Of a stretch of 64,000 bases of DNA, positions 1 to 64,000 are shown piece after piece (positions within the stretch are counted from its first letter, which is position 1; each line of letters starts with the position of its first letter). The notes under the pieces are model-generated. The model had not been told where the DNA came from. It worked only from the letters and a program-made list of their open reading frames with translations, and ran no database searches. The position numbers and the translations under genes are program-made. The stretch is taken from the NCBI RefSeq assembly GCF_055900595.2, contig NZ_CM148325.1. The stretch is one strand, 5' to 3'.

Positions 1-1904
1 AGTTGTGACTCAGTATACTGCGACGGAATATTGCCGCTGTCGATCATTGCCTGGAACTTGTTAGCAATCGCCAGGAAACCGACTTTCGCATCCGGGCTAA
101 ACGCTTTCTGCCAGCCTGCGGTCAGGGTACAAATCAGCAGCCAGGCCGTTGGTACCAGCGCCACCCAGGCGTAACGTTGACGTTTCATTTTGAACAACAC
201 CACGGCACAGAGCATCAGCGCCATCCCTGCCAGCATCTGGTTGGCAATACCAAACAGCGGCCACAGAGTGTTAATACCGCCCAGCGGATCGACCACGCCC
301 TGATGCAGGAAGTAGCCCCACGCCAGCACGCACAGCGCCGTTGCCAGCAGGTTAGCAGGCAGTGAATCGGTCCGTTTCAGACCCGGAGAAACCACGCCCA
401 GCAGATCCTGCAACATAAAGCGCGCAGCACGCGTACCTGCATCCACCGCCGTCAGAATAAACAGTGCTTCAAACAGAATGGCGAAGTGATACCAGAACGC
501 CACATCCATCATGCCGCCCAGCGCACCGTGCAGAATGTAGGCCATCCCCACCGCCAGCGTCGGCGCACCGCCCGCACGGGAAATGATCGACTGTTCACCC
601 ACTTCGCTGGCAATCTGATTTAACGTATCTGGCGTAATGCTAAAGCCCCAGCTACTCACTACCTGCGCAGCAGATGCCACTACATCCGCCGTCCCCGCCG
701 GAGCCAGCACCGCCATCGGGCTGTTCATCGCGAAGTACACGCCCGGATCGATGATACAGGCAGAAACCAGTGCCATAATCGCCACGAAGGATTCCATCAA
801 CATCCCGCCGTAGCCGATAAAGCACGCCTGACCTTCGTTCGCCAGCATCTTCGGTGTGGTGCCGGAAGAGATCAGCGCATGGAAGCCAGACACCGCGCCA
901 CAGGCGATAGTAATAAACAGGAACGGGAACAGATTACCGGTCCATACCGGGCCAGTGCCATCTACAAACTTGGTCAGCGCAGGCATGGTCAGCGTCGGAC
1001 GCATAATCAAAATGCCTACCGCCAGACCGACGATAGTCCCGATTTTCAGGAAGGTAGAGAGGTAGTCACGCGGAGCCAGCAGCAACCACACCGGCAGAAC
1101 CGCCGCCACAAAACCGTAACCCACCAGCATCCAGGTCAGCTGCACGCCGGTAAAGTCAAAGTACGGTGCCCAGGTCGGGCTTTCTGCCACCCAGCCGCCA
1201 GAGATAATGGCGAAAATAAGGAATACCAGGCCAATCACCGACACTTCCCCAATGCGGCCTGGACGCAGATAGCGCAGGTAAATCCCCATGAACAGCGCCA
1301 GCGGAATGGTGAACGCAACGGTATACGTTCCCCACGGGCTATGAGTCAGGGCTTTCACCACGATCATCGCCAGTACTGCAAGAATAATGACCATGATCAT
1401 AAAGCAGGCCACCAGCGCAATCACCCCGGCGGTTGGCCCCATCTCTTCTTTAACCAGCTCGCCCAGCGAGCGACCGTCACGGCGCGTGGAAACAAACAGC
1501 ACCATAAAATCCTGCACCGCACCGGCGAGAACCACCCCGGCAAGTAGCCAGATCATCCCCGGTAGGTAGCCCATTTGCGCCGCCAGTACCGGCCCCACCA
1601 ACGGGCCTGCTCCGGCAATGGCCGCAAAATGGTGACCGAACAGCACTTTCTTGTCCGTCGGCACATAGTCCAGCCCGTCGTTATGGCGCACCGCTGGCGT
1701 CATACGCGTCGGGTCAACCGCCAATACATTTTTGGCAATATAAAGACCATAAAAACGGTAAGCGATCAGATAGATACAGACCGACGCTACCACAATCCAC
1801 AGCGCGTTGATCTGTTCCCCACGATTTAAAGCAATGTATCCCAGAGCAAATGCTCCCATTACAGAGAGCACTGTCCAGACGAGGTATTTCCCTGATTTGT
1901 TCAT
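1..1904 (-). CDS. cstA: Carbon starvation protein A (peptide transporter), 3' end lies beyond the window start
   Basis: Minus-strand ATG at 1902-1904 translates to MNKSGKYLVWTVLSVMGAFALGYIAL..., matching CstA as recalled; the frame stays open to position 1. Plus-strand ORFs at 177-1829 are antisense to it. Confidence 0.85.
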   Translation of the reverse strand, partial: MNKSGKYLVWTVLSVMGAFALGYIALNRGEQINALWIVVASVCIYLIAYRFYGLYIAKNVLAVDPTRMTPAVRHNDGLDYVPTDKKVLFGHHFAAIAGAGPLVGPVLAAQMGYLPGMIWLLAGVVLAGAVQDFMVLFVSTRRDGRSLGELVKEEMGPTAGVIALVACFMIMVIILAVLAMIVVKALTHSPWGTYTVAFTIPLALFMGIYLRYLRPGRIGEVSVIGLVFLIFAIISGGWVAESPTWAPYFDFTGVQLTWMLVGYGFVAAVLPVWLLLAPRDYLSTFLKIGTIVGLAVGILIMRPTLTMPALTKFVDGTGPVWTGNLFPFLFITIACGAVSGFHALISSGTTPKMLANEGQACFIGYGGMLMESFVAIMALVSACIIDPGVYFAMNSPMAVLAPAGTADVVASAAQVVSSWGFSITPDTLNQIASEVGEQSIISRAGGAPTLAVGMAYILHGALGGMMDVAFWYHFAILFEALFILTAVDAGTRAARFMLQDLLGVVSPGLKRTDSLPANLLATALCVLAWGYFLHQGVVDPLGGINTLWPLFGIANQMLAGMALMLCAVVLFKMKRQRYAWVALVPTAWLLICTLTAGWQKAFSPDAKVGFLAIANKFQAMIDSGNIPSQYTESQ

Positions 1905-2084
1905 AGTTGTTATCCGTGTGCGTGTCCATAGAGATGTTACATTTTGTTTCTATAACATCTTTGTGCAATTTAACAACACGGCAACTATGTAAATCGGAGT
2001 TGAAACCAATATTTAACTTAACAATGTTAACTTGATCACTTCGTTAACTGAGTTTTCCTGCAATCTCATTTAATTCTGTCGGGT

Positions 2085-3246
<1,162 letters not shown>

Positions 3247-3247
<1 letters not shown>

Positions 3248-4104
3248 CATTTCACCTCGCGGGAGAGTAGCTTCCACCAGGCATCGATGGTCGGATTTTT
3301 CGCCAGCATGACAAAATCGATATCGCCATGCACTTTGCGCCAGCGCGCCGCCAGCGCCATCATGCGCACCGAATCCAGACCGTAATCAATTAGGTTGTCG
3401 TCATCGAACGGCTCATCGGACTCGTCCAGCAACGGCAAGATCACCTCACGCAGCGCCGATTTGCTGGCGGGGATAGGTACTGGCAGCAATTCTTCGGTCA
3501 TCACCACCCGGCCAGAACGTCCGGCCACATATTTCAGCGACATCAAATGCTCGTCACGGCTGAAATCGGCCAGCGCATCTGCCACCATAAACGGTTTAAT
3601 ATCGCGCATAAATGCGTCGGTTGCGGTGGTCATACAGCCAATGTGGGCGTACACCCCGGTTATAATCAGTTGGTTACGTCCACTCTCTTTGAGCATTTGT
3701 TCCAGCGGAGAACGATGAAACGCGCTGTAGCGCCACTTCACCAACACCGTGTCGTCGGCATCTGGCGTCAGGCGATCCACCACCTTTTGCTGTTCCGGTG
3801 AACGGGTCAGGCCCGGCCCCCACATATCATTCAACAGCGCCCGATCTTCATCGCTCTGCTCTTTCGGCTGGGCGGTGTAATAAACCGGGATATTGTGCTG
3901 TTTGCAGTAGTCGCGTAGTGCCGCAATATTCGCGATCACCTGCTCCATCATCGGGCAGTTCTCGCCCCAGAAGCTAACAAAATAGTCCTGCATATCATGG
4001 ATTAACAACGCGGCACGTTGCGGCTCAAAGGCCCAGTTGACTTTATTGTGCGGAATATCGTGAGACTCCGGCAGTGCGTAAGCCTGTAATTTTGGAATAG
4101 CCAT
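3247..4104 (-). CDS. entB: Isochorismatase / aryl carrier protein
   Basis: 285-aa ORF MAIPKLQAYALPESHDIPHNKVNWAFEPQRAALLIHDMQ... Confidence 0.9.
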
Positions 4105-4117
4105 CGTGTTCTCTCCT

Positions 4118-5728
4118 TCAGGCTGATGCGCGTGACGCCAGCCACTGACGTAATTGTTTTTTATCGACTTTCCCGACCGCCGTCAGCGGAAGTGAATCTA
4201 CACACTCCACGCGATCCGGTAATTTAAATTCGGCAATACCCTGTTCACGCAGGAAACGACGCACCTGTACCGCACGCAGTGGTTCTTTTACCACCAGATA
4301 AGCACAGCTTTTTTCGCCCATCAGCTCATCTTCCATGCTCACCAGTGCGGCGTAGATCACTGCCGGATGGCGCAGTAACAGGTTTTCGATCTCTTCGGCA
4401 GCGATCTTCTCGCCGCCACGGTTGATCTGATCTTTCTCGCGCCCCTGCACGGTGATGTACCCCTCTGGATCAATAGAGATCAGATCGCCGGAACAGTAAA
4501 AACCGTTGGCATCAAAGGCGCTGGCATTGTGCTGTGGACTTTTGTAATAGCCGCGGAAGGTGTACGGCCCGCGCGTCATCAGGCGTCCAACCTCCCCTTG
4601 CGGCAGTGGATTTCCGTCAGCATCGGCAACCCACACTTCATCATCCGGACACATTGGATAGCCCTGGGTATGGATAATTTTTTCCGCGCTATCATCAAGA
4701 CGGGTGTAGTTCACCAGCCCTTCCGCCATGCCGAATACCTGCTGTAACTGGCAGCCAATCTCTGCGGGAATACGCGCCGCAAGCGTGGCAGAAAGACGTG
4801 CGCCACCGACCTGTAACAGTTTCAGCGAGGCAAGCTGCGCCCGGCTTTCGCCTTCAGCCAGTGCCTGCAACCACAGGCTGACTGCTGGCGGCACCAGCGC
4901 GGTGACGTTCACCTGATGTTTTTCAATCAATGGGAAACAAAGCGTGGCGCTGGGGTCGGCAGCCAGAACGACAGTGCCGCCAGCGAGAAATACCCCCAAC
5001 GATCCCGGCGAACTCATGGCGTAGTTATGAGCCGCCGGGATCGCGCACAGGTAGCGCGTTTGTTGCGTGAACTGACAAATCTCGACGCTACGACGCACGC
5101 TGTAGTAGTAGTCGTTATGAGTGCGCGGGATCAGTTTCGGTGTGCCGGTGGTGCCGCCGGAAAGCTGGAAATAGGCCACTTCATCGGCAGGTGACGGTGT
5201 GGCAGTAAAATCCTCTGCCGGATGGTTAATCGCATCCTGCAAGTTATGCTCACCGCTGTCGTTCAGCAGCTGCACCACGCGAATGGAGGAGTGCTCTGCA
5301 ACAAATGTATTGAGGAAATCATCCCCGCTAAACAGCGCATGTTGGCGATCGGCAATCAGTAACACCGGTTTAATCTGGCTGGCGTATGCGTTCATTTCAC
5401 TACGCTGATGACTGAACAGCGCCAGTACCGGTGCAACGCCCAGTTTTAACAGCGCAAAAAAGGTAATATACAATTCAGCGACGTTACCCAGTTGTACCAG
5501 TGCGGTTTCACCGGGTTTAATGCCCTGACGACGCAAGCTACAGGCGAGATTATCCGCCGCCTGATTCAGTTCCCGGTAACTCAACTGACGCTCGCCGTCG
5601 ATGACCGCGATGCTGTCGCTTGCGGCATGACGGGTCAGAATGTCGGTCAGCGGCAAATCCTGCCAGTAGCCTTTTTCCCGATAGCGACGGGCAAACTCTT
5701 CCGGCCAGCGGGTGAATGGAATGCTCAT
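4118..5728 (-). CDS. entE: 2,3-dihydroxybenzoate-AMP ligase (adenylation enzyme)
   Basis: 536-aa ORF with adenylate-forming motifs ([14 protein letters not shown]-like). Confidence 0.9.
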
Positions 5729-5737
5729 CCTCGCTCC

Positions 5738-6913
<1,176 letters not shown>

Positions 6914-6940
6914 ATCATCCTCCACAAAATGATAAAGGCT

Positions 6941-6961
6941 TTAATAATGATTATCATTTAT
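6941..6961. promoter_or_regulatory. Putative Fur box in the divergent entC / fepB promoter region
   Basis: TTAATAATGATTATCATTTA resembles the GATAATGATAATCATTATC iron-box consensus; a second AT-rich near-repeat lies around 7050-7077. Confidence 0.5.
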
Positions 6962-7101
6962 ATTTTCGGTCGCTAACCTAAAAGCAAACGAGCACTATGT
7001 CAACTCTTGAGGTAATGCAATCTGCAAGTCGGGGTTGCATCTGCTTGTGGTTACAATGAAAATGAGAAGCATTAACTTCATTAATAACAGGAAGCTGATT
7101 T

Positions 7102-8058
7102 GTGAGACTCGCCCCGCTCTACCGCAACGCCCTTCTTTTAACTGGAATTTTGCTTTCAGGAATATCCGCAGTTCAGGCTGCCGACTGGCCGCGTCAGATT
7201 ACTGACAGTCGTGGTACTCATACCCTGGAAAGCCAGCCGCAACGTATTGTTTCCACCAGCGTCACCCTGACCGGCTCACTGCTGGCGATTGATGCACCAG
7301 TGATCGCCAGCGGCGCGACCACGCCGAATAACCGCGTAGCGGATGACCAGGGTTTTTTACGCCAGTGGAGTAAGGTAGCGAAAGAACGCAAACTGCAACG
7401 TCTCTATATCGGCGAACCGAACGCCGAAGCAGTAGCGGCACAAATGCCAGATCTGATTTTAATTAGCGCGACCGGCGGCGATTCAGCGCTGGCGCTATAC
7501 GATCAGCTTTCCACTATCGCACCAACGTTAATCATCAATTACGACGATAAAAGCTGGCAGTCGCTGTTAACGCAACTTGGCGAAATTACCGGGCATGAGA
7601 AACAAGCGGCAGAGCGGATTGCACAGTTTGATAAGCAACTGGTGGCGGCGAAAGAGGAAATCAAATTACCGCCGCAGCCGGTCACTGCCATTGTCTATAC
7701 CGCCGCTGCACACAGTGCCAATCTCTGGACGCCTGAATCAGCACAAGGCCAGATGCTGGAACAACTCGGCTTTACGCTGGCCAGGTTGCCCGCAGGCTTA
7801 AACGCCAGCCAAAGCCAGGGCAAACGCCATGACATCATTCAGCTTGGTGGGGAAAATCTGGCGGCAGGGTTAAATGGCGAGTCGCTATTCCTGTTCGCCG
7901 GTGATCAGAAAGACGCCGATGCGATTTATGCCAATCCACTGCTCGCGCACCTGCCTGCAGTACAAAACAAGCAGGTTTATGCGCTGGGAACCGAGACGTT
8001 CCGACTGGATTACTACAGCGCCATGCAAGTGCTGGATCGGCTTAAGGCGCTGTTCTAA
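7102..8058 (+). CDS. fepB: Periplasmic ferric-enterobactin binding protein
   Basis: 318-aa ORF starting with GTG at 7102, [26 protein letters not shown] signal-peptide-like N-terminus. Confidence 0.9.
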
Positions 8059-8061
8059 GCA

Positions 8062-9312
8062 TTAACTGTCAGACGCTGTCACCTGCGGCGGCGTCTGGCG
8101 AAAACGACGCAACTCTACCAGTACCAGCAACAACAACACGCCGATAATCAACAAACCAAAACCACTCGCGCTTGCGGAGGCCACCGGCGTCATCATCGCT
8201 CCCAGACCGCCCAACAGCGCTGCGCCTATAGCATCGCCCGTCACGTTTTGTGCCGTCCACAAACCGTTAATCCGCCCTAACATCGCTTCCGGGGTTTGCG
8301 TTTGCAGCATTGTGTATTGCAGCAACGAACTAACCGCGCTCAACCAGCCGAACAGCGCCAGACAAACCACGCCTAAAATCCACATCGGCATCAGGCCAAA
8401 CAAACCAATGGCGAGGAACGATCCCAGCGTGGAGAGCAGCATCAATAACCCTGGTCGCGCACTATGTGCCAGCTTCCCGCTGGTTAACGCGCCAATAGCT
8501 GCACCGAGCGGGATCGCCGCATAGAGAAAACCAATCTGTGCCGCCGACATCTGCCAGTTGTCAGCCAGCGCCGGATACAGTACCCGTACCGCGCTCGCCA
8601 TCGTCAATAAACCCCCCAGCAGCGCAATCCCTCCCACCAGCGGGCTGGCAAGCAGAAAACGAAATCCTGCCAGTAATGATTTCAACGGATGCTCACGCGG
8701 TTGCGGTGGCGGAGGTAGCGCCGGAAGGCTTAACAACGGTAGCAAGGTAATAAACGTGCCCGCCGCCGCCAGCCCGTAGTTCCAGGCTACGCCGCCAGTC
8801 GCCAGCAGTAAGCCGCCAATCATGGGCGAAATTACCGATCCCAGCCGCACGGTCAACATGGTGATTGCCCCGGCCTGCATTAAATTTTCACGCCCAACTA
8901 ATGCCGGAGTCGCCGCCAGAAGCGCCGTAACGCCAAGTGACGCGAAAAAGCCATCCCATAATCCGAGTAAATAGATTGCCAGCAAAGACGGCTCCGGCAG
9001 CAACGCGTTCAGGCACAGACCAATGAAGCCAATGCCACAGGTGCCGCGCGCCAGCAAAATCACTTTTTTGCGCTCATAGCGATCCGCCAGCACACCGCCG
9101 ACCATCAAGCCGACAAACATCGCCCCGCCGGTCAGCGTCACCGAAAGACCCACCTGCCAGGTAGAATGCGTCATCATCTGGATCTGCACTGGCACCGCGA
9201 CGCCGAGCAAACCCAGAGAAACAATAGAGATAAAACGAGCGAGGAATACTGCGCGAAACGCCGGGTGCGTTTTCAACAGGCTGAGGTTAAGCAGCCAGGA
9301 TTGTTTATTCAT
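8062..9312 (-). CDS. entS: Enterobactin exporter (MFS transporter)
   Basis: 416-aa highly hydrophobic ORF; position between fepB and fepD as in the K-12 cluster. Confidence 0.9.
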
Positions 9313-9385
9313 TACAATGCCTTGCCATCAAATATTTTAAATACCTATTCTTAGGCTGCACATGCTAACATATCCAAATAAGATC

Positions 9386-9410
9386 GATAACGATAATTAA
9401 TTTCATTATC
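9386..9410. promoter_or_regulatory. Putative Fur box in the divergent entS / fepD promoter region
   Basis: GATAACGATAATTAATTTCATTATC, an iron-box-like repeat immediately upstream of the fepD start. Confidence 0.5.
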
Positions 9411-9422
9411 ATGGAAGTTCGT

Positions 9423-10427
9423 ATGTCTGGTTCTGTTGCCGTGACACGCGCCATTGCCGTGCCCGGATTGCTGTTATTACTGATTATCGCGACGGCATTA
9501 AGCCTGCTCATTGGAGCAAAATCACTCCCCGCTTCCGTAGTGCTGGAGGCCCTCTCCGGCACCTGCCAGAGCGCCGACTGCACCATCGTGCTCGACGCGC
9601 GACTGCCGCGTACCCTTGCCGGTTTACTGGCAGGCGGCGCGCTTGGCCTTGCCGGGGCGTTAATGCAAACCCTCACCCGAAACCCACTTGCCGACCCCGG
9701 CTTGCTTGGCGTGAACGCCGGGGCCAGCTTTGCCATTGTGCTGGGCGCGGCGCTGTTTGGTTACTCATCCGCGCAGGAACAACTGGCGATGGCCTTCGCC
9801 GGGGCGCTGGTGGCCTCGTTGATTGTTGCCTTTACTGGCAGCCAGGGCGGTGGGCAGTTAAGTCCGGTGCGTTTAACTCTGGCGGGCGTGGCGCTGGCGG
9901 CAGTGCTGGAAGGGCTGACCAGCGGCATCGCCCTGCTTAATCCCGACGTCTACGATCAACTGCGTTTCTGGCAAGCCGGTTCGCTGGATATTCGTAATTT
10001 ACACACCTTAAAAGTGGTGCTGATCCCTGTGCTGATCGCCGGAGCAACTGCGCTATTACTGAGCCGCGCACTGAACAGTTTAAGCCTCGGCAGTGACACC
10101 GCGACGGCGCTGGGCAGTCGCGTAGCACGCACGCAGTTGATTGGGCTGCTGGCGATTACCGTGCTTTGTGGTAGTGCGACGGCGGTAGTTGGCCCGATTG
10201 CCTTTATTGGCCTGATGATGCCGCATATGGCGCGCTGGCTGGTAGGTGCCGATCATCGCTGGTCGCTGCCCGTCACGCTGCTTGCCACACCTGCCCTGCT
10301 GCTGTTTGCCGATATTATCGGGCGGGTGATTGTTCCCGGCGAACTGCGCGTTTCTGTAGTCAGTGCCTTTATTGGCGCACCAGTGCTGATCTTCCTTGTA
10401 CGACGTAAAACGCGAGGTGGCGCATGA
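9423..10427 (+). CDS. fepD: Ferric enterobactin ABC transporter permease
   Basis: ORF 9411-10427; the ATG at 9423 gives MSGSVAVTRAIAVPGLLLLLIIA...; start choice between 9411 and 9423 is uncertain. Confidence 0.85.
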   Translation: MSGSVAVTRAIAVPGLLLLLIIATALSLLIGAKSLPASVVLEALSGTCQSADCTIVLDARLPRTLAGLLAGGALGLAGALMQTLTRNPLADPGLLGVNAGASFAIVLGAALFGYSSAQEQLAMAFAGALVASLIVAFTGSQGGGQLSPVRLTLAGVALAAVLEGLTSGIALLNPDVYDQLRFWQAGSLDIRNLHTLKVVLIPVLIAGATALLLSRALNSLSLGSDTATALGSRVARTQLIGLLAITVLCGSATAVVGPIAFIGLMMPHMARWLVGADHRWSLPVTLLATPALLLFADIIGRVIVPGELRVSVVSAFIGAPVLIFLVRRKTRGGA

Positions 10428-11416
10428 TTTACGTCTCTCGTCGATTAATTATCACCTGTCTGCTGTTGCTAATAGCTTGTGTGATGGCAAGCGTGTGGGG
10501 ATTACGCAGCGGTGCCGTCACGCTGGAAACCTCTCAGGTATTTGCCGCGCTGATGGGTGACGCACCGCGCAGTATGACAATGGTGGTCACCGAATGGCGT
10601 TTACCGCGGGTACTAATGGCACTGTTGATTGGTGCGGCACTGGGCGTCAGCGGCGCGATTTTTCAGTCGTTGATGCGTAACCCACTCGGCAGCCCTGACG
10701 TAATGGGCTTTAACACCGGAGCGTGGAGCGGCGTGCTGGTGGCGATGGTGCTGTTTGGTCAGGACCTGACGGCTATCGCGCTGGCAGCAATGGCGGGCGG
10801 CATTATCACTTCGCTGCTGGTCTGGCTGCTTGCCTGGCGTAACGGTATCGACACCTTTCGGTTGATTATTATCGGCATCGGTGTTCGCGCCATGCTGGTG
10901 GCCTTTAATACCTGGCTGTTGCTGAAAGCGTCATTAGAAACGGCGCTAACAGCGGGTTTGTGGAATGCCGGATCGCTCAATGGCCTGACGTGGGCAAAAA
11001 CCTCGCCCTCCGCGCCCATCATTATATTGATGCTAATTGCCGCCGCCTTGCTGGTAAGGCGGATGCGCTTGCTGGAGATGGGCGATGACACCGCGTGTGC
11101 GTTAGGCGTCAGCGTCGAACGTTCGCGGCTGTTAATGATGCTGGTCGCCGTAGTACTTACCGCAGCTGCCACTGCCCTGGCGGGGCCGATTTCCTTTATT
11201 GCTTTAGTTGCGCCACACATTGCCCGCCGCATCAGCGGCACCGCTCGCTGGGGTCTAACCCAGGCAGCGCTGTGCGGTGCGCTGTTACTGCTGGCAGCCG
11301 ATCTCTGTGCTCAACAACTGTTTATGCCGTATCAACTTCCGGTTGGCGTCGTTACCGTCAGCCTCGGCGGTATTTACCTTATCGTCTTGTTAATTCAGGA
11401 GTCTCGCAAAAAATGA
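10424..11416 (+). CDS. fepG: Ferric enterobactin ABC transporter permease
   Basis: 330-aa hydrophobic ORF overlapping the fepD stop by 4 nt. Confidence 0.9.
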   Translation: MIYVSRRLIITCLLLLIACVMASVWGLRSGAVTLETSQVFAALMGDAPRSMTMVVTEWRLPRVLMALLIGAALGVSGAIFQSLMRNPLGSPDVMGFNTGAWSGVLVAMVLFGQDLTAIALAAMAGGIITSLLVWLLAWRNGIDTFRLIIIGIGVRAMLVAFNTWLLLKASLETALTAGLWNAGSLNGLTWAKTSPSAPIIILMLIAAALLVRRMRLLEMGDDTACALGVSVERSRLLMMLVAVVLTAAATALAGPISFIALVAPHIARRISGTARWGLTQAALCGALLLLAADLCAQQLFMPYQLPVGVVTVSLGGIYLIVLLIQESRKK

Positions 11417-12228
11417 CCGAATCAGTAGCCCGTTTGCGTGGCGAACAGTTAACCCTAGGATATGGCAAATATACCGTTGCGGAAAATCTGACTGTAGAAA
11501 TTCCTGATGGTCACTTCACGGCAATTATCGGGCCAAATGGCTGCGGTAAATCCACGTTGCTGCGTACCTTAAGCCGCCTGATGACGCCTGCTCACGGGCA
11601 TGTCTGGCTGGATGGCGAGCACATTCAACATTACGCCAGTAAAGAGGTCGCACGCCGGATTGGTTTACTGGCGCAAAACGCCACCACGCCGGGAGATATC
11701 ACCGTGCAGGAGCTGGTGGCGCGTGGGCGATACCCGCATCAACCGCTGTTTACCCGCTGGCGCAAAGAAGATGAAGAAGCGGTAACGAAAGCGATGCAGG
11801 CCACGGGAATAACTCATCTGGCAGATCAAAGCGTGGATACCCTTTCTGGCGGACAACGCCAGCGAGCGTGGATCGCGATGGTGCTGGCCCAGGAAACGGC
11901 AATTATGCTACTCGACGAACCCACCACCTGGCTGGATATCAGTCATCAGATTGATTTGCTGGAATTGTTAAGCGAACTGAACCGCGAGAAAGGCTATACC
12001 CTGGCGGCGGTACTGCACGATCTTAATCAGGCCTGTCGGTACGCTAGCCATTTGATTGCATTACGTGAAGGGAAAATTGTCGCTCAAGGAGCACCAAAAG
12101 AGATAGTCACTGCTGAACTGATTGAGCGTATTTATGGTTTGCGTTGCATGATCATTGACGATCCGGTAGCCGGAACTCCGCTTGTGGTGCCGCTCGGACG
12201 AACGGCACCTTCAACCGCGAAGATTTAA
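11413..12228 (+). CDS. fepC: Ferric enterobactin ABC transporter ATP-binding protein
   Basis: ATG at 11413 gives MTESVARLRGEQLTLGYG...; Walker A GPNGCGKST and ABC signature LSGGQRQR present. The longer ORF from 11095 is an upstream extension overlapping fepG. Confidence 0.9.
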   Translation: MTESVARLRGEQLTLGYGKYTVAENLTVEIPDGHFTAIIGPNGCGKSTLLRTLSRLMTPAHGHVWLDGEHIQHYASKEVARRIGLLAQNATTPGDITVQELVARGRYPHQPLFTRWRKEDEEAVTKAMQATGITHLADQSVDTLSGGQRQRAWIAMVLAQETAIMLLDEPTTWLDISHQIDLLELLSELNREKGYTLAAVLHDLNQACRYASHLIALREGKIVAQGAPKEIVTAELIERIYGLRCMIIDDPVAGTPLVVPLGRTAPSTAKI

Positions 12229-13358
12229 ACTAAGTGGTCTGCCATCATGGCATCCTGTTTTCTGGATGCCATGGCATGGCGCAACAGCACGCTACCACAA
12301 GCCACCATACCGCCGATCAACGCAGAAAGGATCACGATAATCGCCTTACCCGGCCCGTCTTTTTTCACTGGCAATGACGGGCTTAACTGATATTTAAACG
12401 GCGTAAAATTCACATCGTTGATATTTGCTTTTGTTAGCTGCTCAACAAGATACTGACGATTACGTAATTCACCGTTCAGTTCCGCAACGTCAGTAACCGC
12501 TTTTTCAATTTCCAGTTTGCGTTCAATACCGTCTGCGCCGAGAGAAATAGAGAAATCGGGGTCATCTTTAACGGCCTGACCATTACTGTAAACGGGCTTT
12601 TTAATTCCTGCCGCGTTGGCAATGTCGAGTGAATAATTGAGGCGCTGAATGTTTGCATCAAGTTGATTTTTCGTTTTAATGCGATCCTGAGCCAGTTTTT
12701 CTTTTTCAAACTGGGTTTTGATCTCCAGTTTATTACGGACGTTTTCTATCGACTCTTTCACCACCAATGCAGAGATATAATCGATATACCCGCTCAAAAC
12801 GGTCTGCGCCTCTTCACTGGTTGGCGCGGTAAAACTTAGCGTCCAGGAGGCATACAGTGACGGTTCATCTTTTTTCTTACTGGCATTGTCATCAACCGCT
12901 TTCATTTTTTCGCTCAATGCGACGATAGCGCGATGCAAATCCAGTTCGTCGATTTTCGCCTCTTTTAATTGGTCCATCACATAAGGTGATGAGCGCAGGT
13001 ACTCTTCCAGTAAGCTAACAGACTGAAACTTCTTGATAAACAGGTTAAATGCTTCTGTACGATCAATTTTGATATCCAGATCCAGCACACGAAGCTTAGT
13101 GAATGTTTTCTCAAGCGCCTGCCACTGAACAGGTTCTGGAGGCGTGACAACCGCCGCGCTGGTCCATTTTTGCGGCAGGATGAAAGAGATCAGTAAACCT
13201 GCGCAGACAAACGCAAAAACGACCGCCATGACCGTTTTTTTGGCCCGCCATAAAACTTCAATTAGATTAAGTAAATCAATTTCATTATTACTGGGCGACG
13301 CCAGAGGATACTCGGGAAAATGAGCGTCACTTCCCTGTTTAATATTCAGTGATGACAT
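12225..13358 (-). CDS. fepE: FepE, polysaccharide co-polymerase (Wzz-like chain-length regulator) family
   Basis: 377-aa ORF with an N-terminal TM segment and a coiled-coil-rich periplasmic region; position as in K-12. Confidence 0.85.
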   Translation of the reverse strand: MSSLNIKQGSDAHFPEYPLASPSNNEIDLLNLIEVLWRAKKTVMAVVFAFVCAGLLISFILPQKWTSAAVVTPPEPVQWQALEKTFTKLRVLDLDIKIDRTEAFNLFIKKFQSVSLLEEYLRSSPYVMDQLKEAKIDELDLHRAIVALSEKMKAVDDNASKKKDEPSLYASWTLSFTAPTSEEAQTVLSGYIDYISALVVKESIENVRNKLEIKTQFEKEKLAQDRIKTKNQLDANIQRLNYSLDIANAAGIKKPVYSNGQAVKDDPDFSISLGADGIERKLEIEKAVTDVAELNGELRNRQYLVEQLTKANINDVNFTPFKYQLSPSLPVKKDGPGKAIIVILSALIGGMVACGSVLLRHAMASRKQDAMMADHLV

Positions 13359-13573
13359 GGGGTATAACCTGAAAATGAGTCCAATAGGGGGAAATCTCCA
13401 CGGCGCTCACTTTACCAGTTGGTGAGAATTATCCGAAGCTGAAGTTTGTAAATTCCTCCCACTGAATGCAACATTCACTCTATTTCAGAGAAATATCCGT
13501 TAAATTGATAAATTAAATAAATAATAAACCCATAATCATTTATTGTAATTATGGGTTTATAGATAATATAAAT

Positions 13574-16500
13574 TTACTTATTTAGCGTCGCACGAATAAT
13601 TGGCCCTATTTTTTCAAACGCCATCGGCGAGATAATATCCACATGCGCGCAATCATGACGATAGATATCCAGCTCCGCAATCCATGGTGCCCAGGCCCGT
13701 TCGGGAGTCATCCCCTCCTGAAGCGTGCGTTCGGCAACAAACAGCGTCGCTTTTCCATCAAACGGAACACTATGGGCAGTGGTCAACAAGCGCACTGCAT
13801 CAGCGTAGTTGCCTTCAATGGTGGTAAACAGCTCCGTTGAAGTATTTCCCTGCTGTGCCGCCAAGAAAGCTTCACGTTCGCGGTTAATCTCCGCCAACAC
13901 TTCCGGGTCCAGACCATTAGCTTCTTTTTCCTGCCAGTTCTGCGTTTCTGGCGGCCAGGTATCCAGCAAGCCAAGAAATGCCACCTGTTCGCCACGGGCA
14001 CGCAGCCGTGCCGCAATCCCCTGCGCCAGCGTACCGCCCAGCGAATACCCCAGCAGGTAATAAGGGCCGTGCGGTTGTTGTTCAAGTAACGTTGCCAGAT
14101 GTGCTTCGCAGACTTCATCCAGGTTTGCCGCCGTCTGCATGGGGCCATGAGGGCGCGGAGACTGGATGCCAATAATCGACCATTGAGGATCGAGATAACG
14201 CGAGAGCACGCTAAACTGCCAGGCAAAACCAGATGCTGGATGGAAACAAAACAGCGTCGGGCCATTACCTTCACGCAACGGCAGGATGGTTTCAAATCCC
14301 ATGCGCTGGGTGCTGTCTTCTTCACCATCAATAACCGTTGCCAGTTTGGCGACGGTTGACGCGACCATCACCTGCCCCGGCGTCACCTGACGGGCAAACT
14401 GTCGACTAAGTTGTGCTGCCAGTTTCATTGCCAGTAGCGAATGACCGCCAAGCGCGAAGAAATCAGCGTCAGCATCCTGCACGTCACAACCCAGCAATGA
14501 CGAGAACGCCGTGGCGATAATCGTTTCACTGCCCGCTTTCGGCGCACGCCCCGACGCTTGTGCCTTCAGTTCCGGCAACGGTAAGGCTTTGCGATCCAGC
14601 TTACCGTTGGCGCTAAGTGGTAACTGCGGCAGTTGCAGCAGAACCACGGGCACCATATGCGGTGGCAATTTTTCGCGAAGCTGCGCCTGCAATGCGCTGG
14701 TATCCAGCGGCAGGCCCGATTGCGACACCAGATAGCCCACCAGTTGACGCGCATCCCCCCCGGTGGCTGCCGCCTGATTAATCACACAAGCGTGGGTAAC
14801 TGCTTGCTCGACATCCGGCAGAGCCTGCATCACGCGATCGATTTCGCCCAGTTCAATCCGCTGACCACGAATTTTTAGCTGATCATCACTACGCCCGAGA
14901 TACTCCACCGCGCCGTTATCCAGCCAGCGGGCAACATCTCCGGTACGGTACATGCGTTCACCTGGCGCGAAAGGATCGGCAATAAAGCGGCTGGCTGTCA
15001 GATCGGGTCGTCCAAGATACCCCTGCGCCAGTTGAATACCGGTGAGATAGAGATCGCCTGCCACACCCGGCGGCACCGGATGCATCATCGCATCGAGAAT
15101 GCGCAGGCCCGTGTTCCACACCGGGTAGCCAATCGGCACACTGCTGCCGCGTACCGCTGCAAGTTCAGCACCAAAGGCTGGATACCAGCTCACATCCACC
15201 GCCGCTTCCGTCGGGCCATAAAGATTATGTAACGGCGCGCCAGTTAACTGCTGCCATTCGCGACATAAATCGGCTGGTAAGGCTTCTCCACTACAGAAAA
15301 CCTGTTTCAACGTCGCGCAACTCTGGCGAGCGGTTTCCGGCGTCAACGAAGCAACAAACGCCGCCAGCATCGACGGTACAAAATGCGTGGTCGTTACGCC
15401 ATATTCAGCAAAGAATTGCTGCATAGCGAACGGATCGCGGTGCGCTTCCGGTTCAGCCATCACCAGTTTCGCCCCTGCAATAAACGGCCAGAAAAACTCC
15501 CACACCGAGACATCAAAACTGCACGGCGTTTTTTGGGCAACAACATCTTCGCCTGTGAGCGGGTAGTGGTTTTGCATCCATAACAGGCGGTTAACGATAG
15601 CCGTCTGCCCGACCATCACCCCTTTCGGCCTGCCGGTGGAACCGGAGGTAAAGATGATATAAGCCGTGTGGTGCGGTTGTGAAAGTTGCAGCGGCGCACT
15701 GCCCTGCGGTGTAAGCGGGGCGTTATAGCAAAGACTGGTTAAATTGGGGATATCGCTAAAGCGCGGCAGTTGATCATCGGTGGTGATTAACAGTGACGGA
15801 CGCGCATCTTCCAGCATCATTTTCAGGCGATCGTCCGGATAGCCCGTATCCAGCGGTAGCCAGGCCGCACCTGCTTCAACTATCGCATGTAGCGCCATAG
15901 TCAAAAAGACCGAGCGCGGTAGTGCCACCGCTACGCTGTCGCCAGGTTTAACGCCGCGCTCACGCAGCAGATTCGCCAGCGCCACCACCTGCTCGCGCAT
16001 TTCCCGATAACTGAACTGGTAACGCACATCTGCCAGTGCCGGAGCATCCGGCGTTTTTGCCGCCTGTTCTGCCACCAGCGCGCTCAGTGTGGTTTCTGGA
16101 ATCTCAACCTGAGTGGCGTTGATCTGCGCCAGCTGTGCATACTCTTCTGGCAGCAGAATATCGACATCGCCGCACAACCGCGCCGGATCCGCGGCAAACT
16201 GCGCCGTCAGCATTTTCAGCCGTTCAGCATGCTTGATTAACGTTGGCTCATCGTAACGCTGTTTATTGGCGAGGATCTCAATACTCAAATCACCGTTTTC
16301 ATCCGGGAAAAGGGCCAGTTCAAGGTCATTAACCGGACCGGTTGCCAGGGTATGGGTTTGCGCCTGTACCCCCGGAATATCTAACTGATAATCAAATACT
16401 TTAATATTGAGCACCGGACCGAACAGCGGTTCCTCTCCCGCCGCGCGCCCGCTGTCACGGACAATTTGTTCGGCATCGTAACGTTGATGACGACGCATTT

Positions 16501-17455
16501 TTTTCAGTTGTGCCGCTAGTCGTGCTGCCAGTTGCGGCAATGTTTCTTGTGCCTCAATGTGAATACCCAACGGCAACACGTTGAGCACGGGTCCGGTAGC
16601 CGTCAGCGCCGCTGAGCCCAGTCGACGCATAAAGATAAATCCGGCGGCGTAGTCCATGCGGCTGCACAATCGCCCCAGCCACAAAGCCGCCAGCGCAAGG
16701 GCTATATCGGTACGTTGTACACCTGAAAGTTGCGTAGCCAACTGGCGGAATTCCCCGCCGTTAAATTCCAGTTTCAGACGCAAAATATCTGCCGAGGCGC
16801 TGCGCCCCGGTAAAGGGGCTGGAGAAAGTGACGCGGGCGGTGGTAGTTGACGACGCTGTTCCGCCCAGAATGCCGCATCACGCTGCCAGGCTTCGCTTTC
16901 GCGGTACTGCTGGTACTCTTCCACGACATCAGCGAAAGGCGTAAACGGCGAAGCAGGCGTTGGTTCGCCACACCCCCATGCACAGTAAATGTTGGCGATC
17001 TGGCGGGTAATGACCGGGAAACTGAAGCCATCGACCAGCAAATGGTGGTAACGCTGATACCAGTACCAGCGGTTATCTGCCACCTGTATCAGTTGATGAA
17101 AAACCAGAGGTTTACCGCTATCGACGCGCAGATCTTGTTGCAAATCCGCCTGCATTAATGCCTGCGCAGTACCGTGCGGATCAATGTTGGTTCGCAGGTC
17201 GATAATTTCTGGCAGTTCGAACGTCAGCGCATCATCGACCCATTGCCAGACTTCGCCGTTATCTTCCGTAAAACGCATCCGCAGCGTATCTGCTTGCGCT
17301 AATCCGGCAACCACCGCGCGAGCCAGTAATGGCGCATCAACATCTCCGGTTAACTCAACGTAATGCGCCACGCTCCAGGCGGAGGGTAAATCCGACAGTT
17401 TTTCTGCCATCCAGATGCCGGGCTGTGCGGCAACTAAAGGTAAATGCTGGCTCAT
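13574..17455 (-). CDS. entF: Enterobactin synthase component F (NRPS: C-A-PCP-TE)
   Basis: ATG at 17453-17455 gives MSQHLPLVAAQPGIWMAEKL...; 1293 codons; adenylation, PCP (GGHSLLAM) and thioesterase (GYSLGG) motifs present. Confidence 0.9.
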   Translation of the reverse strand: MSQHLPLVAAQPGIWMAEKLSDLPSAWSVAHYVELTGDVDAPLLARAVVAGLAQADTLRMRFTEDNGEVWQWVDDALTFELPEIIDLRTNIDPHGTAQALMQADLQQDLRVDSGKPLVFHQLIQVADNRWYWYQRYHHLLVDGFSFPVITRQIANIYCAWGCGEPTPASPFTPFADVVEEYQQYRESEAWQRDAAFWAEQRRQLPPPASLSPAPLPGRSASADILRLKLEFNGGEFRQLATQLSGVQRTDIALALAALWLGRLCSRMDYAAGFIFMRRLGSAALTATGPVLNVLPLGIHIEAQETLPQLAARLAAQLKKMRRHQRYDAEQIVRDSGRAAGEEPLFGPVLNIKVFDYQLDIPGVQAQTHTLATGPVNDLELALFPDENGDLSIEILANKQRYDEPTLIKHAERLKMLTAQFAADPARLCGDVDILLPEEYAQLAQINATQVEIPETTLSALVAEQAAKTPDAPALADVRYQFSYREMREQVVALANLLRERGVKPGDSVAVALPRSVFLTMALHAIVEAGAAWLPLDTGYPDDRLKMMLEDARPSLLITTDDQLPRFSDIPNLTSLCYNAPLTPQGSAPLQLSQPHHTAYIIFTSGSTGRPKGVMVGQTAIVNRLLWMQNHYPLTGEDVVAQKTPCSFDVSVWEFFWPFIAGAKLVMAEPEAHRDPFAMQQFFAEYGVTTTHFVPSMLAAFVASLTPETARQSCATLKQVFCSGEALPADLCREWQQLTGAPLHNLYGPTEAAVDVSWYPAFGAELAAVRGSSVPIGYPVWNTGLRILDAMMHPVPPGVAGDLYLTGIQLAQGYLGRPDLTASRFIADPFAPGERMYRTGDVARWLDNGAVEYLGRSDDQLKIRGQRIELGEIDRVMQALPDVEQAVTHACVINQAAATGGDARQLVGYLVSQSGLPLDTSALQAQLREKLPPHMVPVVLLQLPQLPLSANGKLDRKALPLPELKAQASGRAPKAGSETIIATAFSSLLGCDVQDADADFFALGGHSLLAMKLAAQLSRQFARQVTPGQVMVASTVAKLATVIDGEEDSTQRMGFETILPLREGNGPTLFCFHPASGFAWQFSVLSRYLDPQWSIIGIQSPRPHGPMQTAANLDEVCEAHLATLLEQQPHGPYYLLGYSLGGTLAQGIAARLRARGEQVAFLGLLDTWPPETQNWQEKEANGLDPEVLAEINREREAFLAAQQGNTSTELFTTIEGNYADAVRLLTTAHSVPFDGKATLFVAERTLQEGMTPERAWAPWIAELDIYRHDCAHVDIISPMAFEKIGPIIRATLNK

Positions 17456-17670
17456 TGCGCCTCCTGCTGCTGGATGAAATTCGCCGGTGTCAGAGTACGC
17501 CAGTGGGCGTCCAGCCACTGCTGGCAGGACGCCTGTGACTGCGGCTGACACACAACATCCCAGCCTGCCGGTAAGGCGCACTGTTGCGGCCACAGACTGA
17601 ATTGCCCCTGCGCATTGCGTAAAATGTAAAACACGCCCTGCGGATCATCGAAGGGATTACTGAATGCCAT
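17452..17670 (-). CDS. ybdZ: MbtH-like protein
   Basis: 72-aa MAFSNPFDDPQGVFYILRNAQGQFSLWP... ; 4-nt overlap with the entF start. Confidence 0.85.
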   Translation of the reverse strand: MAFSNPFDDPQGVFYILRNAQGQFSLWPQQCALPAGWDVVCQPQSQASCQQWLDAHWRTLTPANFIQQQEAQ

Positions 17671-17672
17671 AT

Positions 17673-18875
17673 TCAACTCCTGTCATGGAAAAGTGGTTGC
17701 CAGAGGTCGATTAGCCCCTGCATCAAGCCACCGCGCCAACAAAGCGCATCATGTCCGCCGTCAACCTGACGCCAGAAAATGGATTCTTTTAGGGGGGGTA
17801 ATTGCGCATACAGCGCCTGATTGGCCCGCATAATCATCGGCTCGCGAAGACCCGCTTCCAGCACAATGCGCAGACCTTCGGCGCTAACTTCACCAGCTTT
17901 GAGCTGTTCAAGTAACATGCCCTCTTGCTGACCGCTCCGGTGCGGCCACCAGTACGATCCCGACTGGCTTAATACACAGCCAAAGCGTTCAGGCCAGTGC
18001 AGTCCGGCATACAGCGCGGAAAGCCCACCAAAACTCTGCCCGGCGACCACAGTACGATCGGCGCGATCGCTAAAGGGGGCGATAGTTTTCACCTGGGGTA
18101 ATAACTCTTGCTGTACTGCCAGCCAGAAATCCGCATTACATGGCAGTTCGTGGGCACGTTGCGTGGTGTCGATAGCGTCGATCAACACGTACACGGCGGG
18201 AGGAAGTTGCTGACGATGGGTCAACGAAGTCAGCGCAGGCCAGACGGGCATACTCTGCGCCCAAAATTCGCCATCAAGTAAAACTGCCAGCGGACGTTCT
18301 TCTGCTGTTGCATCGCCGGTGGTAAAAATCCATACACGGCGTGAATTTTTCAACCGTTCACTTTTCCAGATAATTTCTTTGGCAGGCGTTTCTGGCGCTT
18401 GCGGACAATCCCATCCTGGTTGCAGGGGCGCTTGCGGCATTTCGAGTGCAGAAACAGCGTGCCCTCGCCCGCCTTTCCAGCTTTGTGGATTCAGCGGATC
18501 GGCTATCGCCAGGGGTAATAGTTTTCGCCAGCCTTCGCGCAATTCGAGGCGATCAGGTGATGGAGCAGAAAAAATGTCATCACGTTCGGTAGGAATAAAA
18601 CAGTAGCTGCCGCGCCAGTTGGCATTGAGTTGTGTCGTCCACTGCCAGACATCGGTCCCTGCAATTCGCTGCATCGACTGGGGCTGGCTGTTCTGATGGT
18701 GATCGGTCACGCCAGTGATATAGACCCATACGCGCTTTATCGTCGAGTGGTCTTCAGAACCTTGTGGATCACGCCACCAGAAAGTGACCTGATACATTTC
18801 GTCATTCAGACGCTGACATTCCGGGCCATGTTTCGACTGCCACCAGCTCTCACTTCCTACTTTTAACGCCGTCAC
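17673..18875 (-). CDS. fes: Enterochelin (ferric enterobactin) esterase
   Basis: 400-aa ORF MTALKVGSESWWQSKHGPE... with a GTG start at 18875; esterase GQSFGG serine motif. Confidence 0.9.
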   Translation of the reverse strand: MTALKVGSESWWQSKHGPECQRLNDEMYQVTFWWRDPQGSEDHSTIKRVWVYITGVTDHHQNSQPQSMQRIAGTDVWQWTTQLNANWRGSYCFIPTERDDIFSAPSPDRLELREGWRKLLPLAIADPLNPQSWKGGRGHAVSALEMPQAPLQPGWDCPQAPETPAKEIIWKSERLKNSRRVWIFTTGDATAEERPLAVLLDGEFWAQSMPVWPALTSLTHRQQLPPAVYVLIDAIDTTQRAHELPCNADFWLAVQQELLPQVKTIAPFSDRADRTVVAGQSFGGLSALYAGLHWPERFGCVLSQSGSYWWPHRSGQQEGMLLEQLKAGEVSAEGLRIVLEAGLREPMIMRANQALYAQLPPLKESIFWRQVDGGHDALCWRGGLMQGLIDLWQPLFHDRS

Positions 18876-18925
18876 ACCATAACCCCATGTTTACTGTGCA
18901 ATTTTTCATTGATTGCAGAAATATA

Positions 18926-18958
18926 TTGATAATATTATTGATAACTATTTGCATTTGC
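18926..18958. promoter_or_regulatory. Putative overlapping Fur boxes in the divergent fes / fepA promoter region
   Basis: TTGATAATATTATTGATAACTATTTGCATTTGC contains tandem GATAAT-type hexamers. Confidence 0.5.
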
Positions 18959-19117
18959 AATAGCGTAATGGCGCGCCGTGGGAAGCGCGGACATTAATTA
19001 ACCAACTGCACTGCGTGTCTTTCAGGATCAAAGGTTTTCGCGGTAGCGGGATACGTCGTATTGATGACGACTACGCCCGACAGTTGCAATTCGTGGCAAA
19101 AATGCAGGAATAAAACA

Positions 19118-21358
19118 ATGAACAAGAAGATTCATTCCCTGGCCTTGTTGGTCAATCTGGGGATTTATGGGGTAGCGCAGGCACAAGAGCCAACCGATAC
19201 TCCTGTTTCACATGACGATACTATTGTCGTTACCGCCGCCGAGCAGAACTTGCAGGCGCCAGGCGTTTCGACCATCACCGCAGATGAAATCCGCAAAAAC
19301 CCGGTTGCCCGCGATGTATCGGAGATCATTCGTACCATGCCTGGCGTTAACCTGACAGGTAACTCCACTAGTGGTCAGCGTGGTAATAACCGCCAGATTG
19401 ATATTCGCGGCATGGGTCCGGAAAACACGCTGATTTTGATTGACGGTAAGCCTGTCAGCAGCCGTAACTCGGTGCGTCAGGGCTGGCGTGGCGAGCGTGA
19501 TACCCGTGGTGATACCTCCTGGGTGCCGCCTGAAATGATTGAACGTATTGAAGTTCTGCGTGGTCCGGCAGCTGCGCGTTATGGCAACGGCGCGGCGGGC
19601 GGCGTGGTTAACATCATTACCAAAAAAGGCAGCGGCGAGTGGCACGGCTCCTGGGATGCTTATTTCAATGCGCCAGAGCATAAAGAGGAAGGTGCCACCA
19701 AACGCACCAATTTCAGCTTGACCGGTCCGCTGGGCGACCAATTCAGCTTCCGTTTATATGGCAACCTCGACAAAACTCAGGCTGATGCGTGGGATATTAA
19801 CCAGGGCCATCAGTCAGCGCGTGCCGGAACGTATGCCACGACGTTACCAGCCGGGCGCGAAGGGGTGATCAACAAAGATATCAATGGCGTGGTGCGTTGG
19901 GACTTCGCCCCTATGCAATCACTCGAACTTGAAGCGGGCTACAGCCGCCAGGGTAACCTGTATGCGGGTGACACCCAGAACACCAACTCTGACGCTTACA
20001 CTCGCTCTAAATATGGCGATGAAACCAACCGCCTGTATCGCCAGAACTACTCGCTGACCTGGAACGGTGGCTGGGATAACGGCGTGACCACCAGCAATTG
20101 GGTGCAGTACGAACACACCCGTAACTCGCGTATACCGGAAGGTTTGGCGGGCGGCACCGAAGGGAAATTTAACGAAAAAGCGACACAAGATTTCGTCGAT
20201 ATCGATCTTGATGACGTGATGTTGCACAGCGAAGTTAACCTGCCGATTGATTTCCTCGTTAACCAGACGCTGACGCTGGGGACTGAGTGGAATCAGCAGC
20301 GGATGAAGGACTTAAGTTCCAACACCCAGGCGCTGACCGGAACGAATACCGGCGGTGCTATTGATGGTGTAAGTGCCACTGACCGTAGCCCATATTCAAA
20401 GGCAGAAATTTTCTCGCTATTTGCCGAAAACAACATGGAGCTGACTGACAGCACCATCGTAACGCCGGGGCTGCGTTTCGATCATCACAGCATTGTCGGC
20501 AATAACTGGAGTCCGGCGCTGAATATATCGCAAGGTTTAGGCGATGACTTCACGCTGAAAATGGGCATCGCCCGTGCTTATAAAGCGCCGAGCCTGTACC
20601 AGACTAACCCGAACTACATTCTCTACAGTAAAGGTCAGGGCTGCTATGCCAGCGCGGGCGGCTGCTATTTGCAAGGTAATGATGACCTGAAAGCGGAAAC
20701 CAGCATCAACAAAGAGATTGGTCTGGAGTTCAAACGCGACGGCTGGCTGGCGGGCGTCACCTGGTTCCGTAACGATTATCGCAATAAGATTGAAGCGGGC
20801 TATGTGGCTGTAGGGCAAAACGCAGTCGGCACCGATCTCTATCAGTGGGATAACGTGCCGAAAGCGGTGGTTGAAGGTCTGGAAGGATCGTTAAACGTAC
20901 CGGTTAGCGAAACGGTGATGTGGACCAACAACATCACTTATATGCTGAAGAGTGAAAACAAAACCACGGGCGACCGTTTGTCGATCATCCCGGAATATAC
21001 GTTGAACTCAACGCTGAGCTGGCAGGCACGGGAAGATTTGTCGATGCAAACGACCTTCACCTGGTACGGCAAGCAGCAGCCGAAGAAGTACAACTATAAA
21101 GGTCAGCCAGCGGTTGGACCGGAAACCAAAGAAATTAGCCCTTACAGCATTGTTGGCCTGAGCGCGACCTGGGATGTGACGAAGAATGTCAGTCTGACCG
21201 GCGGCGTGGACAACCTGTTCGACAAGCGTTTGTGGCGTGCGGGTAATGCCCAGACCACGGGCGATTTGGCAGGAGCCAACTATATCGCGGGTGCCGGCGC
21301 GTATACCTATAACGAGCCGGGACGTACGTGGTATATGAGCGTAAACACTCACTTCTGA
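19118..21358 (+). CDS. fepA: TonB-dependent ferric enterobactin outer-membrane receptor
   Basis: ATG at 19118 gives MNKKIHSLALLVNLGIYGVAQAQEPTDTPV...; TonB-box-like DTIVVTA; terminal aromatic F. Confidence 0.95.
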   Translation: MNKKIHSLALLVNLGIYGVAQAQEPTDTPVSHDDTIVVTAAEQNLQAPGVSTITADEIRKNPVARDVSEIIRTMPGVNLTGNSTSGQRGNNRQIDIRGMGPENTLILIDGKPVSSRNSVRQGWRGERDTRGDTSWVPPEMIERIEVLRGPAAARYGNGAAGGVVNIITKKGSGEWHGSWDAYFNAPEHKEEGATKRTNFSLTGPLGDQFSFRLYGNLDKTQADAWDINQGHQSARAGTYATTLPAGREGVINKDINGVVRWDFAPMQSLELEAGYSRQGNLYAGDTQNTNSDAYTRSKYGDETNRLYRQNYSLTWNGGWDNGVTTSNWVQYEHTRNSRIPEGLAGGTEGKFNEKATQDFVDIDLDDVMLHSEVNLPIDFLVNQTLTLGTEWNQQRMKDLSSNTQALTGTNTGGAIDGVSATDRSPYSKAEIFSLFAENNMELTDSTIVTPGLRFDHHSIVGNNWSPALNISQGLGDDFTLKMGIARAYKAPSLYQTNPNYILYSKGQGCYASAGGCYLQGNDDLKAETSINKEIGLEFKRDGWLAGVTWFRNDYRNKIEAGYVAVGQNAVGTDLYQWDNVPKAVVEGLEGSLNVPVSETVMWTNNITYMLKSENKTTGDRLSIIPEYTLNSTLSWQAREDLSMQTTFTWYGKQQPKKYNYKGQPAVGPETKEISPYSIVGLSATWDVTKNVSLTGGVDNLFDKRLWRAGNAQTTGDLAGANYIAGAGAYTYNEPGRTWYMSVNTHF

Positions 21359-21397
21359 TGCTAACGTCAGATTGTTGACAAAGTGCGCGTCGTTCAT

Positions 21398-21495
21398 GCC
21401 GGATGCGGCGTGAACGCCTTATCCGGCCTACAAAAATCTTGCCAATTCAATATATTGCAGGATAGTGTAGGCCTGATAAGCGTAGCGCATCAGGC
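21398..21495. repeat. REP / BIME-type palindromic repeats between fepA and entD
   Basis: GCCGGATGCGGCGTGAACGCCTTATCCGGCCTAC and inverted partner GTAGGCCTGATAAGCGTAGCGCATCAGGC. Confidence 0.6.
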
Positions 21496-21532
21496 AGTTT
21501 TGCGTTTGTCATCAGTCTCTAATATGGTCGAC

Positions 21533-22153
21533 ATGAAAACTACGCATACCTCCCTCCCCTTTGCAGGACATACGCTGCATTTTGTTGAGTTCGATCCAGT
21601 GAGTTTTCGCGAGCAGGATTTACTCTGGCTGCCACACTACGCACAACTGCAACACGCTGGACGTAAACGTAAAACAGAGCATTTAGCCGGACGGATCGCT
21701 GCTGTTTACGCCTTGCGGGAATATGGCTATAAATGTGTGCCCGCAATCGGCGAGCTACGCCAACCTGTGTGGCCTGCGGAGGTATACGGCAGTATTAGCC
21801 ACTGCGGGACTACGGCATTAGCCGTGGTATCTCGTCAACCGATTGGCATTGATATCGAAGAGATTTTCTCTGTACAAACCGCAAGAGAATTGACAGACAA
21901 CATTATTACACCAGCAGAACACGAGCGACTCGCAGAATGCGGTTTAACCTTTTCTCTGGCGCTGACACTGGCATTTTCCGCCAAAGAGAGCGCATTTAAG
22001 GCAAGCAAGATACAGGCCGCTCAAGGTTTTCTGGATTATCAGATAATTAGCTGGAATAAACAGCAGATCATCATTCGACTAGAGGATGAGCAGTTTGCTG
22101 TGCACTGGCAGATAAAAGAAAAAATAGTCATAACGCTGTGCCAACACGATTAA
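21533..22153 (+). CDS. entD: 4'-phosphopantetheinyl transferase
   Basis: ATG at 21533 gives MKTTHTSLPFAGHTLHFVEFDPVSF... (206 aa); the longer ORF from 21383 is an upstream extension. Confidence 0.9.
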   Translation: MKTTHTSLPFAGHTLHFVEFDPVSFREQDLLWLPHYAQLQHAGRKRKTEHLAGRIAAVYALREYGYKCVPAIGELRQPVWPAEVYGSISHCGTTALAVVSRQPIGIDIEEIFSVQTARELTDNIITPAEHERLAECGLTFSLALTLAFSAKESAFKASKIQAAQGFLDYQIISWNKQQIIIRLEDEQFAVHWQIKEKIVITLCQHD

Positions 22154-22274
22154 TTGACAACATCTGGTACGATTCGCCCGCAGCCATCACTGACCACGGG
22201 CGAAAGTGTAAAGCAGGTGCCTTACCATCCTGACCTGACAACCGGATATGCGGGGATTGCTCCCCGCACAACGG

Positions 22275-22427
22275 CTACTTCTTCGGTTCGTAAGCGAGAA
22301 CAGCCTTAAACTCAATATTACGTTCCTTTACGGTAAACTCACACAGCGAGTCGCCGACCAGAAGCGTAAATCCCAGCACTGTCAAACATAGCACTATGAC
22401 CGCCACAAGGGCATATTTCGTCAGCAT
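22275..22427 (-). CDS. hokE: Hok-family type I toxin, copy A (HokE-like)
   Basis: 50-aa [50 protein letters not shown]; an upstream in-frame extension (ORF to 22571) may correspond to a mok-like leader frame. Confidence 0.8.
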
Positions 22428-22776
22428 GTTTATATTGCCTCCATGCGAAGAAGGGACTACCATCCAAATTGTCTGGTTTGGAGTGGCGGCCCCAGGGTTG
22501 ATAGAAATATCTCCTGGGGCTTCATCTTTCCAGACCTCAGAGTAAACCTGAAACCGGAAAGCTTCAGGCACCCGCCGTTATCTTACCCTTCCTTAGCAAA
22601 ATAGCTGTTTATTTATACAGTAAATCCTGTTCCGGACTTTTCATTGGTATTATCGCCCATGCCAGTTAAACGAAATCGCCCGCAGCCATTGCTGACCGCG
22701 GGCGAAAATGTAAAGCAGGTGCCTTACCATCCTGACCTGACAACCGGATATGCGGGGATTACTCCCCGCACAGCGG

Positions 22777-22929
22777 CTACTTCTTCGGTTCGTAAGCGAG
22801 AACAGCCTTAAACTCAATATTACGTTCCTTCACCGTAAACTCACACAGCGAGTCTCCGACCAGAAGCGTAAATCCCAGCACCGTCAAACACTGCACTATG
22901 ACTGCCACAAGGGCATATTTCGTCAGCAT
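22777..22929 (-). CDS. Hok-family type I toxin, copy B (variant with L13Q in the transmembrane segment)
   Basis: [20 protein letters not shown]...; differs from copy A by adjacent substitutions (CTA to CAG codon). Confidence 0.75.
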
Positions 22930-23371
22930 GTTTATATTGCCTCCATGCGAAGAAGGGACTACCATCCAAATTGTTCGGGTTTGGAGTGGCAGCCCCAGGG
23001 TTGATAGAAATATCTCCTGGGGCTTCATCTTTCCAGACCTCAGAGTAAACCTGAAACCGGAAAGCTTCAGGCACCCGCAGTCATCTTACCCTTCCTTAGC
23101 AAAATAGCTGTTTATTTATACAGTTGGTCTTATTTCGGACTTCTCACTACGCATTAGATCAACCGAAACTAAGCCAGTTTTTCCTTCGCCCCTCAATCAT
23201 CAAAATTCTCCGCCGCCAGCCAGCTCTGCCATAACTTGGCACATTGCAAAAGTAGCCAAACTTCTTCAGTCACAATCAGTTCACCATCACCAAAAAAAAG
23301 AAACATTCCAGAACTTCCGCATCTCCCCCGGCCGCTCCCACTTCTATACTGAAATGAAAACGCCAACATAA

Positions 23372-24499
<1,128 letters not shown>

Positions 24500-24564
24500 G
24501 TCGGGAATTGCCTTACAGAAGAATATCCCTGACAATGGTGTTTTAACTTACATTTAACAATGTT

Positions 24565-24813
24565 ATGAAACACCCTTTAGAAACCTTAACCACCGCAGCA
24601 GGCATTTTGCTGATGGCTTTCCTTTCTTGCCTGCTGCTGCCCGCCCCCGCACTGGGACTGACGCTGGCACAAAAACTGGTGACCACGTTCCATCTGATGG
24701 ATCTTAGCCAGCTTTACACTTTATTGTTTTGCCTGTGGTTTTTAGTGCTGGGCGCAATTGAGTATTTTGTTCTGCGCTTTATCTGGCGACGCTGGTTCTC
24801 GCTGGCGGATTAA
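24565..24813 (+). CDS. ybdJ: Small inner-membrane protein of unknown function
   Basis: 82-aa ORF with two hydrophobic segments; K-12 gene order. Confidence 0.8.
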
Positions 24814-24877
24814 ACGTCGATTATCGCCGTACTTCACGGCATACTTTGCTTATTCTCCTTCGCCTAAAGGAACGTTT

Positions 24878-25246
24878 ATGGATAAGCAATCACTGCACGA
24901 AACGGCGAAACGCCTGGCCCTTGAGTTACCCTTTGTCGAGCTTTGCTGGCCTTTTGGCCCGGAGTTCGATGTTTTTAAAATTGGCGGCAAGATTTTTATG
25001 CTATCGTCGGAGCTGCGCGGCGTCCCCTTTATCAATTTGAAGTCCGATCCACAAAAATCCCTGTTAAATCAGCAGATATACCCGAGCATTAAGCCAGGAT
25101 ATCACATGAATAAAAAGCACTGGATTTCAGTGTATCCCGGCGAGGAAATCTCCGAAGCGTTACTTAGCGATCTGATCAACGATTCGTGGAATCTGGTGGT
25201 TGATGGCTTATCTAAACGCGATCAAAAAAGAGTGCGCCCAGAGTAA
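24878..25246 (+). CDS. ybdF: Protein of unknown function
   Basis: ATG at 24878 gives [26 protein letters not shown]... (122 aa). Confidence 0.8.
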
Positions 25247-25340
25247 AAGCGAAAATCTATAGCGCATTTTTCTCGCTTACCATTTCTCGTTGAACCTTGT
25301 AATCTGCTGGCACGCAAAATTACTTACACATGGAGTCTTT

Positions 25341-25994
25341 ATGGATATCATTTCTGTCGCCTTAAAGCGTCATTCCACTAAGGCATTTGATGCCAGCAAA
25401 AAACTTACCCCGGAACAGGCCGAGCAGATCAAAACGCTGCTGCAGTACAGCCCATCCAGCACCAACTCCCAGCCGTGGCATTTTATTGTTGCCAGCACGG
25501 AAGAAGGCAAAGCGCGTGTTGCCAAATCCGCTGCCGATAATTACGTGTTCAACGAGCGCAAAATGCTTGATGCCTCGCACGTCGTGGTGTTCTGCGCGAA
25601 AACCGCGATGGACGATGCCTGGCTGAAACAGGTTGTTGACCAGGAAGATGCCGATGGCCGCTTTGCCACGCAGGAAGCGAAAGCCGCGAACGATAAAGGT
25701 CGCAAATTCTTCGCCGATATGCACCGTAAAGATCTGCATGATGATGCTGAGTGGATGGCAAAACAGGTTTACCTCAATGTCGGTAACTTCCTGCTGGGCG
25801 TTGCGGCGCTGGGTCTGGACGCGGTGCCAATCGAAGGTTTTGACGCCGCAATCCTCGATGAAGAATTCGGTTTGAAAGAGAAAGGCTACACCAGCCTGGT
25901 GGTTGTTCCGGTAGGTCATCACAGCGTCGAAGATTTCAACGCTACACTGCCGAAATCCCGTCTGCCGCAAAACATCACCATAACTGAAGTGTAA
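25341..25994 (+). CDS. nfsB: Oxygen-insensitive NAD(P)H nitroreductase
   Basis: ATG at 25341 gives [50 protein letters not shown]... (217 aa). Confidence 0.9.
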
Positions 25995-26053
25995 TTCTCC
26001 TTTGCCGGGCATCCGCCCGGCTATTTCCCCTCAGATTATCCTGATTTGCATAA

Positions 26054-27349
<1,296 letters not shown>

Positions 27350-27356
27350 TTAAAAA

Positions 27357-27387
27357 ATCCGCTCTCATCGAATGGATGAGAGCGGAT
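27357..27387. terminator. Hairpin terminator between convergent ybdG and pheP
   Basis: ATCCGCTCTCATC-GAATG-GATGAGAGCGGAT perfect 13-bp stem; A-run on one side gives a T-run on the minus strand, so it is oriented mainly for pheP transcripts. Confidence 0.5.
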
Positions 27388-27405
27388 TCAGATGGTTGAC
27401 TTCGT

Positions 27406-27486
<81 letters not shown>

Positions 27487-27505
27487 AAATCAGCCTCACA
27501 TCAGC

Positions 27506-28888
27506 TTAATTCGCTTTTCTACGCAATGTTTTAAACGCCACAAACAGGAATACAATCCACACCGGCAGCAAAATTGCCGACAAGCGCATATCATCCATCG
27601 TGCACATCAGCAGCAAAATCATGCCGAGGAAGGCAATGCAGAGATAGTTGCCGAATGGATAGAGCAGCGCCTTAAACTGTGTTTCACGCCCCTGACGTCG
27701 CATCGCCGCGCGAAAACGCAGATGCGCCAGACAGATCATAATCCAGTTCAACAGCAACGTTGCCACCACCAGCGCCATCAGCAGACCAAATGCTTTTTGC
27801 GGCAGCAGATAGTTGATCAACACCACCAGCGAAGTGATAGCCCCGGAAAGCATCAGCGAGTTAATCGGCACGCCGCGACGGCTGACGCGAGTCAAAAACT
27901 TCGGTGCATTACCCTGCACAGAAAGACCAAACAGCATCCGGCTGTTGGAGTAAACCCCGCTGTTGTATACCGATAATGATGCTACCAGAATGACGAAGTT
28001 CAGCGCAGAAGCCACCACGTTGCTGTCGAGATTATGGAAAATCATCACAAACGGGCTACTGTTGGATTTCACTTCCACCCACGGATAGAGTGCCAGTAAA
28101 ACCACCAGTGAACCGATATAAAACAGCAGGATGCGATAAACCACCTGATTTACCGCTTTTGGAATACTTTTTTCCGGATCGCGCGCTTCAGCGGCAGTAA
28201 TCCCAATCAGCTCCAGCCCGCCGAAGGAGAACATAATCACCGCCAGGGACAAAATCAGCCCATTCCAGCCCGTGGCAAAGAAACCACCGTAGCGCCAGAG
28301 GTTGTCGATACTGGCTTTCTCACCGCCGTGACCAGAAAACAGCAGCCACAGGCCAAAGCCGATCATACCGATGATCGCCAGCACTTTAATCAGCGCAAAC
28401 CAGAACTCAGTTTCGCCATATAAGCGCACATTCACCAGGTTAACAGCATTGATGATAATAAAGAAGGCGGCAGCCCAGATCCAGGTGGGAACATCCGGGA
28501 ACCAGTACTGCATATAGATGCCCGCAGCGGTGAGTTCAGCCATCCCTACCAGTACGAACATCACCCAGTAGTTCCAGCCTGAGAGGAAGCCCGCAAACGG
28601 TCCCCAGTATTTATAGGCAAAGTGGGCAAACGAACCGGATACCGGCTCCTCAACCACCATCTCGCCAAGCTGGCGCATAATCAGGAAAGCAATGATCCCG
28701 GCGACGCCGTAGCCCAACAATACAGCCGGACCTGCCATCTGAATCGCCGGGCCAATGCCAAGAAACAGACCAGTACCAATAGCGCCACCCAGCGCAATCA
28801 GTTGAATATGACGGTTATGTAATCCGCGATGAAGCGTCGGCTCTTTATTCGACGCAGTATCTTCCGATACGGTTGACGCGTTTTTCAC
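27506..28888 (-). CDS. pheP: Phenylalanine-specific permease (APC family)
   Basis: Frame open from 28924; a GTG at 28886-28888 gives (M)KNASTVSEDTASNKEPTLHRGLHNRHIQLIALGGAIGTGLFLG...; start is approximate. Confidence 0.9.
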   Translation of the reverse strand: MKNASTVSEDTASNKEPTLHRGLHNRHIQLIALGGAIGTGLFLGIGPAIQMAGPAVLLGYGVAGIIAFLIMRQLGEMVVEEPVSGSFAHFAYKYWGPFAGFLSGWNYWVMFVLVGMAELTAAGIYMQYWFPDVPTWIWAAAFFIIINAVNLVNVRLYGETEFWFALIKVLAIIGMIGFGLWLLFSGHGGEKASIDNLWRYGGFFATGWNGLILSLAVIMFSFGGLELIGITAAEARDPEKSIPKAVNQVVYRILLFYIGSLVVLLALYPWVEVKSNSSPFVMIFHNLDSNVVASALNFVILVASLSVYNSGVYSNSRMLFGLSVQGNAPKFLTRVSRRGVPINSLMLSGAITSLVVLINYLLPQKAFGLLMALVVATLLLNWIMICLAHLRFRAAMRRQGRETQFKALLYPFGNYLCIAFLGMILLLMCTMDDMRLSAILLPVWIVFLFVAFKTLRRKAN

Positions 28889-28989
28889 GCCTTTCCCCTG
28901 TGTGTCTTTTTTGTTGAGGGGCACCTTTTAACATTTAGTGCCCATCGTCGCAAGACACAATCCACACGGTTAAACCGGGTATCTTGCTT

Positions 28990-31900
28990 TTATTTCCGTA
29001 CCCGGTGTCGGTGCAGCCACATCAGCTTATACGCCGCCGGAATAATAAACAGCGACAGCAAAGGTGCGGTAATCATGCCGCCAATCATCGGCGCGGCAAT
29101 CCGGCTCATCACCTCTGAACCTGCCCCCGTTCCCCACAAAATCGGCAGCAGACCCGCGATAATCACCGCCACCGTCATCGCTTTCGGGCGCACGCGCAGT
29201 ACCGCGCCGTGATATAACGCTTCATCCAGCTTCTGCTCGCTGAATGTTTGCGGATTATCCAGGGATGGATCTGCCTCTATGGCGTGACGTAAATACATCA
29301 ACATCACCACGCCAAATTCGGCGGCGACCCCGGCGAGGGCGATAAAGCCAGTGCCCGTCGCCACGGAAAGATGAAAGCCCATCCACCACAGCAACCAGAT
29401 GCCGCCCACCAGCGCAAACGGTACGCTGCTGATAATCAGCAACGCTTCGCCCACGCGACGGAACGCCAGATACAACAGCACGAAGATGATCATCAACGTC
29501 ATCGGCACCATGAGTTTCAGCTTATGGTTGGCGCGCTCCAGTAGCTCGAACTGCCCGGAGAATGCCACGCTGGTGCCCGGTTTTAACTGCACTTTCTCGG
29601 CAATCGCTTTTTGCAAATCGTGAACCACCGACACCATGTCACGATCGCGGGCATCGATATAAATCCAGCTTGTCGGGCGCGCATTCTCGGTTTTCAGCAT
29701 CGACGGTCCGGTAGAGACTTTAACGTCGGCCACATCCGCCAGGGTGATTTGCTGCTTCATCGGCGTCAGGATCGGTAGCTGGCGCAGCGCCTGTGGGCTA
29801 TCGCGCCAGCTTTGCGGATAACGCAGATTAATTGGATAACGGGCAATCCCTTCCACCGTTTCACCAACCATCGCACCGCCCACCGCAGAAGTCACAAACA
29901 ACTGCACATCCGCCACCGTCATACCGTAACGCGCGGCTTTTTCACGGTTGATCTCAACGTTGATATAGCGCCCACCTTCCAGACGCTCGGCAAGGGCAGA
30001 AGCCACGCCTGGCACCGTTCGCGCCACTTCTTCAATTAGCTCCGCCATCGCGTCGATATCCGCCAGCACAGTGCCGGAAACTTTAATGCCGATGGGGCTT
30101 TTAATGCCAGTCGAGAGCATATCGATACGGTTACGGATTGGCGGCACCCACAGATTCGCCAGCCCCGGCAGACGCACGGTGTTGTCCAGTTCCTCAATGA
30201 TTTTGTCCATCGTCATGCCTGGCCGCCACTGATCCTGTGGCTTAAGCTGGATGGTCGTTTCTACCATCTCCAGCGGTGCGGAGTCGGTGGCGGTTTCCGC
30301 TTTCCCGGTTTTGCCAAACACCCGCGCCACTTCAGCTACGCTCATAATCAGCTTGTCGGTTTTTTGCAGCATACTCGCCGCCTCCGCTGCGGAAATCCCC
30401 GGCAGTGTCGATGGCATATACAACAAGTCGCCTTCATTGATCTGCGGTAAAAATTCTCCGCCAACTTTATTGAGCGGCCAGAGAACCGTCAGCACCGAAA
30501 GCGCCGCCACCAACAGCGTGGTTTTAGGCCAGTGCAGTACTTTCAGCAACAGCGGATGATAAACACGAATCAAAAAGCGATTGAGCGGATTACTGCTTTC
30601 TGGTGGAATTTTGCCACGGATCCAGTAGCCCATCAGGATCGGGATCACTACGATCGCCAGCAGCGCCGCGCCCGCCATCGCATACGTTTTGGTGAACGCC
30701 AGCGGGCCAAACAGACGCCCTTCCTGCCCTTCCAGGGTGAAGATCGGGATAAACGACAGCGTGATAATCAGTAGACTGATAAACAGCGCTGGCCCCACTT
30801 CAACAGATGCATCGGTGATCACCTGCCAGCGCGTTTTATTATCCAGCGTGGCGTCAGGATGCTGGTGCTGCCACTCTTCCAGCCGTTTATGCGCATTCTC
30901 GATCATGACGATAGCGGCATCGACCATCGCCCCGACGGCAATCGCAATACCGCCCAGCGACATAATATTGGCATTCAGCCCCTGGAAGTGCATGATAATA
31001 AAAGCAATACACAACCCCAGCGGCAACGAAATAATCGCCACCAGCGCCGAGCGCACATGCCAGAGAAACAGCGCGCAGACTACCGCCACCACAATAAACT
31101 CTTCCAGCAGCTTGCCGCTGAGGTTGTCGATGGCGCGGTCAATAAGCTGGCTGCGATCGTATGTTGTAACTATCTCCACGCCTTCCGGCAGACTGCTTTT
31201 CAGCGTTTCCAGTTTGTCCTTCACGGCGGCGATCACTTCACGGGCGTTTTTGCCGGAACGCAGGATCACCACCCCACCTGCCACTTCGCCTTCGCCGTTC
31301 AGTTCGGCAATACCCCGGCGCATTTCCGGGCCAACCTGGACCTTCGCAACATCACGCAGATAGACGGGCACGCCATTTTCACTGGCTTTTAAAACGATGT
31401 GATTAAAGTCGTCGAGCGTTTGCAGATAGCCGCTGGCGCGCACCATATATTCCGCTTCCGCCAGTTCGATCGACGAACCGCCCGCTTCCTGGTTTGAAGC
31501 ATCCAGCGCGCTTTTTACTTCGGCGAGACTGATGCCATATTGCGCCAGGCGCTGTGGATCGATAACCACCTGATACTCTTTCACCACACCGCCCACCGAC
31601 GCCACTTCCGCAACGTCAGGGATGGTTTTTAGCTCATATTTGAGAAACCAGTCCTGCAATGAGCGTAAATCGGCCAGATCGTGCTTACCGCTGCGATCCA
31701 CCAGTGCATATTCATAGATCCAGCCAACACCCGTGGCATCTGGCCCCAACTCGGCGCTGACTCCCGCAGGCAGTTTACCCTGTACCTGGTTGAGGTACTC
31801 CAGTACCCGCGAGCGCGCCCAGTACGGATCGGTGCCATCTTCGAAAATGACATACACATAAGAGTCGCCAAACTGCGAGAAACCGCGCACAGTCTTCGCG

Positions 31901-32133
31901 CCAGGTACTGACAACATGGTGGTGGTTAGCGGATAAGTCACCTGATTTTCAACGATTTGCGGTGCCTGACCGGGATAGCTGGTTTTAATAATCACCTGCA
32001 CATCGGAGAGATCCGGCAGCGCATCCACTGGCGTGTTAATGATAGTCCAGGTGCCCCAGATACTCAGAAACAACGCGCCCATCAGCACCAGAAAACGGTT
32101 CGCCACCGAGCGACGAATAATCCATTCAATCAT
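28990..32133 (-). CDS. cusA: RND copper/silver efflux pump inner-membrane transporter
   Basis: 1047-aa [30 protein letters not shown]..., 12-TM RND architecture. Confidence 0.95.
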
Positions 32134-32144
32134 TGGTTATTCCC

Positions 32145-33368
32145 TCAATGCGCATGGGTAGCACTTTCAGAGCGCATCCGCTCCAGTGCGCCAGAAATAT
32201 TGGCTTCAGAATCAATCAGGTACAGGCCGCTGGAAACCACCTTTTCACCTTCCGCCAGACCAGAACGTAGCGCGGTGACGCCTTGCGACGCCTGGAAAAC
32301 AGCAACGCGTTTCGGTACAAAGCGCCCGTCGGCATCAACGGTAATCACCCGCTGTTCGTTACCAGTATCAATCAGTGCCTGTGACGGAATGAGCAGCATC
32401 GGTTCACTGGCGGTGTTGAGTTGCAACCAGGCGTTCATTCCCGGTTTTAGCGCCTCGTCGGCGTTGTCGACCTCCAGACGCAGTTGCAGCGTGCGGGTCG
32501 CGGCATCCACGCCGGGTAGAAGGGTCCATTTGCGGATGCTGAGCGTTTTATCCGGTCGCGCCGGAACGGTGAGCGTAAATTGCGAGGCATCTTTCACCAG
32601 CCAGGCGATGGACTCCGGGATCGCAGCAGTGACCCACACCGGGTCCATACCCTGAATTTTCGCGACCACGTTATCTTTGGCGATATTCATTCCCGCGCGC
32701 AGATCAAACGCGGTGATCACGCCATCAATGGGCGCTTTGAGCGTAAAGCGAGTCTGGATTTTTTGCGTGGTAATCAGGCGGCGAATATCGGCCTCCGGCA
32801 TTCCCGCCAGCCGCAGGCGCTCAAGAATGCCTTCAGTCTGGGTCGCCGTACCGCCGGTTTCGCGCAGCAGTAAATACTCACTCTGCGCTTCCACCCAGTC
32901 GGGAATGGTCAGGTCGAGAAGCGGTGTGCCCTTTTGCACTTTATCGCCCACGGTGAGCGGATACACCTTGTCGATAAACCCGGCGGCGCGGGCCTGCACA
33001 ATGGCAAACTGATACTCGTTGTAACTCACATTCGCTGGGAAACTCTGGGCAAAAGTCAGCGGCCCGCGCGTGACGGTCGCCGTTTTCACCCCCAGATTTT
33101 GCGTCTGGGTCGGGTCAATGCGCACACCAGACGCAGAACTCTCTTCATCGGCATATTTCGGCACCAGATCCATATCCATAAACGGCGATTTACCTGGTTT
33201 ATCGAACCGCGTATTGGGATACATTGGGTCGTACCAGAATAAGACTTTACGTTCTGCGGTCGACGTTTTTTCTGCGGGCGGTTCAGCCTTTGCAAACCAG
33301 GTAAAACCTGCCGCAGAAATAATACCGCCCGCGATCATGCTGCCGATAATAAGCGCGATTTTTTTCAT
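32145..33368 (-). CDS. cusB: Copper/silver efflux membrane-fusion (periplasmic adaptor) protein
   Basis: 407-aa ORF MKKIALIIGSMIAGGIISAAGFTWFAKAEPPAEKTS... Confidence 0.95.
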   Translation of the reverse strand: MKKIALIIGSMIAGGIISAAGFTWFAKAEPPAEKTSTAERKVLFWYDPMYPNTRFDKPGKSPFMDMDLVPKYADEESSASGVRIDPTQTQNLGVKTATVTRGPLTFAQSFPANVSYNEYQFAIVQARAAGFIDKVYPLTVGDKVQKGTPLLDLTIPDWVEAQSEYLLLRETGGTATQTEGILERLRLAGMPEADIRRLITTQKIQTRFTLKAPIDGVITAFDLRAGMNIAKDNVVAKIQGMDPVWVTAAIPESIAWLVKDASQFTLTVPARPDKTLSIRKWTLLPGVDAATRTLQLRLEVDNADEALKPGMNAWLQLNTASEPMLLIPSQALIDTGNEQRVITVDADGRFVPKRVAVFQASQGVTALRSGLAEGEKVVSSGLYLIDSEANISGALERMRSESATHAH

Positions 33369-33383
33369 CTCATTAAACCTGGG

Positions 33384-33716
33384 TTACTGGCTGACTTTAA
33401 TATCCTGTAATAAAGAAAGGTTGCCCTGCTGGACAAAATTAAACGCTACTTTGTCGCCAGTTTTAATTTCACTCATTTTCGTCTGCGGGGTGATGGTAAA
33501 GCGCATGGTCATCTCCGGCCAGTTCACGGCAGCAATCGGATCGTGATGGATGGTGATTTTTTTGCTTTCCAGATCAACACCTTTTACCACACCGGTGGCG
33601 CTAATAACCTGTGGTTGTGCTTCGCTCATGGTTTCATGGTGATGTTCGTTAGCCTGGGCATTAAAGCCAATAACAGTAAACAGACTGAACATTACGACTT
33701 GCAGTGCTTTTTTCAT
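33384..33716 (-). CDS. cusF: Periplasmic copper/silver chaperone
   Basis: 110-aa ORF with a signal peptide and a His/Met-rich region (ANEHHHETMSEAQ). Confidence 0.9.
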   Translation of the reverse strand: MKKALQVVMFSLFTVIGFNAQANEHHHETMSEAQPQVISATGVVKGVDLESKKITIHHDPIAAVNWPEMTMRFTITPQTKMSEIKTGDKVAFNFVQQGNLSLLQDIKVSQ

Positions 33717-33738
33717 TATTCTCTCCTGGAGTTAAAAT

Positions 33739-35121
33739 TTATTGCTGCCAACCGCCACCCAGGGCGGTATATAAGGAAACTTCGTTAACCTGACGGGCAT
33801 AATTCAGGTCGAGTAAAGTTTGTCGGGTTGCAAATAAAGAACGTTCGGCATCCAGCACTTCCAGATAACTTACCGCGCCGTGCTGATATAATGCCCGCGC
33901 CCGTTGCAGGGTAATTTGCAGCGACGCCAGATAACGCTGCTGGGCGCTGATTTGATCGTTCAGGCTTTGACGTAATGCAAGCGCATCTGCCACTTCTTTA
34001 AAGGCGTTCTGAATTTTCTGTTCATAATTCACCACCGACTGCTGCTGGCGAATTTCGGCGATATCCAGATTGGCCTGGTTGCGTCCGGCATTAAAAATGG
34101 GGATCTCAATTTTGGGAATAAAATTCCACATCCCGCTGCTGGCGTTAAATAATGATGACAGATCGCTGCTGGCGGTTGATATTCCACTGGTCAGGCTTAT
34201 AGACGGGAAAAATGCCGCACGCGCAGCACCAATATTGGCATTAGCCGCCATTAACGCGTGTTCAGCTTCCATAATATCCGGGCGCTGCAACAAGATTTGC
34301 GACGACAAGCCCGCCGGTAATTTAACGCTTTGCAGGCTGTCGCTGTTTACTGTCTGCGCTTGCGGCAGCTTGCCGTAGTTTCCCAATAACAGTTGCAATG
34401 CATTATTCGCCTGCGCCAGTTCCCCCTGACGTTTAGCGATATCACTGCGGGTACTTTCTATCACCCCGCGAGCCTGTTCCAGCGCCAGAACATTGCTGCT
34501 ACCAGTCAAAAGTTGTTTTTCGACAAACGCATATGACTGCTGATAATTACGCAGCGTTTCTTCGGCTATTTGTAATTGCGCATAAGCCAGTTGCTGATTG
34601 AAATAGCTTTGCGCGACATTAGAAACCAGCAGAATATGCACCGCGCGCTGAGCTTCCTCAGTGGCTAAATAATTTTGTCGCTCGGCTTCGCTCATGTTCT
34701 TTAAGCGACCGAAAAAATCGAGATCAAAGCTGGCGTTAAGGCCAGTCGAGAACTCCCGCGTCGTGGCTGAATCGCCTTTAAGATTGCCGCTCCAGCTGCC
34801 GCTACCCTCGCCATTGAGCTGCGGGTAGCGGTCGGCATCGGTCAGACGATATTGCGCCCGTGCCTCCTGCACTTTCAGCGTCGCCATGCGCAAATCCCGA
34901 TTATTCACCAGCGCCTCGCTAATCAGCGTCTTCACCTGATTATCAACAAAAAAGGTGCGCCAGCCCGCGTTCTGGTAGTTATCTACCGCGTTAACCAGGC
35001 CGTTCTGGCTGAGTGAGAACTGCTGCGGCACGGGCATTGCCGGACGCTGATATTCCGGTGCCAGTGAACAACCGGTTAGCGCAAGGGCCACACAAAATGG
35101 CAGAAGTTTACAAGGAGACAT
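33739..35121 (-). CDS. cusC: Outer-membrane factor of the Cus efflux system (lipoprotein)
   Basis: 460-aa ORF MSPCKLLPFCVALALTGCSLAPEYQRP... with lipobox LTGC. Confidence 0.9.
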   Translation of the reverse strand: MSPCKLLPFCVALALTGCSLAPEYQRPAMPVPQQFSLSQNGLVNAVDNYQNAGWRTFFVDNQVKTLISEALVNNRDLRMATLKVQEARAQYRLTDADRYPQLNGEGSGSWSGNLKGDSATTREFSTGLNASFDLDFFGRLKNMSEAERQNYLATEEAQRAVHILLVSNVAQSYFNQQLAYAQLQIAEETLRNYQQSYAFVEKQLLTGSSNVLALEQARGVIESTRSDIAKRQGELAQANNALQLLLGNYGKLPQAQTVNSDSLQSVKLPAGLSSQILLQRPDIMEAEHALMAANANIGAARAAFFPSISLTSGISTASSDLSSLFNASSGMWNFIPKIEIPIFNAGRNQANLDIAEIRQQQSVVNYEQKIQNAFKEVADALALRQSLNDQISAQQRYLASLQITLQRARALYQHGAVSYLEVLDAERSLFATRQTLLDLNYARQVNEVSLYTALGGGWQQ

Positions 35122-35190
35122 AGGCTCATAATTTCTGGTGATTTTATGCCGCCAACTTTACTCGCCAGGCTCTGATTTTCCGGTGACAGG

Positions 35191-35212
35191 AAAATGACAA
35201 AATTGTCATTTT
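35191..35212. promoter_or_regulatory. Putative CusR box in the divergent cusC / cusR promoter region
   Basis: Perfect palindrome AAAATGACAAAATTGTCATTTT between cusC and cusR. Confidence 0.6.
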
Positions 35213-35277
35213 GCCAATAAGCGATTGCCATCTGATCCCGCTACTCTAGAATTGCCCGGGCAACATGCGGAGGAAAT

Positions 35278-35961
35278 ATGAAACTGTTGATTGTCGAAGA
35301 TGAAAAGAAAACCGGCGAATACTTAACCAAAGGGTTAACCGAGGCCGGTTTTGTGGTTGATTTGGCCGATAACGGGCTGAATGGATACCATCTGGCGATG
35401 ACAGGTGATTATGACCTGATAATCCTAGATATTATGCTGCCGGACGTGAACGGCTGGGATATCGTGCGTATGTTGCGTTCCGCCAATAAAGGGATGCCGA
35501 TTCTGTTGCTTACCGCGCTTGGCACCATTGAACATCGCGTCAAGGGGCTGGAGCTGGGAGCGGATGACTATCTGGTGAAGCCGTTCGCTTTTGCTGAACT
35601 GCTGGCGCGGGTGCGCACTCTACTGCGTCGCGGGGCGGCGGTGATTATCGAAAGTCAGTTTCAGGTTGCCGATTTAATGGTTGATCTGGTCAGCCGCAAA
35701 GTCACCCGCAGCGGCACGCGCATCACTTTGACCAGTAAAGAGTTTACTCTGCTGGAGTTTTTCCTTCGCCATCAGGGCGAAGTGCTGCCCCGCTCGCTTA
35801 TCGCCTCGCAGGTGTGGGACATGAATTTCGACAGCGACACTAACGCCATTGATGTGGCGGTGAAGCGGCTGCGCGGCAAAATCGACAACGACTTTGAGCC
35901 GAAGCTGATTCAAACCGTGCGCGGCGTGGGTTACATGCTTGAGGTGCCGGATGGTCAGTAA
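35278..35961 (+). CDS. cusR: Copper-responsive two-component response regulator (OmpR family)
   Basis: 227-aa [33 protein letters not shown]..., receiver plus winged-helix domains. Confidence 0.95.
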
Positions 35962-37393
35962 GCCGTTTCAGCGCCCGTTTTCGCTGGCAACCCGCCTGAC
36001 CTTTTTTATTAGCCTGGCCACCATCGCGGCGTTTTTCGCCTTTGCATGGATCATGATCCACTCAGTAAAAGTGCATTTTGCCGAGCAGGATATTAATGAT
36101 TTAAAAGAGATTAGCGCCACACTTGAACGGGTACTTAATCACCCTGACGAAACGCAAGCCCGACGCTTAATGACGCTGGAAGATATTGTCAGTGGTTATT
36201 CCAATGTGTTGATTTCTCTGGCAGATAGCCACGGTAAAACGGTGTATCACTCCCCCGGCGCGCCGGATATCCGCGAGTTTGCACGTGATGCCATACCCGA
36301 TAAAGACGCTCGGGGCGGCGAGGTGTATCTCCTTTCCGGCCCGACAATGATGATGCCAGGCCACGGTCACGGGCATATAGAACACAGCAACTGGCGGATG
36401 ATTAACTTGCCGGTTGGCCCGCTGGTGGACGGCAAACCGATTTATACGCTCTACATCGCGCTGTCTATTGATTTTCATCTTCATTACATTAATGATTTGA
36501 TGAATAAACTTATTATGACCGCATCGATCATCAGCATCCTGATCGTCTTTATCGTGCTGTTGGCGGTACATAAAGGCCACGCGCCAATTCGCAGCGTCAG
36601 CCGTCAAATCCAGAACATTACCTCGAAAGATCTCGACGTTCGCCTCGATCCACAGACCGTGCCCATTGAACTGGAACAACTGGTGCTGTCGTTCAACCAT
36701 ATGATCGAGCGTATCGAGGATGTCTTTACCCGCCAGTCCAATTTCTGTGCGGATATCGCCCACGAAATTCGCACGCCGATTACGAATCTCATAACGCAAA
36801 CGGAAATCGCCCTCAGCCAGTCGCGCAGCCAGAAGGAGCTGGAAGATGTGCTCTACTCTAATCTCGAAGAGCTGACGCGAATGGCGAAAATGGTCAGCGA
36901 TATGCTGTTTCTCGCTCAGGCCGATAACAACCAGTTAATCCCCGAAAAGAAAATGCTCAACCTGGCGGATGAAGTTGGTAAAGTGTTCGATTTTTTCGAG
37001 GCGTTAGCGGAAGATCGCGGCGTAGCACTACGGTTTGTTGGCGACAAATGTCAGGTTGCGGGCGATCCGCTGATGCTGCGTCGGGCGCTAAGCAACCTGC
37101 TTTCTAACGCCCTGCGTTATACGCCGCCCGGAGAGGCAATTGTAGTGCGCTGTCAAACGGTCGATCACCAGGTGCAAGTTACCGTCGAAAACCCCGGTAC
37201 GCCCATTGCGCCCGAGCACTTACCGCGTTTGTTTGACCGTTTCTACCGCGTTGATCCTTCCCGCCAGCGAAAAGGTGAAGGTAGCGGTATTGGTCTGGCG
37301 ATAGTGAAATCAATTGTTGTCGCGCATAAAGGCACGGTTGCGGTAACGTCAGATGCGCGGGGGACAAGGTTTGTTATCATATTACCCGCTTAA
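35951..37393 (+). CDS. cusS: Copper-sensing histidine kinase
   Basis: ATG at 35951 gives [38 protein letters not shown]...; H-box [10 protein letters not shown]; overlaps the cusR stop. Confidence 0.9.
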
Positions 37394-37542
37394 TCCTTCA
37401 GCAATCGGCAACTTTTATAACCAGTGTAAAAATAACGTGCCGCAATAATCCTACCTATTAATGATAAAAAGCTGTCACAATTCATAAAAAACTTTAATAT
37501 ACGCCACCCTAAACATAACCAGCGTTAATGTAAGGTTTTTGT

Positions 37543-39780
37543 GTGGACTGGCTTCTTGATGTTTTTGCAACCTGGCTATATGGCTTAAAAGTAATCGCGA
37601 TAACGTTAGCGGTCATCATGTTCATCAGCGGGCTGGACGATTTTTTTATTGATGTCGTCTACTGGGTACGCCGCATTAAACGCAAGTTGAGTGTTTATCG
37701 CCGCTACCCGCGAATGAGTTACCGCGAACTGTATAAACCAGATGAAAAACCGTTAGCGATTATGGTTCCGGCGTGGAATGAAACGGGCGTCATCGGCAAT
37801 ATGGCCGAGCTGGCGGCGACCACGCTCGACTATGAAAACTATCATATCTTTGTTGGCACCTACCCCAACGACCCAGATACTCAGCGTGATGTTGACGAAG
37901 TGTGCGCTCGCTTCCCAAACGTGCATAAGGTAGTCTGCGCGCGTCCTGGCCCCACCAGCAAAGCCGACTGCCTGAACAACGTGCTGGACGCCATCACCCA
38001 GTTTGAGCGTAGCGCCAATTTCGCTTTTGCTGGTTTTATTCTGCATGACGCCGAAGACGTAATTTCACCGATGGAATTGCGTCTGTTCAACTATCTGGTC
38101 GAGCGTAAAGATCTGATTCAGATCCCGGTATACCCATTCGAACGCGAATGGACGCACTTCACCAGCATGACTTACATTGATGAGTTTTCAGAACTGCATG
38201 GCAAAGATGTTCCGGTGCGTGAAGCCCTCGCCGGACAGGTGCCCAGCGCAGGCGTCGGTACTTGTTTCAGCCGCCGCGCCGTGACCGCACTGTTAGCTGA
38301 TGGTGACGGTATTGCTTTCGACGTGCAGAGTCTTACTGAAGATTACGACATTGGTTTCCGCCTGAAAGAAAAAGGTATGACGGAAATTTTTGTCCGTTTT
38401 CCGGTGGTGGACGAAGCCAAAGAACGCGAGCAGCGTAAATTTTTACAGCACGCGCGGACGTCAAACATGATCTGCGTGCGCGAATATTTCCCCGATACCT
38501 TTTCGACGGCGGTTCGACAAAAATCTCGCTGGATCATCGGCATTGTTTTCCAGGGCTTTAAAACCCATAAATGGACCTCCAGCCTGACGCTGAACTACTT
38601 TCTCTGGCGCGACCGCAAAGGGGCAATCAGTAACTTTGTCAGCTTCCTCGCGATGCTGGTGATGATCCAGCTTTTGCTGTTACTGGCGTATGAAAGTTTC
38701 TGGCCCGATGCCTGGCATTTCCTTTCTATTTTCAGCGGCAGCGCATGGTTAATGACCCTGCTGTGGCTAAACTTTGGTTTGATGGTTAACCGCATCGTGC
38801 AGCGGGTGATTTTTGTCACTGGCTACTACGGTCTGACGCAGGGGCTGCTATCTGTCCTGCGTCTTTTCTGGGGCAACCTGATTAACTTCATGGCCAACTG
38901 GCGCGCGTTAAGACAGGTACTTCAACACGGCGATCCACGTCGCGTCGCGTGGGATAAAACAACGCATGACTTCCCCAGCGTCACTGGCGATACCCGCTCG
39001 TTGCGCCCGTTAGGTCAAATTCTGCTGGAAAATCAGGTCATCACTGAAGAACAACTCGATACGGCACTGCGTAATCGTGTCGAAGGTCTACGCTTGGGCG
39101 GTTCAATGTTGATGCAGGGGCTGATTAGCGCCGAACAGCTGGCACAGGCACTGGCAGAGCAAAACGGCGTGGCGTGGGAGTCCATCGATGCCTGGCAGAT
39201 CCCTTCTTCGCTGATTGCCGCGATGCCGGCCTCCGTGGCGCTGCATTATGCGGTGCTACCGCTGCGTCTGGAAAATGATGAGTTAATTGTCGGCAGTGAA
39301 GATGGTATTGACCCGGTTTCGCTGGCAGCCCTGACGCGTAAAGTTGGATGCAAAGTGCGTTACGTCATTGTTCTGCGGGGACAAATTGTCACGGGGTTAC
39401 GTCACTGGTATGCACGCCGACGCGGTCACGATCCGCGGGCAATGTTGTACAATGCGGTTCAGCATCAGTGGCTCACGGAACAGCAGGCCGGTGAAATCTG
39501 GCGGCAATATGTGCCGCATCAGTTCCTGTTCGCCGAAATACTGACCACGCTCGGTCATATTAATCGTTCAGCAATTAACGTGTTGTTATTGCGCCATGAA
39601 CGCAGTTCTCTGCCGCTCGGCAAGTTTTTGGTCACCGAAGGCGTTATCAGCCAGGAAACGTTGGATCGCGTCCTGACAATTCAACGCGAATTACAAGTTT
39701 CGATGCAATCACTATTACTCAAAGCAGGTTTAAACACAGAACAGGTTGCGCAACTGGAGTCCGAAAATGAAGGAGAATAA
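37543..39780 (+). CDS. nfrB: NfrB inner-membrane glycosyltransferase (phage N4 adsorption protein B)
   Basis: 745-aa ORF with a GTG start, (M)DWLLDVFATWLYGLKVIAITLAVIMFISGLDD... Confidence 0.9.
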   Translation: MDWLLDVFATWLYGLKVIAITLAVIMFISGLDDFFIDVVYWVRRIKRKLSVYRRYPRMSYRELYKPDEKPLAIMVPAWNETGVIGNMAELAATTLDYENYHIFVGTYPNDPDTQRDVDEVCARFPNVHKVVCARPGPTSKADCLNNVLDAITQFERSANFAFAGFILHDAEDVISPMELRLFNYLVERKDLIQIPVYPFEREWTHFTSMTYIDEFSELHGKDVPVREALAGQVPSAGVGTCFSRRAVTALLADGDGIAFDVQSLTEDYDIGFRLKEKGMTEIFVRFPVVDEAKEREQRKFLQHARTSNMICVREYFPDTFSTAVRQKSRWIIGIVFQGFKTHKWTSSLTLNYFLWRDRKGAISNFVSFLAMLVMIQLLLLLAYESFWPDAWHFLSIFSGSAWLMTLLWLNFGLMVNRIVQRVIFVTGYYGLTQGLLSVLRLFWGNLINFMANWRALRQVLQHGDPRRVAWDKTTHDFPSVTGDTRSLRPLGQILLENQVITEEQLDTALRNRVEGLRLGGSMLMQGLISAEQLAQALAEQNGVAWESIDAWQIPSSLIAAMPASVALHYAVLPLRLENDELIVGSEDGIDPVSLAALTRKVGCKVRYVIVLRGQIVTGLRHWYARRRGHDPRAMLYNAVQHQWLTEQQAGEIWRQYVPHQFLFAEILTTLGHINRSAINVLLLRHERSSLPLGKFLVTEGVISQETLDRVLTIQRELQVSMQSLLLKAGLNTEQVAQLESENEGE

Positions 39781-42739
39781 CCTTAATCGCGTCATCGGAT
39801 GGTCTGGTTTACTGCTGACGTCTTTATTGAGTACCAGCGCACTCGCAGACAATATCGGCACCAGCGCAGAAGAGCTGGGGCTGAGCGATTATCGCCATTT
39901 TGTTATTTATCCCCGTCTCGATAAGGCGCTGAAGGCACAGAAAAATAACGACGAAGCAACCGCCATCCGCGAATTTGAATATATACACCAGCAGGTGCCG
40001 GATAATATTCCGCTGACTTTATACCTTGCGGAAGCCTATCGCCATTTTGGTCATGATGACCGGGCGCGGCTGTTGCTTGAGGATCAACTGAAACGTCACC
40101 CAGGAGATGCCCGACTTGAGCGCAGTCTGGCGGCTATTCCAGTTGAAGTGAAAAGCGTTACGACTGTTGAAGAACTGCTTGCCCAGCAAAAAGCGTGCGA
40201 CGCTGCGCCGACCCTGCGTTGTCGCAGTGAAGTCGGGCAGAATGCCCTGCGGCTGGCACAATTACCTGTCGCCAGAGCGCAACTGAACGATGCGACGTTT
40301 GCTGCATCGACGGAAGGAAAAACGCTGCGAACCGATCTGCTGCAACGGGCAATCTACCTCAAGCAGTGGTCGCTGGCAGAAGCGTTGTTCAGTGAATCAC
40401 GGCAACAAAATACATTAAACGCAGCTGAGCGCCGTCAGTGGTTTGATGTTCTGCTCGCAGGCCAGCTGGATGATCGGATCCTGGCGCTGCAATCAGAGGG
40501 GATCTTCACCGATCCACAGTCATATATTACTTACGCGACCGCGCTGGCTTATCGTGGCGAGAAAGCACGCCTCCAGCATTATCTCATTGAAAATAAGCCG
40601 CTGTTTACCACGGACGCACAAGAGAAAAGTTGGCTCTATCTGTTATCTAAATACAGCGCCAACCCCGTTCAGGCGTTGGCGAATTATACGGTACAGTTTG
40701 CCGATAACCGCCAGTATGTTGTTGGCGCGACGCTACCGGTGCTGTTAAAAGAAGGTCAGTACGACGCAGCGCAAAAACTGCTCGCCACCCTCCCCGCCAA
40801 TGAAATGCTTGAGGAGCGTTATACCGTTAGCGTAGCGACCCATAACAAGGCTGAAGCTCTGCGTCTGGCACGATTGCTGTATCAGCAAGAACCGGCAAAT
40901 CTTACCCGCCTGGATCAACTGACCTGGCAACTGATGCAGAACGAGCAGTCACGCGAAGCTGCCGATTTATTGCTGCAACGCTATCCTTTCCAGGGCGATG
41001 CGCGTGTCAGCCAGACTTTAATGGCGCGACTGGCGTCTCTGCTGGAAAGTCATCCTTACCTGGCAACTCCGGCGAAGGTGGCGATTTTATCGAAACCCTT
41101 ACCGCTGGCGGAGCAACGTCAGTGGCAAAGTCAGTTGCCGGGTATTGCAGATAATTGCCCGGCAATAGTTCGCTTGCTGGGCGATATGTCGCCTTCCTAC
41201 GATGCCGCCGCCTGGAACCGTCTGGCAAAGTGTTATCGGGACACGCTACCCGGCGTGGCGTTGTATGCATGGCTTCAGGCCGAACAACGGCAACCGAACG
41301 CCTGGCAACATCGTGCGGTAGCCTATCAGGCGTATCAGGTTGAGGATTACGCCACCGCACTGGCGGCCTGGCAGAAAATCAGTCTTCACGACATGAGCAA
41401 TGAGGATCTGCTTGCTGCTGCCAATACCGCCCAGGCGGCAGGAAATGGTGCGGCTCGCGATCGCTGGCTTCAGCAGGCAGAACAACGTGGGCTGGGAAAC
41501 AATGCCCTCTACTGGTGGCTGCATGCGCAACGTTACATTCCTGGTCAGCCGGAACTCGCACTGAACGATCTCACGCGCTCAATCAATATTGCGCCTTCTG
41601 CCAACGCTTACGTTGCGCGGGCGACAATTTATCGCCAACGTCATAATGTCCCGGCGGCGGTGAGTGATTTGCGCGCCGCTCTGGAACTGGAACCGAATAA
41701 TAGCAACACCCAGGCAGCGCTCGGTTACGCCTTGTGGGATAGCGGTGATATTGCACAGTCGCGGGAAATGCTCGAACAGGCGCATAAAGGGCTACCGGAC
41801 GATCCGGCACTTATCCGACAACTGGCCTACGTGAACCAGCGTCTGGATGATATGCCTGCGACGCAGCACTACGCCCGGCTGGTGATTGATGACATTGATA
41901 ATCAGGCGCTGATAACCCCACTGACCCCAGAGCAAAATCAGCAACGCTTCAATTTCCGCCGTCTGCATGAGGAGGTCGGTCGCCGCTGGACGTTCAGTTT
42001 CGATTCTTCTATCGGCTTGCGTTCCGGCGCAATGAGTACCGCTAACAATAATGTCGGCGGCGCAGCGCCAGGGAAAAGCTATCGTAGCTACGGGCAACTG
42101 GAAGCCGAGTACCGCATCGGACGCAATATGCTGCTGGAAGGCGACCTGCTCTCGGTTTACAGCCGTGTATTTGCCGATACCGGAGAAAACGGGGTGATGA
42201 TGCCGGTGAAAAATCCGATGTCCGGCACCGGTCTGCGCTGGAAGCCGCTGCGCGATCAGATCTTTTTCCTCGCCGTCGAACAGCAGTTGCCGCTGAACGG
42301 GCAAAATGGCGCATCCGATACCATGCTGCGCGCCAGCGCCTCATTCTTTAATGGCGGCAAATACAGCGACGAATGGCACCCGAACGGTTCAGGCTGGTTT
42401 GCCCAAAACCTGTACCTCGATGCGGCGCAATATGTCCGCCAGGATATTCAGGCGTGGACGGCAGATTATCGCTTAAGCTGGCATCAGAAGGTGGCGAACG
42501 GACAGACTATTGAGCCTTACGCTCACGTTCAGGACAACGGCTATCGGGATAAAGGTACCCAGGGCGCGCAGCTTGGCGGTGTCGGTGTCCGCTGGAATAT
42601 CTGGACCGGCGAGACGCACTACGACGCCTGGCCGCACAAAGTCAGTCTCGGCGTCGAATATCAACATACCTTTAAGGCGATTAATCAACGTAACGGAGAG
42701 CGCAACAACGCGTTTCTCACCATTGGAGTGCACTGGTAA
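39767..42739 (+). CDS. nfrA: NfrA outer-membrane protein (phage N4 adsorption protein A), TPR-rich
   Basis: ATG at 39767 gives MKENNLNRVIGWSGLLLTSLLSTSALA...; overlaps the nfrB stop; C-terminal beta-barrel-like region ending in W. Confidence 0.9.
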   Translation: MKENNLNRVIGWSGLLLTSLLSTSALADNIGTSAEELGLSDYRHFVIYPRLDKALKAQKNNDEATAIREFEYIHQQVPDNIPLTLYLAEAYRHFGHDDRARLLLEDQLKRHPGDARLERSLAAIPVEVKSVTTVEELLAQQKACDAAPTLRCRSEVGQNALRLAQLPVARAQLNDATFAASTEGKTLRTDLLQRAIYLKQWSLAEALFSESRQQNTLNAAERRQWFDVLLAGQLDDRILALQSEGIFTDPQSYITYATALAYRGEKARLQHYLIENKPLFTTDAQEKSWLYLLSKYSANPVQALANYTVQFADNRQYVVGATLPVLLKEGQYDAAQKLLATLPANEMLEERYTVSVATHNKAEALRLARLLYQQEPANLTRLDQLTWQLMQNEQSREAADLLLQRYPFQGDARVSQTLMARLASLLESHPYLATPAKVAILSKPLPLAEQRQWQSQLPGIADNCPAIVRLLGDMSPSYDAAAWNRLAKCYRDTLPGVALYAWLQAEQRQPNAWQHRAVAYQAYQVEDYATALAAWQKISLHDMSNEDLLAAANTAQAAGNGAARDRWLQQAEQRGLGNNALYWWLHAQRYIPGQPELALNDLTRSINIAPSANAYVARATIYRQRHNVPAAVSDLRAALELEPNNSNTQAALGYALWDSGDIAQSREMLEQAHKGLPDDPALIRQLAYVNQRLDDMPATQHYARLVIDDIDNQALITPLTPEQNQQRFNFRRLHEEVGRRWTFSFDSSIGLRSGAMSTANNNVGGAAPGKSYRSYGQLEAEYRIGRNMLLEGDLLSVYSRVFADTGENGVMMPVKNPMSGTGLRWKPLRDQIFFLAVEQQLPLNGQNGASDTMLRASASFFNGGKYSDEWHPNGSGWFAQNLYLDAAQYVRQDIQAWTADYRLSWHQKVANGQTIEPYAHVQDNGYRDKGTQGAQLGGVGVRWNIWTGETHYDAWPHKVSLGVEYQHTFKAINQRNGERNNAFLTIGVHW

Positions 42740-43630
42740 ATGCGTAAGTTCATTTTCGTATTGCTGACACTGCTTTTGGTCAGCCCTTTTTCCTTTGCGA
42801 TGAAAGGTATTATCTGGCAACCACAAAACCGTGATAGTCAGGTTACCGATACCCAGTGGCAGGGGCTGATGAGTCAGTTACGTTTGCAAGGCTTCGATAC
42901 CCTGGTTTTGCAATGGACCCGTTACGGCGATGCATTCACCCAGCCAGAACAGCGCGCGTTATTGTTTAAGCGTGCCGCAGCTGCGCAACAGGCTGGCCTG
43001 AAGCTGATTGTCGGGCTGAATGCCGATCCGGAATTTTTTATGCACCAGAAACAGTCATCCGCGGCGCTGGAAAGCTATCTTAATCGCCTGCTGGCTGCCG
43101 ATCTCCAGCAAGCCAGATTATGGAGCGCCGTACCTGGCGTAACGCCGGATGGCTGGTACATCAGCGCGGAAATTGACGACCTGAACTGGCGCAGCGAAGC
43201 CGTCCGTCAGCCCTTGCTAACGTGGTTAAACAATGCGCAGCGGCTGATTAGTGATGTTTCGGCAAAACCGGTTTATATCAGTAGTTTTTTCGCCGGAAAT
43301 ATGTCGCCCGATGGCTATCGCCAACTGCTGGAACACGTTAAAGCAACCGGCGTTAATGTCTGGGTTCAGGATGGCAGCGGCGTTGATAAACTCACCGCTG
43401 AACAGCGTGAACGTTATCTACAGGCCAGCGCCGATTGCCAAAGCTCCGCCCCAGCAAGCGGCATTGTTTATGAACTGTTTGTCGCCGGCAAAGGCAAAAC
43501 CTTTACCGCGAAACCGAAACCGGATGCAGAGATCGCCTCGCTGTTAGCGAAACGTTCCTCTTGCGGTAAAGACACGCTCTATTTCTCTCTGCGCTATTTG
43601 CCCGTCGCGCACGGCATTCTCGAGTATTAA
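42740..43630 (+). CDS. ybcH: Periplasmic protein YbcH (third gene of the nfrBA-ybcH unit)
   Basis: 296-aa MRKFIFVLLTLLLVSPFSFAMKGIIWQP..., start immediately after the nfrA stop. Confidence 0.85.
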   Translation: MRKFIFVLLTLLLVSPFSFAMKGIIWQPQNRDSQVTDTQWQGLMSQLRLQGFDTLVLQWTRYGDAFTQPEQRALLFKRAAAAQQAGLKLIVGLNADPEFFMHQKQSSAALESYLNRLLAADLQQARLWSAVPGVTPDGWYISAEIDDLNWRSEAVRQPLLTWLNNAQRLISDVSAKPVYISSFFAGNMSPDGYRQLLEHVKATGVNVWVQDGSGVDKLTAEQRERYLQASADCQSSAPASGIVYELFVAGKGKTFTAKPKPDAEIASLLAKRSSCGKDTLYFSLRYLPVAHGILEY

Positions 43631-43812
43631 ATCTCCTCCAGGTAAGTCGGGTACGACCTGGCTTACCTCTTTCGCTCTCGTCAGAATTCCATCAAGATTA
43701 ATTGCTAAAAAGCGTGCTAAAGAAAGAAGATCGTTATCGGCGAACGGGCCGATCACTCATGCAGGAAGCATAGATCCTTTGAGCGGAGTTTCTGATATCT
43801 GAGGAGTGCGAA

Positions 43813-44574
43813 ATGCAATTGAGCAGCAGTGAACCTTGCGTGGTGATCCTGACCGAAAAAGAGGTAGAGGTAAGCGTCAATAACCATGCTACGTTTACCC
43901 TTCCGAAAAACTACCTGGCCGCCTTCGCGTGCAACAATAACGTCATTGAACTCTCAACGTTAAATCACGTATTAATCACCCACATCAACCGTAACATCAT
44001 CAACGATTATCTGTTGTTTTTAAATAAGAACTTAACCTGTGTAAAGCCCTGGTCGCGGCTGGCTACCCCGGTTATCGCTTGTCATAGCCGTACACCGGAA
44101 GTGTTCCGGCTAGCCGCCAACCACAGCAAGCAGCAACCCAGCAAACCCTGCGAAGCGGAGTTGACGCGCGCATTGCTTTTTACCGTATTGTCTAACTTTC
44201 TTGAGCAATCGCGGTTTATTGCCCTACTGATGTATATCTTACGCAGCAGCGTCCGCGACAGCGTCTGCCGCATTATTCAAAGCGATATTCAGCATTACTG
44301 GAATCTGCGAATTGTCGCCAGTTCGCTATGTTTAAGCCCCAGCCTGCTCAAAAAGAAATTAAAAAACGAAAATACCAGCTATAGCCAGATTGTCACAGAG
44401 TGTCGTATGCGTTACGCCGTACAGATGTTATTGATGGATAACAAAAATATCACTCAGGTAGCGCAATTATGTGGCTATAGCAGCACGTCGTACTTTATCT
44501 CTGTTTTTAAGGCGTTTTACGGCCTGACACCGTTGAATTATCTCGCCAAACAGCGACAAAAAGTGATGTGGTGA
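43813..44574 (+). CDS. envY: AraC-family transcriptional regulator EnvY
   Basis: 253-aa ORF with a C-terminal AraC-type HTH (QVAQLCGYSSTSYFISVFKAFYGLTPLNY). Confidence 0.85.
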   Translation: MQLSSSEPCVVILTEKEVEVSVNNHATFTLPKNYLAAFACNNNVIELSTLNHVLITHINRNIINDYLLFLNKNLTCVKPWSRLATPVIACHSRTPEVFRLAANHSKQQPSKPCEAELTRALLFTVLSNFLEQSRFIALLMYILRSSVRDSVCRIIQSDIQHYWNLRIVASSLCLSPSLLKKKLKNENTSYSQIVTECRMRYAVQMLLMDNKNITQVAQLCGYSSTSYFISVFKAFYGLTPLNYLAKQRQKVMW

Positions 44575-44619
44575 AGGGCAAAGCGGAAACAGATAAGACT
44601 GGCATAAATCAAGAAGAAA

Positions 44620-44664
44620 TGGCGCGCCCTGCAGGATTCGAACCTGCGGCCCACGACTTAGAAG
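44620..44664 (-). other. 45-nt copy of the 3' end of tRNA-Arg (argU), a prophage attachment-site repeat and not an intact tRNA
   Basis: Minus strand reads CTTCTAAGTCGTGGGCCGCAGGTTCGAATCCTGCAGGGCGCGCCA (T-arm, acceptor stem and CCA); identity to argU as recalled stops at the anticodon-stem side and there is no D-arm or anticodon loop. Confidence 0.75.
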
Positions 44665-45086
44665 TTCCTAGAACGACATTTTAAGTCAACAACTTACCGC
44701 GCCATCTCTGCGCTCACACGTCCCACTACCTCAAAACATGTAAAGCCTTGCAAGCCATTGTGAGGCCTTATGTGTCTCAGTTTTGTCCCTCTTTTTTGTA
44801 CTAAAAAACATAGTAATTGAGGATAAACCTCATGCTATTTTCGCTTATATGCCTCTAAAGGCATGGCACTTAAATAGATAAAAGCACCACAAAAGCATAA
44901 AAAACCACACAGTAAAACCGCAATATGAAACAATAACAGATAATTAAACCAAAAACAGATAGCGCATTGTGATAATCATTCAATACTAAACAAAATATAA
45001 ACAGTGGAGCAATATGTAATTGACTCATTAAGTTAGATATAAAAAATACATATTCAATCATTAAAACGATTGAATGGAGAACTTTT

Positions 45087-46040
45087 ATGCGGGCGAAACT
45101 TCTGGGAATATTCCTGACAACCCCTATTGCGATCAGCTCTTTTGCTTCTACCGAGACTTTATCGTTTACTCCTGACAACATAAATGCGGACATTAGTCTT
45201 GGAACTCTGAGCGGAAAAACAAAAGAGCGTGTTTATCTAGCCGAAGAAGGAGGCCGAAAAGTCAGTCAACTCGACTGGAAATTCAATAACGCTGCAATTA
45301 TTAAAGGTGCAATTAATTGGGATTTGATGCCCCAGATATCTATTGGGGCTGCGGGCTGGACTACTCTCGGCAGCCGAGGTGGCAATATGGTCGATCAGGA
45401 CTGGATGGATTCCAGTAACCCCGGAACCTGGACAGATGAAAGTAGGCACCCTGATACACAACTCAATTATGCCAACGAATTTGATCTGAATATAAAAGGC
45501 TGGCTCCTCAACGAACCCAATTACCGCCTGGGACTCATGGCCGGATATCAGGAAAGCCGTTATAGCTTTACAGCCAGAGGTGGTTCCTATATCTACAGTT
45601 CTGAGGAGGGATTCAGAGATGATATCGGCTCCTTCCCGAATGGAGAAAGAGCAATCGGCTACAAACAACGTTTTAAAATGCCCTACATTGGCTTGACTGG
45701 AAGTTATCGTTATGAAGATTTTGAGCTAGGTGGCACATTTAAATACAGCGGCTGGGTGGAAGCATCTGATAACGATGAGCACTATGACCCAGGAAAAAGA
45801 ATCACTTATCGCAGTAAAGTCAAAGACCAAAATTACTATTCTGTTGCAGTCAATGCAGGTTATTACGTAACACCTAACGCAAAAGTTTATGTTGAAGGCG
45901 CATGGAATCGGGTTACGAATAAAAAAGGTAATACTTCACTTTATGATCACAATGATAACACTTCAGACTACAGCAAAAATGGTGCAGGCATAGAAAACTA
46001 TAACTTCATCACTACTGCTGGTCTTAAGTACACATTTTAA
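45087..46040 (+). CDS. ompT: Outer-membrane protease (omptin)
   Basis: 317-aa MRAKLLGIFLTTPIAISSFASTETLSFTPDNINADISLGTLSGK... ending ...AGLKYTF. Confidence 0.9.
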   Translation: MRAKLLGIFLTTPIAISSFASTETLSFTPDNINADISLGTLSGKTKERVYLAEEGGRKVSQLDWKFNNAAIIKGAINWDLMPQISIGAAGWTTLGSRGGNMVDQDWMDSSNPGTWTDESRHPDTQLNYANEFDLNIKGWLLNEPNYRLGLMAGYQESRYSFTARGGSYIYSSEEGFRDDIGSFPNGERAIGYKQRFKMPYIGLTGSYRYEDFELGGTFKYSGWVEASDNDEHYDPGKRITYRSKVKDQNYYSVAVNAGYYVTPNAKVYVEGAWNRVTNKKGNTSLYDHNDNTSDYSKNGAGIENYNFITTAGLKYTF

Positions 46041-46289
46041 GAACGCCAACTAAAATTTCCCCGAGGTGAAAATCGCCCCGGGGAATAACTAGCCATTTCA
46101 ATGTAACAATTAACCCTTAAAATAAACCCAGAAGGTTATTAACTAAATCACATAGAAAACCATCAATTATAGTGTGTATAAAATAGCCGACAGCAACCCA
46201 ATTACAAATTAATGGTTCCAGAATATCACATCAAAAAACACGCTGTATAATATTATAATTAACATGTAGACAACTTGTAATAAACATTA

Positions 46290-47039
46290 TCAGTCAATTG
46301 TTTTGTTTATTCCATCTGTGACGCCGATTATTTTCTCAAAATAATGAGATGGCGTGACACCATAATAATCTTTAAATGCACATATGAAATATGAAGTACT
46401 GTTATAGCCACATTTCTGGGCTACGACATTGATAGAATAAGAGTTTGAAGTTATGAGTTTTTTTGCATACCTCATCCTAGTATCTCTCAATATTTCAGTA
46501 AATGACGTTCCTTCATCCCTTAATCTTTTTTTTATTAAACTTTCACTCGTATAAATCAATTCCGCAATATCTTTTAAATGCCATTGCCGCTCAATATTAA
46601 AACTGATTATTCCAGTAATTTTACATGTAAATGTATTTATATTTGTTAGTATAAATGAATTTACACTTTCGCGTTTTTTGAACATGGCAAGTAAGGATAT
46701 ACATAGTCTTTCTTTTAACCAAAGGGAGTGTGAGTCTGCTATTTTAATCCCTTCAAACAGAGAAAAAACAAGCGATAATGGAGGTTCCTCTTCAGCAATA
46801 TAGCCATTCTTATCAAGAGTAAATTTGCCAGGCAACTCATTATTCACGTCGATAAAAAAGGATAAACATGTTTTCTTATCTATATCAACAATTCTTAGTT
46901 TAGAGGGGCATACTGGTAACTCTCTTCTAATTTTGTCGCTTACAATAAACAATGAATTTTTTTTGAACGAGATAACTCTCCTGTTTATAATTAAATCAAA
47001 TGATTGACAGATGAAAACTACGGAGCAAACATAATCCAT
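46290..47039 (-). CDS. appY: AraC-family transcriptional activator AppY
   Basis: 249-aa [36 protein letters not shown]...; AT-rich gene and AT-rich upstream region (47040-47600). Confidence 0.9.
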
Positions 47040-47714
47040 CTTGCACCTATCATAAAATTAAAACAAGTTGATAGTAGTCAAATAACAGCCAATTAAATAC
47101 ACAATCATAATCAGGATGATGTGCATTTATATTTTTATACACAAAATTATAGTTTGCAAATTTTAATAAGTTTCATTTAAGATTAAATTATTATATGTAT
47201 ATTGTTTTTTATTCTAACGTATTTCAAAGTTACATTTTTCAACGCTTACTATGCTTTTTATTAACATAAACTCACTACAACGCACCTGAAACCTCTTGCT
47301 ATATATATGTCAACCGTTTGAATTTAAAATAAAAAGAGTATCATTTTTACTTGCATTTCTTATCAAGTCACATTCAACAACAGTAAAAAAACATTATTAG
47401 AACCATTCAATTAACAAAAAACCAACATCCAGCTTGCTTAATTTTTCTTTATTAAACGATATTGAAAATCAATTGATAAAATACATCTAAACAACCTTTT
47501 GGGGCGCAAAAGCATAACATCAAACAAACAAATAACACACCGAAAAAACTCACAATTAATAACCTATGATATACATACTGTTTATTATGGTTGAATAAGC
47601 CACTCGATATCTGGTGCTACGGAAGTGTCCACACGGTTTAGCAGCACCCGATACTTTTTCCAGGCTTCCAGCAACGAGTTTTCTTCCTCCGTTGCATATA
47701 CAGCTCACCTTTTT

Positions 47715-48008
47715 TCACCCACGATTAACCAACAGCCAGACCAGCAGACACGCCACCACCGGCACAGCAAAATCCATCAGGCTTGCCACATCCCATGCAC
47801 GTGTATCAAAACCGCCCCACCACGGCATATTCATTCGCTTGCCATGCCCGAACATTTCGATCCAGCGATATTCTGCCTGGGTGTGTTCACGCGCAATGAA
47901 GAACGTACAACCGGCTATCGCCCCGTAAGCCCAGTTTCCGGTAAAAAGACCAACCAGTACCTGCGCAGCCACAGCACAAAGTGCATGAAGGAAAGGTGTT
48001 ATATCCAT
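47715..48008 (-). CDS. Hypothetical small membrane protein (prophage-borne)
   Basis: 97-aa ORF with two strongly hydrophobic segments (LHALCAVAAQVLVGLF..., FAVPVVACLLVWLLV); no family recognised. Confidence 0.4.
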   Translation of the reverse strand: MDITPFLHALCAVAAQVLVGLFTGNWAYGAIAGCTFFIAREHTQAEYRWIEMFGHGKRMNMPWWGGFDTRAWDVASLMDFAVPVVACLLVWLLVNRG

Positions 48009-48018
48009 TATTCCTCCT

Positions 48019-48723
48019 TTATCCGATATCGCTTCGGGAAGTTAATAACAACTTTAATTCTGACTCAAGTTCATCAACTCTTTCAGTCAGCTTCTGGATA
48101 TGGTGAATCAGTGGAACAACCAGACGTTCGTACATTACACCTTCGGCAACAAGGCCATTGCTGGAAATAGCTTCAGGAGCATCATCTTCGTTAGCTGGTC
48201 GCCAGTGTACAAACTGAGGGGCAATTTCTCCTACTTCCTCGGCAATCAATCCGTAGAACCCCCAGTCACGCCTGTCATTTTCGCATTGCGACCTGTACCA
48301 CACAGGGCGCATCCTGAAAATGACATCGGCGTGCTCTGAATCTATCGTCTCTACTGAATGTTTATAGCGGATAGACGATGTGGACCGCAGTACAGACGAA
48401 ATTGCAGGGTCAGGATTAAGATAAAGGTTTGCCGCCGCAGTAGTCGTGCCCAACCCCCATAAATAAAACGCTTCGCGGCCAGTCAGCGGGTAAAAATCAC
48501 CGCCATAACGACCGCTTTCCAGATCGTTCGCTTCCACTTTGTTTTTCAGCTTATTATCAACTTCAGTTTTTGTGTATCTGGTGCTGATATCCTGCTTTGC
48601 ACTGGTCATATCAATCTGAAGCGTTGATACTTTTCCGTTAATTGAGGAAATATCTTCCTTAGTTTTACTGACATCTCCCTTTAGCGTGGTGATATCTCCA
48701 GGAATTACTGTCGATGTAGCCAT
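48019..48723 (-). CDS. Putative tail-fibre segment with a C-terminal intramolecular-chaperone (peptidase S74-like) domain
   Basis: N-terminal repetitive coiled-coil-like region (TLKGDVSKTKEDISSINGKVSTLQIDMTSAKQDIS) followed by GFYGLIAEEVGEIAPQFV, typical of the self-cleaving chaperone domain of tail fibres and spikes; recognition from memory. Confidence 0.5.
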   Translation of the reverse strand: MATSTVIPGDITTLKGDVSKTKEDISSINGKVSTLQIDMTSAKQDISTRYTKTEVDNKLKNKVEANDLESGRYGGDFYPLTGREAFYLWGLGTTTAAANLYLNPDPAISSVLRSTSSIRYKHSVETIDSEHADVIFRMRPVWYRSQCENDRRDWGFYGLIAEEVGEIAPQFVHWRPANEDDAPEAISSNGLVAEGVMYERLVVPLIHHIQKLTERVDELESELKLLLTSRSDIG

Positions 48724-48732
48724 TTGTCTCCC

Positions 48733-49014
48733 TCACATCCAGCCACGAAGTTGATGCTCAACAACAACCGCGTATTCATCGAATATTGACGGTGTTTTCA
48801 CATCATTAATGATGCGCACGTTTACAAAATATCCGTCTTCCTTAACACATACCGGCTCGCCATCTTCAGTAATTTCCCCGGTTTCTTTGTACACGTTACC
48901 TATCACATCAATGAGAACATTGTTCTGCATCACCTCGTCATCGTCATAACCAATGCTATCCATAAAGGCCGAAAAGTCGGCCTTGTCTGTGAATTTGATA
49001 ATTAAGTCTCGCAT
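48733..49014 (-). CDS. Hypothetical acidic protein (prophage tail region)
   Basis: 93-aa ORF between the two tail-fibre-like genes; no family recognised. Confidence 0.4.
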   Translation of the reverse strand: MRDLIIKFTDKADFSAFMDSIGYDDDEVMQNNVLIDVIGNVYKETGEITEDGEPVCVKEDGYFVNVRIINDVKTPSIFDEYAVVVEHQLRGWM

Positions 49015-50024
49015 TATATTACCTCTCCCATTTGTGCATCGGTTAATTCTTTATGCCATATACGAAAATTACGAATGTGACCGAAAAGATGACGTAGACC
49101 GCTATTAGTCTGTCCCCCAATCCTGAAGAAATAACCAGATTTAACACCGACATGATCCGTGGTTTTAGGAGTCCCATGCTGGGCATTGCTAACGAAATGC
49201 ACATTACCAGATTCATTTAAAACAAATCCAAGAACAGATTTTTGTTCAAATAATACTGGCGATACGGCGGCTACTGTACTACCGTTTTTATTGTGCATCG
49301 TAACACCAGGAAATAATGTTGAACTAATAGCAACACTTATATATTGACCCGGAGTTGTGCTCCCACCACTGGTATCAAAAATTCGTGGTGCTGCATTTGG
49401 CGTTTCGTTCCAGTTTGTATGAACTTCAGCTAGAAATGTTAAAGGTGGTGTACCGATATTGTTATTTGTTGGTATATTCACCATATCACTGGCTCTTGTG
49501 ACTGGCGTTGCCTCAGTAATAATAAACGAAGAAGCGCACGAACCGCCTTCGACCTGAGGAGTTGCAACATAAATATAATCATCTGCACCAGTGCTTCCCC
49601 CTTTTGGTGGTGCATATTGCACCATCGCACCGATCATATTTTCTGTATCAAGTGCCTTAATTGTTGCCTCAAAGAAAATCCATTTGCTTGCTTCATTTTT
49701 AACAGCCCTTGCAGTAATACGACTTGCAGCGCCGCCAGTTTTATCAATCGATAAATCTGTCATATTTAAGTAAGCATCACCCAGGAATTTGTAGGTAGAT
49801 CCATCATATTCTTCAAATCGTAATCGACATCTTAAATTTGGAGTCCCACTTTGTACCCTGCATGAGATAGTTACATACTTTTCATCGCCGGTAACATCAT
49901 ATCCTTTGCTTCCAGATACTGTGACAATAGAAATGGCTGAGGTTTGCCCCACCATTTCTGGTTTTAATGTGAATTTTGCGTACTGGAAACCAAAATCATC
50001 TACACCTGATGTATTTAAAATCAT
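49014..50024 (-). pseudogene. Putative phage tail-fibre / receptor-binding protein, probably 5'-truncated by IS1
   Basis: ORF 49014-50048; its first Met codon lies inside the IS1 terminal inverted repeat and the next in-frame ATG (50024) has no ribosome-binding site; C-terminus ...GYFFRIGGQTNSGLRHLFGHIRNFRIWHKELTDAQMGEVI resembles lectin-like tail-protein domains. Confidence 0.45.
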
Positions 50025-50049
50025 ATTTGATGACGGTAATGACTCCAAC

Positions 50050-50553
50050 TTATTGATAGTGTTTTATGTTCAGATAATGCCCGATGACTTTGTCATGCAG
50101 CTCCACCGATTTTGAGAACGACAGCGACTTCCGTCCCAGCCGTGCCAGGTGCTGCCTCAGATTCAGGTTATGCCGCTCAATTCGCTGCGTATATCGCTTG
50201 CTGATTACGTGCAGCTTTCCCTTCAGGCGGGATTCATACAGCGGCCAGCCATCCGTCATCCATATCACCACGTCAAAGGGTGACAGCAGGCTCATAAGAC
50301 GCCCCAGCGTCGCCATAGTGCGTTCACCGAATACGTGCGCAACAACCGTCTTCCGGAGCCTGTCATACGCGTAAAACAGCCAGCGCTGGCGCGATTTAGC
50401 CCCGACATAGCCCCACTGTTCGTCCATTTCCGCACAGACGATGACGTCACTGCCCGGCTGTATGCGCGAGGTTACCGACTGCGGCCTGAGTTTTTTAAGT
50501 GACGTAAAATCGTGTTGAGGCCAACGCCCATAATGCGGGCAGTTGCCCGGCAT
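50050..50553 (-). CDS. insB: IS1 InsB reading frame (expressed as an InsAB' fusion by -1 frameshift)
   Basis: 167-aa ORF ...[33 protein letters not shown]...; overlaps insA. Confidence 0.85.
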
Positions 50554-50747
50554 CCAACGCCATTCATGGCCATATCAATGATTTTCTGGTGCGTACCGGG
50601 TTGAGAAGCGGTGTAAGTGAACTGCAGTTGCCATGTTTTACGGCAGTGAGAGCAGAGATAGCGCTGATGTCCGGCGGTGCTTTTGCCGTTACGCACCACC
50701 CCGTCAGTAGCTGAACAGGAGGGACAGCTGATAGAAACAGAAGCCAC
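50472..50747 (-). CDS. insA: IS1 InsA protein
   Basis: 91-aa [43 protein letters not shown]... Confidence 0.85.
50488..50499 (-). promoter_or_regulatory. IS1 programmed -1 ribosomal frameshift site (A6C run)
   Basis: Minus strand reads CTTAAAAAACTC in the insA / insB overlap. Confidence 0.5.
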
Positions 50748-50801
50748 TGGAGCACCTCAAAAACACCATCATACACTAAATCAGTAAGTTGGCAGCATCA
50801 C

Positions 50802-51430
50802 CCATTACCGCCCATAATGATGATATTAGTGACGCCCTCACTAAATTCTGCGTAGCTCTCAATATCATCATTTGGATCAAAAGTTTCTTTATCCTTACCT
50901 GACCACTCAGCACCGCCAGACTGAGTGATGATATTTTGTGGTTTAATATTCCAGTCCAGCTCATAACGTTCAATACCATCGCCCTCAATGATATTTTTCC
51001 CCGTTGTGATTGCCTGAACGGCAAGCCATTCAATACGTGCACGAATAGCTTTAGCCTGATTTACAATCGCCTGTTTAACTTTAATATTACGCGCTCCAAA
51101 AGCATTGTATTGCTCAGGTGATACACCAGCAGGGCGCACAGCTAACTTATTTGGATCAATGCTGCTTTTCGGCTTCATATAGCCTGGACGAATTGTTTTT
51201 GATTCGAACCCTTCGTCACGTGAAACTTTACTACCCACCATAGGAGAACAAAACGCTGCAATTGGGATATTTGGATCGTCGATTGTATCAAGAATAATAT
51301 CGCGCGATTCAAACATTACCGAGCGAGTAAAAAACAAACTGGTAAACAACGCATTTAGTTGTTTTTGTACATCTACAGCATTAACCACCTGTACAAGCTG
51401 AGTAGGCGAATATAAATCAACCATACGCAT
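50802..51430 (-). pseudogene. Divergent lambda-E-like major capsid protein gene, 3'-truncated by IS1
   Basis: ATG at 51430 gives MRMVDLYSPTQLV... (compare lambda E MSMYTTAQLLA); continues ...NIITQSGGAEWSGKDKETFDPNDDIESYAEFSEGVTNIII (compare lambda E NNITQSGGTEWSKRDKSTYDPTDDIEAYALNASGVVNIIV), then runs into the IS1 end after about 206 codons. Confidence 0.6.
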
Positions 51431-51640
51431 CCTCTTTGCATTCATTAAAAATAATTGTGGATATATGCTATCACCGATATTTGTCATGCGAACACATGCA
51501 ACCGAGTGCAATGTTGTATAAAGTTTTGGGGTGACAACTTCAGTGCGGACAATTAGTGTTAATATCTTCACTCCCTTTGGTCGGGATTTATGTAGCATGC
51601 CGGAAAATTTATTTTTTCTGGCTTTTTTTATTGGCAATAT

Positions 51641-52090
51641 TTAAAACGGGATATCATCTCCCCATTGCTCATTATCTCCCACTGGTGGCTGGCTTCCTTG
51701 CTGATCTGCCTGTTGTTTTGCTCTGTTCAGTGCGTCAGTAGCCTGCCCCTGTTGGCCTTTATTGCCGCCCGGTCGCACCGATCGCGCACTGATTACGCTG
51801 TCTGCGATAACCTGCCAGCCCTGCCGCGTTTCGCCGTTCTGTCCAGTCCACTGGCTCATCTGCATGTTACCCGCCACGCTCAGGAGTTCGCCTTTGTGAT
51901 GCTTTGCCAGCGCGTCGGCTTGTCTGCCAAACGCCAGGACAGATAACCACATCGTCGCCTGACCGTCATCCGACTGACTGCAGGGCAGTGATACCGCCAT
52001 ACGCGCCAGCGTCATGGGGGTGCCCTTGCTGGTCTGTTTTGTCTGCGGGTCGTCCACCAACCGCCCGTAAACTGATATTTGCGCCGTCAT
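51641..52090 (-). CDS. ssb: Single-stranded DNA-binding protein
   Basis: 149-aa ORF with an OB-fold-like N-terminal region, a Gly/Gln-rich linker and the acidic SSB tail ending DDIPF. Confidence 0.75.
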   Translation of the reverse strand: MTAQISVYGRLVDDPQTKQTSKGTPMTLARMAVSLPCSQSDDGQATMWLSVLAFGRQADALAKHHKGELLSVAGNMQMSQWTGQNGETRQGWQVIADSVISARSVRPGGNKGQQGQATDALNRAKQQADQQGSQPPVGDNEQWGDDIPF

Positions 52091-52332
52091 GCTGCCTGCT
52101 CTCCGGACTTAATATTGATTGTTGTCACTTCCTCCGCTTCAGCAATCTCCCGTTCGGTCAGAGTGGCAAAGTTTGCAGCCGCCGTTGTCATGAATGCGCT
52201 AATCAGTTCGGGATGTGCTTTCGCGTATCCTTCCCCGGCGTTGCGGTCGATGATTTTTATCGACACCCTTAACCAGTGTTCCGTCAAATCAAGGGCGTGC
52301 GATTGTGATTTTTTTGTGTGCTTCGCTGTCAT
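52087..52332 (-). CDS. Hypothetical protein, translationally coupled to ssb
   Basis: 81-aa ORF whose stop overlaps the ssb start (ATGA); no family recognised. Confidence 0.45.
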   Translation of the reverse strand: MTAKHTKKSQSHALDLTEHWLRVSIKIIDRNAGEGYAKAHPELISAFMTTAAANFATLTEREIAEAEEVTTINIKSGEQAA

Positions 52333-52379
52333 AGGCTTTATCTCACAGCAGTAAATTAAAATTTTTGCGTTTTAACCCT

Positions 52380-52610
52380 TCACCTGTTCACCTTTTGATA
52401 TTTTCTCTTTTAATTCATAATGTTAATGGGTGAACAGTTTCACAAAAACTATTCACCAACTGTTCACCACTGTTCACCCTTGAAGCTCAATAAACAATCA
52501 AAAAGGTGAACAGTGAATAGTTTGGTGAACAGTTCATAAATAACTGTTCACCCTATAATATACTGATATAAAAGATATTTATGACAGGGTGAACAGTGGT
52601 GAACAGTTAT
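52380..52610. repeat. Iteron array (about ten copies of CTGTTCACC / GGTGAACAG in both orientations), putative satellite origin of replication
   Basis: Copies near 52385, 52429, 52451 (variant), 52461, 52471, 52505, 52524, 52545, 52588 and 52598, interspersed with AT-rich spacers; the octamer TGTTCACC is the P4 type I iteron as recalled; lies directly 3' of the primase gene. Confidence 0.65.
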
Positions 52611-52619
52611 TCCATAAGT

Positions 52620-54440
52620 TTAATTTTTGCTATCGTCATTAGTGACCGATACACATGATGGCATCCAGTCTTCTGATTCCTCCGTCAGTGTCACGTTTGA
52701 ACGCAAACCGTGCTTCGTTTTCCGTTTCATATACTCCCTGCCATATTCCGCCATTGCCCCCGGCATATCTTTACCGAAGCGCGTCAGTGTTACAGGTTTA
52801 CCAAACCCATGTGCCCTCATATAAGCCAGATAGGCATGATAGAGATACCTGCGTGGGCTAAATGGCACAATTTCAGCATTACCCACTAACAGGCCATCAC
52901 ACATTACCGATGCCATGAGATAGCCGCAGAAGTCCACCAGCGAATCCCCCTCTCGCTTTATCGCCAGTGCTTCTTCAGATTTCTGCTGCTCATATAACAG
53001 GCGTCTGGCTTCGTCCTGATCATCAAACCGTGTAAGCAGATGACGAATCACTACCGCCAGCTCACCTTCTATTTTTTCCGCCAGCATCGAATCGCGTTCG
53101 TTCTCCGGTACAACTTCCGAAAAATTGAATATCACCCGACGACGTGAGATCCCCCCGCTGCGGTCACTGAATGACATGGCGTTATTGTTAACCGCCAGCA
53201 CTACTGCCGGAATACGCGTTGAATAGGGGGCTTTGTGTTTCGGGTCAATTGCCACCTTGTCACCGCCTGTAATGGCCTTAATCCCTGCCCCATCACCAGC
53301 GTAGCGGGTCATATCCGGCATGATAATCAGCGAAAAGCCAACCACTAACGCACGTTCCCTTGCATCTTCCAGCGCCTTCATGCTTGCTGATACTGTATTA
53401 GCCTTACCCGCCAGCATGGTGCAAATCTCCGCCATCACACTTTTACCACTTCCCCCCGGCCCTGTTACCTCAATGAATAACTGCCAGTCGTACCGGTTCG
53501 CCAGCACCATGAATAATGCCGCCAGTACGCGATCTGCCTTGCGGTCATTCTCAGCCACCGAACGGCGCAACCACTTCCAGAAATTCGGCGCATGTGTTGC
53601 CAGCGTTTCCCCCTCTGCTGGTGGGCTGAAAGGTAATTCACTGGCAATTAACAACCAGTCGTTTTTGTTATGCTCCCGAAAATTACCTGTTCTGGTATCA
53701 AATACCCCGTTACTGAATCCAATCAGGTTACGGGCTGTATTCCCCATTACAGGCAAACTTAACTTCATGGTATCTACCGCCGATTTAATGGCGTTCTGCG
53801 AATAGCTGATCTCCACATCAATGAAAATCTGCGCCATAGCACGCTGTAACTCTTTATCCTGAACCGGCTCCCATACAACGCCGTTGTAATGATGAACGGT
53901 GTCAGAGTCGGCATTGATTGCCAGTTCGCCGCCGTAATGTGCCAGGAGAACTTCACCGCGCTGGCTGGCCCCCATCTGATTCAACGCCAAAGATGAAGCA
54001 CGCTCGTCATTTTTGCGCTCTGCCTTCTTCACTGGCAGTTCAATCACCAGACTTTCCCCATGCTCCGCTTCAGCTTTTAGGCCGACAAGGCGCGGAGTCC
54101 AGTCTTCAGGCTCTCGATCAACAAAGCTACGGTAACAACGTGCTTCCTTTACGCCTGCAATAGCAAGTAATGTCGCAACCTTCGTCAGATTTTTCTCTGC
54201 GATCTTTCCGGCACGATAAACACGCACATAATGACGGCCTTCATCGATAATTTGCATATCATCCAGGTTTTCCAGTTGTTCCGTACCCAGAATTACTGGT
54301 GGTGTATCATCTGCTGCAATATGCTTACCCGCCCATTCATTCCATTCTTTTGCATGGCTCCAGGCATCACTGCCAGCAAAAATGATGACTTCTGTCATTT
54401 TGTCGCGCGGTTGGTATTTTAAGTTCGGAGCACGTTTCAT
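52620..54440 (-). CDS. Primase/helicase-type replication initiator (P4 alpha / D5-like, P-loop NTPase)
   Basis: 606-aa ORF; Walker A GPGGSGKS in the C-terminal half; iterons immediately downstream. Confidence 0.8.
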   Translation of the reverse strand: MKRAPNLKYQPRDKMTEVIIFAGSDAWSHAKEWNEWAGKHIAADDTPPVILGTEQLENLDDMQIIDEGRHYVRVYRAGKIAEKNLTKVATLLAIAGVKEARCYRSFVDREPEDWTPRLVGLKAEAEHGESLVIELPVKKAERKNDERASSLALNQMGASQRGEVLLAHYGGELAINADSDTVHHYNGVVWEPVQDKELQRAMAQIFIDVEISYSQNAIKSAVDTMKLSLPVMGNTARNLIGFSNGVFDTRTGNFREHNKNDWLLIASELPFSPPAEGETLATHAPNFWKWLRRSVAENDRKADRVLAALFMVLANRYDWQLFIEVTGPGGSGKSVMAEICTMLAGKANTVSASMKALEDARERALVVGFSLIIMPDMTRYAGDGAGIKAITGGDKVAIDPKHKAPYSTRIPAVVLAVNNNAMSFSDRSGGISRRRVIFNFSEVVPENERDSMLAEKIEGELAVVIRHLLTRFDDQDEARRLLYEQQKSEEALAIKREGDSLVDFCGYLMASVMCDGLLVGNAEIVPFSPRRYLYHAYLAYMRAHGFGKPVTLTRFGKDMPGAMAEYGREYMKRKTKHGLRSNVTLTEESEDWMPSCVSVTNDDSKN

Positions 54441-54724
54441 TTGTTACCTCCGGCAACTAACATTGCCCGAATTTTGCGGATATAGCCTGCGGCACGCCTC
54501 TGATTATCTGTCTTGCAATTTTTTACCAGAATGAAATCTCTTTCGAACTGCTGACGCGGCATAACACATTCAAAATCATAACCATCACGCAAATAAGAGA
54601 CACGACGATCATCAACCGAAATAATCTTTACCCGATAGCCATAGCTGTCTTTGAAAATATCCCCAAGGCTGATTTTTGAATGAGTTTGACCGCTGGCAAT
54701 AAAGCCAGAAAATTTATTTTTCAT
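54437..54724 (-). CDS. Hypothetical small basic protein, translationally coupled to the primase
   Basis: 95-aa ORF with a GGAG ribosome-binding site 8 nt upstream of the ATG; stop overlaps the primase ATG (ATGA). Confidence 0.45.
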   Translation of the reverse strand: MKNKFSGFIASGQTHSKISLGDIFKDSYGYRVKIISVDDRRVSYLRDGYDFECVMPRQQFERDFILVKNCKTDNQRRAAGYIRKIRAMLVAGGNK

Positions 54725-54727
54725 TTT

Positions 54728-54952
54728 TTATTCTCCGGTATAGCTCTGGTCGTGTATTTTTATAGCTTCATCCAGCTCTTTGATGACAGGATCAAGTAAC
54801 GTAATTAACGCTCCAGCTAAATTAGCATCCCGTTCATCGTGTTCCGCATTTGTTGTCCCATCAAGCCAGGTTGATAAGATTTCTCGCATATTTTTGCCAC
54901 AAACGAGCGCGTTTTCAGCATGTGTCAGCACTTTAAAATAAAGATCATTCAT
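54728..54952 (-). CDS. Hypothetical small acidic protein
   Basis: 74-aa ORF in the same operon-like array upstream of the primase. Confidence 0.4.
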   Translation of the reverse strand: MNDLYFKVLTHAENALVCGKNMREILSTWLDGTTNAEHDERDANLAGALITLLDPVIKELDEAIKIHDQSYTGE

Positions 54953-55148
54953 GGCACACCTCCTGACGAATACGGGCGGCGAATATCATCACGTAGCCAG
55001 TTGGGGATTGCAGCCGGGCTTCCTGTTCGCTGGCGGCCTCGATGGTAATCACGCGCGGTTGTGCCGTACTCAGGGCGATAAAACGCCAGATGTATTTATT
55101 CAGGTTGTGCGGGTCCCGCCCTTGCGGGTGTGTGGTATGATTTCTCAT
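54945..55148 (-). CDS. Hypothetical small protein (first gene of the leftward replication operon)
   Basis: ATG at 55148 with a GAGG ribosome-binding site 7 nt upstream gives MRNHTTHPQGRDPHNLNKYIWRFIAL...; the longer ORF to 55259 is probably an extension. Confidence 0.4.
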   Translation of the reverse strand: MRNHTTHPQGRDPHNLNKYIWRFIALSTAQPRVITIEAASEQEARLQSPTGYVMIFAARIRQEVCHE

Positions 55149-55287
55149 AGCTACCTCGATACTGTTGCTATCGTTGGTGGTTAGAAGCCCGTTGGTGTTC
55201 CTAGCACCTTCGGGCTTTGCTTTTTTAAGTGCCTCCGTGTTAAGGTGGTCACCTAACAATGAAAAGGCTAATTCAATAGGTGGTCAC

Positions 55288-55479
55288 TTGTCAACGATCA
55301 AACGCGATAAAAGTCCTAAGGGTGATGGGCAATCTCCACAATTCAGAATGCGAATTTCTCCAGAGCTAAAAGAGCAATTCGACAAAGAAGCGCAGAGCGA
55401 CGGCATAAGCCTAGCCAACTGGCTTAAAGAATTAGGGCGCAAAGAGCTGCTACGGCGCGGTATTGAACCAAAAGGATAA
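55288..55479 (+). CDS. Putative ribbon-helix-helix (Arc/MetJ-like) DNA-binding protein
   Basis: TTG at 55288 preceded by AGGTGG; product ...FRMRISPELKEQFDKEAQSDGISLANWLKELGRKEL has the beta-strand then two-helix pattern of Arc-type repressors; an alternative ATG start at 55348 is possible. Confidence 0.5.
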   Translation: MSTIKRDKSPKGDGQSPQFRMRISPELKEQFDKEAQSDGISLANWLKELGRKELLRRGIEPKG

Positions 55480-55506
55480 GAATAATTGAAGTCAAGGAGC
55501 TAACAC

Positions 55507-55863
55507 ATGAAATACGAATTCTTCGCAACAAGTAGCAGTAGTTTGGATGTATACATAGTCACTGTATCAAACGATTCTGGCTCTCTAATCATGACTTGTA
55601 ATTGTCCAGCAGGAAGTAAAGGTATTCTATGTAGACACCGTAAAGCTTTAATTACCGGAAAAATCCGCGGTATATTCACTCCCCCAAGAAGGAATAATCC
55701 CGAAAAATTACAAGAAGCTATAAATTTAATAGCCACATATGGCATAGATAAAACATTAAAGTTGTACACTGATGAGTTAGAACGAGCAGAACAGACTTGG
55801 ATAAGTGTTCGCGATAATTTGAGAGCAATGATAAACGCTCTTGTTGAACCACCTAAATATTGA
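55507..55863 (+). CDS. Small SWIM-type zinc-finger protein
   Basis: 118-aa ORF with an AAGGAG ribosome-binding site; CNCPAGSKGILCRH fits the SWIM CxCx(n)CxH motif. Confidence 0.55.
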   Translation: MKYEFFATSSSSLDVYIVTVSNDSGSLIMTCNCPAGSKGILCRHRKALITGKIRGIFTPPRRNNPEKLQEAINLIATYGIDKTLKLYTDELERAEQTWISVRDNLRAMINALVEPPKY

Positions 55864-55929
55864 ACTGTTCACATTGCCTATCAGGCGATAACCTCGTATT
55901 CTGATTAAGGCTAACTATATACTCACATT

Positions 55930-55955
55930 GGCGACCAATTCTGGTCGCCTTTATC
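55930..55955 (+). terminator. Rho-independent terminator after the SWIM gene
   Basis: GGCGACCA-ATTC-TGGTCGCC hairpin followed by TTTATC. Confidence 0.5.
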
Positions 55956-55994
55956 TACCATTTTTATAATATCATAGATTAAGAGTGTTAATCC

Positions 55995-56816
55995 TTACCC
56001 CCTGAATGGAATTGATGAGGATTTAATTTCCACAGAACCAAATCCTCTTGAATCCAAAAACATTTTTATACCAGCCTCAATAAAATCATAATCGCTTGTC
56101 GGGCCAATTGTAATGCTTTTAATTGGTAACTTTCTATTATCTTTATTATTAATAATGATATAAGGGATGATACCATTATTATTTATTCTAAATTTCACAT
56201 CTGGCATTTGTATCCACGGAGTAAACACCAGTCTAAATTCATTTTCTTCGATAAAACTAGGATGTTTAAAAAATGGGATATATTTAGATATAAATTGATA
56301 CGTAGAGACCATTGTTACAAAATGATCATTCATTTCTTTAATGTTAATACCATTACAAGAAAAAAACTCATCCAACTCCTTACTCATCTTTGTAATATCG
56401 TCATTATTTGAATATATAACATCATGTGCAACACAATTTAAATAAATATTTTGACAAAAACTCACAAGTTCATCCGCATCAAATTCAATGCAAACGCCCT
56501 GTTTATTTCCGTAACCTCTCCACTGACTTAACTTATCGTTTTCTTTACAAAAAGATATGCTATAAACATGTTTATCAATCCCTTTTTCTTTTTGTAACTT
56601 CCCTTTCTCATACATGTCAAGAGACTTGAGCAAAATAGTTTTCTTATCTTTTGGGATGATATTATCATCAACTATTTTAATTGTATTTCGAAAACATTCA
56701 CATCCATGGTTAGACTCCTCTTTATCATTTAAGAAATATATATTTGTAGCCCATAAAGAATTAGAGTCTAATATACCTTTCAAACCAAAAAGATCTGTAT
56801 AATGAAATATAGCCAC
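55995..56816 (-). CDS. DUF2971-like protein of unknown function on an AT-rich cargo segment
   Basis: GTG at 56816 preceded by AGGTGG gives (M)AIFHYTDLFGLKGILDSNSLWATNIYFLNDKEE...; the N-terminal aromatic-HYT ... LW ... NDxxE pattern is assigned to DUF2971 from memory; markedly AT-rich by eye compared with the neighbouring int/alpA. Confidence 0.6.
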   Translation of the reverse strand: MAIFHYTDLFGLKGILDSNSLWATNIYFLNDKEESNHGCECFRNTIKIVDDNIIPKDKKTILLKSLDMYEKGKLQKEKGIDKHVYSISFCKENDKLSQWRGYGNKQGVCIEFDADELVSFCQNIYLNCVAHDVIYSNNDDITKMSKELDEFFSCNGINIKEMNDHFVTMVSTYQFISKYIPFFKHPSFIEENEFRLVFTPWIQMPDVKFRINNNGIIPYIIINNKDNRKLPIKSITIGPTSDYDFIEAGIKMFLDSRGFGSVEIKSSSIPFRG

Positions 56817-56833
56817 AATGCCCCACCTAATAG

Positions 56834-57064
56834 TTAAGTCGTTTCCCACTCACCTCGAATCCATGCCTGCACTTCTGAAAGACGATATGCAACAGCAGTG
56901 GAACCAATCTTGATCCGCTTAGGAAATTTTCCTTCCTTCTCCAGCTTCCAGCGTGTGCTGTTCGCAAGAGTGGTTAGCTCCCGACATTCTTTCTCACGGA
57001 TCATACGATCGATGTTAGGAATGTACTCCAGACCCTTTTTATCAACAATTGCCATTTTTTTCAT
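56834..57064 (-). CDS. alpA: AlpA-family transcriptional regulator / excisionase-like protein
   Basis: 76-aa MKKMAIVDKKGLEYIPNIDRMIREKECRELTTLANSTRWKLEKEGKFPKRIKIGSTAVAYRLSEVQAWI..., immediately downstream of the integrase. Confidence 0.8.
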   Translation of the reverse strand: MKKMAIVDKKGLEYIPNIDRMIREKECRELTTLANSTRWKLEKEGKFPKRIKIGSTAVAYRLSEVQAWIRGEWETT

Positions 57065-57065
57065 G

Positions 57066-58301
57066 TTAACCAGCCTTTTGTTTGAGGATTGTCACTTTTG
57101 AATCAGCACCTGCGATGCTATTGAGATATGTAGTCCAGAGTTCCAGAGCATCCAGTTTTTTAGCCATAAACTTACTCCGGTTGTAAACACCCGCCACGCC
57201 AGGTAGCGCATGGCCTAACAGTTGTTCTACTACATAAAATTCAACACCGAGATCACTTAGATGAGTAGATAGCGTTCTTCTAAGGTCGTGTAGTGACCAT
57301 TGTTTTTCATGGCCCAAACGTTTACCGATTTTCCCCCCAATCTTGCTTACGCTTTCTCTAATTCGCAGACTTCCCAGCACATAACCAGTATGTTTTGTCT
57401 CTTCGTGAACATCCGTTACCCACTGTCGTAGAATTTCAGGTACTGGTCTGACGATTTCAACACCAGTTTTTGAGTGATCTTTTGGTACCGTCCAAACCCA
57501 ACTTTCGAGATCCCATTCGCTCCATTCAGATAATCGGGCTTCACTCATTCGACATCCAAATACTGTACAAAGCACAAACATTTTTCGCGTGTATTCAGAC
57601 ATTAGTTTTAAATCAGGCTCGACAAAAATTGCCTTCCAGAGCTGGCCGAGTTCGGCTTCATCCAGAACCCGATCCCGCTTACCTGCAATCTGCCCCACAT
57701 CACTCATGCGCAAATCCTTTAAAGCATCACACGTCGCGTACTGGCGTACCCGACAAAAACGAAGAGCTAATTTAGTGTCAGAAAAAACATACGCCGCCAT
57801 AACTGGTGCATTACGTTTAATTCGGTCAAAACAGTCCAGCCATTCATATAGGTGAGTGTCATTTACGGGCAAATGACCGATATAGGGAAAGATATGCTTT
57901 CGAAATCTGCCAAGCGTTACAGCATGAGTTTTACGACGCACCTTACAGTAATTTTCATACCAGTAATTTAGTGCATCCTCCACTGTGACCGGCTTTAAGC
58001 GTTCTTCAGCCTGAATCTTAATCTGGATACGCGGATCACGTTTGTCAGCCAACCAACCACGGCACTCGTCGCGCTTTTCCCTTGCCTGTTTGAGTGACAT
58101 ATCAGGATATTTACCCAACGTTAGCCAGACCGGAGCAGCCCGGCCACCTGCTAACCTGTAGAAGAAAACAAAGCTCACAGCCCCTTTAGTACTCACACGA
58201 ATAGAAAGCCCCTTTCCATCAGCAATGGTGATCTGCTTTTCTCTGGGTTTCCCCAGATATCCTTTAAGCGCTTTGTCGCTCAGTTTGTTCTCGCCAGCCA
58301 T
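57066..58301 (-). CDS. Tyrosine recombinase, P4-type integrase
   Basis: ATG at 58299-58301 gives MAGENKLSDKALKGYLGKPREKQITIADGKGLSIRV...; C-terminal catalytic region with ...HDLRRT... and ...LLGHAL...Y motifs; the 5' end sits about 160 bp from the point where the E gene breaks. Confidence 0.85.
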   Translation of the reverse strand: MAGENKLSDKALKGYLGKPREKQITIADGKGLSIRVSTKGAVSFVFFYRLAGGRAAPVWLTLGKYPDMSLKQAREKRDECRGWLADKRDPRIQIKIQAEERLKPVTVEDALNYWYENYCKVRRKTHAVTLGRFRKHIFPYIGHLPVNDTHLYEWLDCFDRIKRNAPVMAAYVFSDTKLALRFCRVRQYATCDALKDLRMSDVGQIAGKRDRVLDEAELGQLWKAIFVEPDLKLMSEYTRKMFVLCTVFGCRMSEARLSEWSEWDLESWVWTVPKDHSKTGVEIVRPVPEILRQWVTDVHEETKHTGYVLGSLRIRESVSKIGGKIGKRLGHEKQWSLHDLRRTLSTHLSDLGVEFYVVEQLLGHALPGVAGVYNRSKFMAKKLDALELWTTYLNSIAGADSKVTILKQKAG

Positions 58302-58433
58302 TTTTAGCCCCAAAAAGCAATACAAGCTGCAATACAGAGATGATTGCAACACACAGATAACGAGGAAAATTCAGTGAAAGCACCAGATAAACTTATTCTT
58401 TATTATCAAAAGATTAAGTGTAAAAACCAGCAA

Positions 58434-58709
58434 CTACACGAAAGCCTCAGAAAGCCATGCTAAGTGCTTGGGTTTGACATAACCCGGCGTAAATTCAGAG
58501 GTGGAGCCGCCACGGGATCGGATAACCTCACCGGAAACAATCGGCGAAACGTACAGCGCCATGTTTACCAGTCCCGGAATTTGTGAGAGATAGACTTTTT
58601 CCGTGGTGAAAGGATAGGTTTCACGGAAAAACAGGCGCAGAAACAGCGGATCGAACTTAAAGTGATGCTGGGTCGATGCCAGTAATTCTGCAGTTGTATA
58701 TACAGACAT
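58434..58709 (-). pseudogene. Lambda-like major capsid protein E, N-terminal 82 codons only
   Basis: MSVYTTAELLASTQHHFKFDPLFLRLFFRETYPFTTEKVYLSQIPGLVNMALYVSPIVSGEVIRSRGGSTSEFTPGYVKPKH then unrelated LAWLSEAFV and a stop; similarity to lambda E ends at 58463/58464. Confidence 0.8.
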
Positions 58710-58764
58710 AAATTATTTCCATAAAAAAAGCCGCACAGGCGGCCTTTGTTGATGAAGGGGAAGA

Positions 58765-59097
58765 TTAAACGATGCTGATTGCCGTTCCGGCAAACGCGGT
58801 CCGTTTTTTAGTCTCGTCGCTGGCAGCCTCCGGCCAGAGCACATCCTCATAACGGAACGAGCCGGACTTGTAGAACGTCAGTGTGGTGCTGGTCTGGTCA
58901 GCAGCAACCGCCAGAATGCCAACGGCTGCACCGTCGGTGGTGCCATCCCACACAACCAGCTTACGGGTAGTGCCATCCAGCATCAGCGGGGTCATTGCAG
59001 GCGTTTTCGCACTCAATCCGCCAGGCGCAATTGCTGTATGAGCCGGATCACTGTTACCCAGCGGCTGGTAATGGTTAAACTCTTCTTTTGTCGCCAT
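58765..59097 (-). CDS. Head decoration protein (lambda D-like)
   Basis: 110-aa [42 protein letters not shown]...FAGTAISIV, close to lambda gpD as recalled. Confidence 0.9.
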
Positions 59098-59106
59098 AAC
59101 TGCCTC

Positions 59107-60418
59107 TTATACCGGTAAAGCTTCAGGTGTATTAAGTAATTCTTTATTGGTATCAGATGCCAGGTTACCTGCAGCCAGCGGTGCCGGTGCACCCTGCATC
59201 AGACGATCCAGCGCAGTGTCACTGCGCGCCTGTGCACTCTGTGGTGCTGCAGCCAGAATGCGGCGGGCCGTTTCCACGGTCATTCCGGGGGTTTCGGCCA
59301 GAACGCGCGCCTGTTCTTCGCGTCCGTGAGCCTCCTCACAGTTGAGGATCCCCATAATGCGGCTGTTTTCTGCCGCAACCGCTGCGGTGATCTGCGCGTT
59401 CACGTCCGGCTGCGCCGCGCTGGCGTTTTCGCCCTCCGTCGCTGGCACCACGTCAGTAACGTCAGCCTGCGAAGCAGTGGCTGAAACAGTTGTTGATTGA
59501 GTCTCTTTGGTCATTCGCCCTCCTGAGAGACGGGATTTACGCGCATCCAGTGCATCACGCATGACGGTGATCGCATCGGTGCTGTTAACAAGTTCATCAG
59601 CCAGTCCGGCATCAATGGCCTCCTGACCGCTGTACACTGCAGCCTCGGTATCCAGCACAGCCTGCACAGACAGGCCGGTATATGCCGACACCTTCTGCGC
59701 AAACATCTGGCGGGTTGCGTCCATCCGGGACTGCAGTGTCTCCCGGACGTCATCCGGAAGATGGCTGTAGGGATTGCCATCCACCTTATGGCTGCCGCTG
59801 TAAATCAGCGTGATTTCCACACCCTGTTTCTCCAGGGCAGCACCGTAATTACTGTGAGCCATCATGACGCCGATGGAGCCTGTCCGGGCGGTCTGCGTGA
59901 CCAGACGCCGGGAGGCGGCACTGGCAAGCAGCTGACCTGCACTGCAGTTCATGTCGTTGGCCAGCGCCCATACCGGTTTTATGTCACGCACACGGGCGAT
60001 GATGTCAGCGCAGTCAAATGCCCCCGCCACCATTCCGCCTGGCGTGTCCATATCGAGCAGAATGCCGTCCACCATCGGGTCGCTGGCAGCCTGTTGCAGA
60101 CGGGCGATAATGCCGTTGTAACCGGTCATCCCCGAGTACGGCTGCAGCGCCCGCGTCCGGCTGACCAGCGTGCCGGACACCGGCAGCACGGCGATGCCGT
60201 TCATGACCTGATAACTGCGGGCCTGTCGTGGTCCGTCATCATCACCGGATAATGCCAGCGTCGCGAGTGCCTCCTGGGCAGTCAGGCTGTCGCCGGACAC
60301 CGCATCCGTCAGGCGGCTGATCCCAAGCTGGCCTGCAAGCGCACAAAAGAAAACCCGCGCATAGGCGGGTTCAAGCATCAGCGGCTCATTAAAGGCCATG
60401 CTGGCAATATGCGGGAGA

Positions 60419-60438
<20 letters not shown>
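59107..60438 (-). CDS. Head maturation protease / scaffold (lambda C-like, with nested Nu3-type scaffold frame)
   Basis: GTG at 60438 gives (M)TAELRNLPHIASMAFNEPLMLEPAYARVFF...; overlaps the portal gene end by about 20 nt as in lambda. Confidence 0.85.

Positions 60439-64000
<3,562 letters not shown>

Follow-up and report, generated by a model that had tools for sequence, protein, structure and literature searches.

A two-unit tandem hokE/sokE array between entD and ybdK of Escherichia coli, probably an old copy-number polymorphism

The hokE/sokE locus of Escherichia coli K-12 (b4415/b4835, with IS186B) is a single toxin-antitoxin unit in the order ybdK - sokE/hokE - entD, with IS186 inserted in its 3′ UTR hairpin. 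RefSeq also holds hokE arrays of two or three units with the same site and period as the one described here (O157:H7 ATCC 43894, ST131 strain 751, EC42405 and others). A 2026 preprint defines a hok islet as two or more hok genes within 2 kb that belong to the same 60% identity cluster, places 10% of Hok genes in islets of 2-6 with an origin in local duplication, and assigns 13.5% of Escherichia chromosomal hok genes to islets (bioRxiv 10.1101/2025.08.07.668861). Plasmid R1 hok/sok resembles the chromosomal units in its Hok/Gef peptide, in its RF01794 leader fold and 5′-3′ fold-back pairing, and in a short antisense RNA, encoded in cis, that combines an unpaired 5′ tail with a terminator hairpin. 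Multi-copy type I modules whose paralogues differ by a few nucleotides in the antisense recognition region are found in zorO-orzO/zorP-orzP of O157:H7, where the V1 region lets OrzO, and not OrzP, repress zorO (PMC3919570), and in ibs/sib, where Sib RNAs repress only their cognate ibs (PMC2943612).

We analysed a window of 64,000 nucleotides from NZ_CM148325.1 (GCF_055900595.2), in which two direct tandem units on the minus strand, with a period of 502-503 bp and about 95% identity, lie between entD and ybdK. We read this region, with a probability of about 0.9, as a two-unit tandem array of the chromosomal E. coli hokE/sokE type I toxin-antitoxin module and as an old copy-number polymorphism. 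The flanks entD and ybdK are the known hokE site, common to K-12 and 25 other genomes, and no IS was found within the window. The two ORFs are 502 bp apart and their proteins are 98% identical, which makes the pair a hok islet as defined in the preprint (bioRxiv 10.1101/2025.08.07.668861). The features of the region are as follows, with unit A on the entD side and unit B on the ybdK side.

21533-22153, plus strand: entD, left flank; the ORF ends at 22153, and RefSeq entD (621 nt) has the same position in related genomes
22175-22573, minus strand: predicted full-length hokE-A mRNA, 399 nt; 5′ end at the start of the Rfam match (22573), 3′ end at the terminal hairpin
22252-22265, minus strand: 3′ UTR hairpin of unit A, GGGGAGCAATCCCC; the IS186 insertion site in other strains
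22275-22427, minus strand: hokE-A coding sequence, 50 aa; Pfam HOK_GEF 34.0 bits
22435-22463, plus strand: predicted Sok-A promoter TTGCCT-17-TACCAT from a relaxed scan; overlapping, on the other strand, the start region of hok
22468-22488, minus strand: hypervariable patch of unit A, hok mRNA +86 to +106
22471-22529, plus strand: sokE-A, 59 nt, by homology to annotated MG1655 sokE (b4835, 60 nt)
22644-22675: unit junction, where the upstream region of unit A meets the 3′ end of unit B
22677-23076, minus strand: predicted full-length hokE-B mRNA, 400 nt; 5′ end at the start of the Rfam match (23076)
22754-22767, minus strand: 3′ UTR hairpin of unit B, GGGGAGTAATCCCC, with the IS186 target motif
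22777-22929, minus strand: hokE-B coding sequence, 50 aa, with L13Q (…VIVQCLTV…); Pfam HOK_GEF 31.6 bits
22937-22965, plus strand: predicted Sok-B promoter TTGCCT-17-TACCAT from a relaxed scan; the 45 nt upstream of sokE-B are the same in unit A and in K-12
22970-22991, minus strand: hypervariable patch of unit B, hok mRNA +86 to +107
22973-23032, plus strand: sokE-B, 60 nt, 100% identical to annotated K-12 sokE
23381-24499, plus strand: ybdK, right flank; an ORF, annotated as ybdK in all related loci

The repeat search revealed direct copies at 22174-22473 and 22676-22975 (300 nt, 95%) and a second direct block at 22472-22643 and 22975-23146 (172 nt, 94%). When the units were aligned with MAFFT in minus-strand reading, the mean column identity was 94%, with 24 substitutions and one 1-nt indel between them over about 470 nt. 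Tandem Repeats Finder returned no rows for the array because the period is just above its 500-bp limit, so that the array was defined by the repeat search and MAFFT. That the hokE/sokE locus is duplicated in tandem, as the initial annotation proposed, is borne out by the repeat search, MAFFT, the ORFs and the Pfam and Rfam matches, and so is its placing of a 50-aa Hok-family toxin in each unit of about 502 bp, since both minus-strand ORFs score above the Pfam HOK_GEF (PF01848) cut-off of 22 bits. The extent that it gave, 22174-23123, is right at the left end and slightly short at the right, where weaker homology between the units continues to about 23163. The 3′ end of entD adjoins the terminal hairpin of unit A.

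Short-read assemblies mishandle this repeat, and in one draft (GCA_002087635.1) an N-gap interrupts the hok region, which could raise the suspicion of an artefact of assembly, or else of a very recent event confined to the source strain. Either is extremely improbable. The units cannot be one unit assembled twice, because 24 substitutions and an indel separate them, and a divergence of 5% leaves no room for a recent duplication or for an assembly that collapsed or expanded the repeat. In addition, the entD-ybdK segment (3,117 bp) is 100% identical in GCA_018085045.1, and two- or three-unit arrays occur across thousands of complete genomes.

The frequency of the array was assessed with a 91-nt probe spanning the junction (22615-22705), which a single-copy locus cannot match contiguously; counting alignments over at least 80% of its length, the probe gave a contiguous match in 2,345 of the 5,426 complete E. 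coli genomes (about 43%). All 13 of the probe matches that were inspected carried two or three annotated hokE genes, and a spread sample obtained with a wider query had two hokE genes in 14 of 40 genomes. RefSeq/PGAP names both copies hokE in O157:H7 ATCC 43894, ST131 strain 751 and many others, and three-unit arrays are present in EC42405 and 2020N21-246. The initial annotation had set the duplication against K-12; it was correct that K-12 has a single hokE with IS186 and that the window has two intact units without an IS, as the K-12 annotation and the window confirm, but the duplication is a common old E. coli polymorphism, and a two-unit array annotated in about 43% of complete genomes is therefore ordinary. 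Both the duplication and the L13Q protein described below are already known from public annotation, and hok islets in Escherichia have already been reported. Compared with the other RefSeq arrays, the window differs only in its combination of unit types, a K-12-type tail with L13Q and a deletion-type tail, and this combination is also public in GCA_018085045.1. Window positions 40000-46000 are 100% identical to several E. coli genomes, whereas the hokE locus is only 91-97% identical to most genomes because of allelic diversity at the locus; a non-coli Escherichia, which the lower identity had suggested, was rejected on the strength of the 40000-46000 match. Against the K-12 unit, unit B shows 96% identity, and the 50-aa toxins of the window are one or two residues away from K-12 HokE. 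The K-12 protein carries V8A; in the window, unit A encodes the common protein and unit B the L13Q form.

To describe the diversity of the toxin gene, we compared 25 hokE alleles from 53 units, which gave a pS of 0.10 and a pN/pS of 0.11; the units are therefore old, and the peptide is under purifying selection. The unit types are not bound to a position: the deletion-type leader belongs to the entD-side unit in both the window and ST131 but to the ybdK-side unit in O157:H7, which implies reshuffling by recombination. Single-copy loci are chimeric in various ways, PEC403 being A-like throughout and K-12 and Z0117EC0005 being B-like with an A-like tail, and these varied chimeras fit a repeated collapse of arrays. 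In Z0117EC0005, unit B runs to nt 409, followed by IS186 and then by the tail of unit A, and the locus is elsewhere identical to the window. The two copies of its target-site duplication differ, T versus C (GGGAGTAATCCC versus GGGAGCAATCCC), exactly as unit B differs from unit A. IS186 in K-12 occupies the same hairpin site in the opposite orientation, with identical duplication copies, and YZMc3-1 has two units and an IS. The target consensus of IS186, reportedly from SaiSree et al. 2001, is said to be GGGG-N6-CCCC, which matches the hokE 3′ UTR hairpin. SaiSree et al. 2001 is cited in PMC3045373. The simplest reading of Z0117EC0005 would be an insertion of IS186 into the GGGG-N6-CCCC hairpin and a subsequent loss of exactly one period, either through IS-IS recombination or because the element transposed intramolecularly into this motif in the adjacent unit. 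The locus exists as a copy-number polymorphism of one, two or three units, with unit types probably shuffled between positions via recombination and with arrays probably collapsing to one unit via recombination or an IS186-associated deletion, as in the close relative Z0117EC0005.

Next to the coding sequences, both units have a recognisable hok leader and a predicted fold-back of the kind usual in hok mRNAs. Rfam RF01794 matched the full-length leader on the hok strand of both units, with 83.9 bits in unit A and 84.4 bits in unit B (gathering score 59). In the ViennaRNA minimum-energy folds, nt 1-8 of the mRNA pair with nt 352-359 in unit A and with nt 353-360 in unit B, an in silico tac/fbi-type fold-back in which GGGUGCCU at nt 1-8 pairs with AGGCACCU at 352-360. 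Both predicted transcripts end in a 12-bp terminal hairpin (ViennaRNA), and in unit B a T-rich tail comes after a terminator-like hairpin at 22676-22705. Units A and B are identical in their tac and fbi elements, in the promoter and terminator of Sok and in the hok Shine-Dalgarno sequence.

A strict consensus sigma-70 scan of 22100-23400 returned no promoter at all; for the hok mRNA, a relaxed scan gave only weak candidates (a TAAGAT -10-like hexamer). At the counterpart of the R1 mok AUG, no canonical mok start was found in either unit. Both units have a frame that corresponds to R1 mok and overlaps hok, with no canonical start near a GGGG Shine-Dalgarno-like site. In unit A, the frame opening at GTG+3 continues into hok (98-aa ORF); in unit B, the GTG+3 frame is the mok-like overlapping frame (77 aa), and it is the AUG+48 frame that enters hok (83 aa). 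These reading-frame registers differ between A and B because of the 1-nt indel at +98. The prediction of Mok has been called 'not trivial' (bioRxiv 10.1101/2025.08.07.668861). In contrast to R1 hok/sok, the locus of the window is chromosomal and has no mok start codon at the homologous position, and the R1 and window Sok sequences are too diverged for cross-reaction; chromosomal Soks do not repress R1 hok (PMC9841398).

Since neither a canonical mok start nor a strong hok promoter was found in the window scans, and since earlier work found chromosomal hokA, hokB and hokC to be without post-segregational killing or rifampicin activation (cited in bioRxiv 10.1101/2025.08.07.668861), one might take both units for inert relics. 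We consider this improbable. The pN/pS of 0.11 shows purifying selection, and both units have conserved the tac/fbi pairing, the promoter and terminator of Sok, the Shine-Dalgarno sequence of hok and the UACG at Tyr46. Moreover, K-12 HokE is listed among controls previously shown to be toxic (bioRxiv 10.1101/2025.08.07.668861). On the plasmid R1 paradigm, each 502-bp unit, which is complete at the sequence level with an hok mRNA of about 400 nt, a 50-aa HokE membrane peptide and a 59-60-nt SokE, would make a full-length hok mRNA that is translationally inert and that slow 3′ trimming would refold; Sok would pair with the leader and trigger decay by RNase III, and upon loss of Sok, HokE would be made and would damage the inner membrane.

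The peptides of both units have the characteristics of the Hok/Gef family, namely about 50 aa, an N-terminal membrane helix and conserved cysteines. Cys14 and Cys29 are present in HokE-A and HokE-B, and the Tyr46 codon is UAC in a UACG context in both units; in the mRNAs of hokC, hokD and hokE, TadA editing at the Tyr46 codon yields the second Cys of the disulfide (bioRxiv 10.1101/2025.08.07.668861). The hokE-A protein is the commonest HokE protein (WP_000956465.1 type). Between the hokE-A and hokE-B coding sequences there are five synonymous differences and a difference at codon 13, which is CTG in the population, CTA in hokE-A (a lineage-private synonymous variant of CTG) and CAG in hokE-B (22891-22893). 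Translation of the ORF agrees with the L13Q change claimed earlier for the helix of the copy B toxin. The claim had derived this change from adjacent substitutions; the CTA/CAG difference between the copies is real, but a single CTG>CAG change suffices for L13Q, which does not stem from both substitutions. Measured against CTG, codon 13 records two independent events: copy A changed synonymously, and one T>A substitution in copy B gave L13Q.

NCBI already lists the L13Q protein under the name HokE on 179 contigs (for example EEW2166634.1; E. coli O103 is included), and the two major HokE alleles are each on at least 1,000 contigs. L13Q was placed in the entD-side unit, in the ybdK-side unit and in an apparently single unit of one draft with an N-gap inside the hok region, and its CAG codon was found on two different leader backgrounds. 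Other strains have the HokE helix variants V8A (K-12), V10A, L7F, L18P (O157:H7 unit B) and G25R; L18P combined with K41R lowers the Pfam HOK_GEF score by 5 bits. The change in the ybdK-side unit, L13Q, is a minor allele that differs by one nucleotide and is already in circulation in many E. coli.

What does a glutamine at position 13 mean for the toxin? It had been proposed that the copy B toxin may be attenuated, with Gln13 being a polar residue in the membrane helix, which we regard as possible but rather unlikely. To our knowledge, all characterised Hok proteins have V, I or L before the C-(L/I/V/F/A)-T motif. The L13Q substitution lowers the Pfam HOK_GEF score by 2.4 bits, and the occurrence of CAG at codon 13 on two unit backgrounds could mean recurrent selection for a weaker toxin. 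The R1 Hok residue equivalent to HokE position 13 is V15. The helix mutations C11R, V12G and L17P of R1 Hok each abolish killing at native single-copy expression (PMC9841398). Against attenuation, the score loss is about that of V8A (1.9 bits), the substitution of K-12 HokE, one of the controls listed as toxic. The helix also remains strongly hydrophobic, since the mean Kyte-Doolittle hydropathy of residues 5-24 is 2.71 with Leu13 and 2.34 with Gln13. Within the membrane, one Gln or Asn residue in a helix can make helices associate instead of blocking insertion. The persistence of the allele on 179 contigs fits neutrality equally well. Furthermore, overexpressed Hok stays toxic with Ala at each of 7 conserved residues, and 42 of 45 diverse Hok homologues were toxic, toxicity not being predictable from sequence according to the authors (bioRxiv 10.1101/2025.08.07.668861).

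Each unit is predicted to encode a cis-encoded Sok with its own promoter and terminator. The predicted +1 lies 7 nt downstream of TACCAT and matches the annotated 5′ end of K-12 sokE, which the MG1655 annotation puts on the strand opposite hokE, 44 nt upstream of its ATG. The hexamers TTGCCT and TACCAT have been recorded at ybdK/sokE by genomic SELEX of RpoD promoters (PMC3946193). An 88-89-nt Sok transcribed from an AGGGCA-17-TATATT promoter was also considered and was dropped, as MG1655 annotates a 60-nt SokE that starts 27 nt further in. Each Sok folds into a 10-11-nt single-stranded 5′ tail and a GC-rich terminator hairpin, followed by UUCAUCUUU. SokB is the K-12 SokE, while SokA matches MG1655 sokE at 56-57 of 60 positions; nt 2-5 hold one indel and 1-2 substitutions, and a further substitution lies at nt 18. 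SokA and SokB differ by GUCUGG versus GUUCGGG at the extreme 5′ end and by G versus A at nt 18, so that three of the four differences fall within nt 2-5. The alignment, with four A/B differences in the Sok-complementary leader, thereby upholds the changes that had been noted for copy B in the antisense-pairing region.

To determine where the units vary, we aligned 26 of them, leaving out of the unit alignments a draft with an N-gap and a metagenome contig with indels, both of which distorted them. The patch at +86 to +107 of the hok mRNA was variable in 12 of its 22 columns (pi 0.19), whereas the other transcribed segments had 7-21% variable columns and a pi of 0.01-0.04 (Fisher p=6.6e-5 for the excess in the patch). 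This patch is the loop and upper stem of the Sok-target leader hairpin modelled by Rfam, and on the opposite strand it is nt 1-20 of SokE, including the single-stranded 5′ tail. The differences between hokE paralogues are thus concentrated in the antisense recognition region. One haplotype family shows two compensatory pairs, with CCAAA/UUUGG changed to CCGAG/CUCGG, and an intermediate form is present. There are at least 12 tail haplotypes, and co-resident units always differ in the 24 multi-copy genomes (13 distinct arrays). Tail-to-target duplex energies were -29.5 to -34 kcal/mol for cognate and -11 to -29 kcal/mol for non-cognate pairs; in the window they were -31.3 and -32.1 kcal/mol for the cognate pairs versus -21.7 and -23.6 for the cross pairs, which are 8-10 weaker.

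We hypothesize, as one possibility that we doubt more than we favour, that co-resident units are mutually insulated modules, in which the Sok 5′ tail and the target loop would let each Sok repress mainly its own hok mRNA; the SokE tail and loop would then be a fast-evolving specificity determinant, and arrays would persist only with different tails. The variability of the patch compared with the rest of the transcribed unit, its coincidence with nt 1-20 of the annotated SokE, the number of tail haplotypes with 13 of 13 distinct multi-copy arrays sampled being heterotypic, the compensatory changes in stem pairs and the stronger cognate tail duplexes of the window are all consistent with insulation. 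Precedents are the discrimination between OrzO and OrzP via the short V1 region (PMC3919570) and the repression by Sib of only its cognate ibs (PMC2943612), although discrimination was shown experimentally for zor/orz and ibs/sib, and in hokE arrays it would be deduced only from the location of the variation. However, mutation does not break the complementarity between a cis-encoded antisense RNA and its target, and therefore a loop without other constraint can drift neutrally. Heterotypic arrays are also expected by chance in about 80% of pairs, a rate that 13 of 13 does not significantly exceed (about 0.8^13 = 0.05, with no correction for shared ancestry). In addition, the full-length Sok/hok cross duplexes are still very stable (-173 and -175 kcal/mol, versus -186 and -187 for the cognate duplexes), and the cross pairs of the window retain 13 contiguous complementary nucleotides (Sok nt 5-17).

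For the organism, the results reported above mean that K-12, with one unit and IS186, represents an atypical state. About 4 in 10 complete E. coli genomes have two or three hokE modules, and counts of toxin genes in work on persistence or phage defence should allow for them; short-read assemblies can collapse the hokE repeat. The hypervariability of the Sok tail is the only part of the locus that might repay work: if the Sok tail confers cognate specificity, the hokE arrays would offer a natural example, on a chromosome, of how the specificity of antisense RNAs evolves inside a tandem array.

Three hokE units were observed in EC42405 (comparison locus L016, 1168-2318) and in 2020N21-246 (L019, 960-2119), and the Sok-tail haplotype, which spans the 5' end of the SokE antisense RNA and its target in the hok leader, was different in every unit of both arrays. 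The hok region of the draft genome GCA_002087635.1 (L010) contains a run of N at about 2790-2960, so this short-read assembly has the tandem array collapsed or gapped. The "single-copy" context of the Leu13-to-Gln toxin variant (L13Q) may be unreliable, both in this draft and in 18 similar places.

The ends of the two units in the window were compared at their terminal hairpins:

Window 22174-22203: terminal hairpin of unit A (entD side)
Window 22676-22705: terminal hairpin of unit B (ybdK side)

The hairpin of unit B scores as a terminator and has a T-rich tail (TTTCGTTTAA) after it; that of unit A is followed by ATCGTACCAG, which lacks a T-run, immediately ahead of the convergent end of entD. 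At four comparison loci, from ST131 strain 751 (L005), MSB2_1A (L017), BRG214 (L028), and AH20E044 (L029), the entD-side unit has its terminal hairpin directly next to genes for an SDR-family oxidoreductase and an ABC transporter rather than next to entD. An inserted or replaced segment therefore stops at the array's edge. Separately, an Rfam search of window 21387-21474, between fepA and entD, matched ES036 above its gathering score (44.4 bits) and naRNA4 below its gathering score (38.4 bits); these matches are REP-element-like sequences without relation to the hokE array.

Within and opposite the hok leader and coding region, the following features were located:

Window 22898-23107 and 22396-22545, plus strand: PGAP "hypothetical protein" antisense to the hok leader
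Window 22457-22525 (unit A) and 22777-23028 (unit B), minus strand: predicted ORF from the AUG at hok mRNA +48
Window 22290-22292 and 22792-22794, minus strand: UAC codon for Tyr46, part of a UACG motif

The "hypothetical protein" is annotated antisense to every hok leader in L001-L029, frequently flagged as frameshifted or as having an internal stop, and overlaps the Sok gene. It appears to be a spurious ORF, and the "frameshifts" in it reflect no more than the indel polymorphism of the hypervariable patch. In unit A, the predicted ORF from AUG +48 has 22 codons and ends ahead of hok; its counterpart in unit B, as in K-12-type units, continues in frame into hok (83 aa). The UACG motif at Tyr46 is kept in both units. 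TadA-mediated A-to-I editing at the Tyr46 codon of the hokC, hokD, and hokE mRNAs is reported to yield the second disulfide cysteine (bioRxiv 10.1101/2025.08.07.668861).

The IS186 insertion site lies in a hairpin of the 3' UTR:

Window 22252-22265 and 22754-22767: hairpin GGGGAG(C/T)AATCCCC
L009 2733-2745 and 4083-4094, and L003: the same insertion-site hairpin in comparison loci

Locus comparison revealed IS186 at the identical hairpin site in K-12 and Z0117EC0005, in opposite orientations. The target-site copies in Z0117EC0005 are unequal, with the B-type T on one side and the A-type C on the other. This inequality implies that Z0117EC0005 derives from a two-unit ancestor resembling the window, with the loss of exactly one repeat period.

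What the first reader, a model, noticed from the sequence alone, without database searches (positions are those of the whole stretch)
37543..43630. nfrB-nfrA-ybcH phage N4 receptor / exopolysaccharide locus sits adjacent to the prophage boundary
This is conserved K-12 content, noted for context only: the three genes are intact with overlapping or abutting starts (nfrB stop overlaps the nfrA start; ybcH starts right after the nfrA stop), so the phage N4 adsorption pathway is probably functional in this strain.
Basis: established knowledge. Interest (0 to 1): 0.2.

Follow-up and report, generated by a model that had tools for sequence, protein, structure and literature searches.

The report
Intact nfrB-nfrA-ybcH phage-receptor sugar operon
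This stretch is the ordinary, undamaged E. coli operon that makes and exports the surface sugar used as a receptor by phage N4 and related phages; it is well known and nothing about it here is unusual.

Summary
The three genes are nfrB 37543-39780 (GTG start, 745 aa), nfrA 39767-42739 (990 aa, 14-nt overlap with nfrB) and ybcH 42740-43630 (296 aa, ATG directly after the nfrA TAA). Lengths, start codons and gene order match E. coli K-12 b0569-b0567. There are no gaps, frameshifts or internal stops; amino-acid differences from K-12 number 4, 18 and 6.

Every NfrB residue shown by mutagenesis to matter (D169, D267, W330, L490, G491, L537) is kept, as are both c-di-GMP-binding motifs. The four NfrB substitutions fall in columns that vary among distant homologues. 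All three proteins exceed their NCBIfam equivalog cut-offs.

The locus is core genome: 5415 of 5426 complete E. coli genomes match it. It is not prophage cargo. The DLP12-type prophage end, a 45-bp argU-derived att copy at 44620-44664, lies 990 bp downstream with envY in between.

Limits: ybcH is dispensable for N4 in K-12. The other required genes (wecB, dgcJ) and any masking by O-antigen or capsule lie outside the window, so strain-level N4 susceptibility cannot be judged.

Side result: YbcH models as a glycoside-hydrolase-like TIM barrel.

Verdict: already known, low interest.

The parts
37394..37542 (+). cusS-nfrB intergenic region (149 bp), which holds the operon's promoter region and the nfrB ribosome-binding site (AAGG at 37533-37536)
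   Evidence: 144 of 149 bases are identical to K-12 with no indels. No sigma-28 consensus match lies here at up to 3 mismatches. The generic promoter scan was uninformative.
37543..39780 (+). nfrB: inner-membrane family-2 glycosyltransferase activated by c-di-GMP, 745 aa, GTG start
   Evidence: 741/745 identical to K-12 NfrB, no gaps. NCBIfam NF008411 equivalog scores 1328.6 bits against a cut-off of 1170. Pfam finds Glyco_trans_2_3 and MshEN. D169, D172, T265-E266-D267 and Q326/R329/W330 are all present. The exact allele is seen on 363 public contigs.
37750..38688 (+). GT2 catalytic domain of NfrB (residues 70-382), with the DxD, TED and QxxRW motifs
   Evidence: Pfam PF13641 covers residues 70-332 and PF13632 covers 165-382. 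The motif residues are conserved in 30-32 of 32 distant homologues and are kept here.
39007..39162 (+). c-di-GMP-binding domain of NfrB (residues 489-540): two 24-residue MshEN motifs, PLGQILLENQVITEEQLDTALRNR and RLGGSMLMQGLISAEQLAQALAEQ
   Evidence: Regex match to the motif of PMC5013675, widened here to accept Q at motif position 10 because the first NfrB repeat has Gln498 there. NCBIfam NF053729 c-di-GMP_motif scores 66.4 bits against a cut-off of 38 at residues 489-540. L490, G491 and L537 are present. None of the four substitutions relative to K-12 lies in this domain.
38947..39179 (+). Two 8-bp direct repeats GCGTGGGA (38947-38954 and 39172-39179), 225 bp apart. In other E. coli this 225-bp unit is deleted, giving the 670-aa NfrB allele that lacks the c-di-GMP motifs. 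Both repeats and the intervening unit are present here, so the segment is undeleted.
   Evidence: The 225-bp segment is present in 5053 of 5426 complete genomes.
39767..42739 (+). nfrA: outer-membrane TPR plus beta-barrel export protein, 990 aa, ATG start 14 nt inside nfrB
   Evidence: 972/990 identical to K-12, no gaps. NCBIfam NF007302 equivalog scores 1878.5 bits against a cut-off of 1223. Pfam finds TPR repeats and NfrA_C at residues 809-977. The exact allele is seen on 232 public contigs.
42740..43630 (+). ybcH: periplasmic DUF4434 protein, 296 aa, predicted glycoside-hydrolase-like TIM barrel
43813..44574 (+). envY (context): AraC-type regulator lying between the operon and the prophage end
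   Evidence: Annotation of identical DNA in L001 and of K-12. It differs from K-12 at 3 nt and 1 aa.
44620..44664 (-). attR of the DLP12-type prophage: a 45-bp exact copy of the 3' part of tRNA-Arg argU. The prophage side starts at 44665 (ompT, appY, tail-fibre remnants).
   Evidence: Exact 45-bp match, and the only one in the window. In K-12 the corresponding copy (L002 26058-26102) starts one base after the annotated DLP12 end. GC content drops from 50-57% across the nfr operon to 31-45% beyond 44 kb.

Best explanation
This is the canonical chromosomal nfrBA-ybcH operon of E. coli. It encodes a synthase-dependent exopolysaccharide system.

- NfrB is an inner-membrane processive family-2 glycosyltransferase. 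Its C-terminal MshEN domain binds c-di-GMP, supplied locally by DgcJ, and this switches the enzyme on.
- NfrB most likely polymerises UDP-ManNAc, made by WecB, into the 'N4 glycan receptor' (NGR).
- NfrA, a TPR plus beta-barrel outer-membrane protein, exports the polymer.
- YbcH is an auxiliary periplasmic protein. I infer that it is a clan-GH-A-like glycoside hydrolase that trims or clears the polymer.

In this window the operon is intact and under purifying selection, and it carries no change at any residue known to matter. It therefore most likely encodes working proteins.

Shown here: gene identity, intactness, motif conservation, synteny and the position of the prophage boundary. Taken from the literature: c-di-GMP activation, DgcJ coupling, WecB dependence and the receptor role. 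Inferred: the YbcH hydrolase role and function in this particular strain.
For: Identity with K-12 is gapless, at 741/745, 972/990 and 290/296.

Substitutions are mostly silent: 52 nt but 4 aa differences in nfrB, 87 and 18 in nfrA, 35 and 6 in ybcH.

Equivalog HMMs are all above their cut-offs, and the Pfam domains agree.

All six mutagenesis-defined NfrB residues of PMC8669469 are present, as are both 24-residue c-di-GMP motifs.

The four NfrB substitutions (L386F, K457R, E560A, R603C) fall in variable columns of 32 homologues at 32-61% identity. R is in fact the majority residue at 457, and A occurs at 560.

The exact alleles recur on 363, 232 and 387 public contigs.

The locus is found in 5415 of 5426 complete genomes, and 5046 of these hold at least 80% of the query in one place.

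Gene order cusRS-nfrB-nfrA-ybcH-envY-att-ompT-appY is the same as in K-12.

The mechanism is taken from PMC8669469 and PMC8669472.

For YbcH.
Against: Nothing in the sequence argues against identity or intactness.

The four-substitution NfrB allele is lineage-specific: none of 9 other sampled full-length cluster members carries it. Cys at 603 was not seen in the 32 distant homologues, so a quantitative effect on regulation cannot be excluded.

No recognisable sigma-28 promoter was found upstream, although FliA dependence is reported. That dependence may be indirect.

Expression, activity and phage adsorption were not and cannot be measured here.
Confidence: 0.93

Rival explanations
1. The genes are intact, but the strain is still not productively adsorbed by N4. 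The block would lie outside the window: defective dgcJ, dgcQ or wecB, high PdeL activity, or O-antigen or capsule masking the NGR glycan.
For: N4 infection needs WecB and DgcJ-made c-di-GMP, and it is blocked by PdeL (PMC8669472, PMC8669469). Some E. coli carry lesions in dgcJ. In O157:H7 strain ECRC100 an identical NGR locus appears to be masked. This strain is a wild-type-like, non-K-12 lineage at about 97% identity.
Against: UTI89, which has an O-antigen and a capsule, is still infected by N4 in a wecB-dependent way. The pathway genes are reported as strongly conserved in E. coli. No data on this strain's other loci are available.
Confidence: 0.3
2. The lineage-specific substitutions impair or retune the system even though the reading frames are intact. 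The candidates are NfrB E560A and R603C in the C-terminal MshEN subdomain, L386F at a transmembrane boundary, and the NfrA 203-218 patch.
For: All four NfrB changes occur together only in this allele among those sampled. E560A and R603C lie within the region that aligns to MshE residues 8-145. Cys at 603 is not seen in 32 homologues.
Against: All four columns are variable across homologues, and none lies in the 53-residue c-di-GMP-binding domain or the GT motifs. The allele is widespread, on 363 contigs. The 48:4 ratio of silent to replacement changes indicates continued purifying selection. The NfrA barrel changes are conservative (I835L, I890V, V903L).
Confidence: 0.06
3. The operon is cargo of, or was brought in by, the neighbouring prophage rather than being core chromosome.
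For: It lies within 1 kb of the prophage att site.
Against: It lies outside the att repeat, on the chromosomal side. It is present in 5415 of 5426 complete E. coli genomes. Its GC content is 50-57%, against 31-45% on the prophage side. Orthologous YbcH proteins occur across Enterobacteriaceae.
Confidence: 0.01

Closest known systems
E. coli K-12 nfrB-nfrA-ybcH operon (b0569-b0567), the Nfr / N4 glycan receptor (NGR) system of Junkermeier & Hengge 2021 and Sellner et al. 2021
   Same: Gene order, gene lengths, start codons, the 14-nt nfrB/nfrA overlap, the abutting nfrA/ybcH junction, the flanking cusS and envY genes, and all functional motifs are the same. Nucleotide identity is 96-98%.
   Different: There are only point substitutions: 4, 18 and 6 amino acids. 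The four in NfrB are L386F, K457R, E560A and R603C. Seven of the 18 NfrA changes cluster at residues 203-218.
PgaABCD poly-beta-1,6-GlcNAc system
   Different: In Pga, c-di-GMP is sensed at the PgaC-PgaD interface rather than by a fused MshEN domain. The polymer is GlcNAc, not the proposed ManNAc. PgaB also has a deacetylase domain, for which the nfr operon has no counterpart.
Bacterial cellulose synthase BcsA/B/C/Z
   Same: It has a processive GT2 with DxD, TED and QxxRW motifs that is allosterically activated by c-di-GMP. It also has a TPR plus beta-barrel exporter (BcsC) and an accessory periplasmic hydrolase (BcsZ).
   Different: The c-di-GMP receptor is a PilZ domain. The nfr operon has no BcsB-like subunit. 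BcsZ is GH8, an (alpha/alpha)6 fold, not a TIM barrel.
MshE / PilB / PilF type IV pilus ATPases (MshEN domain, PDB 5HTL)
   Same: They share the same 53-residue c-di-GMP-binding module, made of two 24-residue motifs. NfrB residues 488-623 align to MshE residues 8-145.
   Different: In those proteins the module is fused to a secretion ATPase. In NfrB it is fused to a membrane glycosyltransferase.

Membership tests
NfrB (NCBIfam NF008411, c-di-GMP-activated glycosyltransferase) | Full-length match to the equivalog model above its curated cut-off | tested here: met
   1328.6 bits against a cut-off of 1170, model positions 1-722 of 723.
NfrB (NCBIfam NF008411, c-di-GMP-activated glycosyltransferase) | Processive GT2 active-site signatures DxD, TED and QxxRW, including D169, D267 and W330, which are required for N4 plating | tested here: met
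   D169/D172, T265-E266-D267 and Q326/R329/W330 are present. They are conserved in 30-32 of 32 homologues. The requirement comes from PMC8669469.
NfrB (NCBIfam NF008411, c-di-GMP-activated glycosyltransferase) | MshEN c-di-GMP-binding domain with two 24-residue motifs (L490, G491, L537) | tested here: met
   The motifs lie at residues 489-512 and 517-540. NF053729 scores 66.4 bits against a cut-off of 38. The residues are present.
NfrB (NCBIfam NF008411, c-di-GMP-activated glycosyltransferase) | Actual c-di-GMP binding and activation, and interaction with DgcJ | not testable with these tools
   This needs DRaCALA or MST and pull-down experiments. dgcJ is outside the window.
NfrA (NCBIfam NF007302; TPR plus NfrA_C outer-membrane exporter) | Full-length equivalog match, TPR repeats and the C-terminal NfrA_C barrel domain | tested here: met
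   1878.5 bits against a cut-off of 1223 over residues 1-990. PF13283 NfrA_C matches residues 809-977 at E 2e-67, and TPR families match as well.
YbcH / DUF4434 (NCBIfam NF007404, Pfam PF14488) | Full-length equivalog match | tested here: met
   520.6 bits against a cut-off of 344. PF14488 matches at E 1e-68.
Clan GH-A-like glycoside hydrolases (proposed working analogy for YbcH) | (beta/alpha)8 barrel with conserved carboxylates at the C-terminal ends of strands 4 and 7 | tested here: inconclusive
Synthase-dependent exopolysaccharide secretion systems | An operon combining an inner-membrane GT2 synthase regulated by c-di-GMP, an outer-membrane TPR plus beta-barrel porin, and a periplasmic accessory enzyme | tested here: met
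   The domain content of the three co-directional, translationally coupled genes fits this description.
N4-susceptible host pathway (NGR display) | wecB and dgcJ/dgcQ present, low PdeL activity, glycan accessible | not testable with these tools
   None of these loci is in the 64-kb window.
DLP12-type prophage boundary | A direct-repeat copy of the argU 3' end marking the att site next to ompT | tested here: met
   An exact 45-bp copy lies at 44620-44664, at the position corresponding to the K-12 DLP12 end.

The most novel reading that the evidence does not exclude
YbcH may not be a passive 'scaffold'. It may be the missing periplasmic glycoside hydrolase of the Nfr/NGR pathway: a clan-GH-A-like retaining enzyme using E144 (strand 4) and E245 (strand 7). 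It would trim or clear the ManNAc-based polymer, as BcsZ, PslG and the PgaB C-domain do in their own systems. This concerns the whole family rather than this window specifically. A second reading is also not excluded, at about 5%: this lineage's four-substitution NfrB allele may retune c-di-GMP/DgcJ control of receptor display.
Probability: 0.4. Interest if true: 0.3.

Novelty: already known. Interest (0 to 1): 0.07.

Why it matters
As a finding it matters little. It records that a well-characterised, nearly universal E. coli operon is present and undamaged in this strain.

Its practical value is for phage work. The in-window prerequisites for NGR-dependent phages (N4, Bas69, Vequintavirinae, phi92-like) are met, so the strain is not predicted to be resistant through nfrA or nfrB loss.

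That is a real possibility in nature. About 7% of complete genomes lack the 225-bp c-di-GMP-motif segment of nfrB. About 8% lack the canonical cusS-nfrB junction and nfrB 5' end.

Tried and rejected
1. **Sigma-28 promoter.** I searched for the consensus TAAAGTTT-N11-GCCGATAA at up to 3 mismatches. There is no site upstream of nfrB. The two hits elsewhere in the window are at chance level.

2. **Generic promoter and terminator scans.** Promoter-like sites were no more frequent than in shuffles. Terminator-like sites were about twice as frequent as in shuffles (22 against 10.3), but nearly all lie inside coding sequence and none lies in the ybcH-envY spacer. The hairpin after ybcH (43638-43668) has no T-run and is identical in K-12, so I made no terminator claim.

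3. **Rfam and tRNA scans.** Nothing was found inside the locus.

4. **Word-indexed protein search with NfrB.** The listed top 120 were essentially all E. coli/Shigella NfrB variants, fusions and truncations, which is useless for judging conservation. I replaced it with the representative-library search.

5. **PDB sequence searches for YbcH.** Neither the single sequence nor the profile gave any hit. Only fold comparison was informative.

7. **Prophage-cargo reading.** I rejected it on the att position, near-universal presence of the locus, and GC content.

8. **Failed scripts.** Two scripts failed on a file-name assumption. One paper look-up failed on a term that was too short.
Full report
**What is there**

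The window is E. coli DNA in the opposite orientation to the K-12 map. A 7.5-kb query around the finding matched 5415 of 5426 complete E. coli genomes. In 5046 of them at least 80% of the query lay in one place. Eight genomes were about 100% identical, and all were annotated cusS, nfrB, nfrA, ybcH, envY.

The annotation of one identical genome and of MG1655 gives the same gene order: cusCFBA, cusRS, nfrB, nfrA, ybcH, envY, ompT, appY, then DLP12-type prophage genes. The window is collinear with K-12 from 33740 to 47695 at 97.3% identity, with a single 1-base gap that lies in the envY-ompT spacer.

**Check of the observation**

The ORF list shows 37543-39780 (745 aa, GTG), 39746-42739 and 42740-43630 (296 aa) on the + strand.

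Reading the junctions gives three results:
- nfrB starts with GTG, 6 nt after an AAGG.
- The nfrA ATG is at 39767 and the nfrB TAA is at 39778-39780. This is a 14-nt overlap, the same as described for K-12 (PMC8669469).
- The nfrA TAA at 42737-42739 is followed at once by the ybcH ATG.

**Intactness**

BLASTP against the K-12 products gives 741/745 for NfrB, 972/990 for NfrA and 290/296 for YbcH. Lengths are equal and there are no gaps. Start codons are the same as in K-12.

Most nucleotide differences are silent: 52 nt and 4 aa in nfrB, 87 and 18 in nfrA, 35 and 6 in ybcH. This is the pattern of genes kept under purifying selection.

The upstream intergenic region is 144/149 identical to K-12, and the ybcH-envY spacer is 181/182 identical.

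All three proteins exceed the curated cut-offs of their NCBIfam equivalog models, and the Pfam domains are as expected.

**Functional residues**

Junkermeier and Hengge showed that D169A, D267A and W330A abolish N4 plating. They also showed that L490A, L490A/L537A and G491L reduce it. All six residues are present here.

The c-di-GMP module defined for MshE is two 24-residue motifs (PMC5013675). In NfrB it lies at residues 489-512 and 517-540. A further single motif lies at 691-714.

The four differences from K-12 (L386F, K457R, E560A, R603C) lie outside the GT motifs and outside the binding module. I aligned the protein with 32 near-full-length homologues at 32-61% identity taken from the representative search. 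In that alignment the catalytic and binding columns are nearly invariant, whereas the four substituted columns are variable. Arg is the commonest residue at 457, Ala occurs at 560, and Phe occurs at 386. Position 603 is variable, although Cys was not seen there.

The four changes travel together as a lineage allele. None of 9 other sampled full-length cluster members has them. The exact protein nevertheless occurs on 363 public contigs; the NfrA and YbcH alleles occur on 232 and 387.

**How common is the intact state?**

The protein search turned up frequent structural alleles of nfrB in other E. coli.

- One is a 670-aa form with an in-frame loss of residues about 471-545, which removes both c-di-GMP motifs. 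It arises between two 8-bp repeats, GCGTGGGA, that stand 225 bp apart. Their copies here are at 38947-38954 and 39172-39179.
- Another is a 1268-aa open reading frame in which a PAAR/DUF6531 protein replaces the first 54 or so residues of NfrB.

In the 5426 complete genomes, 5053 keep the 225-bp segment. The canonical cusS-nfrB junction with the nfrB 5' end is kept in 5010. The intact arrangement seen here is thus the majority state, but it is not guaranteed. This fits the remark by Sellner et al. that some strains carry lesions in nfrB or dgcJ.

**Prophage boundary**

The 45-bp 3' part of argU that forms the DLP12 att repeat in K-12 occurs once in the window, at 44620-44664 on the minus strand. 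This is 46 bp after the envY stop. It is also the position that corresponds to the annotated DLP12 end in K-12.

GC content is 50-57% across the nfr genes and falls to 31-45% on the prophage side. The operon is therefore chromosomal and lies 990 bp from the boundary, separated from it by envY.

**How it works**

The mechanism below comes from the literature, apart from the last step.

- NfrB is a c-di-GMP-activated synthase. Its isolated C-terminal part binds c-di-GMP with a Kd of about 1 uM.
- DgcJ interacts with NfrB and supplies the signal.
- WecB supplies UDP-ManNAc.
- NfrA is the TPR plus barrel exporter.
- The secreted glycan (NGR) is the primary receptor for N4 and for other wecB-dependent phages.
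- YbcH is dispensable for N4 plating and only partly needed for the motility phenotype.

To say something about YbcH, I aligned 48 homologues at 42-89% identity and modelled the protein. The model has pLDDT 92.7 and pTM 0.90. It is an eight-stranded beta/alpha barrel.

Invariant Glu144 and Glu245 sit at the ends of strands 4 and 7, where clan GH-A enzymes carry their catalytic pair. I therefore infer that YbcH is the pathway's periplasmic hydrolase. This remains an inference: there is no sequence-level PDB relative and no activity data.

**What cannot be concluded**

Whether N4 adsorbs to this strain depends on wecB, on dgcJ and dgcQ, on PdeL, and on surface masking. All of these lie outside the window. 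UTI89 is infected despite having an O-antigen and a capsule. In one O157:H7 background, by contrast, an identical NGR locus appears to be inaccessible.

**Verdict**

The finding is real, correctly interpreted, and ordinary. It is a known operon in its commonest, intact form.

Noticed in passing
window 50804-58709 (with IS1 at 50035-50803); complete copy in L003 2886-13661: A satellite-like integrative element sits inside the major capsid gene of the DLP12-type lambdoid prophage. It carries a tyrosine integrase (57066-58352), an HTH gene, a DUF2971 gene, a SWIM gene, an Icd-like gene, a primase (52620-54440), ssb, and its own lambda-gpE-like capsid gene (50798-51637). The prophage capsid 5' fragment (58434-58709) ends in ...GYVKPKH. 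In the complete copy the 3' fragment resumes at PKH, and a 10-bp direct repeat, TGCTTCGGCT, lies at both junctions. The element's capsid is 41% identical to the capsid it interrupts. In L003 it is followed by its own head-decoration gene and a TIR-domain gene. In the window, IS1 has removed the element's far end and the prophage tail genes. No complete genome of the 5426 has this 44-64 kb arrangement at 80% coverage or more.
   Followed up: partly
window 22174-23146: The hokE/sokE type I toxin-antitoxin locus is tandemly duplicated: two units of about 502 bp at about 95% identity, with two Rfam sok hits at 22419-22573 and 22921-23076. In the otherwise identical genome L001 an IS421 copy lies immediately upstream of each hokE copy. 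The window has no IS421.
   Followed up: partly
other E. coli genomes; the corresponding window positions are 38947-39179: A common natural nfrB allele (670 aa; e.g. P0118 on 330 contigs) carries a 225-bp in-frame deletion between 8-bp repeats, GCGTGGGA. The deletion removes the whole c-di-GMP-binding module. 373 of 5426 complete genomes lack this segment. It looks like a recurrent route, possibly phage-selected, to uncouple or silence receptor-glycan synthesis.
   Followed up: partly
other E. coli genomes; the cusS-nfrB junction, window 37394-37704: In many strains the 5' end of nfrB is replaced. One reading frame of 1268 aa fuses a PAAR/DUF6531 (Rhs-type) N-terminal part to NfrB residues 55-745 (P0073, 527 contigs). 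Other strains carry a small island with SMI1/KNR4-type genes between cusS and an intact nfrB (L004). 416 of 5426 complete genomes lack the canonical junction.
   Followed up: partly
window 40373-40420 (NfrA residues 203-218): Seven of the 18 NfrA differences from K-12 cluster in 16 residues of the TPR region (Q203L, D205E, T206A, Y208F, N209S, A211S, S218N). Six of the seven states (all but S218N) occur in an Escherichia albertii NfrA (P0020). This suggests an old polymorphism or a recombination patch.
   Followed up: no

Follow-up and report, generated by a model that had tools for sequence, protein, structure and literature searches.

The stretch of DNA analyzed here, 64 kb in length and called the window throughout, carries nfrA (39746-42739), ybcH (42740-43630), envY, a fragment resembling the argU tRNA gene, ompT, and appY, in that order. 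envY (43813-44574, plus strand) encodes an AraC-family regulator and is so annotated in relatives at 100% DNA identity. ompT (45087-46040, plus strand) encodes an omptin outer-membrane protease (NCBIfam NF008222, 706.5 bits against a cutoff of 537), and appY (46290-47039, minus strand) encodes an AraC-family regulator and has a GC content of about 0.30. Between 44000 and 47695, the window shares 98.9% identity with the K-12 region that contains envY, ompT, and appY. Remnants of tail-fiber and tail-fiber-assembly genes follow on the minus strand (47040-50034), with matches to Pfam Peptidase_S74 and NCBIfam GTA_spike_fiber, and are cut off by a complete, 768-bp IS1 (50035-50802). Right of IS1 lie a truncated satellite element (50803-58463, minus strand) and the head and packaging genes of a lambdoid prophage (58434-64000, minus strand), namely, an N-terminal fragment of capsid gene E (58434-58709; positions 1 to 78 of 329 in Pfam Phage_cap_E), a D-like decoration gene, and genes for an S49 protease, portal, gpW, and a large terminase that runs off the window. 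Base composition changes along this order: the GC content is 0.52-0.57 in nfrA/ybcH, drops to 0.33-0.39 immediately inward of the fragment, and reaches 0.25-0.30 in the vicinity of appY.

The fragment occupies 44620-44664 on the minus strand (CTTCTAAGTCGTGGGCCGCAGGTTCGAATCCTGCAGGGCGCGCCA) and matches bases 33-77 of K-12 argU, the gene for tRNA-Arg(UCU), at 45 of 45 positions. The match starts with the first base of the anticodon loop and ends with CCA; it thus takes in the whole seven-base loop (CTTCTAA, anticodon TCT), the 3' strands of the anticodon and acceptor stems, the variable loop, the T arm, and the CCA end. We assign the fragment to argU and not to another tRNA-Arg gene because of the sequence of this anticodon loop; the first-pass annotation had named origin from a different tRNA as one finding that would overturn its interpretation, and no tRNA other than argU matches better. 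When the comparison is made with the argU locus, identity runs two bases (TT) further, giving an exact 47-bp repeat at 44618-44664 (47/47). Such a match is far above chance level, as 100 dinucleotide-preserving shuffles gave 0 matches to the 45-mer. This is the single match in the window: a search with the 45-mer and its 3' 25-mer, allowing up to 3 mismatches, found no second argU-like copy. The envY stop codon ends at 44574, and the tRNA-identical part begins 46 positions on, with 45 bases between. Both the description of this element as a 45-nt exact copy of the 3' end of a tRNA-Arg gene through CCA and its placement 46 bp downstream of envY in the first-pass annotation are therefore correct.

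A functional tRNA requires a full cloverleaf with acceptor, D, anticodon, and T arms, which the fragment does not possess. ARAGORN called no tRNA gene anywhere in the 64-kb window, so there is no intact argU within it. The Rfam tRNA model scored the fragment at 24.8 bits, below the gathering score of 29, in an alignment that was driven by the T arm and needed a 29-nt insertion, and the fragment region folded no better than shuffled sequences (z = -0.46). In line with the earlier statement that no tRNA structure remains, we rejected a functional tRNA or tRNA-like RNA at this position, for which ARAGORN, Rfam, and folding gave no support.

The DNA on either side of the 47-bp repeat can be assigned base by base. 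We aligned the 47-mer and its flanks (60 nt in either direction) from the window, the unoccupied site of strain R32_14_1F, the phages Kati (PP925833) and 2G7b (LR595866), and both prophage ends of K-12, Z0117EC0005, and MLI108K3. On the ompT side, the arm of the window (44665-44724) is identical at 60/60 positions to the attP arm of Kati and 2G7b, and likewise to K-12 attR. On the envY side, the arm matches the DNA that follows intact argU in R32_14_1F at 59/60 positions, a comparison that takes in the end of envY together with the 43 bases between its stop codon and the repeat (44575-44617). At the opposite prophage end in relatives (attL), the 5' half of argU is followed by the core and then by the integrase-side arm of attP. 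The same 47-mer occurs twice and in direct orientation in K-12, Z0117EC0005, and MLI108K3. The classical set of sites BOB', POP', BOP', and POB' was thus recovered, and the window contains POB', i.e., attR, in which the 47-bp repeat is the core (O), the ompT side is the phage-derived P arm, and the envY side is the chromosomal B' arm. This junction, with arms matching phage attP at 60/60 and an unoccupied site at 59/60, bears out the proposal that the fragment is the attachment repeat distal to the integrase. Phage genes are present inside the repeat as well, in the form of the tail-fiber remnants and the capsid, portal, protease, and terminase genes within 47040-64000. The prophage boundary can accordingly be placed to the base in this genome, at 44664/44665 toward the phage DNA and at 44617/44618 toward the chromosome.

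We used a synthetic attB to examine how the locus appears when it is empty. This 600-nt sequence consisted of K-12 fimZ-argU joined at the repeat to the envY side of the window, and a genome was counted as contiguous when at least 80% of it was found in one place. By this measure, 2532 of the 5426 complete E. coli genomes contain the synthetic attB in contiguous form; the site is empty in about half of them. Among the top matches listed, it was 100% covered in a single BLAST piece at 99.2-99.5% identity. The gene order in the one unoccupied genome inspected is fimZ, argU, envY, ybcH, nfrA, with ompT and appY absent, so that envY adjoins argU. This order agrees with the assignment of envY and the nfr genes to the chromosome in the first-pass annotation. 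The junction found in the window (envY end, core, and P arm) is present in 1617/5426 complete genomes. Approximately 1280 of the 5426 have neither the unoccupied site nor an attR of the window type; these presumably carry other elements at argU, or deletions.

ompT and appY are found on phage genomes. An ompT gene of about 98-99% identity is present in thirteen records of the phage collection, and two of these phages, Kati and PhiR68_2, carry appY too. The ompT-bearing phages include the Escherichia phages 2G7b and ev243 (both of the genus Nesevirus), Kati, and Turner and the PhiR series from ECOR strains; the assignment of 2G7b to the genus Nesevirus (ICTV) is that of its record, and the virion origin of these sequences is likewise as their records state it. 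The match of Kati and 2G7b to the window, at about 99% identity, begins exactly at 44618, the outer base of the repeat. In Kati, the integrase gene (4757-5920) is followed by the core (about 5934-5980), ompT (6404-7357), appY (7607-8356), and then tail-fiber genes, and its integrase is identical to K-12 IntD at 384/387 residues (99%). The order in 2G7b is integrase, core, ompT, lactone hydrolase, and then tail-fiber genes. Judging from these deposited genomes, ompT and appY belong to a variable accessory region that stretches from the tail-fiber genes to attP in intact lambda-like phages, and they would therefore be expected next to attR after integration. The claim that ompT and appY lie inside the prophage is well founded, as the genes are absent from the unoccupied site and are carried by phages between the core and the tail-fiber genes. 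The OmpT protease and the AppY regulator are, in this genome, mobile and phage-borne. The slot beside ompT varies, being filled by appY in the window, K-12, Kati, and PhiR68_2 and by a gene for an alpha/beta-fold lactone hydrolase in 2G7b (6700-8094).

The fragment is very probably the attR, at the integrase-distal end, of a lambdoid prophage of the DLP12 type inserted in the argU tRNA gene. Tyrosine integrases place temperate elements into tRNA genes, and the attP of such an element carries a copy of the tRNA sequence that reaches from the anticodon loop as far as the 3' end; the steps of integration into tRNA genes are well established in general. The 2002 article by Williams (Nucleic Acids Res 30:866) is said to serve as an example of the principle. 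The window conforms to it, with an identity block whose first base is also that of the anticodon loop and which passes CCA, as do the relatives, in which an intact tRNA gene is restored at the integrase end. In the sequence of events that we envisage, the attP of the free phage would lie between the integrase gene and ompT, with a 47-bp core identical to the part of argU that starts in the anticodon loop and ends two bases after CCA. An IntD-type tyrosine integrase would recombine this core with argU, the crossover point being presumably in the anticodon loop. The phage copy would complete argU at the integrase end (attL), and the displaced copy, severed from the 5' half of the tRNA, would stay beside envY as an inert scar (attR). 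All DNA between the two repeats would then be phage DNA, ompT and appY included.

The same arrangement is known from K-12. The RefSeq feature "cryptic prophage DLP12" of K-12 begins at 564755, where the 47-mer in argU starts, and ends at 586056, one base short of the second 47-mer; both appY and ompT are inside it. The comparison with DLP12 made in the first-pass annotation is thus apt, since the K-12 feature is bounded by both repeats and has appY and ompT within it. K-12 DLP12 shares with the window the 47-bp repeat, the P arm (60/60) and most of the B' arm (56/60), the flanking genes envY, ybcH, and nfrA, and the cargo genes ompT and appY at 98.9% DNA identity. It differs in being without head genes, whereas the window keeps the genes from terminase to capsid; the window further differs in its nested satellite in the capsid gene, its IS1 junction, and its other tail-fiber remnants. 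The ompT-carrying lambda-like phages have the same order of integrase, 47-bp argU-like core, ompT (in some cases followed by appY), and tail-fiber genes, but their attP is intact (P-O-P') in contrast to the recombinant P-O-B' of the window, and their cargo past ompT is variable. Previous work treated appY and ompT as genes of the DLP12 prophage (PMC2408971), and excision of DLP12 has been reported (PMC4632033). The junction is therefore an already known, ordinary DLP12-type structure, annotated in K-12 and met here in another strain, and because it follows the K-12 paradigm, its value is that of a correct annotation and not of a discovery. The corresponding attR fragment appears in K-12 databases as the argU pseudogene pauD, and the relationship between argU and the integrase is reported to have been described by Lindsey et al. 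in 1989.

We considered three other explanations of the fragment itself. If it were a decayed tRNA duplicate, i.e., an ordinary pseudogene, or a chance likeness, no site-specific recombination would have been involved, and its lack of a 5' half and of a cloverleaf would be accounted for. An identity of 47 bp with 0 expected by chance is hard to reconcile with such an origin, as are the start of the identity exactly at the anticodon loop, the precise resolution of the flanks into attP and attB arms, and the unoccupied sites that match to the base. We hold this origin to be scarcely credible, and regard it as refuted by the synthetic attB matches and the four-way att comparison. A second proposal, to which we also give very little credence, is that the conserved P arm and the 3' half of argU together form a phage-borne tRNA-like or regulatory RNA that is kept by all these phages and prophages. 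We raised it because the annotators of Kati called a tRNA-Pro here and because the sub-threshold Rfam tRNA match reaches into the P arm. The deposited annotation of Kati places this 84-nt "tRNA-Pro" at 5936-6019, over the attP core and P arm, which corresponds to 44620-44703 of the window. In the window sequence identical to it, ARAGORN called nothing and the Rfam match was below threshold; the Kati call is probably an annotation artifact. A somewhat less improbable proposal, still a very unlikely one, is that ompT and appY make up a separate genomic island that was inserted independently at argU, in tandem with the phage, so that the fragment bounds the island. Both genes are AT-rich accessory genes with no phage function, and the cargo beside ompT differs between Kati (appY) and 2G7b (lactone hydrolase), as might be expected of an independent element. 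However, in phage genomes ompT, joined by appY in Kati and PhiR68_2, is contiguous both with the integrase and core and with tail-fiber genes, and between appY and the phage genes we found no internal or degenerate argU-like att copy when 3 mismatches were allowed. Because there is no such internal copy, a separate tandem island is unsupported, and this proposal is already largely refuted.

The other end of the element can be followed in relatives. Four relatives were read through with their sequence oriented as in the window, and each has argU, accompanied by an adjacent integrase gene, on the minus strand at a higher coordinate than attR, which is the arrangement that the first-pass annotation expected beyond position 64000 here. 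The distance from attR to argU is 18.4 kb in Z0117EC0005 and about 22.4 kb in E200086, both on the minus strand and with truncated integrase genes; 21.3 kb in K-12, minus strand, with an integrase present (intD); and about 57.8 kb in MLI108K3, minus strand, with an intact intD and a complete prophage of about 58 kb. We infer that argU and an IntD-type integrase are likewise located beyond the window in this genome. Within the window, the sole integrase gene lies at 57066-58301; it has no relationship to IntD (E = 0.13) and is part of the nested satellite. As it is not the prophage's own, it is unfit for setting the other boundary.

The interior of the prophage is less straightforward than its envY-side end. 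The tail-fiber segment (47040-50034) is 99.98% identical to Z0117EC0005, where it is annotated as tail-fiber, tail-fiber-assembly, and head spike fiber genes. IS1 joins the truncated tail-fiber gene to a truncated satellite capsid gene, and it is not flanked by a 9-bp target duplication (flanks tttgatgac and cattaccgc); the site is therefore a deletion or rearrangement junction inside the prophage. Right of IS1, the best match is the argU prophage of MLI108K3, at 98.4%. Short-read contigs of the same strain (GCA_043978215.1 and Logan SRR27886137) are 100.000% identical to the window over 13.2 kb, and both end at IS1. The longer of the same-strain contigs continues for 3.8 kb beyond the window. 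It stays collinear with DLP12, with terminase, nohD, ylcI, bor, Rz1, lysozyme, and holin genes and the first part of an nmpC-like porin gene. The right-hand segment thus has the appearance of a prophage of the DLP12 family that is oriented as expected. The GCA_043978215.1 contig ends 124 nt into the nmpC-like porin gene, at the point where identity to the porin gene of the clone-mates rises to about 100%. A contig end of this kind would fit a second gene copy in the strain or an IS insertion at this point; it hints at a repeated copy and is no proof of one.

These features bear on one further possibility, namely, that the attR is correctly identified and that the DNA from 50803 onward belongs to a different or second lambdoid prophage, joined to the DLP12 remnant through IS1 recombination or through deletion in a tandem lysogen. 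If this were so, argU and the integrase need not lie simply beyond 64000. The absence of a target duplication at IS1 is in keeping with this possibility, as is the comparison with eight complete clone-mate genomes (including Z0117EC0005 and E200086). Their backbone is about 100% identical to that of the window over 20 kb, and across 44000-50034, which covers the first 6 kb of the prophage, they are 99.98% to about 100% identical to it; they have a nohD'-fiber deletion and contain neither the head genes nor the satellite seen right of IS1. Past nohD, moreover, the same-strain contig has bor and Rz1 where the clone-mates have DUF1398 and KilA-N genes, and a search of the complete E. coli RefSeq genomes found the IS1 junction in none of them. 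Since the clone-mates lack the right-hand segment, it was not derived from a remnant of the clone-mate type by simple deletion and has a separate history; it may have been joined on by rearrangement. Two routes to the segment can be envisaged: argU may have acquired a second lysogen, with an IS1 deletion thereafter, or IS1 may have mediated a rearrangement. Against a second prophage, both halves of the window match the single complete argU prophage of MLI108K3 in order and orientation (99.1% and 98.4%), and the same-strain contig is still collinear with DLP12 3.8 kb past the window end. A tandem lysogen at argU with an IS1 deletion, furthermore, would still leave argU and the integrase ahead on the same strand. 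On balance, we judge a second prophage to be rather unlikely, yet a good deal more plausible than the three alternatives weighed above. IS1 and the clone-mates without the right-hand segment leave some doubt about the continuity of the prophage in this strain; no observation counts against the assignment of the fragment as attR.

The satellite right of IS1 (50803-58463, minus strand) is a helper-embedded satellite of the HE-PICI 11capE type that is truncated by IS1 and is 98.4% identical to a complete island in MLI108K3. Its genes, identified with Pfam and NCBIfam and all on the minus strand, comprise a truncated capsid gene (50803-51424), SSB, primase (52620-54440), DUF4222, Icd-like, SWIM, DUF2971, AlpA, and the integrase gene (57066-58301). 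It interrupts the lambda-E-like capsid gene of the prophage at about codon 80, and in the complete satellite of MLI108K3, a 10-bp block (TGCTTCGGCT) is common to both junctions. Helper-embedded PICIs of the 11capE type at the site E:Phage_cap_E:80 have been published (Mageeney et al. 2023, PMC10111431). The copy in the window agrees with this type in its integrase, AlpA, and primase genes, co-oriented with the interrupted late gene in the manner of the late operon, in a capsid gene of its own, and in its position at about codon 80. It differs in that IS1 cuts its capsid gene, its far att site and cargo end are gone, and its core has two synonymous differences.

Two minor observations concern the genes on either side of the attachment site. 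envY, just outside the att site, and appY, just inside it, both belong to the AraC family and have their best NCBIfam similarity to GadX and YdeO. The GC content of envY is 0.44-0.48, below that of nfrA and ybcH. A third observation concerns the far end of the satellite, which is deleted in the window: in complete satellites, the defense-like cargo at this end differs between MLI108K3 and ET979, with a TIR-domain protein in one and DUF262 and HEPN in the other.

Follow-up and report, generated by a model that had tools for sequence, protein, structure and literature searches.

We wanted to know what four minus-strand genes lying between an IS1 element and appY are, and whether they still form a working unit. 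They belong to a stretch of 64,000 nucleotides of contig NZ_CM148325.1 (assembly GCF_055900595.2), hereafter called the window, and a preliminary description drawn from the letters of this DNA had presented them as a tail-fibre remnant block covering 47715-50024.

Identity and coding status of the block

The ORF listing places all four ORFs on the minus strand where that description had put them, and the right end of the block was moved from 50024 to 50034. Each ORF matches a PHROG family end to end (Table 1), and dN/dS against prophage homologues is 0.12-0.33 across the four genes, the signature of purifying selection acting on all of them in related prophages. The PHROG matches and the dN/dS values argue against chance ORFs, that is, against the non-conserved fragments without coding signal which the description itself had named as the alternative. 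Decaying pseudogenes were also considered for these ORFs and rejected on dN/dS and 100% identity.

Among the matches listed, 2,635 nt of this DNA were found at 100% identity in at least nine complete E. coli genomes, and at 99.9% or more in at least 11. In the prophage of E. coli strain 980-2, the same DNA follows J and lom with a full-length stf, in the order tape-measure...J-lom-stf(794)-93-234-97-tfa remnant-appY, which bears out the claim of a tail-fibre remnant; the block is 97.5% identical to phage IdasGreatGrand (PP925829). From these alignments, the block represents the 3' portion of the side-tail-fibre (Stf) module of a lambdoid prophage, an ordinary module, already sequenced and already known. 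More precisely, it is very probably the part of the late operon farthest from the promoter, carrying a module of the phage 21/IdasGreatGrand type that an IS1-associated deletion left headless.

Table 1. Features of the block and of its two borders, in the order of the window
Feature	Position	Strand	Basis or remark
tfaX-like C-terminal remnant, 37 codons, 111 nt	47585..47695	minus	between the 97-aa gene and appY
97-aa ORF, predicted three-helix inner-membrane protein	47715..48008	minus	ORF listing; phrog_1443 (1.7e-58)
234-aa ORF, putative distal mini-fibre	48019..48723	minus	ORF listing; PF13884, phrog_3299 (7.9e-140), 8hqz
Peptidase_S74 domain, residues 116-172	48208..48378	minus	Pfam PF13884
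93-aa ORF, putative acidic accessory protein	48733..49014	minus	ORF listing; phrog_1361 (2e-43)
Stf-fragment ORF, listed as 344 aa	49014..50048	minus	ORF listing; phrog_1419 (7e-126)
stf 3' fragment, 339 codons of 794-aa gene	49017..50034	minus	100% identity to WP_354142978 residues 456-794
Possible C-terminal ConA/LamG-like domain of Stf fragment	49032..49487	minus	Pfam Laminin_G_3, sub-threshold
GTA head-spike-fibre-like beta-sandwich domain of Stf fragment	49491..49898	minus	NCBIfam NF048003
IS1, insA/insB	50035..50802 (768 bp)	minus	right boundary of the block; ends read and homology breaks

An IS1 junction cuts the module

To define the right border, the ends of IS1 were read as GGTAATGAC...GCAGCATCACC, with TTTGATGAC and CATTACCGC as flanking sequences. 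The element has the length, the terminal inverted repeats and the insA and insB ORFs of IS1. When both ends and their flanks at 50035-50802 were read, no 9-bp target-site duplication was present, and its absence points to a junction formed by deletion or recombination. The DNA on the right side of IS1 is unrelated satellite sequence which, in other strains, is located inside a prophage capsid gene. The structure of the locus is explained by an IS1-associated deletion that fused the satellite capsid gene to an internal point of stf. The TTG at 50048, from which the listed ORF starts, falls within IS1 and is an artefact as the start of a fibre gene; genuine fibre coding runs from 49017 to 50033/50034, its 339 codons being identical to residues 456-794 of the 794-aa protein WP_354142978. 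The first 455 codons of stf and every upstream tail gene were lost at IS1, and J and lom are deleted in the window.

In the full-length 794-aa homologue, the PF08400 N-terminal domain covers residues 3-132 (224 bits) and the N-terminus matches the solved structure of the Stf N-terminal region (9e7m). This domain is missing from the window copy and the Ala-rich coiled-coil shaft is deleted as well. Since the window Stf starts at residue 456 and is devoid of PF08400, it is a fragment and not a functional Stf of the lambda type; the position of such an Stf, after J and lom, is found in strain 980-2 and in IdasGreatGrand. With the attachment domain and the shaft gone, and no tail gene left between the head genes and stf, no fibre can form. 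The block in the window is therefore recently stranded cargo and not a functioning unit, and for the window itself it is of little importance, being the dead-end remnant of a common, sequenced prophage module.

At the other border, identity to the K-12 prophage DLP12 is 99.2% from ompT/appY to 47695 and ends there. This point lies in a tfaX-like gene, a fifth element overlooked in the preliminary description, of which the last 37 codons are left out of the ~190 residues, with conserved C-terminus, of a full-length Tfa; in identical DNA, the PGAP annotation is that of a tail fiber assembly protein, partial. By its alignment, the remnant marks a recombination breakpoint with a K-12-type DLP12 end. 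The preliminary description had said that the four genes do not match the K-12 DLP12 gene set (tfaX, ybcY, tfaD). This is correct, but homology to K-12 resumes inside tfaX, so a remnant of tfaX is still there.

The fibre proteins and their domains

The Stf fragment had been called lectin-like. Its NF048003 (GTA_spike_fiber) domain scored 40.5 bits in the fragment and 60.9 in the full protein, for a cut-off of 36, and a profile search with Stf homologues retrieved the RcGTA head spike fibre Rcc01080 (6tb9, E=1.1e-7) and a gp17 tail fibre (9occ, 2.1e-5). The match to Laminin_G_3 (PF13385) stayed below threshold (24.5 bits vs 27.6), with E=3.4e-5 over model positions 5-149 of 151. The claim of a lectin-like fibre fragment is borne out in part, and the C-terminal domain may tentatively be seen as ConA/LamG-like and lectin-like. 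According to the alignment columns, the last ~40 residues of the Stf C-terminus are invariant across alleles.

The next protein, of 93 residues, is acidic as announced, carrying 20 D/E vs 8 K/R. Its phrog_1361 gene is always found downstream of this Stf type, in phage 21 and the virulent Warwickvirus phages too. A fold search gave no functional match for it, and a literature search on the 93-aa and 97-aa proteins returned no match.

The 234-aa protein is built of an N-terminal dock (MATSTVIPGDITTLKGDVSK), repeats resembling a trimeric coiled coil, a 50-aa tip and a C-terminal Peptidase_S74 domain. Its first 32 residues match the N-terminus of phrog_4563, the whole protein aligns to positions 1147-1383 of the 1385-aa phrog_3299, and it matches a solved L-shaped tail fibre (8hqz) with E=5.7e-8. 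PF13884 scored 27.3 bits on residues 116-172, above the Pfam cut-off of 22 bits, and 52.4 bits on a 346-aa allele of the gene. Residue 116 is position 1 of the HMM, and a Ser116/Lys121 dyad (S-S-I-R-Y-K, spacing S-x4-K) is predicted there, aligned with SDRDLK in the 346-aa allele and with SSSRYK in Warwickvirus homologues. Self-cleavage before S116 is predicted to leave a mature chain of 115 residues. The S74-like chaperone domain proposed in the preliminary description is thereby supported, and its remark that no receptor-binding part is obvious agrees with a chain of ~115 residues after cleavage ending in a 50-aa tip.

To see how the module is composed elsewhere, its order was read from 80 IMG/VR prophage loci. 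They carry Stf (C-terminus 35-100% identical), an 89-93-aa gene, a middle gene and the 97-aa gene (93-100%), the middle gene being the 234/227-aa allele, the 346-aa allele, or none. Both middle alleles contain S74 and the shared motif M[AV]T[SK]TVIP.DI.TLK.DVSK.

A conserved inner-membrane protein behind receptor-binding genes

The 97-aa protein, noted before as a small membrane protein, was predicted by AF2 to consist of three long helices (residues 4-23, 26-53 and 74-96) with a mean pLDDT of 92.8. Its family comprises 469 clusters without a Pfam model, and the 447 representatives at 50% identity are all stand-alone proteins of 63-146 aa. The loop of residues 40-73 (REHTQAEYRWI..FG.GKR.NMPWWGGFD) is near-invariant; R40, E41 and W72 are invariant and H8, Q44, A45, E46 and P83 near-invariant. 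The dN/dS of the gene is 0.15. K+R counts, read with the positive-inside rule, put the N-terminus and the loop 40-73 on the cytoplasmic side and the C-terminus on the opposite one; the C-tail has 2-4 residues with a mean of 0.6 K+R. Searches of 51 divergent members against Pfam (E<=1) gave no consistent match (the PhoR N-terminal TM in 5/51, holin_8 in 1/51), PADLOC and NCBIfam scans of the protein found no match to defence or exclusion models, and fold searches suggested no function.

Genes of this type are located directly after receptor-binding-protein genes, and often translationally coupled to them, in siphoviruses (after Stf or J), myoviruses (after a P2 H-like fibre, and in jumbo Aeromonas phages) and podoviruses (after a P22-like tailspike), the hosts being Gamma-, Beta- and Alphaproteobacteria and Desulfovibrio. 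The protein is widespread, highly conserved and tied to receptor-binding genes. The preliminary description had placed it where lambdoid phages often carry host-modifying moron genes; as to position this is right. The gene has no spacing for a promoter of its own and is often translationally coupled to the fibre gene, so its expression in lysogens is hypothetical. When 62 genes upstream of family members were assigned with Pfam and PHROG, in a scan made noisy by crude ORF calling in high-GC genomes, most matches were to families of tail fibres, tail spikes and tail proteins, along with a few chromosomal genes at prophage edges.

Two functions were rejected for this protein: that of a fibre assembly factor, as Warwickviruses have the same fibres but not this protein, and receptor-specific masking of the Cor/Llp kind, as it stays 93-100% conserved while adjacent fibre C-termini drop to 35%. 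Our guess, held with low confidence, is that the host envelope or DNA entry is what it targets, in the role of an exclusion or envelope-modifying protein. Another reading, likewise held with low confidence, is that it belongs to an undescribed family of phage inner-membrane proteins. As its sequence is independent of the type of fibre, its target in the host inner membrane would be a conserved one, and it could be a generic, fibre-linked factor of a new kind for superinfection exclusion or for modulating envelope glycans.

Alternative readings

The 234-aa protein could instead be a chaperone acting in trans, folding the main Stf and then being discarded without becoming a structural fibre. Its sole above-threshold Pfam domain is named 'chaperone of endosialidase', its mature part is tiny, and its homologue in phage PeterMerian is annotated 'putative lateral tail fiber chaperone' (BASEL). 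However, phage 21 and about 8 of the 80 loci have no S74 gene at all but retain the 92-aa gene and a homologous Stf C-terminus, so Stf needs no 234-aa protein. The 346-aa allele, which has the same N-terminus and a globular insert of ~190 aa before S74, shows the layout of a receptor-binding fibre, and the 234-aa protein aligns with the last ~240 residues of fibres that are 1,385 aa long. It also counts against a role in trans that S74 domains act in cis, as in K1F endosialidase and T5 pb1. We consider this role improbable and retain a mini-fibre. For the 97-aa protein, a holin-like or lysis-timing function, in place of an envelope or exclusion one, was weighed in the same way. Three hydrophobic helices in ~97 aa have the size and shape of a class I holin, one of the 51 members weakly matches Phage_holin_8, and a member is encoded 2-3 small genes upstream of an M15 endolysin in two metagenomic phages. 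Though it has three helices, the protein is not predicted to have the class I topology (N-out/C-in with a charged cytoplasmic C-tail), and proximity to the M15 endolysin was seen in these two metagenomic contigs only; where the context is lambdoid, P22-like or P2-like, the gene comes after that of the fibre or spike and well away from the lysis genes. A holin is hence quite unlikely, and action on the envelope or on DNA entry is kept as the tentative reading.

It could also be argued that the three intact genes still work as a lysogenic-conversion (moron) unit that benefits the host and was kept here. They are 100% intact while the rest of the tail region was lost, and they persist beside appY in a second prophage, which was degraded in a different way. 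A 97-aa-type gene sits between the tailspike gene and int in the P22-like phage JEP4; in other P22-like phages, this slot carries gtr, oac or neuO. Yet, the 100% identity to prophages with the full module means that the truncation is recent, so that intactness is uninformative on selection. Moreover, the gap between the 234-aa and 97-aa genes measures only 10 nt, the start of the latter overlaps the stop of the fibre gene in other phages, no excess of promoter-like sites was found (9 sites vs 9.5 expected), and a fibre protein with its accessory has no plausible host function. A unit kept for the host is very improbable, and stranded cargo remains our reading of the block.

A proposed working of the intact module

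The prophage is proposed to occupy the DLP12 site. Judging from homology, in an intact module a trimer of the 794-aa Stf would dock to the tail tip by its N-terminal domain, continue as an Ala-rich coiled-coil shaft and end in the GTA-spike-fibre-like and ConA/LamG-like domains, which would bind a surface glycan. The 93-aa protein would be the cognate accessory or assembly factor of the Stf C-terminus. The 234-aa protein may form a second, exchangeable mini-fibre, trimerised by S74, which would then cleave off at S116; the mature 115-residue trimer would join the main fibre by its conserved N-terminal ~20 residues to give a branched fibre. Made with the late genes, the 97-aa protein would reside in the inner membrane, its loop facing the cytoplasm, and would not be required for fibres.

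Comparison with known systems

The module resembles that of phage 21 (OL657228; CPT_21_22 stf, CPT_21_23 and CPT_21_24), which has the same Stf architecture (N-terminus ~70% and C-terminal 560 aa 50% identical), a small acidic gene (52%) and the 97-aa membrane protein (96%) at the end of the late operon. In contrast, phage 21 has no S74 gene (stf-92-97) and its module is whole, whereas that of the window is cut by IS1. IdasGreatGrand and the 980-2 prophage have the same four genes in the same order after J and lom (97.5% and 100% identity) but keep a full-length stf and the tail genes. A fibre, 92-aa and 231-245-aa S74 protein cassette is likewise found in Warwickvirus (Drexlerviridae; PeterMerian bas05_0029-0031, vB_EcoS_XY3), its S74 protein sharing 57-58% identity with the 234-aa protein, a likeness that extends to the N-terminal dock and the SS.RYK site. 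Unlike the source of the window block, these phages are virulent, lack the 97-aa gene and have a fibre N-terminus suited to a T1-like tail. The stf/~93-aa/S74 cassette is thus common to lambdoid prophages and virulent T1-like Warwickviruses.

The C-terminal S74 with its Ser-Lys dyad, the 'YTKTEVD' shaft repeats and the 8hqz match recall T5 pb1/L-shaped fibres and K1F endosialidase. Those fibres or spikes exceed 1,000 aa, while here there are 234 aa, with ~115 left after the predicted cleavage. In DT57C, the branched lateral fibres consist of two proteins, LtfA and LtfB, and have a conserved N-terminal dock (PMC4728585), and in BASEL phages including IrisVonRoten, a proximal fibre with a galectin-like C-terminal domain bears an IMC-carrying distal fibre (10.1101/2024.09.12.612763). 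The likeness would lie in a separately encoded distal fibre, a short N-terminal dock, a C-terminal IMC and, tentatively, a lectin- or galectin-like end of the proximal fibre; the docking parts of these phages are without sequence homology to the lambdoid module, where we infer attachment. As for Rcc01080 (6tb9), its beta-sandwich is homologous, by profile and NF048003, to the domain of the Stf fragment, but it is placed on the RcGTA head spike, whereas here it occupies the distal end of a tail side fibre, ahead of the putative LamG-like domain. Finally, lambda Stf/Tfa shares the PF08400 N-terminus of the full-length protein (9e7m), the place after J and lom and the adjacent Tfa remnant. The distal half is unrelated to that of lambda, gp37-like tip repeats are absent, and the 93-aa protein and the S74 domain replace a full Tfa. 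The two interchangeable distal-fibre alleles with a shared dock would be useful for lambda Stf chimeras and for host-range prediction.

The four genes belong to a known tail fibre module

Four minus-strand genes of a tail-fibre remnant had been placed beside IS1 and appY in the preliminary description. Four consecutive ORFs were indeed found there, and each matched a PHROG across its whole length: phrog_1443 for the 97-aa ORF (1.7e-58), phrog_3299 for the 234-aa ORF (7.9e-140), phrog_1361 for the 93-aa ORF (2e-43) and phrog_1419 for the 344-aa ORF (7e-126). Measured against distinct copies within 80 IMG/VR prophage loci, dN/dS was 0.15, 0.16 and 0.33 for the 97-, 234- and 93-aa ORFs and 0.12 for the fragment of Stf, the lambda-type side tail fibre. 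These end-to-end matches and low dN/dS values indicate that the ORFs are genuine genes on which purifying selection acts in the population. The G+C content of the block (40-52%) exceeds that of the AT-rich appY side. Description and interpretation were thus supported with minor corrections: the TTG start of the 344-aa ORF falls within IS1, only 339 codons being fibre sequence, the limits of IS1 were revised, and a tail-fibre-assembly remnant had been missed.

Features of the fibre block and its surroundings
Feature	Position	Strand	Remark
appY	46290-47039		left neighbour of the fibre block
tail-fibre-assembly remnant, 111 nt	47585-47695		absent from the preliminary description
four consecutive ORFs (97, 234, 93, 344 aa)	47715-50048	minus	between appY and IS1
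true fibre coding part of the 344-aa ORF	49017-50033	minus	exact match to residues 456-794 of a protein of 794 aa
IS1	50035-50802		exact limits
satellite major capsid gene	50798-51637		truncated by IS1
satellite-like element	50803-58400		right of IS1; counterpart at 2934-14908 of related locus L010
satellite SSB	51641-52090
satellite primase	52620-54440
satellite integrase	57066-58352
prophage head genes (S49 protease, portal, terminase)	59107-63965		resume here

Among the matches listed, the stretch of 2,635 nt between 47400 and the IS1 edge was 100% identical in 9 complete E. coli genomes and at least 99.9% identical in 11. In strain 980-2, the identical DNA lies inside a lambdoid prophage retaining tail-tip genes and a full-length stf, in the order tape measure, minor tail proteins, J, lom, the 794-aa protein (labelled 'prophage tail fiber N-terminal domain'), the 93-, 234- and 97-aa genes, a tfa remnant, appY and ompT. 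In phage IdasGreatGrand these four genes likewise come after J and lom, with 97.5% identity. The block is an IS1-truncated copy of this module, which is already known from phage 21, IdasGreatGrand and many E. coli prophages. The full-length fibre starts with the lambda Stf N-terminal domain (PF08400, 224 bits), matching the solved structure 9e7m, followed by an Ala-rich repetitive shaft; both are absent from the Stf copy in the window. Since the attachment domain, the shaft and the tail genes are missing, the block cannot function in the window. Its perfect identity to prophages with the full module indicates that the truncation is recent, and therefore its intactness is not proof of selection in this host. 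The shaft (residues ~100-350 of the full-length Stf, encoded at 10615-12999 of locus L001) is a long Ala/Ser/Thr/Glu-rich quasi-repeat (…SETNAK.SETAAK.SQ…), and Stf length varies by allele (794 aa here versus 686 aa in phage 21), which suggests expansion and contraction of the repeat.

IS1 marks a junction

The ends of IS1 are intact, with flanks TTTGATGAC and CATTACCGC, and no 9-bp target duplication was seen at these flanks. To its right lies a different element that encodes an integrase, a primase, an SSB and a major capsid protein of its own; in T-HYM1, another strain, this satellite interrupts a lambdoid prophage's major capsid gene. The lack of duplication and the foreign element beyond IS1 indicate a deletion or recombination junction. 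Through this event the satellite capsid gene lost its 5' end and stf its first 455 codons, and the remaining head-completion genes disappeared along with all tail genes. On the appY side, the block had been said to differ from K-12 prophage DLP12, and it does: K-12 carries tfaD, ybcY and tfaX there, and the 99.2% identity to DLP12 that runs from ompT/appY ends at 47695, inside tfaX, indicating that an older exchange inside a tfa gene fused the module to the DLP12 end.

The satellite also encodes DUF2971 and an Icd-like gene. The T-HYM1 copy, which splits the prophage capsid gene into N- and C-terminal fragments, additionally has a head-decoration gene and a restriction endonuclease. The best promoter-like site of the region (50789-50818, + strand, TTGGCA-18-CATAAT, 10/12 matches) straddles the IS1 left end and flanking satellite capsid DNA and is directed away from the fibre block.

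The 97-aa protein defines a fibre-linked membrane protein family

In agreement with its description as a small membrane protein, AlphaFold predicted three long helices in the 97-aa protein (4-23, 26-53 and 74-96; pLDDT 92.8). No Pfam model covers the family, whose members (469 clusters at 90% identity, 447 representatives at 50%) are without exception stand-alone and 63-146 aa long. A one-genome-per-species scan detected it in 41 loci, from Enterobacterales, Aeromonas, Comamonadaceae, Sphingomonadales, Devosia, Chelativorans and Desulfovibrio. From E. coli to Aeromonas and Comamonas, residues 40-73 form a near-invariant loop; across the most distant members R40, E41 and W72 never vary, and H8, Q44, A45, E46 and P83 hardly do. 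Mean K+R is 5.3-5.7 in the loop versus <0.6 in the tails, from which the positive-inside rule predicts a cytoplasmic location for both loop and N-terminus.

The gene lies directly 3' of a receptor-binding-protein gene in the contexts tabled, ACP1 being flanked differently.

Genomic contexts of the 97-aa gene family
Genome	Position of the gene	Junction
lambdoid prophages	after the Stf module
Comamonas prophage	after a 2,520-aa J-like protein
Aeromonas P2-like prophage	after a tail-collar fibre	start overlaps fibre stop
P22-like phage JEP4	after the tailspike	start overlaps tailspike stop; int next
jumbo Aeromonas phage ACP1	flanked by genes for a 1,125-aa hypothetical protein and a putative tail fibre

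One metagenomic phage contig (L095) has two paralogues (3309-3575 and 5001-5288, 42% identical), one directly 3' of a tail fibre gene and the other one small gene past an S74 fibre gene, which suggests one copy per receptor-binding protein. In phage 21 (L003, 7386-10835), the late genes end with the 97-aa gene, which is directly followed on the opposite strand by the sitABCD iron/manganese transporter moron. The virulent coliphages and Salmonella phages HC6 (L100, 3468-3617), ST1UNAM, PBM-2 and PBM-3 have only an unannotated partial match (about residues 41-93), directly 3' of a large putative fibre gene, that looks like a decayed copy.

What could such a protein do? The gene is absent from virulent Warwickviruses sharing the fibre genes, indicating that it is unnecessary for fibre building. 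A receptor-specific mask was ruled out, as the protein remains 93-100% identical while the adjoining fibre tips fall to 35%. A class I holin was also considered: a family gene lies near an endolysin in two contigs, and the topology and the lack of a charged tail argue against this role. The gene is 10 nt from the upstream gene or overlaps it, no excess of promoter-like sites was seen, and it is probably expressed together with the late genes. Our tentative guess, held at clearly less than even chances, is that it acts from the inner membrane on a conserved host target, for example in DNA-entry exclusion or modulation of envelope-glycan synthesis. This uncharacterised family is the one lead worth following.

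The fibre proteins

The 'lectin-like' label of the Stf fragment appears reasonable and only partly demonstrated: residues 51-186 match NCBIfam 'GTA head spike fiber' (40.5 bits versus a 36 cut-off), and the Laminin_G_3 (ConA-like) match of the last ~150 residues is below threshold (24.5 versus 27.6 bits). A 14-allele profile matches the RcGTA head spike fibre Rcc01080 (6tb9, E=1.1e-7) and also a gp17 tail fibre. Across prophages the C-terminal region is hypervariable (35-100% identity) with its last ~40 residues invariant, a pattern that would be expected of a receptor-binding end.

A small gene follows this Stf type in the 80 prophage loci (89-93 aa), in phage 21 (52% identity) and in virulent Warwickvirus phages (48%). 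Given this co-occurrence, the 93-aa protein may serve the Stf C-terminus as its cognate accessory or assembly factor. It is acidic (20 D/E versus 8 K/R). Its AlphaFold model is a small alpha+beta sandwich (pLDDT 80), for which a fold search gave no informative structural neighbour.

The self-cleaving chaperone-type domain attributed to the 234-aa protein was recovered as Peptidase_S74 above threshold (residues 116-172), cleavage being presumed. The domain opens with S116-S-I-R-Y-K121, whose aligned counterparts are SDRDLK (a 346-aa allele) and SSSRYK (Warwickvirus homologues); judged from sequence, this motif is consistent with the Ser-Lys dyad of endosialidase-type intramolecular chaperones (IMC). 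The protein is the counterpart of the final ~240 residues of 1,385-aa fibres (phrog_3299), and among solved structures it matches the L-shaped tail fibre 8hqz; residues 1-32 also match the starts of other short fibre families. In the slot separating the small gene from the 97-aa gene, about 36 of the 80 loci hold a 234/227-aa allele, about 30 the 346-aa allele (same N-terminus, ~190-aa globular insert, stronger S74 domain), and about 8 nothing (phage 21 type). The 346-aa allele (L016, 3918-4958, and about 30 other IMG/VR loci) shares the N-terminal 20 residues and has a canonical SDRDLK S74 site; in L020, a frameshift splits it into ORFs of 189 and 176 aa. A trans chaperone was considered unlikely, because phage 21 Stf folds without the protein and the alleles share a dock and differ mid-protein. 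We therefore read the 234-aa protein as an exchangeable distal mini-fibre, putatively attached by its N-terminus and cleaved. Branched lateral fibres made of two proteins, with a conserved N-terminal dock, have been described for LtfA/LtfB of phage DT57C (PMC4728585). In BASEL phages, IMC-bearing distal fibres are carried by proximal fibres with galectin-like C-terminal domains (10.1101/2024.09.12.612763).

Follow-up and report, generated by a model that had tools for sequence, protein, structure and literature searches.

A deletion of about 17.8 kb with IS1 at its joint appears to have removed the tail genes of a probable DLP12-type prophage together with part of a satellite nested in it

The window, by which we mean the whole 64-kb stretch of DNA that was analysed, contains a complete IS1 element placed between two truncated phage genes (Table 1). 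On the side of appY and ompT, IS1 adjoins the 3' part of a side tail fibre (stf-like) gene, which lacks its first 1,364 nt, that is, the N-terminal 454 codons including the phage_tail_N domain, and which is followed by what is left of the distal tail fibre module of the prophage. On the other side IS1 adjoins the 5' part of a capsid gene of the Phage_cap_E family, broken after nt 622 in codon 208, and its reading frame enters IS1 and ends ...MGGN-G-stop at 50798-50800. A sequence-only reading of this DNA had described both truncations; the missing 5' end of the tail-fibre-like gene is borne out, with 1,364 nt gone, and the capsid-like gene is indeed cut, at codon 208 and not at codon ~206 as had been proposed.

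Table 1. Features around the IS1 joint in the 64-kb window, in order of position.
Feature	Position	Strand	Remarks
ompT	45087-46040	.	after appY; then envY
appY	46290-47039	.	after tfa remnant
Residual distal tail fibre module of prophage	47585..49014	-	
tfa remnant	about 47585-47695	-	
97-aa ORF	47715-48008	-	distal fibre module
Tail fibre domain/Peptidase_S74-like protein	48019-48723	-	234 aa
93-aa ORF	48733-49014	-	distal fibre module
Side tail fibre gene (stf-like), 3' 1,021 nt	49014..50034	-	full length 794 aa
Left 9-bp flank TTTGATGAC	50026..50034	.	= 980-2 (L002) 36264-36272, within stf
IS1 (IS1A-like), complete	50035..50802	-	768 bp
insB' frame, 167 aa	50050-50553	-	intact
insA, 91 aa	50472-50747	-	intact
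Right 9-bp flank CATTACCGC	50803..50811	.	adjoins IS1 right end
Major capsid gene assigned to HE-PICI, 5' 622 nt	50803..51424	-	Phage_cap_E family; full gene 346 aa
Surviving part assigned to HE-PICI	51641..58301	-	all ORFs intact
SSB	51641-52090	-	
81-aa ORF	52087-52332	-	
D5_N/Pox_D5 primase-helicase	52620-54440	-	
DUF4222	54437-54724	-	
Icd-like	about 54945-55148	-	
DUF2971	55995-56816	-	in variable zone
AlpA	56834-57064	-	
int (tyrosine integrase)	57066-58301	-	Arm-DNA-bind_3 + Phage_integrase domains
Prophage's own lambda-type E, 5' fragment	58434..58709	-	...TPGYVKPKH, then island; interrupted at E:Phage_cap_E:80
attL assigned to HE-PICI, 10-bp identity block AACCCAAGCA	58465..58474	-	sole copy in window
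Prophage head genes upstream of E fragment	58765..64000	-	intact
D	58765-59097	-	
S49 protease C	about 59107-60430	-	
Portal B	60419-62020	-	
W	62017-62223	-	
Terminase large subunit A	62220 to past window end	-	

The imperfect terminal inverted repeats GGTGATGCTGCCAAC / GGTAATGACTCCAAC, carried by an element of 768 bp, place the insertion sequence in the IS1 family, and the IS1A copies of the O121 locus (L003) are 99.74% identical to it. Read on the window strand, its left end is GGTAATGACTCC... and its right end ...GGCAGCATCACC or, in a longer reading, GGTAATGACTCCAAC... and ...GTTGGCAGCATCACC; the IRL end (GGTGATGCTGCC) is found at 50802, next to the capsid fragment, and the IRR end (..GGAGTCATTACC) at 50035, next to the tail fibre fragment. 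The A6C programmed -1 frameshift motif TTAAAAAAC between the insA and insB' frames is intact, and no second copy of IS1 occurs in the 64-kb window. The interval 50024-50810 previously given for this feature does hold the IS1, and its span is that of the element plus flanks, IS1 proper being the 768 bp of Table 1.

The target duplication usual for IS1 is 8 or 9 bp, according to Grindley 1978 as quoted in PMC12428005. This signature of simple insertion, an 8-9 bp direct duplication, is absent at the window IS1. The abutting n-mers of 7-14 nt on either side gave no match, at most 3/9 of the abutting bases agree, and a comparison of the 20 bp on each side revealed no common k-mer of 6 nt or longer, so there is no hidden or offset duplication; the original observation, that IS1 has no target-site duplication and that its 9-bp flanks differ, agrees with this re-inspection. 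We take the missing duplication to point to a rearrangement, and it would be no argument against the identity of the element as IS1. As for the flanks themselves, the right one opens with the 7 nt CATTACC, which read GGTAATG on the opposite strand, as does the left terminus of IS1, and the DNA at the stf-side endpoint is the most AT-rich stretch of the area, with an AT content of 74% (±25 bp) vs 43% in the late region.

As the undeleted reference we used E. coli 980-2 (NZ_CP127324.1; L002), which carries a prophage at the same tRNA-Arg...appY-ompT locus. Window positions 40008-50034 match 980-2 with 99.06% identity and positions 50803-55198 with 99.16%, on the same strand and colinear, and in 980-2 the two matches stand 17,788 bp apart (L002 18476-36263). 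The endpoints coincide exactly with the IS1 termini, with no extra, shared or lost bases relative to 980-2, and a search of the window for the L002 18476-36263 segment, which holds the tail gene block, found no match anywhere in the 64 kb. By the annotation of 980-2, the satellite part of the segment holds the last 419 nt of the capsid gene, followed by genes for a lambda-D-like decoration protein, an AlpA-like HTH protein, a Nu1-type small terminase (terS) and DUF2971, with attR also there, late zone and attR covering 736,475-739,600 in 980-2 coordinates; the helper part holds the last 789 nt of another capsid gene (E), then FI, FII, Z, U, V, G, T, H, M, L, K, I, J and lom, and finally the first 1,364 nt of stf. 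Since 17,788 bp separate the colinear flanks in 980-2, the window would carry a deletion with IS1 at its joint, and we hold it as highly probable that an IS1-associated deletion of ~17.8 kb is real, whichever route produced it. The value of 17,788 bp comes from a single relative whose flanks are ~1% diverged, and the cargo of the satellite is strain-variable, so the true loss may differ by 1-2 kb. An inversion or translocation was rejected, as both flanks lie on the same strand of 980-2 and the missing segment is unmatched elsewhere in the window, although a copy may lie in another part of the genome. The deletion of the tail block that had been proposed from the window by itself is thus in agreement with an intact relative, and the tail genes Z to J are indeed absent.

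The extent that had been proposed for the loss, from E to the side tail fibres, does not hold. According to that proposal the cut capsid gene is the E gene of the lambdoid prophage, and IS1 deleted from there to the side tail fibre gene. The cut gene does belong to the Phage_cap_E family and the tail genes are truly absent, as this account requires; however, at the protein level the gene is just 42% identical to the prophage E, and the genes ahead of it are those for SSB, primase, AlpA and integrase, not D, C and B. Moreover, the true 5' fragment of E is found 7.7 kb away from the cut gene, beside the att block at 58465-58474, where the island splits E. We consider that there is hardly any chance that the cut gene is the prophage's own E, and we assign it to a PICI of the helper-embedded kind (HE-PICI), 11capE type. 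As the cut capsid gene is the satellite's and not E, the deletion would start inside the satellite, not at E, and its actual span would run from the satellite capsid gene to stf.

The structure of the 980-2 island fits this assignment. It is bounded by two copies of the 10-bp direct repeat AACCCAAGCA, and its removal would join ...VKPKH to EVNPQ..., by which E would be restored exactly. The window has one copy, attL only, because attR is within the deleted segment. The HE-PICI type element, Eco567.11capE, has the site E:Phage_cap_E:80, near codon 80 of Phage_cap_E, a 10-bp identity block and its own capsid gene (PMC10111431), and 201 elements were counted at this site by Tommasini, Mageeney & Williams 2023 (PMC10111431). 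Among all complete genomes the best match to the window segment from the E fragment through attL to int is the type strain NRG 857C, with 99.7% identity, and the tyrosine integrase is accordingly of the 11capE clade; this junction is present in 173 of 5,426 complete E. coli genomes. Relative to the type element, window positions 50803-55092 are 99.1% and positions 56845-64000 98.6% identical. Both elements lie in the same 10-bp block of a lambda-type E and share the order int, AlpA, variable zone, Icd-like gene, DUF4222, primase, SSB and capsid, and both are oriented with the helper late genes, as the window shows by the upstream genes D, C, B, W and A, which share the strand. They differ in that the helper is the icd prophage in NRG 857C (PMC10111431) and apparently a DLP12-type prophage at tRNA-Arg here, and in that the window element has DUF2971 in its variable zone, a cut capsid gene and neither late zone nor attR. 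In terms of zones, the integration genes (int, AlpA) are followed by the dynamic zone, the replication zone (primase) and a late zone that is cut after capsid codon 208. We therefore describe the window satellite as what appears to be a truncated remnant of an 11capE-type member, not a complete element, similar in this to the 43 elements with an unmappable terminus in PMC10111431. A cf-PICI and a P4-like element were also considered, and both were ruled out because the published type element of the HE-PICIs matches.

We identify the host element as a probable DLP12-type lambdoid prophage at the tRNA-Arg...appY-ompT locus. The distal end, appY-ompT-envY, is present in the window, and the tRNA-Arg/int end, which falls beyond the window, was seen in the relatives only. 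DLP12 of E. coli K-12 (argU...appY-ompT) presumably resembles it in its nohD-type terminase, its stf/tfa remnants, and appY, ompT, envY and nfrAB, as well as in the loss of the head-tail block. Another close relative is Z0117EC0005, in which the left flank is 100% identical and the same prophage has a junction leading from inside terS to stf, where the annotation shows no IS. This prophage further carries an IS3 element, and its P gene and integrase are both truncated. In DLP12 relatives such as this one everything from inside terS to stf is gone with no IS annotated, whereas the window keeps the genes from terminase through D and the E fragment plus the satellite remnant, and its deletion is bounded by IS1. 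By this comparison, the block has apparently been lost more than once at the locus.

We then considered how far the joint is represented in other data. Both flanks around IS1 occur together in none of the 5,426 complete E. coli genomes, the left junction by itself is equally absent from these genomes, and an exact scan of species-representative genomes for it was also negative. The right junction has a near-identical counterpart in one O121 strain only among the complete genomes, and this was rejected as the same event, being an independent IS1 insertion 3 bp off. In addition, at least three sequencing runs have Logan assemblies that contain the junction-specific truncated capsid protein, and two Logan contigs are 100% identical to the window, one of 14.5 kb (L004), which stops 31 nt into IS1, and the other of 1,036 bp (L005), which stops 26 nt in. 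For the left junction, the 344-aa ORF that begins in IS1 with TTG has no exact match on record; in three other assemblies, containing the 336-aa ATG version of this ORF, the contigs end 6-10 nt from the left junction, and such endings may be regarded as suggestive. Data sets of the same lineage are SRR27886137, SRR20302900, GCA_037973475.1, GCA_015332705.1 and ERZ1742626.

These observations bear on whether the joint is an artefact, in which the assembly would have collapsed into one two IS1 copies that still have the 17.8 kb between them. The independent data show that both outer junctions exist; a collapse of two copies would share them, giving identical outer junctions, and the independent short-read contigs stop in or beside IS1 and do not span it, so that they can be read in favour of the artefact. 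On the other hand, IS1 was assembled whole inside contiguous 64 kb, the collapse needs two IS1 at exactly these sites, a state seen in no complete genome, and real deletions of the block by other routes are known at the same locus, for all of which we judge an artefact improbable. An ordinary simple insertion of IS1, with a 9-bp duplication later mutated away, has nothing in its favour beyond the presence of IS1, and we give it practically no credence: with no more than three of the nine abutting bases agreeing, the flanks are elsewhere 99-100% identical to those of relatives, and the lack of a duplication is not due to chance because the two flanks stand 17.8 kb apart in the relative. The missing duplications of insertion sequences have as usual causes adjacent deletion and IS-IS recombination, and either leaves one IS with unrelated flanks (PMC11708052). 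The sequence alone cannot separate these two routes, because the final sequence is the same as the product of IS1-IS1 recombination, and the choice of route rests on indirect evidence. We favour adjacent deletion, with a confidence somewhat better than even. By this route, a simple insertion of IS1 into the satellite capsid gene would have come first; its IRR end would then have attacked the AT-rich stf site on the same molecule, in an intramolecular or abortive transposition ('adjacent deletion'), and a single IS1 would have been kept while the intervening DNA was discarded, which would leave the flanks unmatched.

Several observations would fit adjacent deletion starting from the capsid gene. 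In O121 strain 201805972 an independent IS1 lies in the same orientation, 3 bp from the capsid junction of the window, in the capsid gene of a related satellite, and it has a perfect 9-bp duplication, TACCACCCA; we count it as evidence that this spot in the capsid gene may attract IS1. The likeness of the CATTACC at the capsid flank to the IS1 terminus would also favour a capsid-first adjacent deletion. IS1 is reported to prefer AT-rich targets, which the 74% AT of the stf endpoint fits. The alternative route would have required two direct simple insertions of IS1, one in the capsid gene duplicating CATTACCGC and another in stf duplicating TTTGATGAC, with homologous recombination between them looping out the 17.8 kb and one IS1. 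It predicts the product observed, a single IS1 flanked by the outer halves of the two duplications, and is a frequent cause of missing duplications (PMC11708052); moreover, IS1 has hit these islands repeatedly, with four copies in 28 kb in O121 and one in the satellite primase of WP7-S17-ESBL-04. However, it involves two insertions and a recombination, vs one insertion and one transposase event, an IS1 at the stf site is found in 0 of the 5,426 complete E. coli genomes, and the window has a single IS1 in 64 kb, so that we regard recombination as rather unlikely, while giving it appreciable weight. The intermediate that adjacent deletion would have passed through, an IS1 with the CATTACCGC duplication in the capsid gene and the tails intact, was likewise found in none of the 5,426 complete E. 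coli genomes. A one-step movement of the IS coupled to the deletion, with no prior IS1 at either end and no duplication, of the kind suggested in E. coli C for IS5, would give a product that looks alike, and such events appear in PMC11708052; but all the E. coli B cases in that work are explicable by prior insertion followed by adjacent deletion and none is documented there for IS1, and we see little prospect that it applies here.

Adjacent deletion, the route that we favour, has precedents in IS1. Replicative IS1 deletions are attributed to Turlan & Chandler 1995, as quoted in PMC12428005, and in experiments IS1 has given rise to deletions of 11-66 kb with one end exactly at an IS1 terminus and the other at varying places within coding sequences (PMC10569738). 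The deletions described in the nfsB region of clinical E. coli (Wan et al. 2023, PMC10569738) resemble the one in the window in having one intact IS1 at the joint and no duplication, in starting exactly at an IS1 terminus with the far end in a coding sequence, and in the loss of tens of kb. The window event is unlike them in that it was inferred from comparative sequence, with the pre-deletion state not recovered and IS1-IS1 recombination as a less likely alternative; in Wan et al. 2023 (PMC10569738) the IS1 copies are not placed in a prophage or a satellite. We also propose, tentatively and with more doubt than belief, that capsid codon ~207 may be a genuine IS1 hot spot owing to the 7-nt mimic of the terminus (CATTACC) in AT-rich satellite DNA, in which case IS1 would repeatedly knock out satellite capsid genes and could seed joint deletions of satellite and helper late genes. 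If true, composites of helper and satellite would time and again become inert chromosomal remnants in this way.

As for the consequences, in 980-2 the prophage seems to lack nothing: tRNA-Arg and int are followed by exo/bet/gam, the repressor, O/P, Q and lysis genes and then by heads and tails, and therefore the deletion would suffice for crypticity. In fact, the loss of the Z-J tail block alone would stop virion production. The earlier suggestion that the deletion explains why the prophage is cryptic stands to this extent, as a sufficient cause, for the part of the prophage that the window covers, the early region and argU lying beyond it. We infer that the helper would make neither tails nor capsids, since the deletion took the 3' part of E along with all the tail genes and those for head completion. 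The satellite, which has lost its late zone and attR, would be able neither to excise, because attR is lost, nor to be packaged, and E could never be restored; a single event would in this way have put both helper and satellite out of action. The composite as a whole might still excise, provided that the early region beyond the window is intact. On either side every surviving ORF is intact, with 99-100% identity to relatives, and from this together with the identity of the flanks the deletion would be recent.

We regard the locus as a case of ordinary prophage decay, in which IS1 deletions and HE-PICIs (published 2023) are both already known; the specific junction, which 0 of the 5,426 complete E. 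coli genomes contain, adds a new example of phenomena already described, and the finding leaves the understanding of IS1, of prophage decay and of PICIs unchanged. Its value is rather for annotation, as a capsid fragment beside IS1 in a lambdoid prophage is easily misread as the phage E, and recognising the nested satellite changed the account of what was lost and how much. It also indicates that a single IS1 event is able to inactivate a helper prophage and the satellite embedded in it together. The IRR end of the window IS1 faces appY, ompT, nfrAB, cus and nfsB, the last ~24 kb off. In clinical E. coli, IS1-adjacent deletions of 11-66 kb that remove nfsB lead to nitrofurantoin heteroresistance (PMC10569738), and therefore this intact copy, with its IRR turned towards nfsB, could seed further deletions of that type.

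The cut capsid gene beside the IS1 copy of the window is part of an 11capE-type PICI of the helper-embedded kind (HE-PICI), a satellite lying inside the prophage's own capsid gene E. Satellites of this type, whose att block is 10 bp long (AACCCAAGCA), were also located in E. coli 980-2, our undeleted reference, and in two further sequences, L010 and L001, and, among 5,426 complete E. coli genomes, the junction joining the 5' fragment of E to attL and int is present in 173. These satellites are mosaic in their early zone; in the window, the satellite's variable zone is unlike those of 980-2 and NRG 857C, the strain of the type HE-PICI, and agrees with WP7-S17-ESBL-04 and with L004, a Logan contig carrying the capsid-side junction.

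Coordinates of the features discussed
Feature	Location	Content
HE-PICI, 11capE type	window 51641-58474	SSB to int, att block
HE-PICI of 980-2 (NZ_CP127324.1)	L002 11014-21593	
Satellite variable zone	window 55198-56846	DUF2971; SWIM-like 118-aa ORF
Left IS1 flank with IS1 end (stf side)	window 50028-50041	TGATGAC
Right IS1 flank with IS1 end (capsid side)	window 50796-50809	CATTACC
E. coli O121 201805972 (NZ_CP119441.1)	L003 13483-14250	IS1
E. coli Z0117EC0005 (NZ_CP098223.1)	L009 22318-24191	terS-stf joint
E. coli WP7-S17-ESBL-04 (NZ_AP022177.1)	L011 11551-12320	IS1
nfsB	window 25362-26012	
Tandem direct repeat, entD-ybdK	window 22174-23146	hok-type ORFs, sok
nfrA	window 39746-42739	uninterrupted
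nfrA counterpart, 980-2	L002 43559-47334	ISKpn26 (IS5-like)

The satellite capsid site may be a hot spot for IS1. In a related satellite of O121 201805972, at a locus with four IS1 copies in 28 kb, an independent IS1 inserted in the same orientation only 3 bp from the position of the window's capsid junction and is bounded by a perfect 9-bp duplication, TACCACCCA. The likeness of both flanks to the IS1 termini may help to account for the choice of target: reverse-complemented, the left terminus GGTAATG gives the right flank (7/7), and the left flank agrees with IS1 TAATGAC at 6/7 positions.

The head-tail block of the argU...appY prophage has been lost independently. In Z0117EC0005 a terS fragment is joined directly to an stf fragment by a deletion that differs from that of the window and is larger; the annotation, our only source for this joint, lists no IS there. 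This prophage also carries an IS3 element and truncated P and integrase genes. Decay is frequent among HE-PICIs of the type found in E, and in WP7-S17-ESBL-04 another such element has IS1 within its primase gene and internal stops in SSB and terS.

About 24 kb separate nfsB from the IRR end (50035) of the window's intact IS1. IS1-adjacent deletions of 11-66 kb that remove nfsB are known to cause nitrofurantoin heteroresistance (PMC10569738), so such deletions could start from this copy. Elsewhere in the window, the direct repeat (about 470 bp, 94.7% identity) is a duplicated hok/sok locus, since both copies contain a toxin ORF of the hok type along with a full-length sok antitoxin RNA (Rfam RF01794, 84 bits apiece). 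The nfrA gene is unbroken in the window and carries an insertion in 980-2.

Follow-up and report, generated by a model that had tools for sequence, protein, structure and literature searches.

The window, the 64,000 nt of contig NZ_CM148325.1 (RefSeq assembly GCF_055900595.2) analyzed here, very probably holds a lambdoid prophage at the appY–ompT locus whose major capsid gene E is split by a PICI of the helper-embedded kind (HE-PICI) and of the 11capE type. The capsid-gene fragment next to ssb, hereafter E', would be the late-zone capsid homolog of this satellite, cut afterwards by an IS1-associated deletion, and we hold this whole reading with high confidence. The initial annotation had recognized E' and a second, nearly lambda-identical E fragment, with coordinates and counts correct to within a few bases; what it missed is that the satellite lies within the helper's own E gene, an arrangement already published as HE-PICI 11capE (PMC10111431). 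The truncated E' is a dead copy of an already described gene, and the IS1-linked deletion, a case of ordinary decay, is the sole local peculiarity. The satellite element extends over 50803-58474 in the window (Table 1).

Table 1. Features of the satellite, its helper prophage and the IS1 junction, in window coordinates.
Feature	Position	Strand	Basis
Helper side tail fibre gene, 3' part from ~codon 455 of 794	49014-50034	-	PHROG 1419 'tail protein', profile positions 455-793
IS1, 768 bp	50035-50802	-	Terminal repeats GGTAATGACTCC... and ...GCAGCATCACC readable; InsA/InsB ORFs on the minus strand
E' pseudogene, 5' 207 of 346 codons (5' 60%)	50803-51424	-	Pfam PF03864; WP_000228111.1 match
ssb–E' spacer, 216 bp	51425-51640	-	Same spacer in L001, L008 and L009
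PICI ssb (replication zone)	51641-52090	-	PHROG 44, E = 7e-38; annotated SSB in all relatives
Small conserved PICI gene upstream of ssb	52087-52332	-	PHROG 1231, E = 2e-48
Putative PICI replication origin, nine GGTGAACAG iterons, both orientations	52384-52606	.	Downstream of the primase gene
PICI primase (pri)	52620-54440	-	PHROG 864 DNA primase, E = 6e-186
DUF4222 gene	54437-54724	-	Synteny with L001 annotation
Small hypothetical gene	54728-54952	-	Synteny with L001 annotation
Icd-like gene inside ORF	54945-55259	-	NCBIfam NF033153 Icd-like, E = 7e-19; synteny with L001 annotation
Variable zone differing from founder 11capE	55093-56844	.	No alignment to L009
AlpA-like HTH/excisionase gene	56834-57064	-	Position and length as the L008 'AlpA family transcriptional regulator'
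HE-PICI tyrosine integrase, 411 aa	57066-58301	-	410/411 identical to L008 integrase
Doubled TGTATTGC motif of HE-PICI attP arms	58317-58336	-	Exact match TGTATTGCAGCTTGTATTGC
Helper prophage major capsid gene E, 5' 82 codons, split by the satellite	58464-58709	-	74/82 lambda E
att identity block AACCCAAGCA (attL crossover region, E codons ~79-82)	58465-58474	-	Published att alignments

E' reads from 51424 down to 50803 on the minus strand and comprises 207 codons plus 1 nt of a Phage_cap_E homolog, close to the ~206 codons given initially, its reading frame being housed in the ORF of 50798-51637. The ATG at 51424 is preceded by AAAGAGGA and is identical to the annotated start in every intact relative. 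At the other end, the frame passes from codon 207 through one hybrid codon to a TGA within the IS1 terminal repeat; the window copy is a pseudogene. The fragment matched Pfam PF03864 Phage_cap_E (E = 6.2e-21) over model positions 4-183 of 329, i.e., the N-terminal part only, and PHROG 29 'major head protein' (E = 7e-47), whereas a named NCBIfam family was found neither for it nor for most of the small PICI ORFs. It is identical at 206 of 207 residues (99.5%) to the intact 346-aa protein WP_000228111.1 (L001 and the founder 11capE). The spacer after ssb, first put at roughly 210 bp, measures 216 bp, and a promoter/terminator scan of 51300-52700, which covers it, revealed neither a promoter-like site nor a minus-strand terminator, only plus-strand hairpins.

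The second E fragment in the window is a different matter. It is identical to lambda E residues 1-82 at 74 of 82 positions (90%) and diverges exactly after H82, whereas E' shares 35% identity with lambda E over the 207 aa of the fragment and 28% with the helper E fragment (58464-58709) over their common 75 aa. Given these values (35% and 28% versus 90%), E' and the prophage fragment are homologous yet clearly different genes, and the earlier view that E' is not a duplicate of the near-lambda piece holds.

To whom E' belongs was assessed from its intact relatives. A megablast search with 50780-52400 recovered the E' and ssb region from 364 complete E. coli genomes at a coverage of at least 80%, the matched regions being annotated as major capsid protein, single-stranded DNA-binding protein and hypothetical protein; the full E' gene alone occurs in 395 of the 5,426 complete E. 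coli genomes searched. Seven of the 395 contexts were inspected by eye (L001 and L004-L009; L008 is strain 980-2 and L009 the founder element). All seven belong to elements headed by genes for a tyrosine integrase and an AlpA-like protein. In each, pri, a small ORF and ssb precede E' (346 aa), and D' (113 aa, 'head decoration protein'), then an HTH protein and usually a small terminase, come after it. Four integration sites are represented: prophage gene E (L001, L004, L008, L009), cspD–clpS (L005), tRNA-Pro/yejM (L006) and roxA–phoQ (L007). An eighth copy, interrupted by IS1, was found in a PICI located in prophage portal gene B (L003), and EcCICFT073 (L002), at roxA–phoQ, encodes a 55%-identical E' homolog in the same module. 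That the gene is satellite-encoded, as first proposed, is borne out by this survey and by the EcCICFT073 homolog: E' directly follows ssb inside a PICI in 7/7 intact relatives, and its full-length counterpart, WP_000228111.1 (346 aa), likewise resides in PICIs. The closest homologs thus lie in PICIs, whereas the opposite case had envisaged them always in lambdoid head operons.

Phage genomes offered no comparable relatives. A tblastn search of 50,697 phage records with full-length E' gave 437 matches, all below 60% identity, the best being lambda E at 42%; no phage homolog above this value was present in the set. In a lambdoid head operon, C/Nu3 and D precede E, and FI/FII follow it, whereas in every relative of E' it is ssb that comes before and D' that comes after. 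Because E' is 55% identical to its EcCICFT073 homolog, reaches only 42% with the best phage protein and occurs in PICI contexts, it represents a PICI lineage of the E family rather than a piece of a phage head operon. The initial annotation had considered that the fragment could be a remnant of the head operon of a second lambdoid phage, joined to the satellite ssb by the IS1 event. A rearrangement did occur at its 3' end, where IS1 lies without a target duplication, but the 5' side, with the start codon, the 216-bp spacer and ssb, is collinear at 99% with intact PICIs. This collinearity with L001, L008 and L009 refutes such an origin; added to the low identity of all phage homologs and to an E'–D' order after ssb that reverses the phage D–E order, it leaves the idea with practically no probability.

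Next, the integration site was compared with published HE-PICIs. The 11capE element of E. coli NRG857c is an HE-PICI at site E:Phage_cap_E:80, a site with 201 instances (Tommasini, Mageeney & Williams 2023, NAR Genom Bioinform, PMC10111431); excision and replication, and only those, have been demonstrated experimentally for it (PMC10111431). In the window, int follows next after the helper E 5' fragment (58709 to 58464) on the same strand. The att core was fixed from published att alignments, and from 58531 downward on the minus strand the window attL matched the published attL of the founder Eco567.11 at 162 of 163 bases; attR being deleted in the window, this comparison covered attL. A 7-mer returned as the att core by a longest-common-substring search was discarded as spurious. 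In HE-PICIs, a doubled TGTATTGC motif occurs on both sides of the attP centre, at 132 ± 2 bp on the downstream side and 81 ± 2 bp on the upstream side (PMC10111431). The downstream copy lies 133 nt from the core centre in the window, as compared with the published 132 ± 2; the upstream copy falls in the deleted part and is seen in L001 at 10970-10989, its end 85 nt from the AAGCA centre.

The integrase agrees with the HE-PICI clade, differing at one of 411 residues from that of the E-site HE-PICI of L008 and showing 99.3% nucleotide identity to the founder across int. Against 11capE and its helper in NRG857c, window segment 50803-55092 aligned at 99.1% and segment 56845-60304 at 99.3%. The element can therefore be assigned to the published type HE-PICI 11capE / E:Phage_cap_E:80, with which it shares the integration site in prophage gene E, the 10-bp core, the motif distance, 99% nucleotide identity over int–alpA and over the Icd-like gene, DUF4222, pri, ssb and E', and the capsid protein WP_000228111.1 (206 of the 207 remaining residues). 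Three differences were noted: the window copy ends at E' codon 207, where IS1 cuts it, and lacks D', HTH, terS, the accessory genes and attR; its variable zone holds a DUF2971 gene missing from the founder; and its helper is located at appY–ompT, that of the founder at icd. With the satellite sitting inside the E gene of its helper, the second E fragment (58434-58709) is explained as the attL half of that gene.

The gene map of the satellite is in line with this assignment. Gram-negative PICIs have ordered zones, are mostly unidirectional and measure about 10-20 kb (PMC6092414, PMC10111431). According to the ORF map, family matches and synteny with EcCICFT073, the window element follows the same zone order, with int and alpA, a variable zone, pri, ori and ssb, and a late zone, the last of which is cut short here; intact relatives are ~11 kb long. 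The slot upstream of ssb is held in L001, L008 and L009 by WP_000125506.1. Nine copies of the GGTGAACAG iteron occur at 52384-52606, against 0.45 expected in the whole window, and the iterons, which separate the primase gene from the small ORF preceding ssb, are the presumed PICI replication origin. A PICI ori has been described downstream of pri, the same position as in the window (PMC10111431, PMC6092414). A search of 47000-60000 at gathering thresholds detected no C4/isrK-type immunity RNA or other Rfam family.

The variable zone comprises a 104-aa plus-strand ORF, a SWIM-like ORF of 118 aa (55507-55863, plus strand) and a DUF2971 gene (55995-56849, minus strand). The DUF2971 protein (284 aa) matched Pfam PF11185 (E = 1e-11), and for the SWIM-like ORF the L001 annotation gives a SWIM zinc finger protein. 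PADLOC gave weak matches only for the genes of this zone, to PDC-S31 and PDC-S62 for these two, respectively. The zone (55093-56844) may represent accessory or defence cargo.

As for the helper, envY, ompT and appY were recognized at 43797-47039, left of the prophage, and the ORFs farther left have sizes consistent with the nfrBA and cus operons; the prophage is therefore placed at the DLP12-type locus. That ompT is present speaks against an origin from Shigella or E. coli B. At 59107-64000, the genes for the C protease, portal B and W and most of the terminase A gene have remained intact, with ~97% identity to strain 980-2, so that functional-looking helper head genes stand upstream of a permanently split E.

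The undeleted version of this arrangement is found in strain 980-2 (L008; NZ_CP127324), at the same appY–ompT chromosomal locus. Its gene order is nohD, A, W, B, C, D and 5' E; the HE-PICI; 3' E, FI through J, lom, stf and tail fibre genes; and appY, ompT and envY. The window aligned to L008 at 99.9% over 43797-50034 (partner L008 32264-38501, spanning appY, ompT and envY), at 99.2% over 50803-55198 and at 97.1% over 56846-64000. Absent from the window is L008 14476-32263, a stretch of 17,788 bp, in whose place IS1 is found. The loss is bounded by E' codon 207 on one side and by ~codon 455 of the side tail fibre gene (794 aa) on the other, in agreement with the PHROG 1419 profile span of 455-793. 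The satellite has thereby been deprived of the last 40% of E' (its 3' part), of D', the HTH gene, terS and a DUF2971 gene, and of attR; the helper has been deprived of three quarters of E, at the 3' end, and of every tail gene as far as the middle of the side tail fibre gene.

IS1 is bordered by two unlike 9-mers, TTTGATGAC and CATTACCGC, which form no target-site duplication, and it is therefore not a simple insertion. From the comparison with L008, we infer an IS1-linked deletion of 17,788 bp, which may have arisen as one deletion or by recombination between two IS1 copies. Since attR is gone, the satellite would no longer be able to excise, and the helper prophage would be left without the capacity to build heads or tails. 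Megablast across the IS1 junction did not find it in 5,426 complete E. coli genomes, and a 40-mer spanning the junction had no exact match in the species-representative genome set.

An IS1 insertion in the same PICI capsid gene was found in O121 strain 201805972 (L003 12432-13201), 3 bp from the window junction. Shared ancestry of the two IS1 copies was rejected, as the insertion points are 3 bp apart and a separate 9-bp duplication, TACCACCCA, accompanies the O121 copy; the two events are independent. Two insertions this close may mark a local IS1 target hotspot. The PICI region of L003, within a prophage portal gene, holds several further IS1 copies.

One alternative is that the truncated gene still yields a 208-aa product which, as a dominant-negative capsid fragment, interferes with superinfecting lambdoid phages. 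In its favor, the start codon, the Shine-Dalgarno sequence and the region upstream have been preserved, and the TGA in the IS1 end closes the ORF. Such a product would, however, lack the C-terminal 40% of an HK97-fold protein; the spacer offers no promoter-like site, late transcription from the crippled helper is doubtful, and a junction unique to this genome, among both genome sets searched, gives no sign of selection. We regard this alternative as extremely unlikely and retain the reading of E' as a dead remnant.

Comparison with other systems places the intact gene more precisely. EcCICFT073, the model Gram-negative PICI (Fillol-Salom et al. 2018), for which helper-dependent induction, excision, replication and packaging have been demonstrated experimentally (PMC6092414), shows the same module order of DUF4222, pri, small ORF, ssb, (PerC), major capsid homolog and decoration homolog. 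E' is 55% identical to its c1499 and D' 54% to its c1500, and the integrases share 45% identity. In contrast to the window element, EcCICFT073 is chromosomal, located between roxA (ycfD) and phoQ and not in a prophage gene, carries a different capsid allele and is packaged through Rpp with the helper TerS (PMC6739421). With lambda gpE, E' shares the family PF03864, and full-length E' aligns with it end to end at 42% identity; D' is 41% identical to the prophage D protein over 78 aa. The satellite order is nevertheless reversed relative to lambda, with E' before D', and E' is located after the satellite replication genes rather than after C/Nu3.

P4-like satellites encode Psu, Sid and Delta, which act in capsid size and transactivation, along with the alpha primase. 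None of the three is annotated in the intact relatives L001, L008 and L009 or found among the window ORFs, and the resemblance to P4 is limited to the primase and integrase. Capsid-forming PICIs (cf-PICIs) encode capsid, protease, portal, head–tail connectors, TerS and TerL. In the seven intact relatives, the late zone consists of capsid, decoration, HTH and TerS genes only, and the lack of genes for a portal, a protease and a large terminase there excludes self-sufficiency of the cf-PICI type. The initial annotation had suggested capsid self-sufficiency, with E' building satellite-only capsids. This satellite type does hold major capsid and decoration homologs and a small terminase, and its capsid-type genes are under purifying selection, but prohead protease/scaffold and head-completion genes, too, are missing from L001, L008 and L009, E' in the window is truncated anyway, and EcCICFT073, equipped with the homologous c1499 and c1500, is packaged in phage-sized capsids and is transferred normally when these are deleted (PMC6092414, PMC6739421, PMC6893505). 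We consider self-sufficiency very unlikely.

Capsid remodelling, the other role initially put forward, finds no support in the EcCICFT073 data. Knocking out c1499 or c1500 left both transfer and the interference with lambda as they were (PMC6092414), and the capsids are phage-sized (PMC6739421). SaPIbov5 Ccm and the PmCI172 capsid homolog resemble E' in being satellite-borne homologs of the helper major capsid protein, linked to small capsids (PMC6092414, PMC6893505). The difference is that Ccm redirects capsid size, whereas the E. coli lineage shows no size redirection and neutral knockouts (PMC6092414).

Still, the intact gene is maintained. Pairwise dN/dS values of 0.08-0.14 were obtained between E' alleles 79-87% identical at the nucleotide level, and the E' protein is therefore maintained by purifying selection in intact copies; E' is a working protein-coding gene in intact elements. 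Its most likely role would be that of a capsid subunit, paired with its cognate D'. We propose the following course of events. A lambdoid prophage at the appY–ompT (DLP12) locus would have had its E gene interrupted at ~codon 80 by an 11capE / E:Phage_cap_E:80 HE-PICI, whose late zone, placed after pri, ori and ssb as in most Gram-negative PICIs, would have encoded E' (346 aa), D', the HTH protein and the small terminase. The IS1-associated deletion of 17,788 bp would afterwards have removed the rest of E', D', the HTH, terS and accessory genes, attR, the 3' helper E and the tail genes. In an intact element, E' and its cognate D' could serve as a pair of capsid subunits on the helper portal, scaffold and protease, with their importance mainly in particular helper contexts; alternatively, E' could substitute for the helper E while the helper gene is split.

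That E' and D' form a putative working shell on the helper portal and scaffold, or replace the split helper E, precisely when the satellite is helper-embedded, we consider unlikely but worth stating. In intact members the E'/D' pair is under strong constraint (dN/dS about 0.08), yet knockouts in the single PICI examined gave no phenotype. Tommasini et al. suggested a satellite capsid copy as a backup of the interrupted helper gene, the redundancy not being essential (PMC10111431). The question touched here is what the capsid and decoration homologs of PICIs are for, with purifying selection on one side and neutral knockouts on the other; the truncated window copy is of no help on function and cannot serve as a shell or stand-in. 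As a discovery, it carries little weight: the satellite type, with its insertion in the helper's capsid gene and a capsid homolog of its own, has been in the literature since 2023, and the capsid homolog of E. coli PICIs since 2018. The window presents a decayed example, with a satellite locked in place and a prophage without tail genes.

The intact relatives also showed variation at the far end of the late zone. The end next to attR, deleted in the window, forms a second cargo slot, which is occupied by HEPN and DUF262 genes in the founder (L009 11037-12753) and by a DUF2971 gene in L001 (11174-11932), L004 and L008 (16544-17302). The satellite small-terminase gene is intact in strain 980-2 (L008 15886-16437), and in two intact-looking HE-PICIs it has an internal stop (L001 12039-12590, L004 8039-8590); late-zone decay is therefore common even without IS1.
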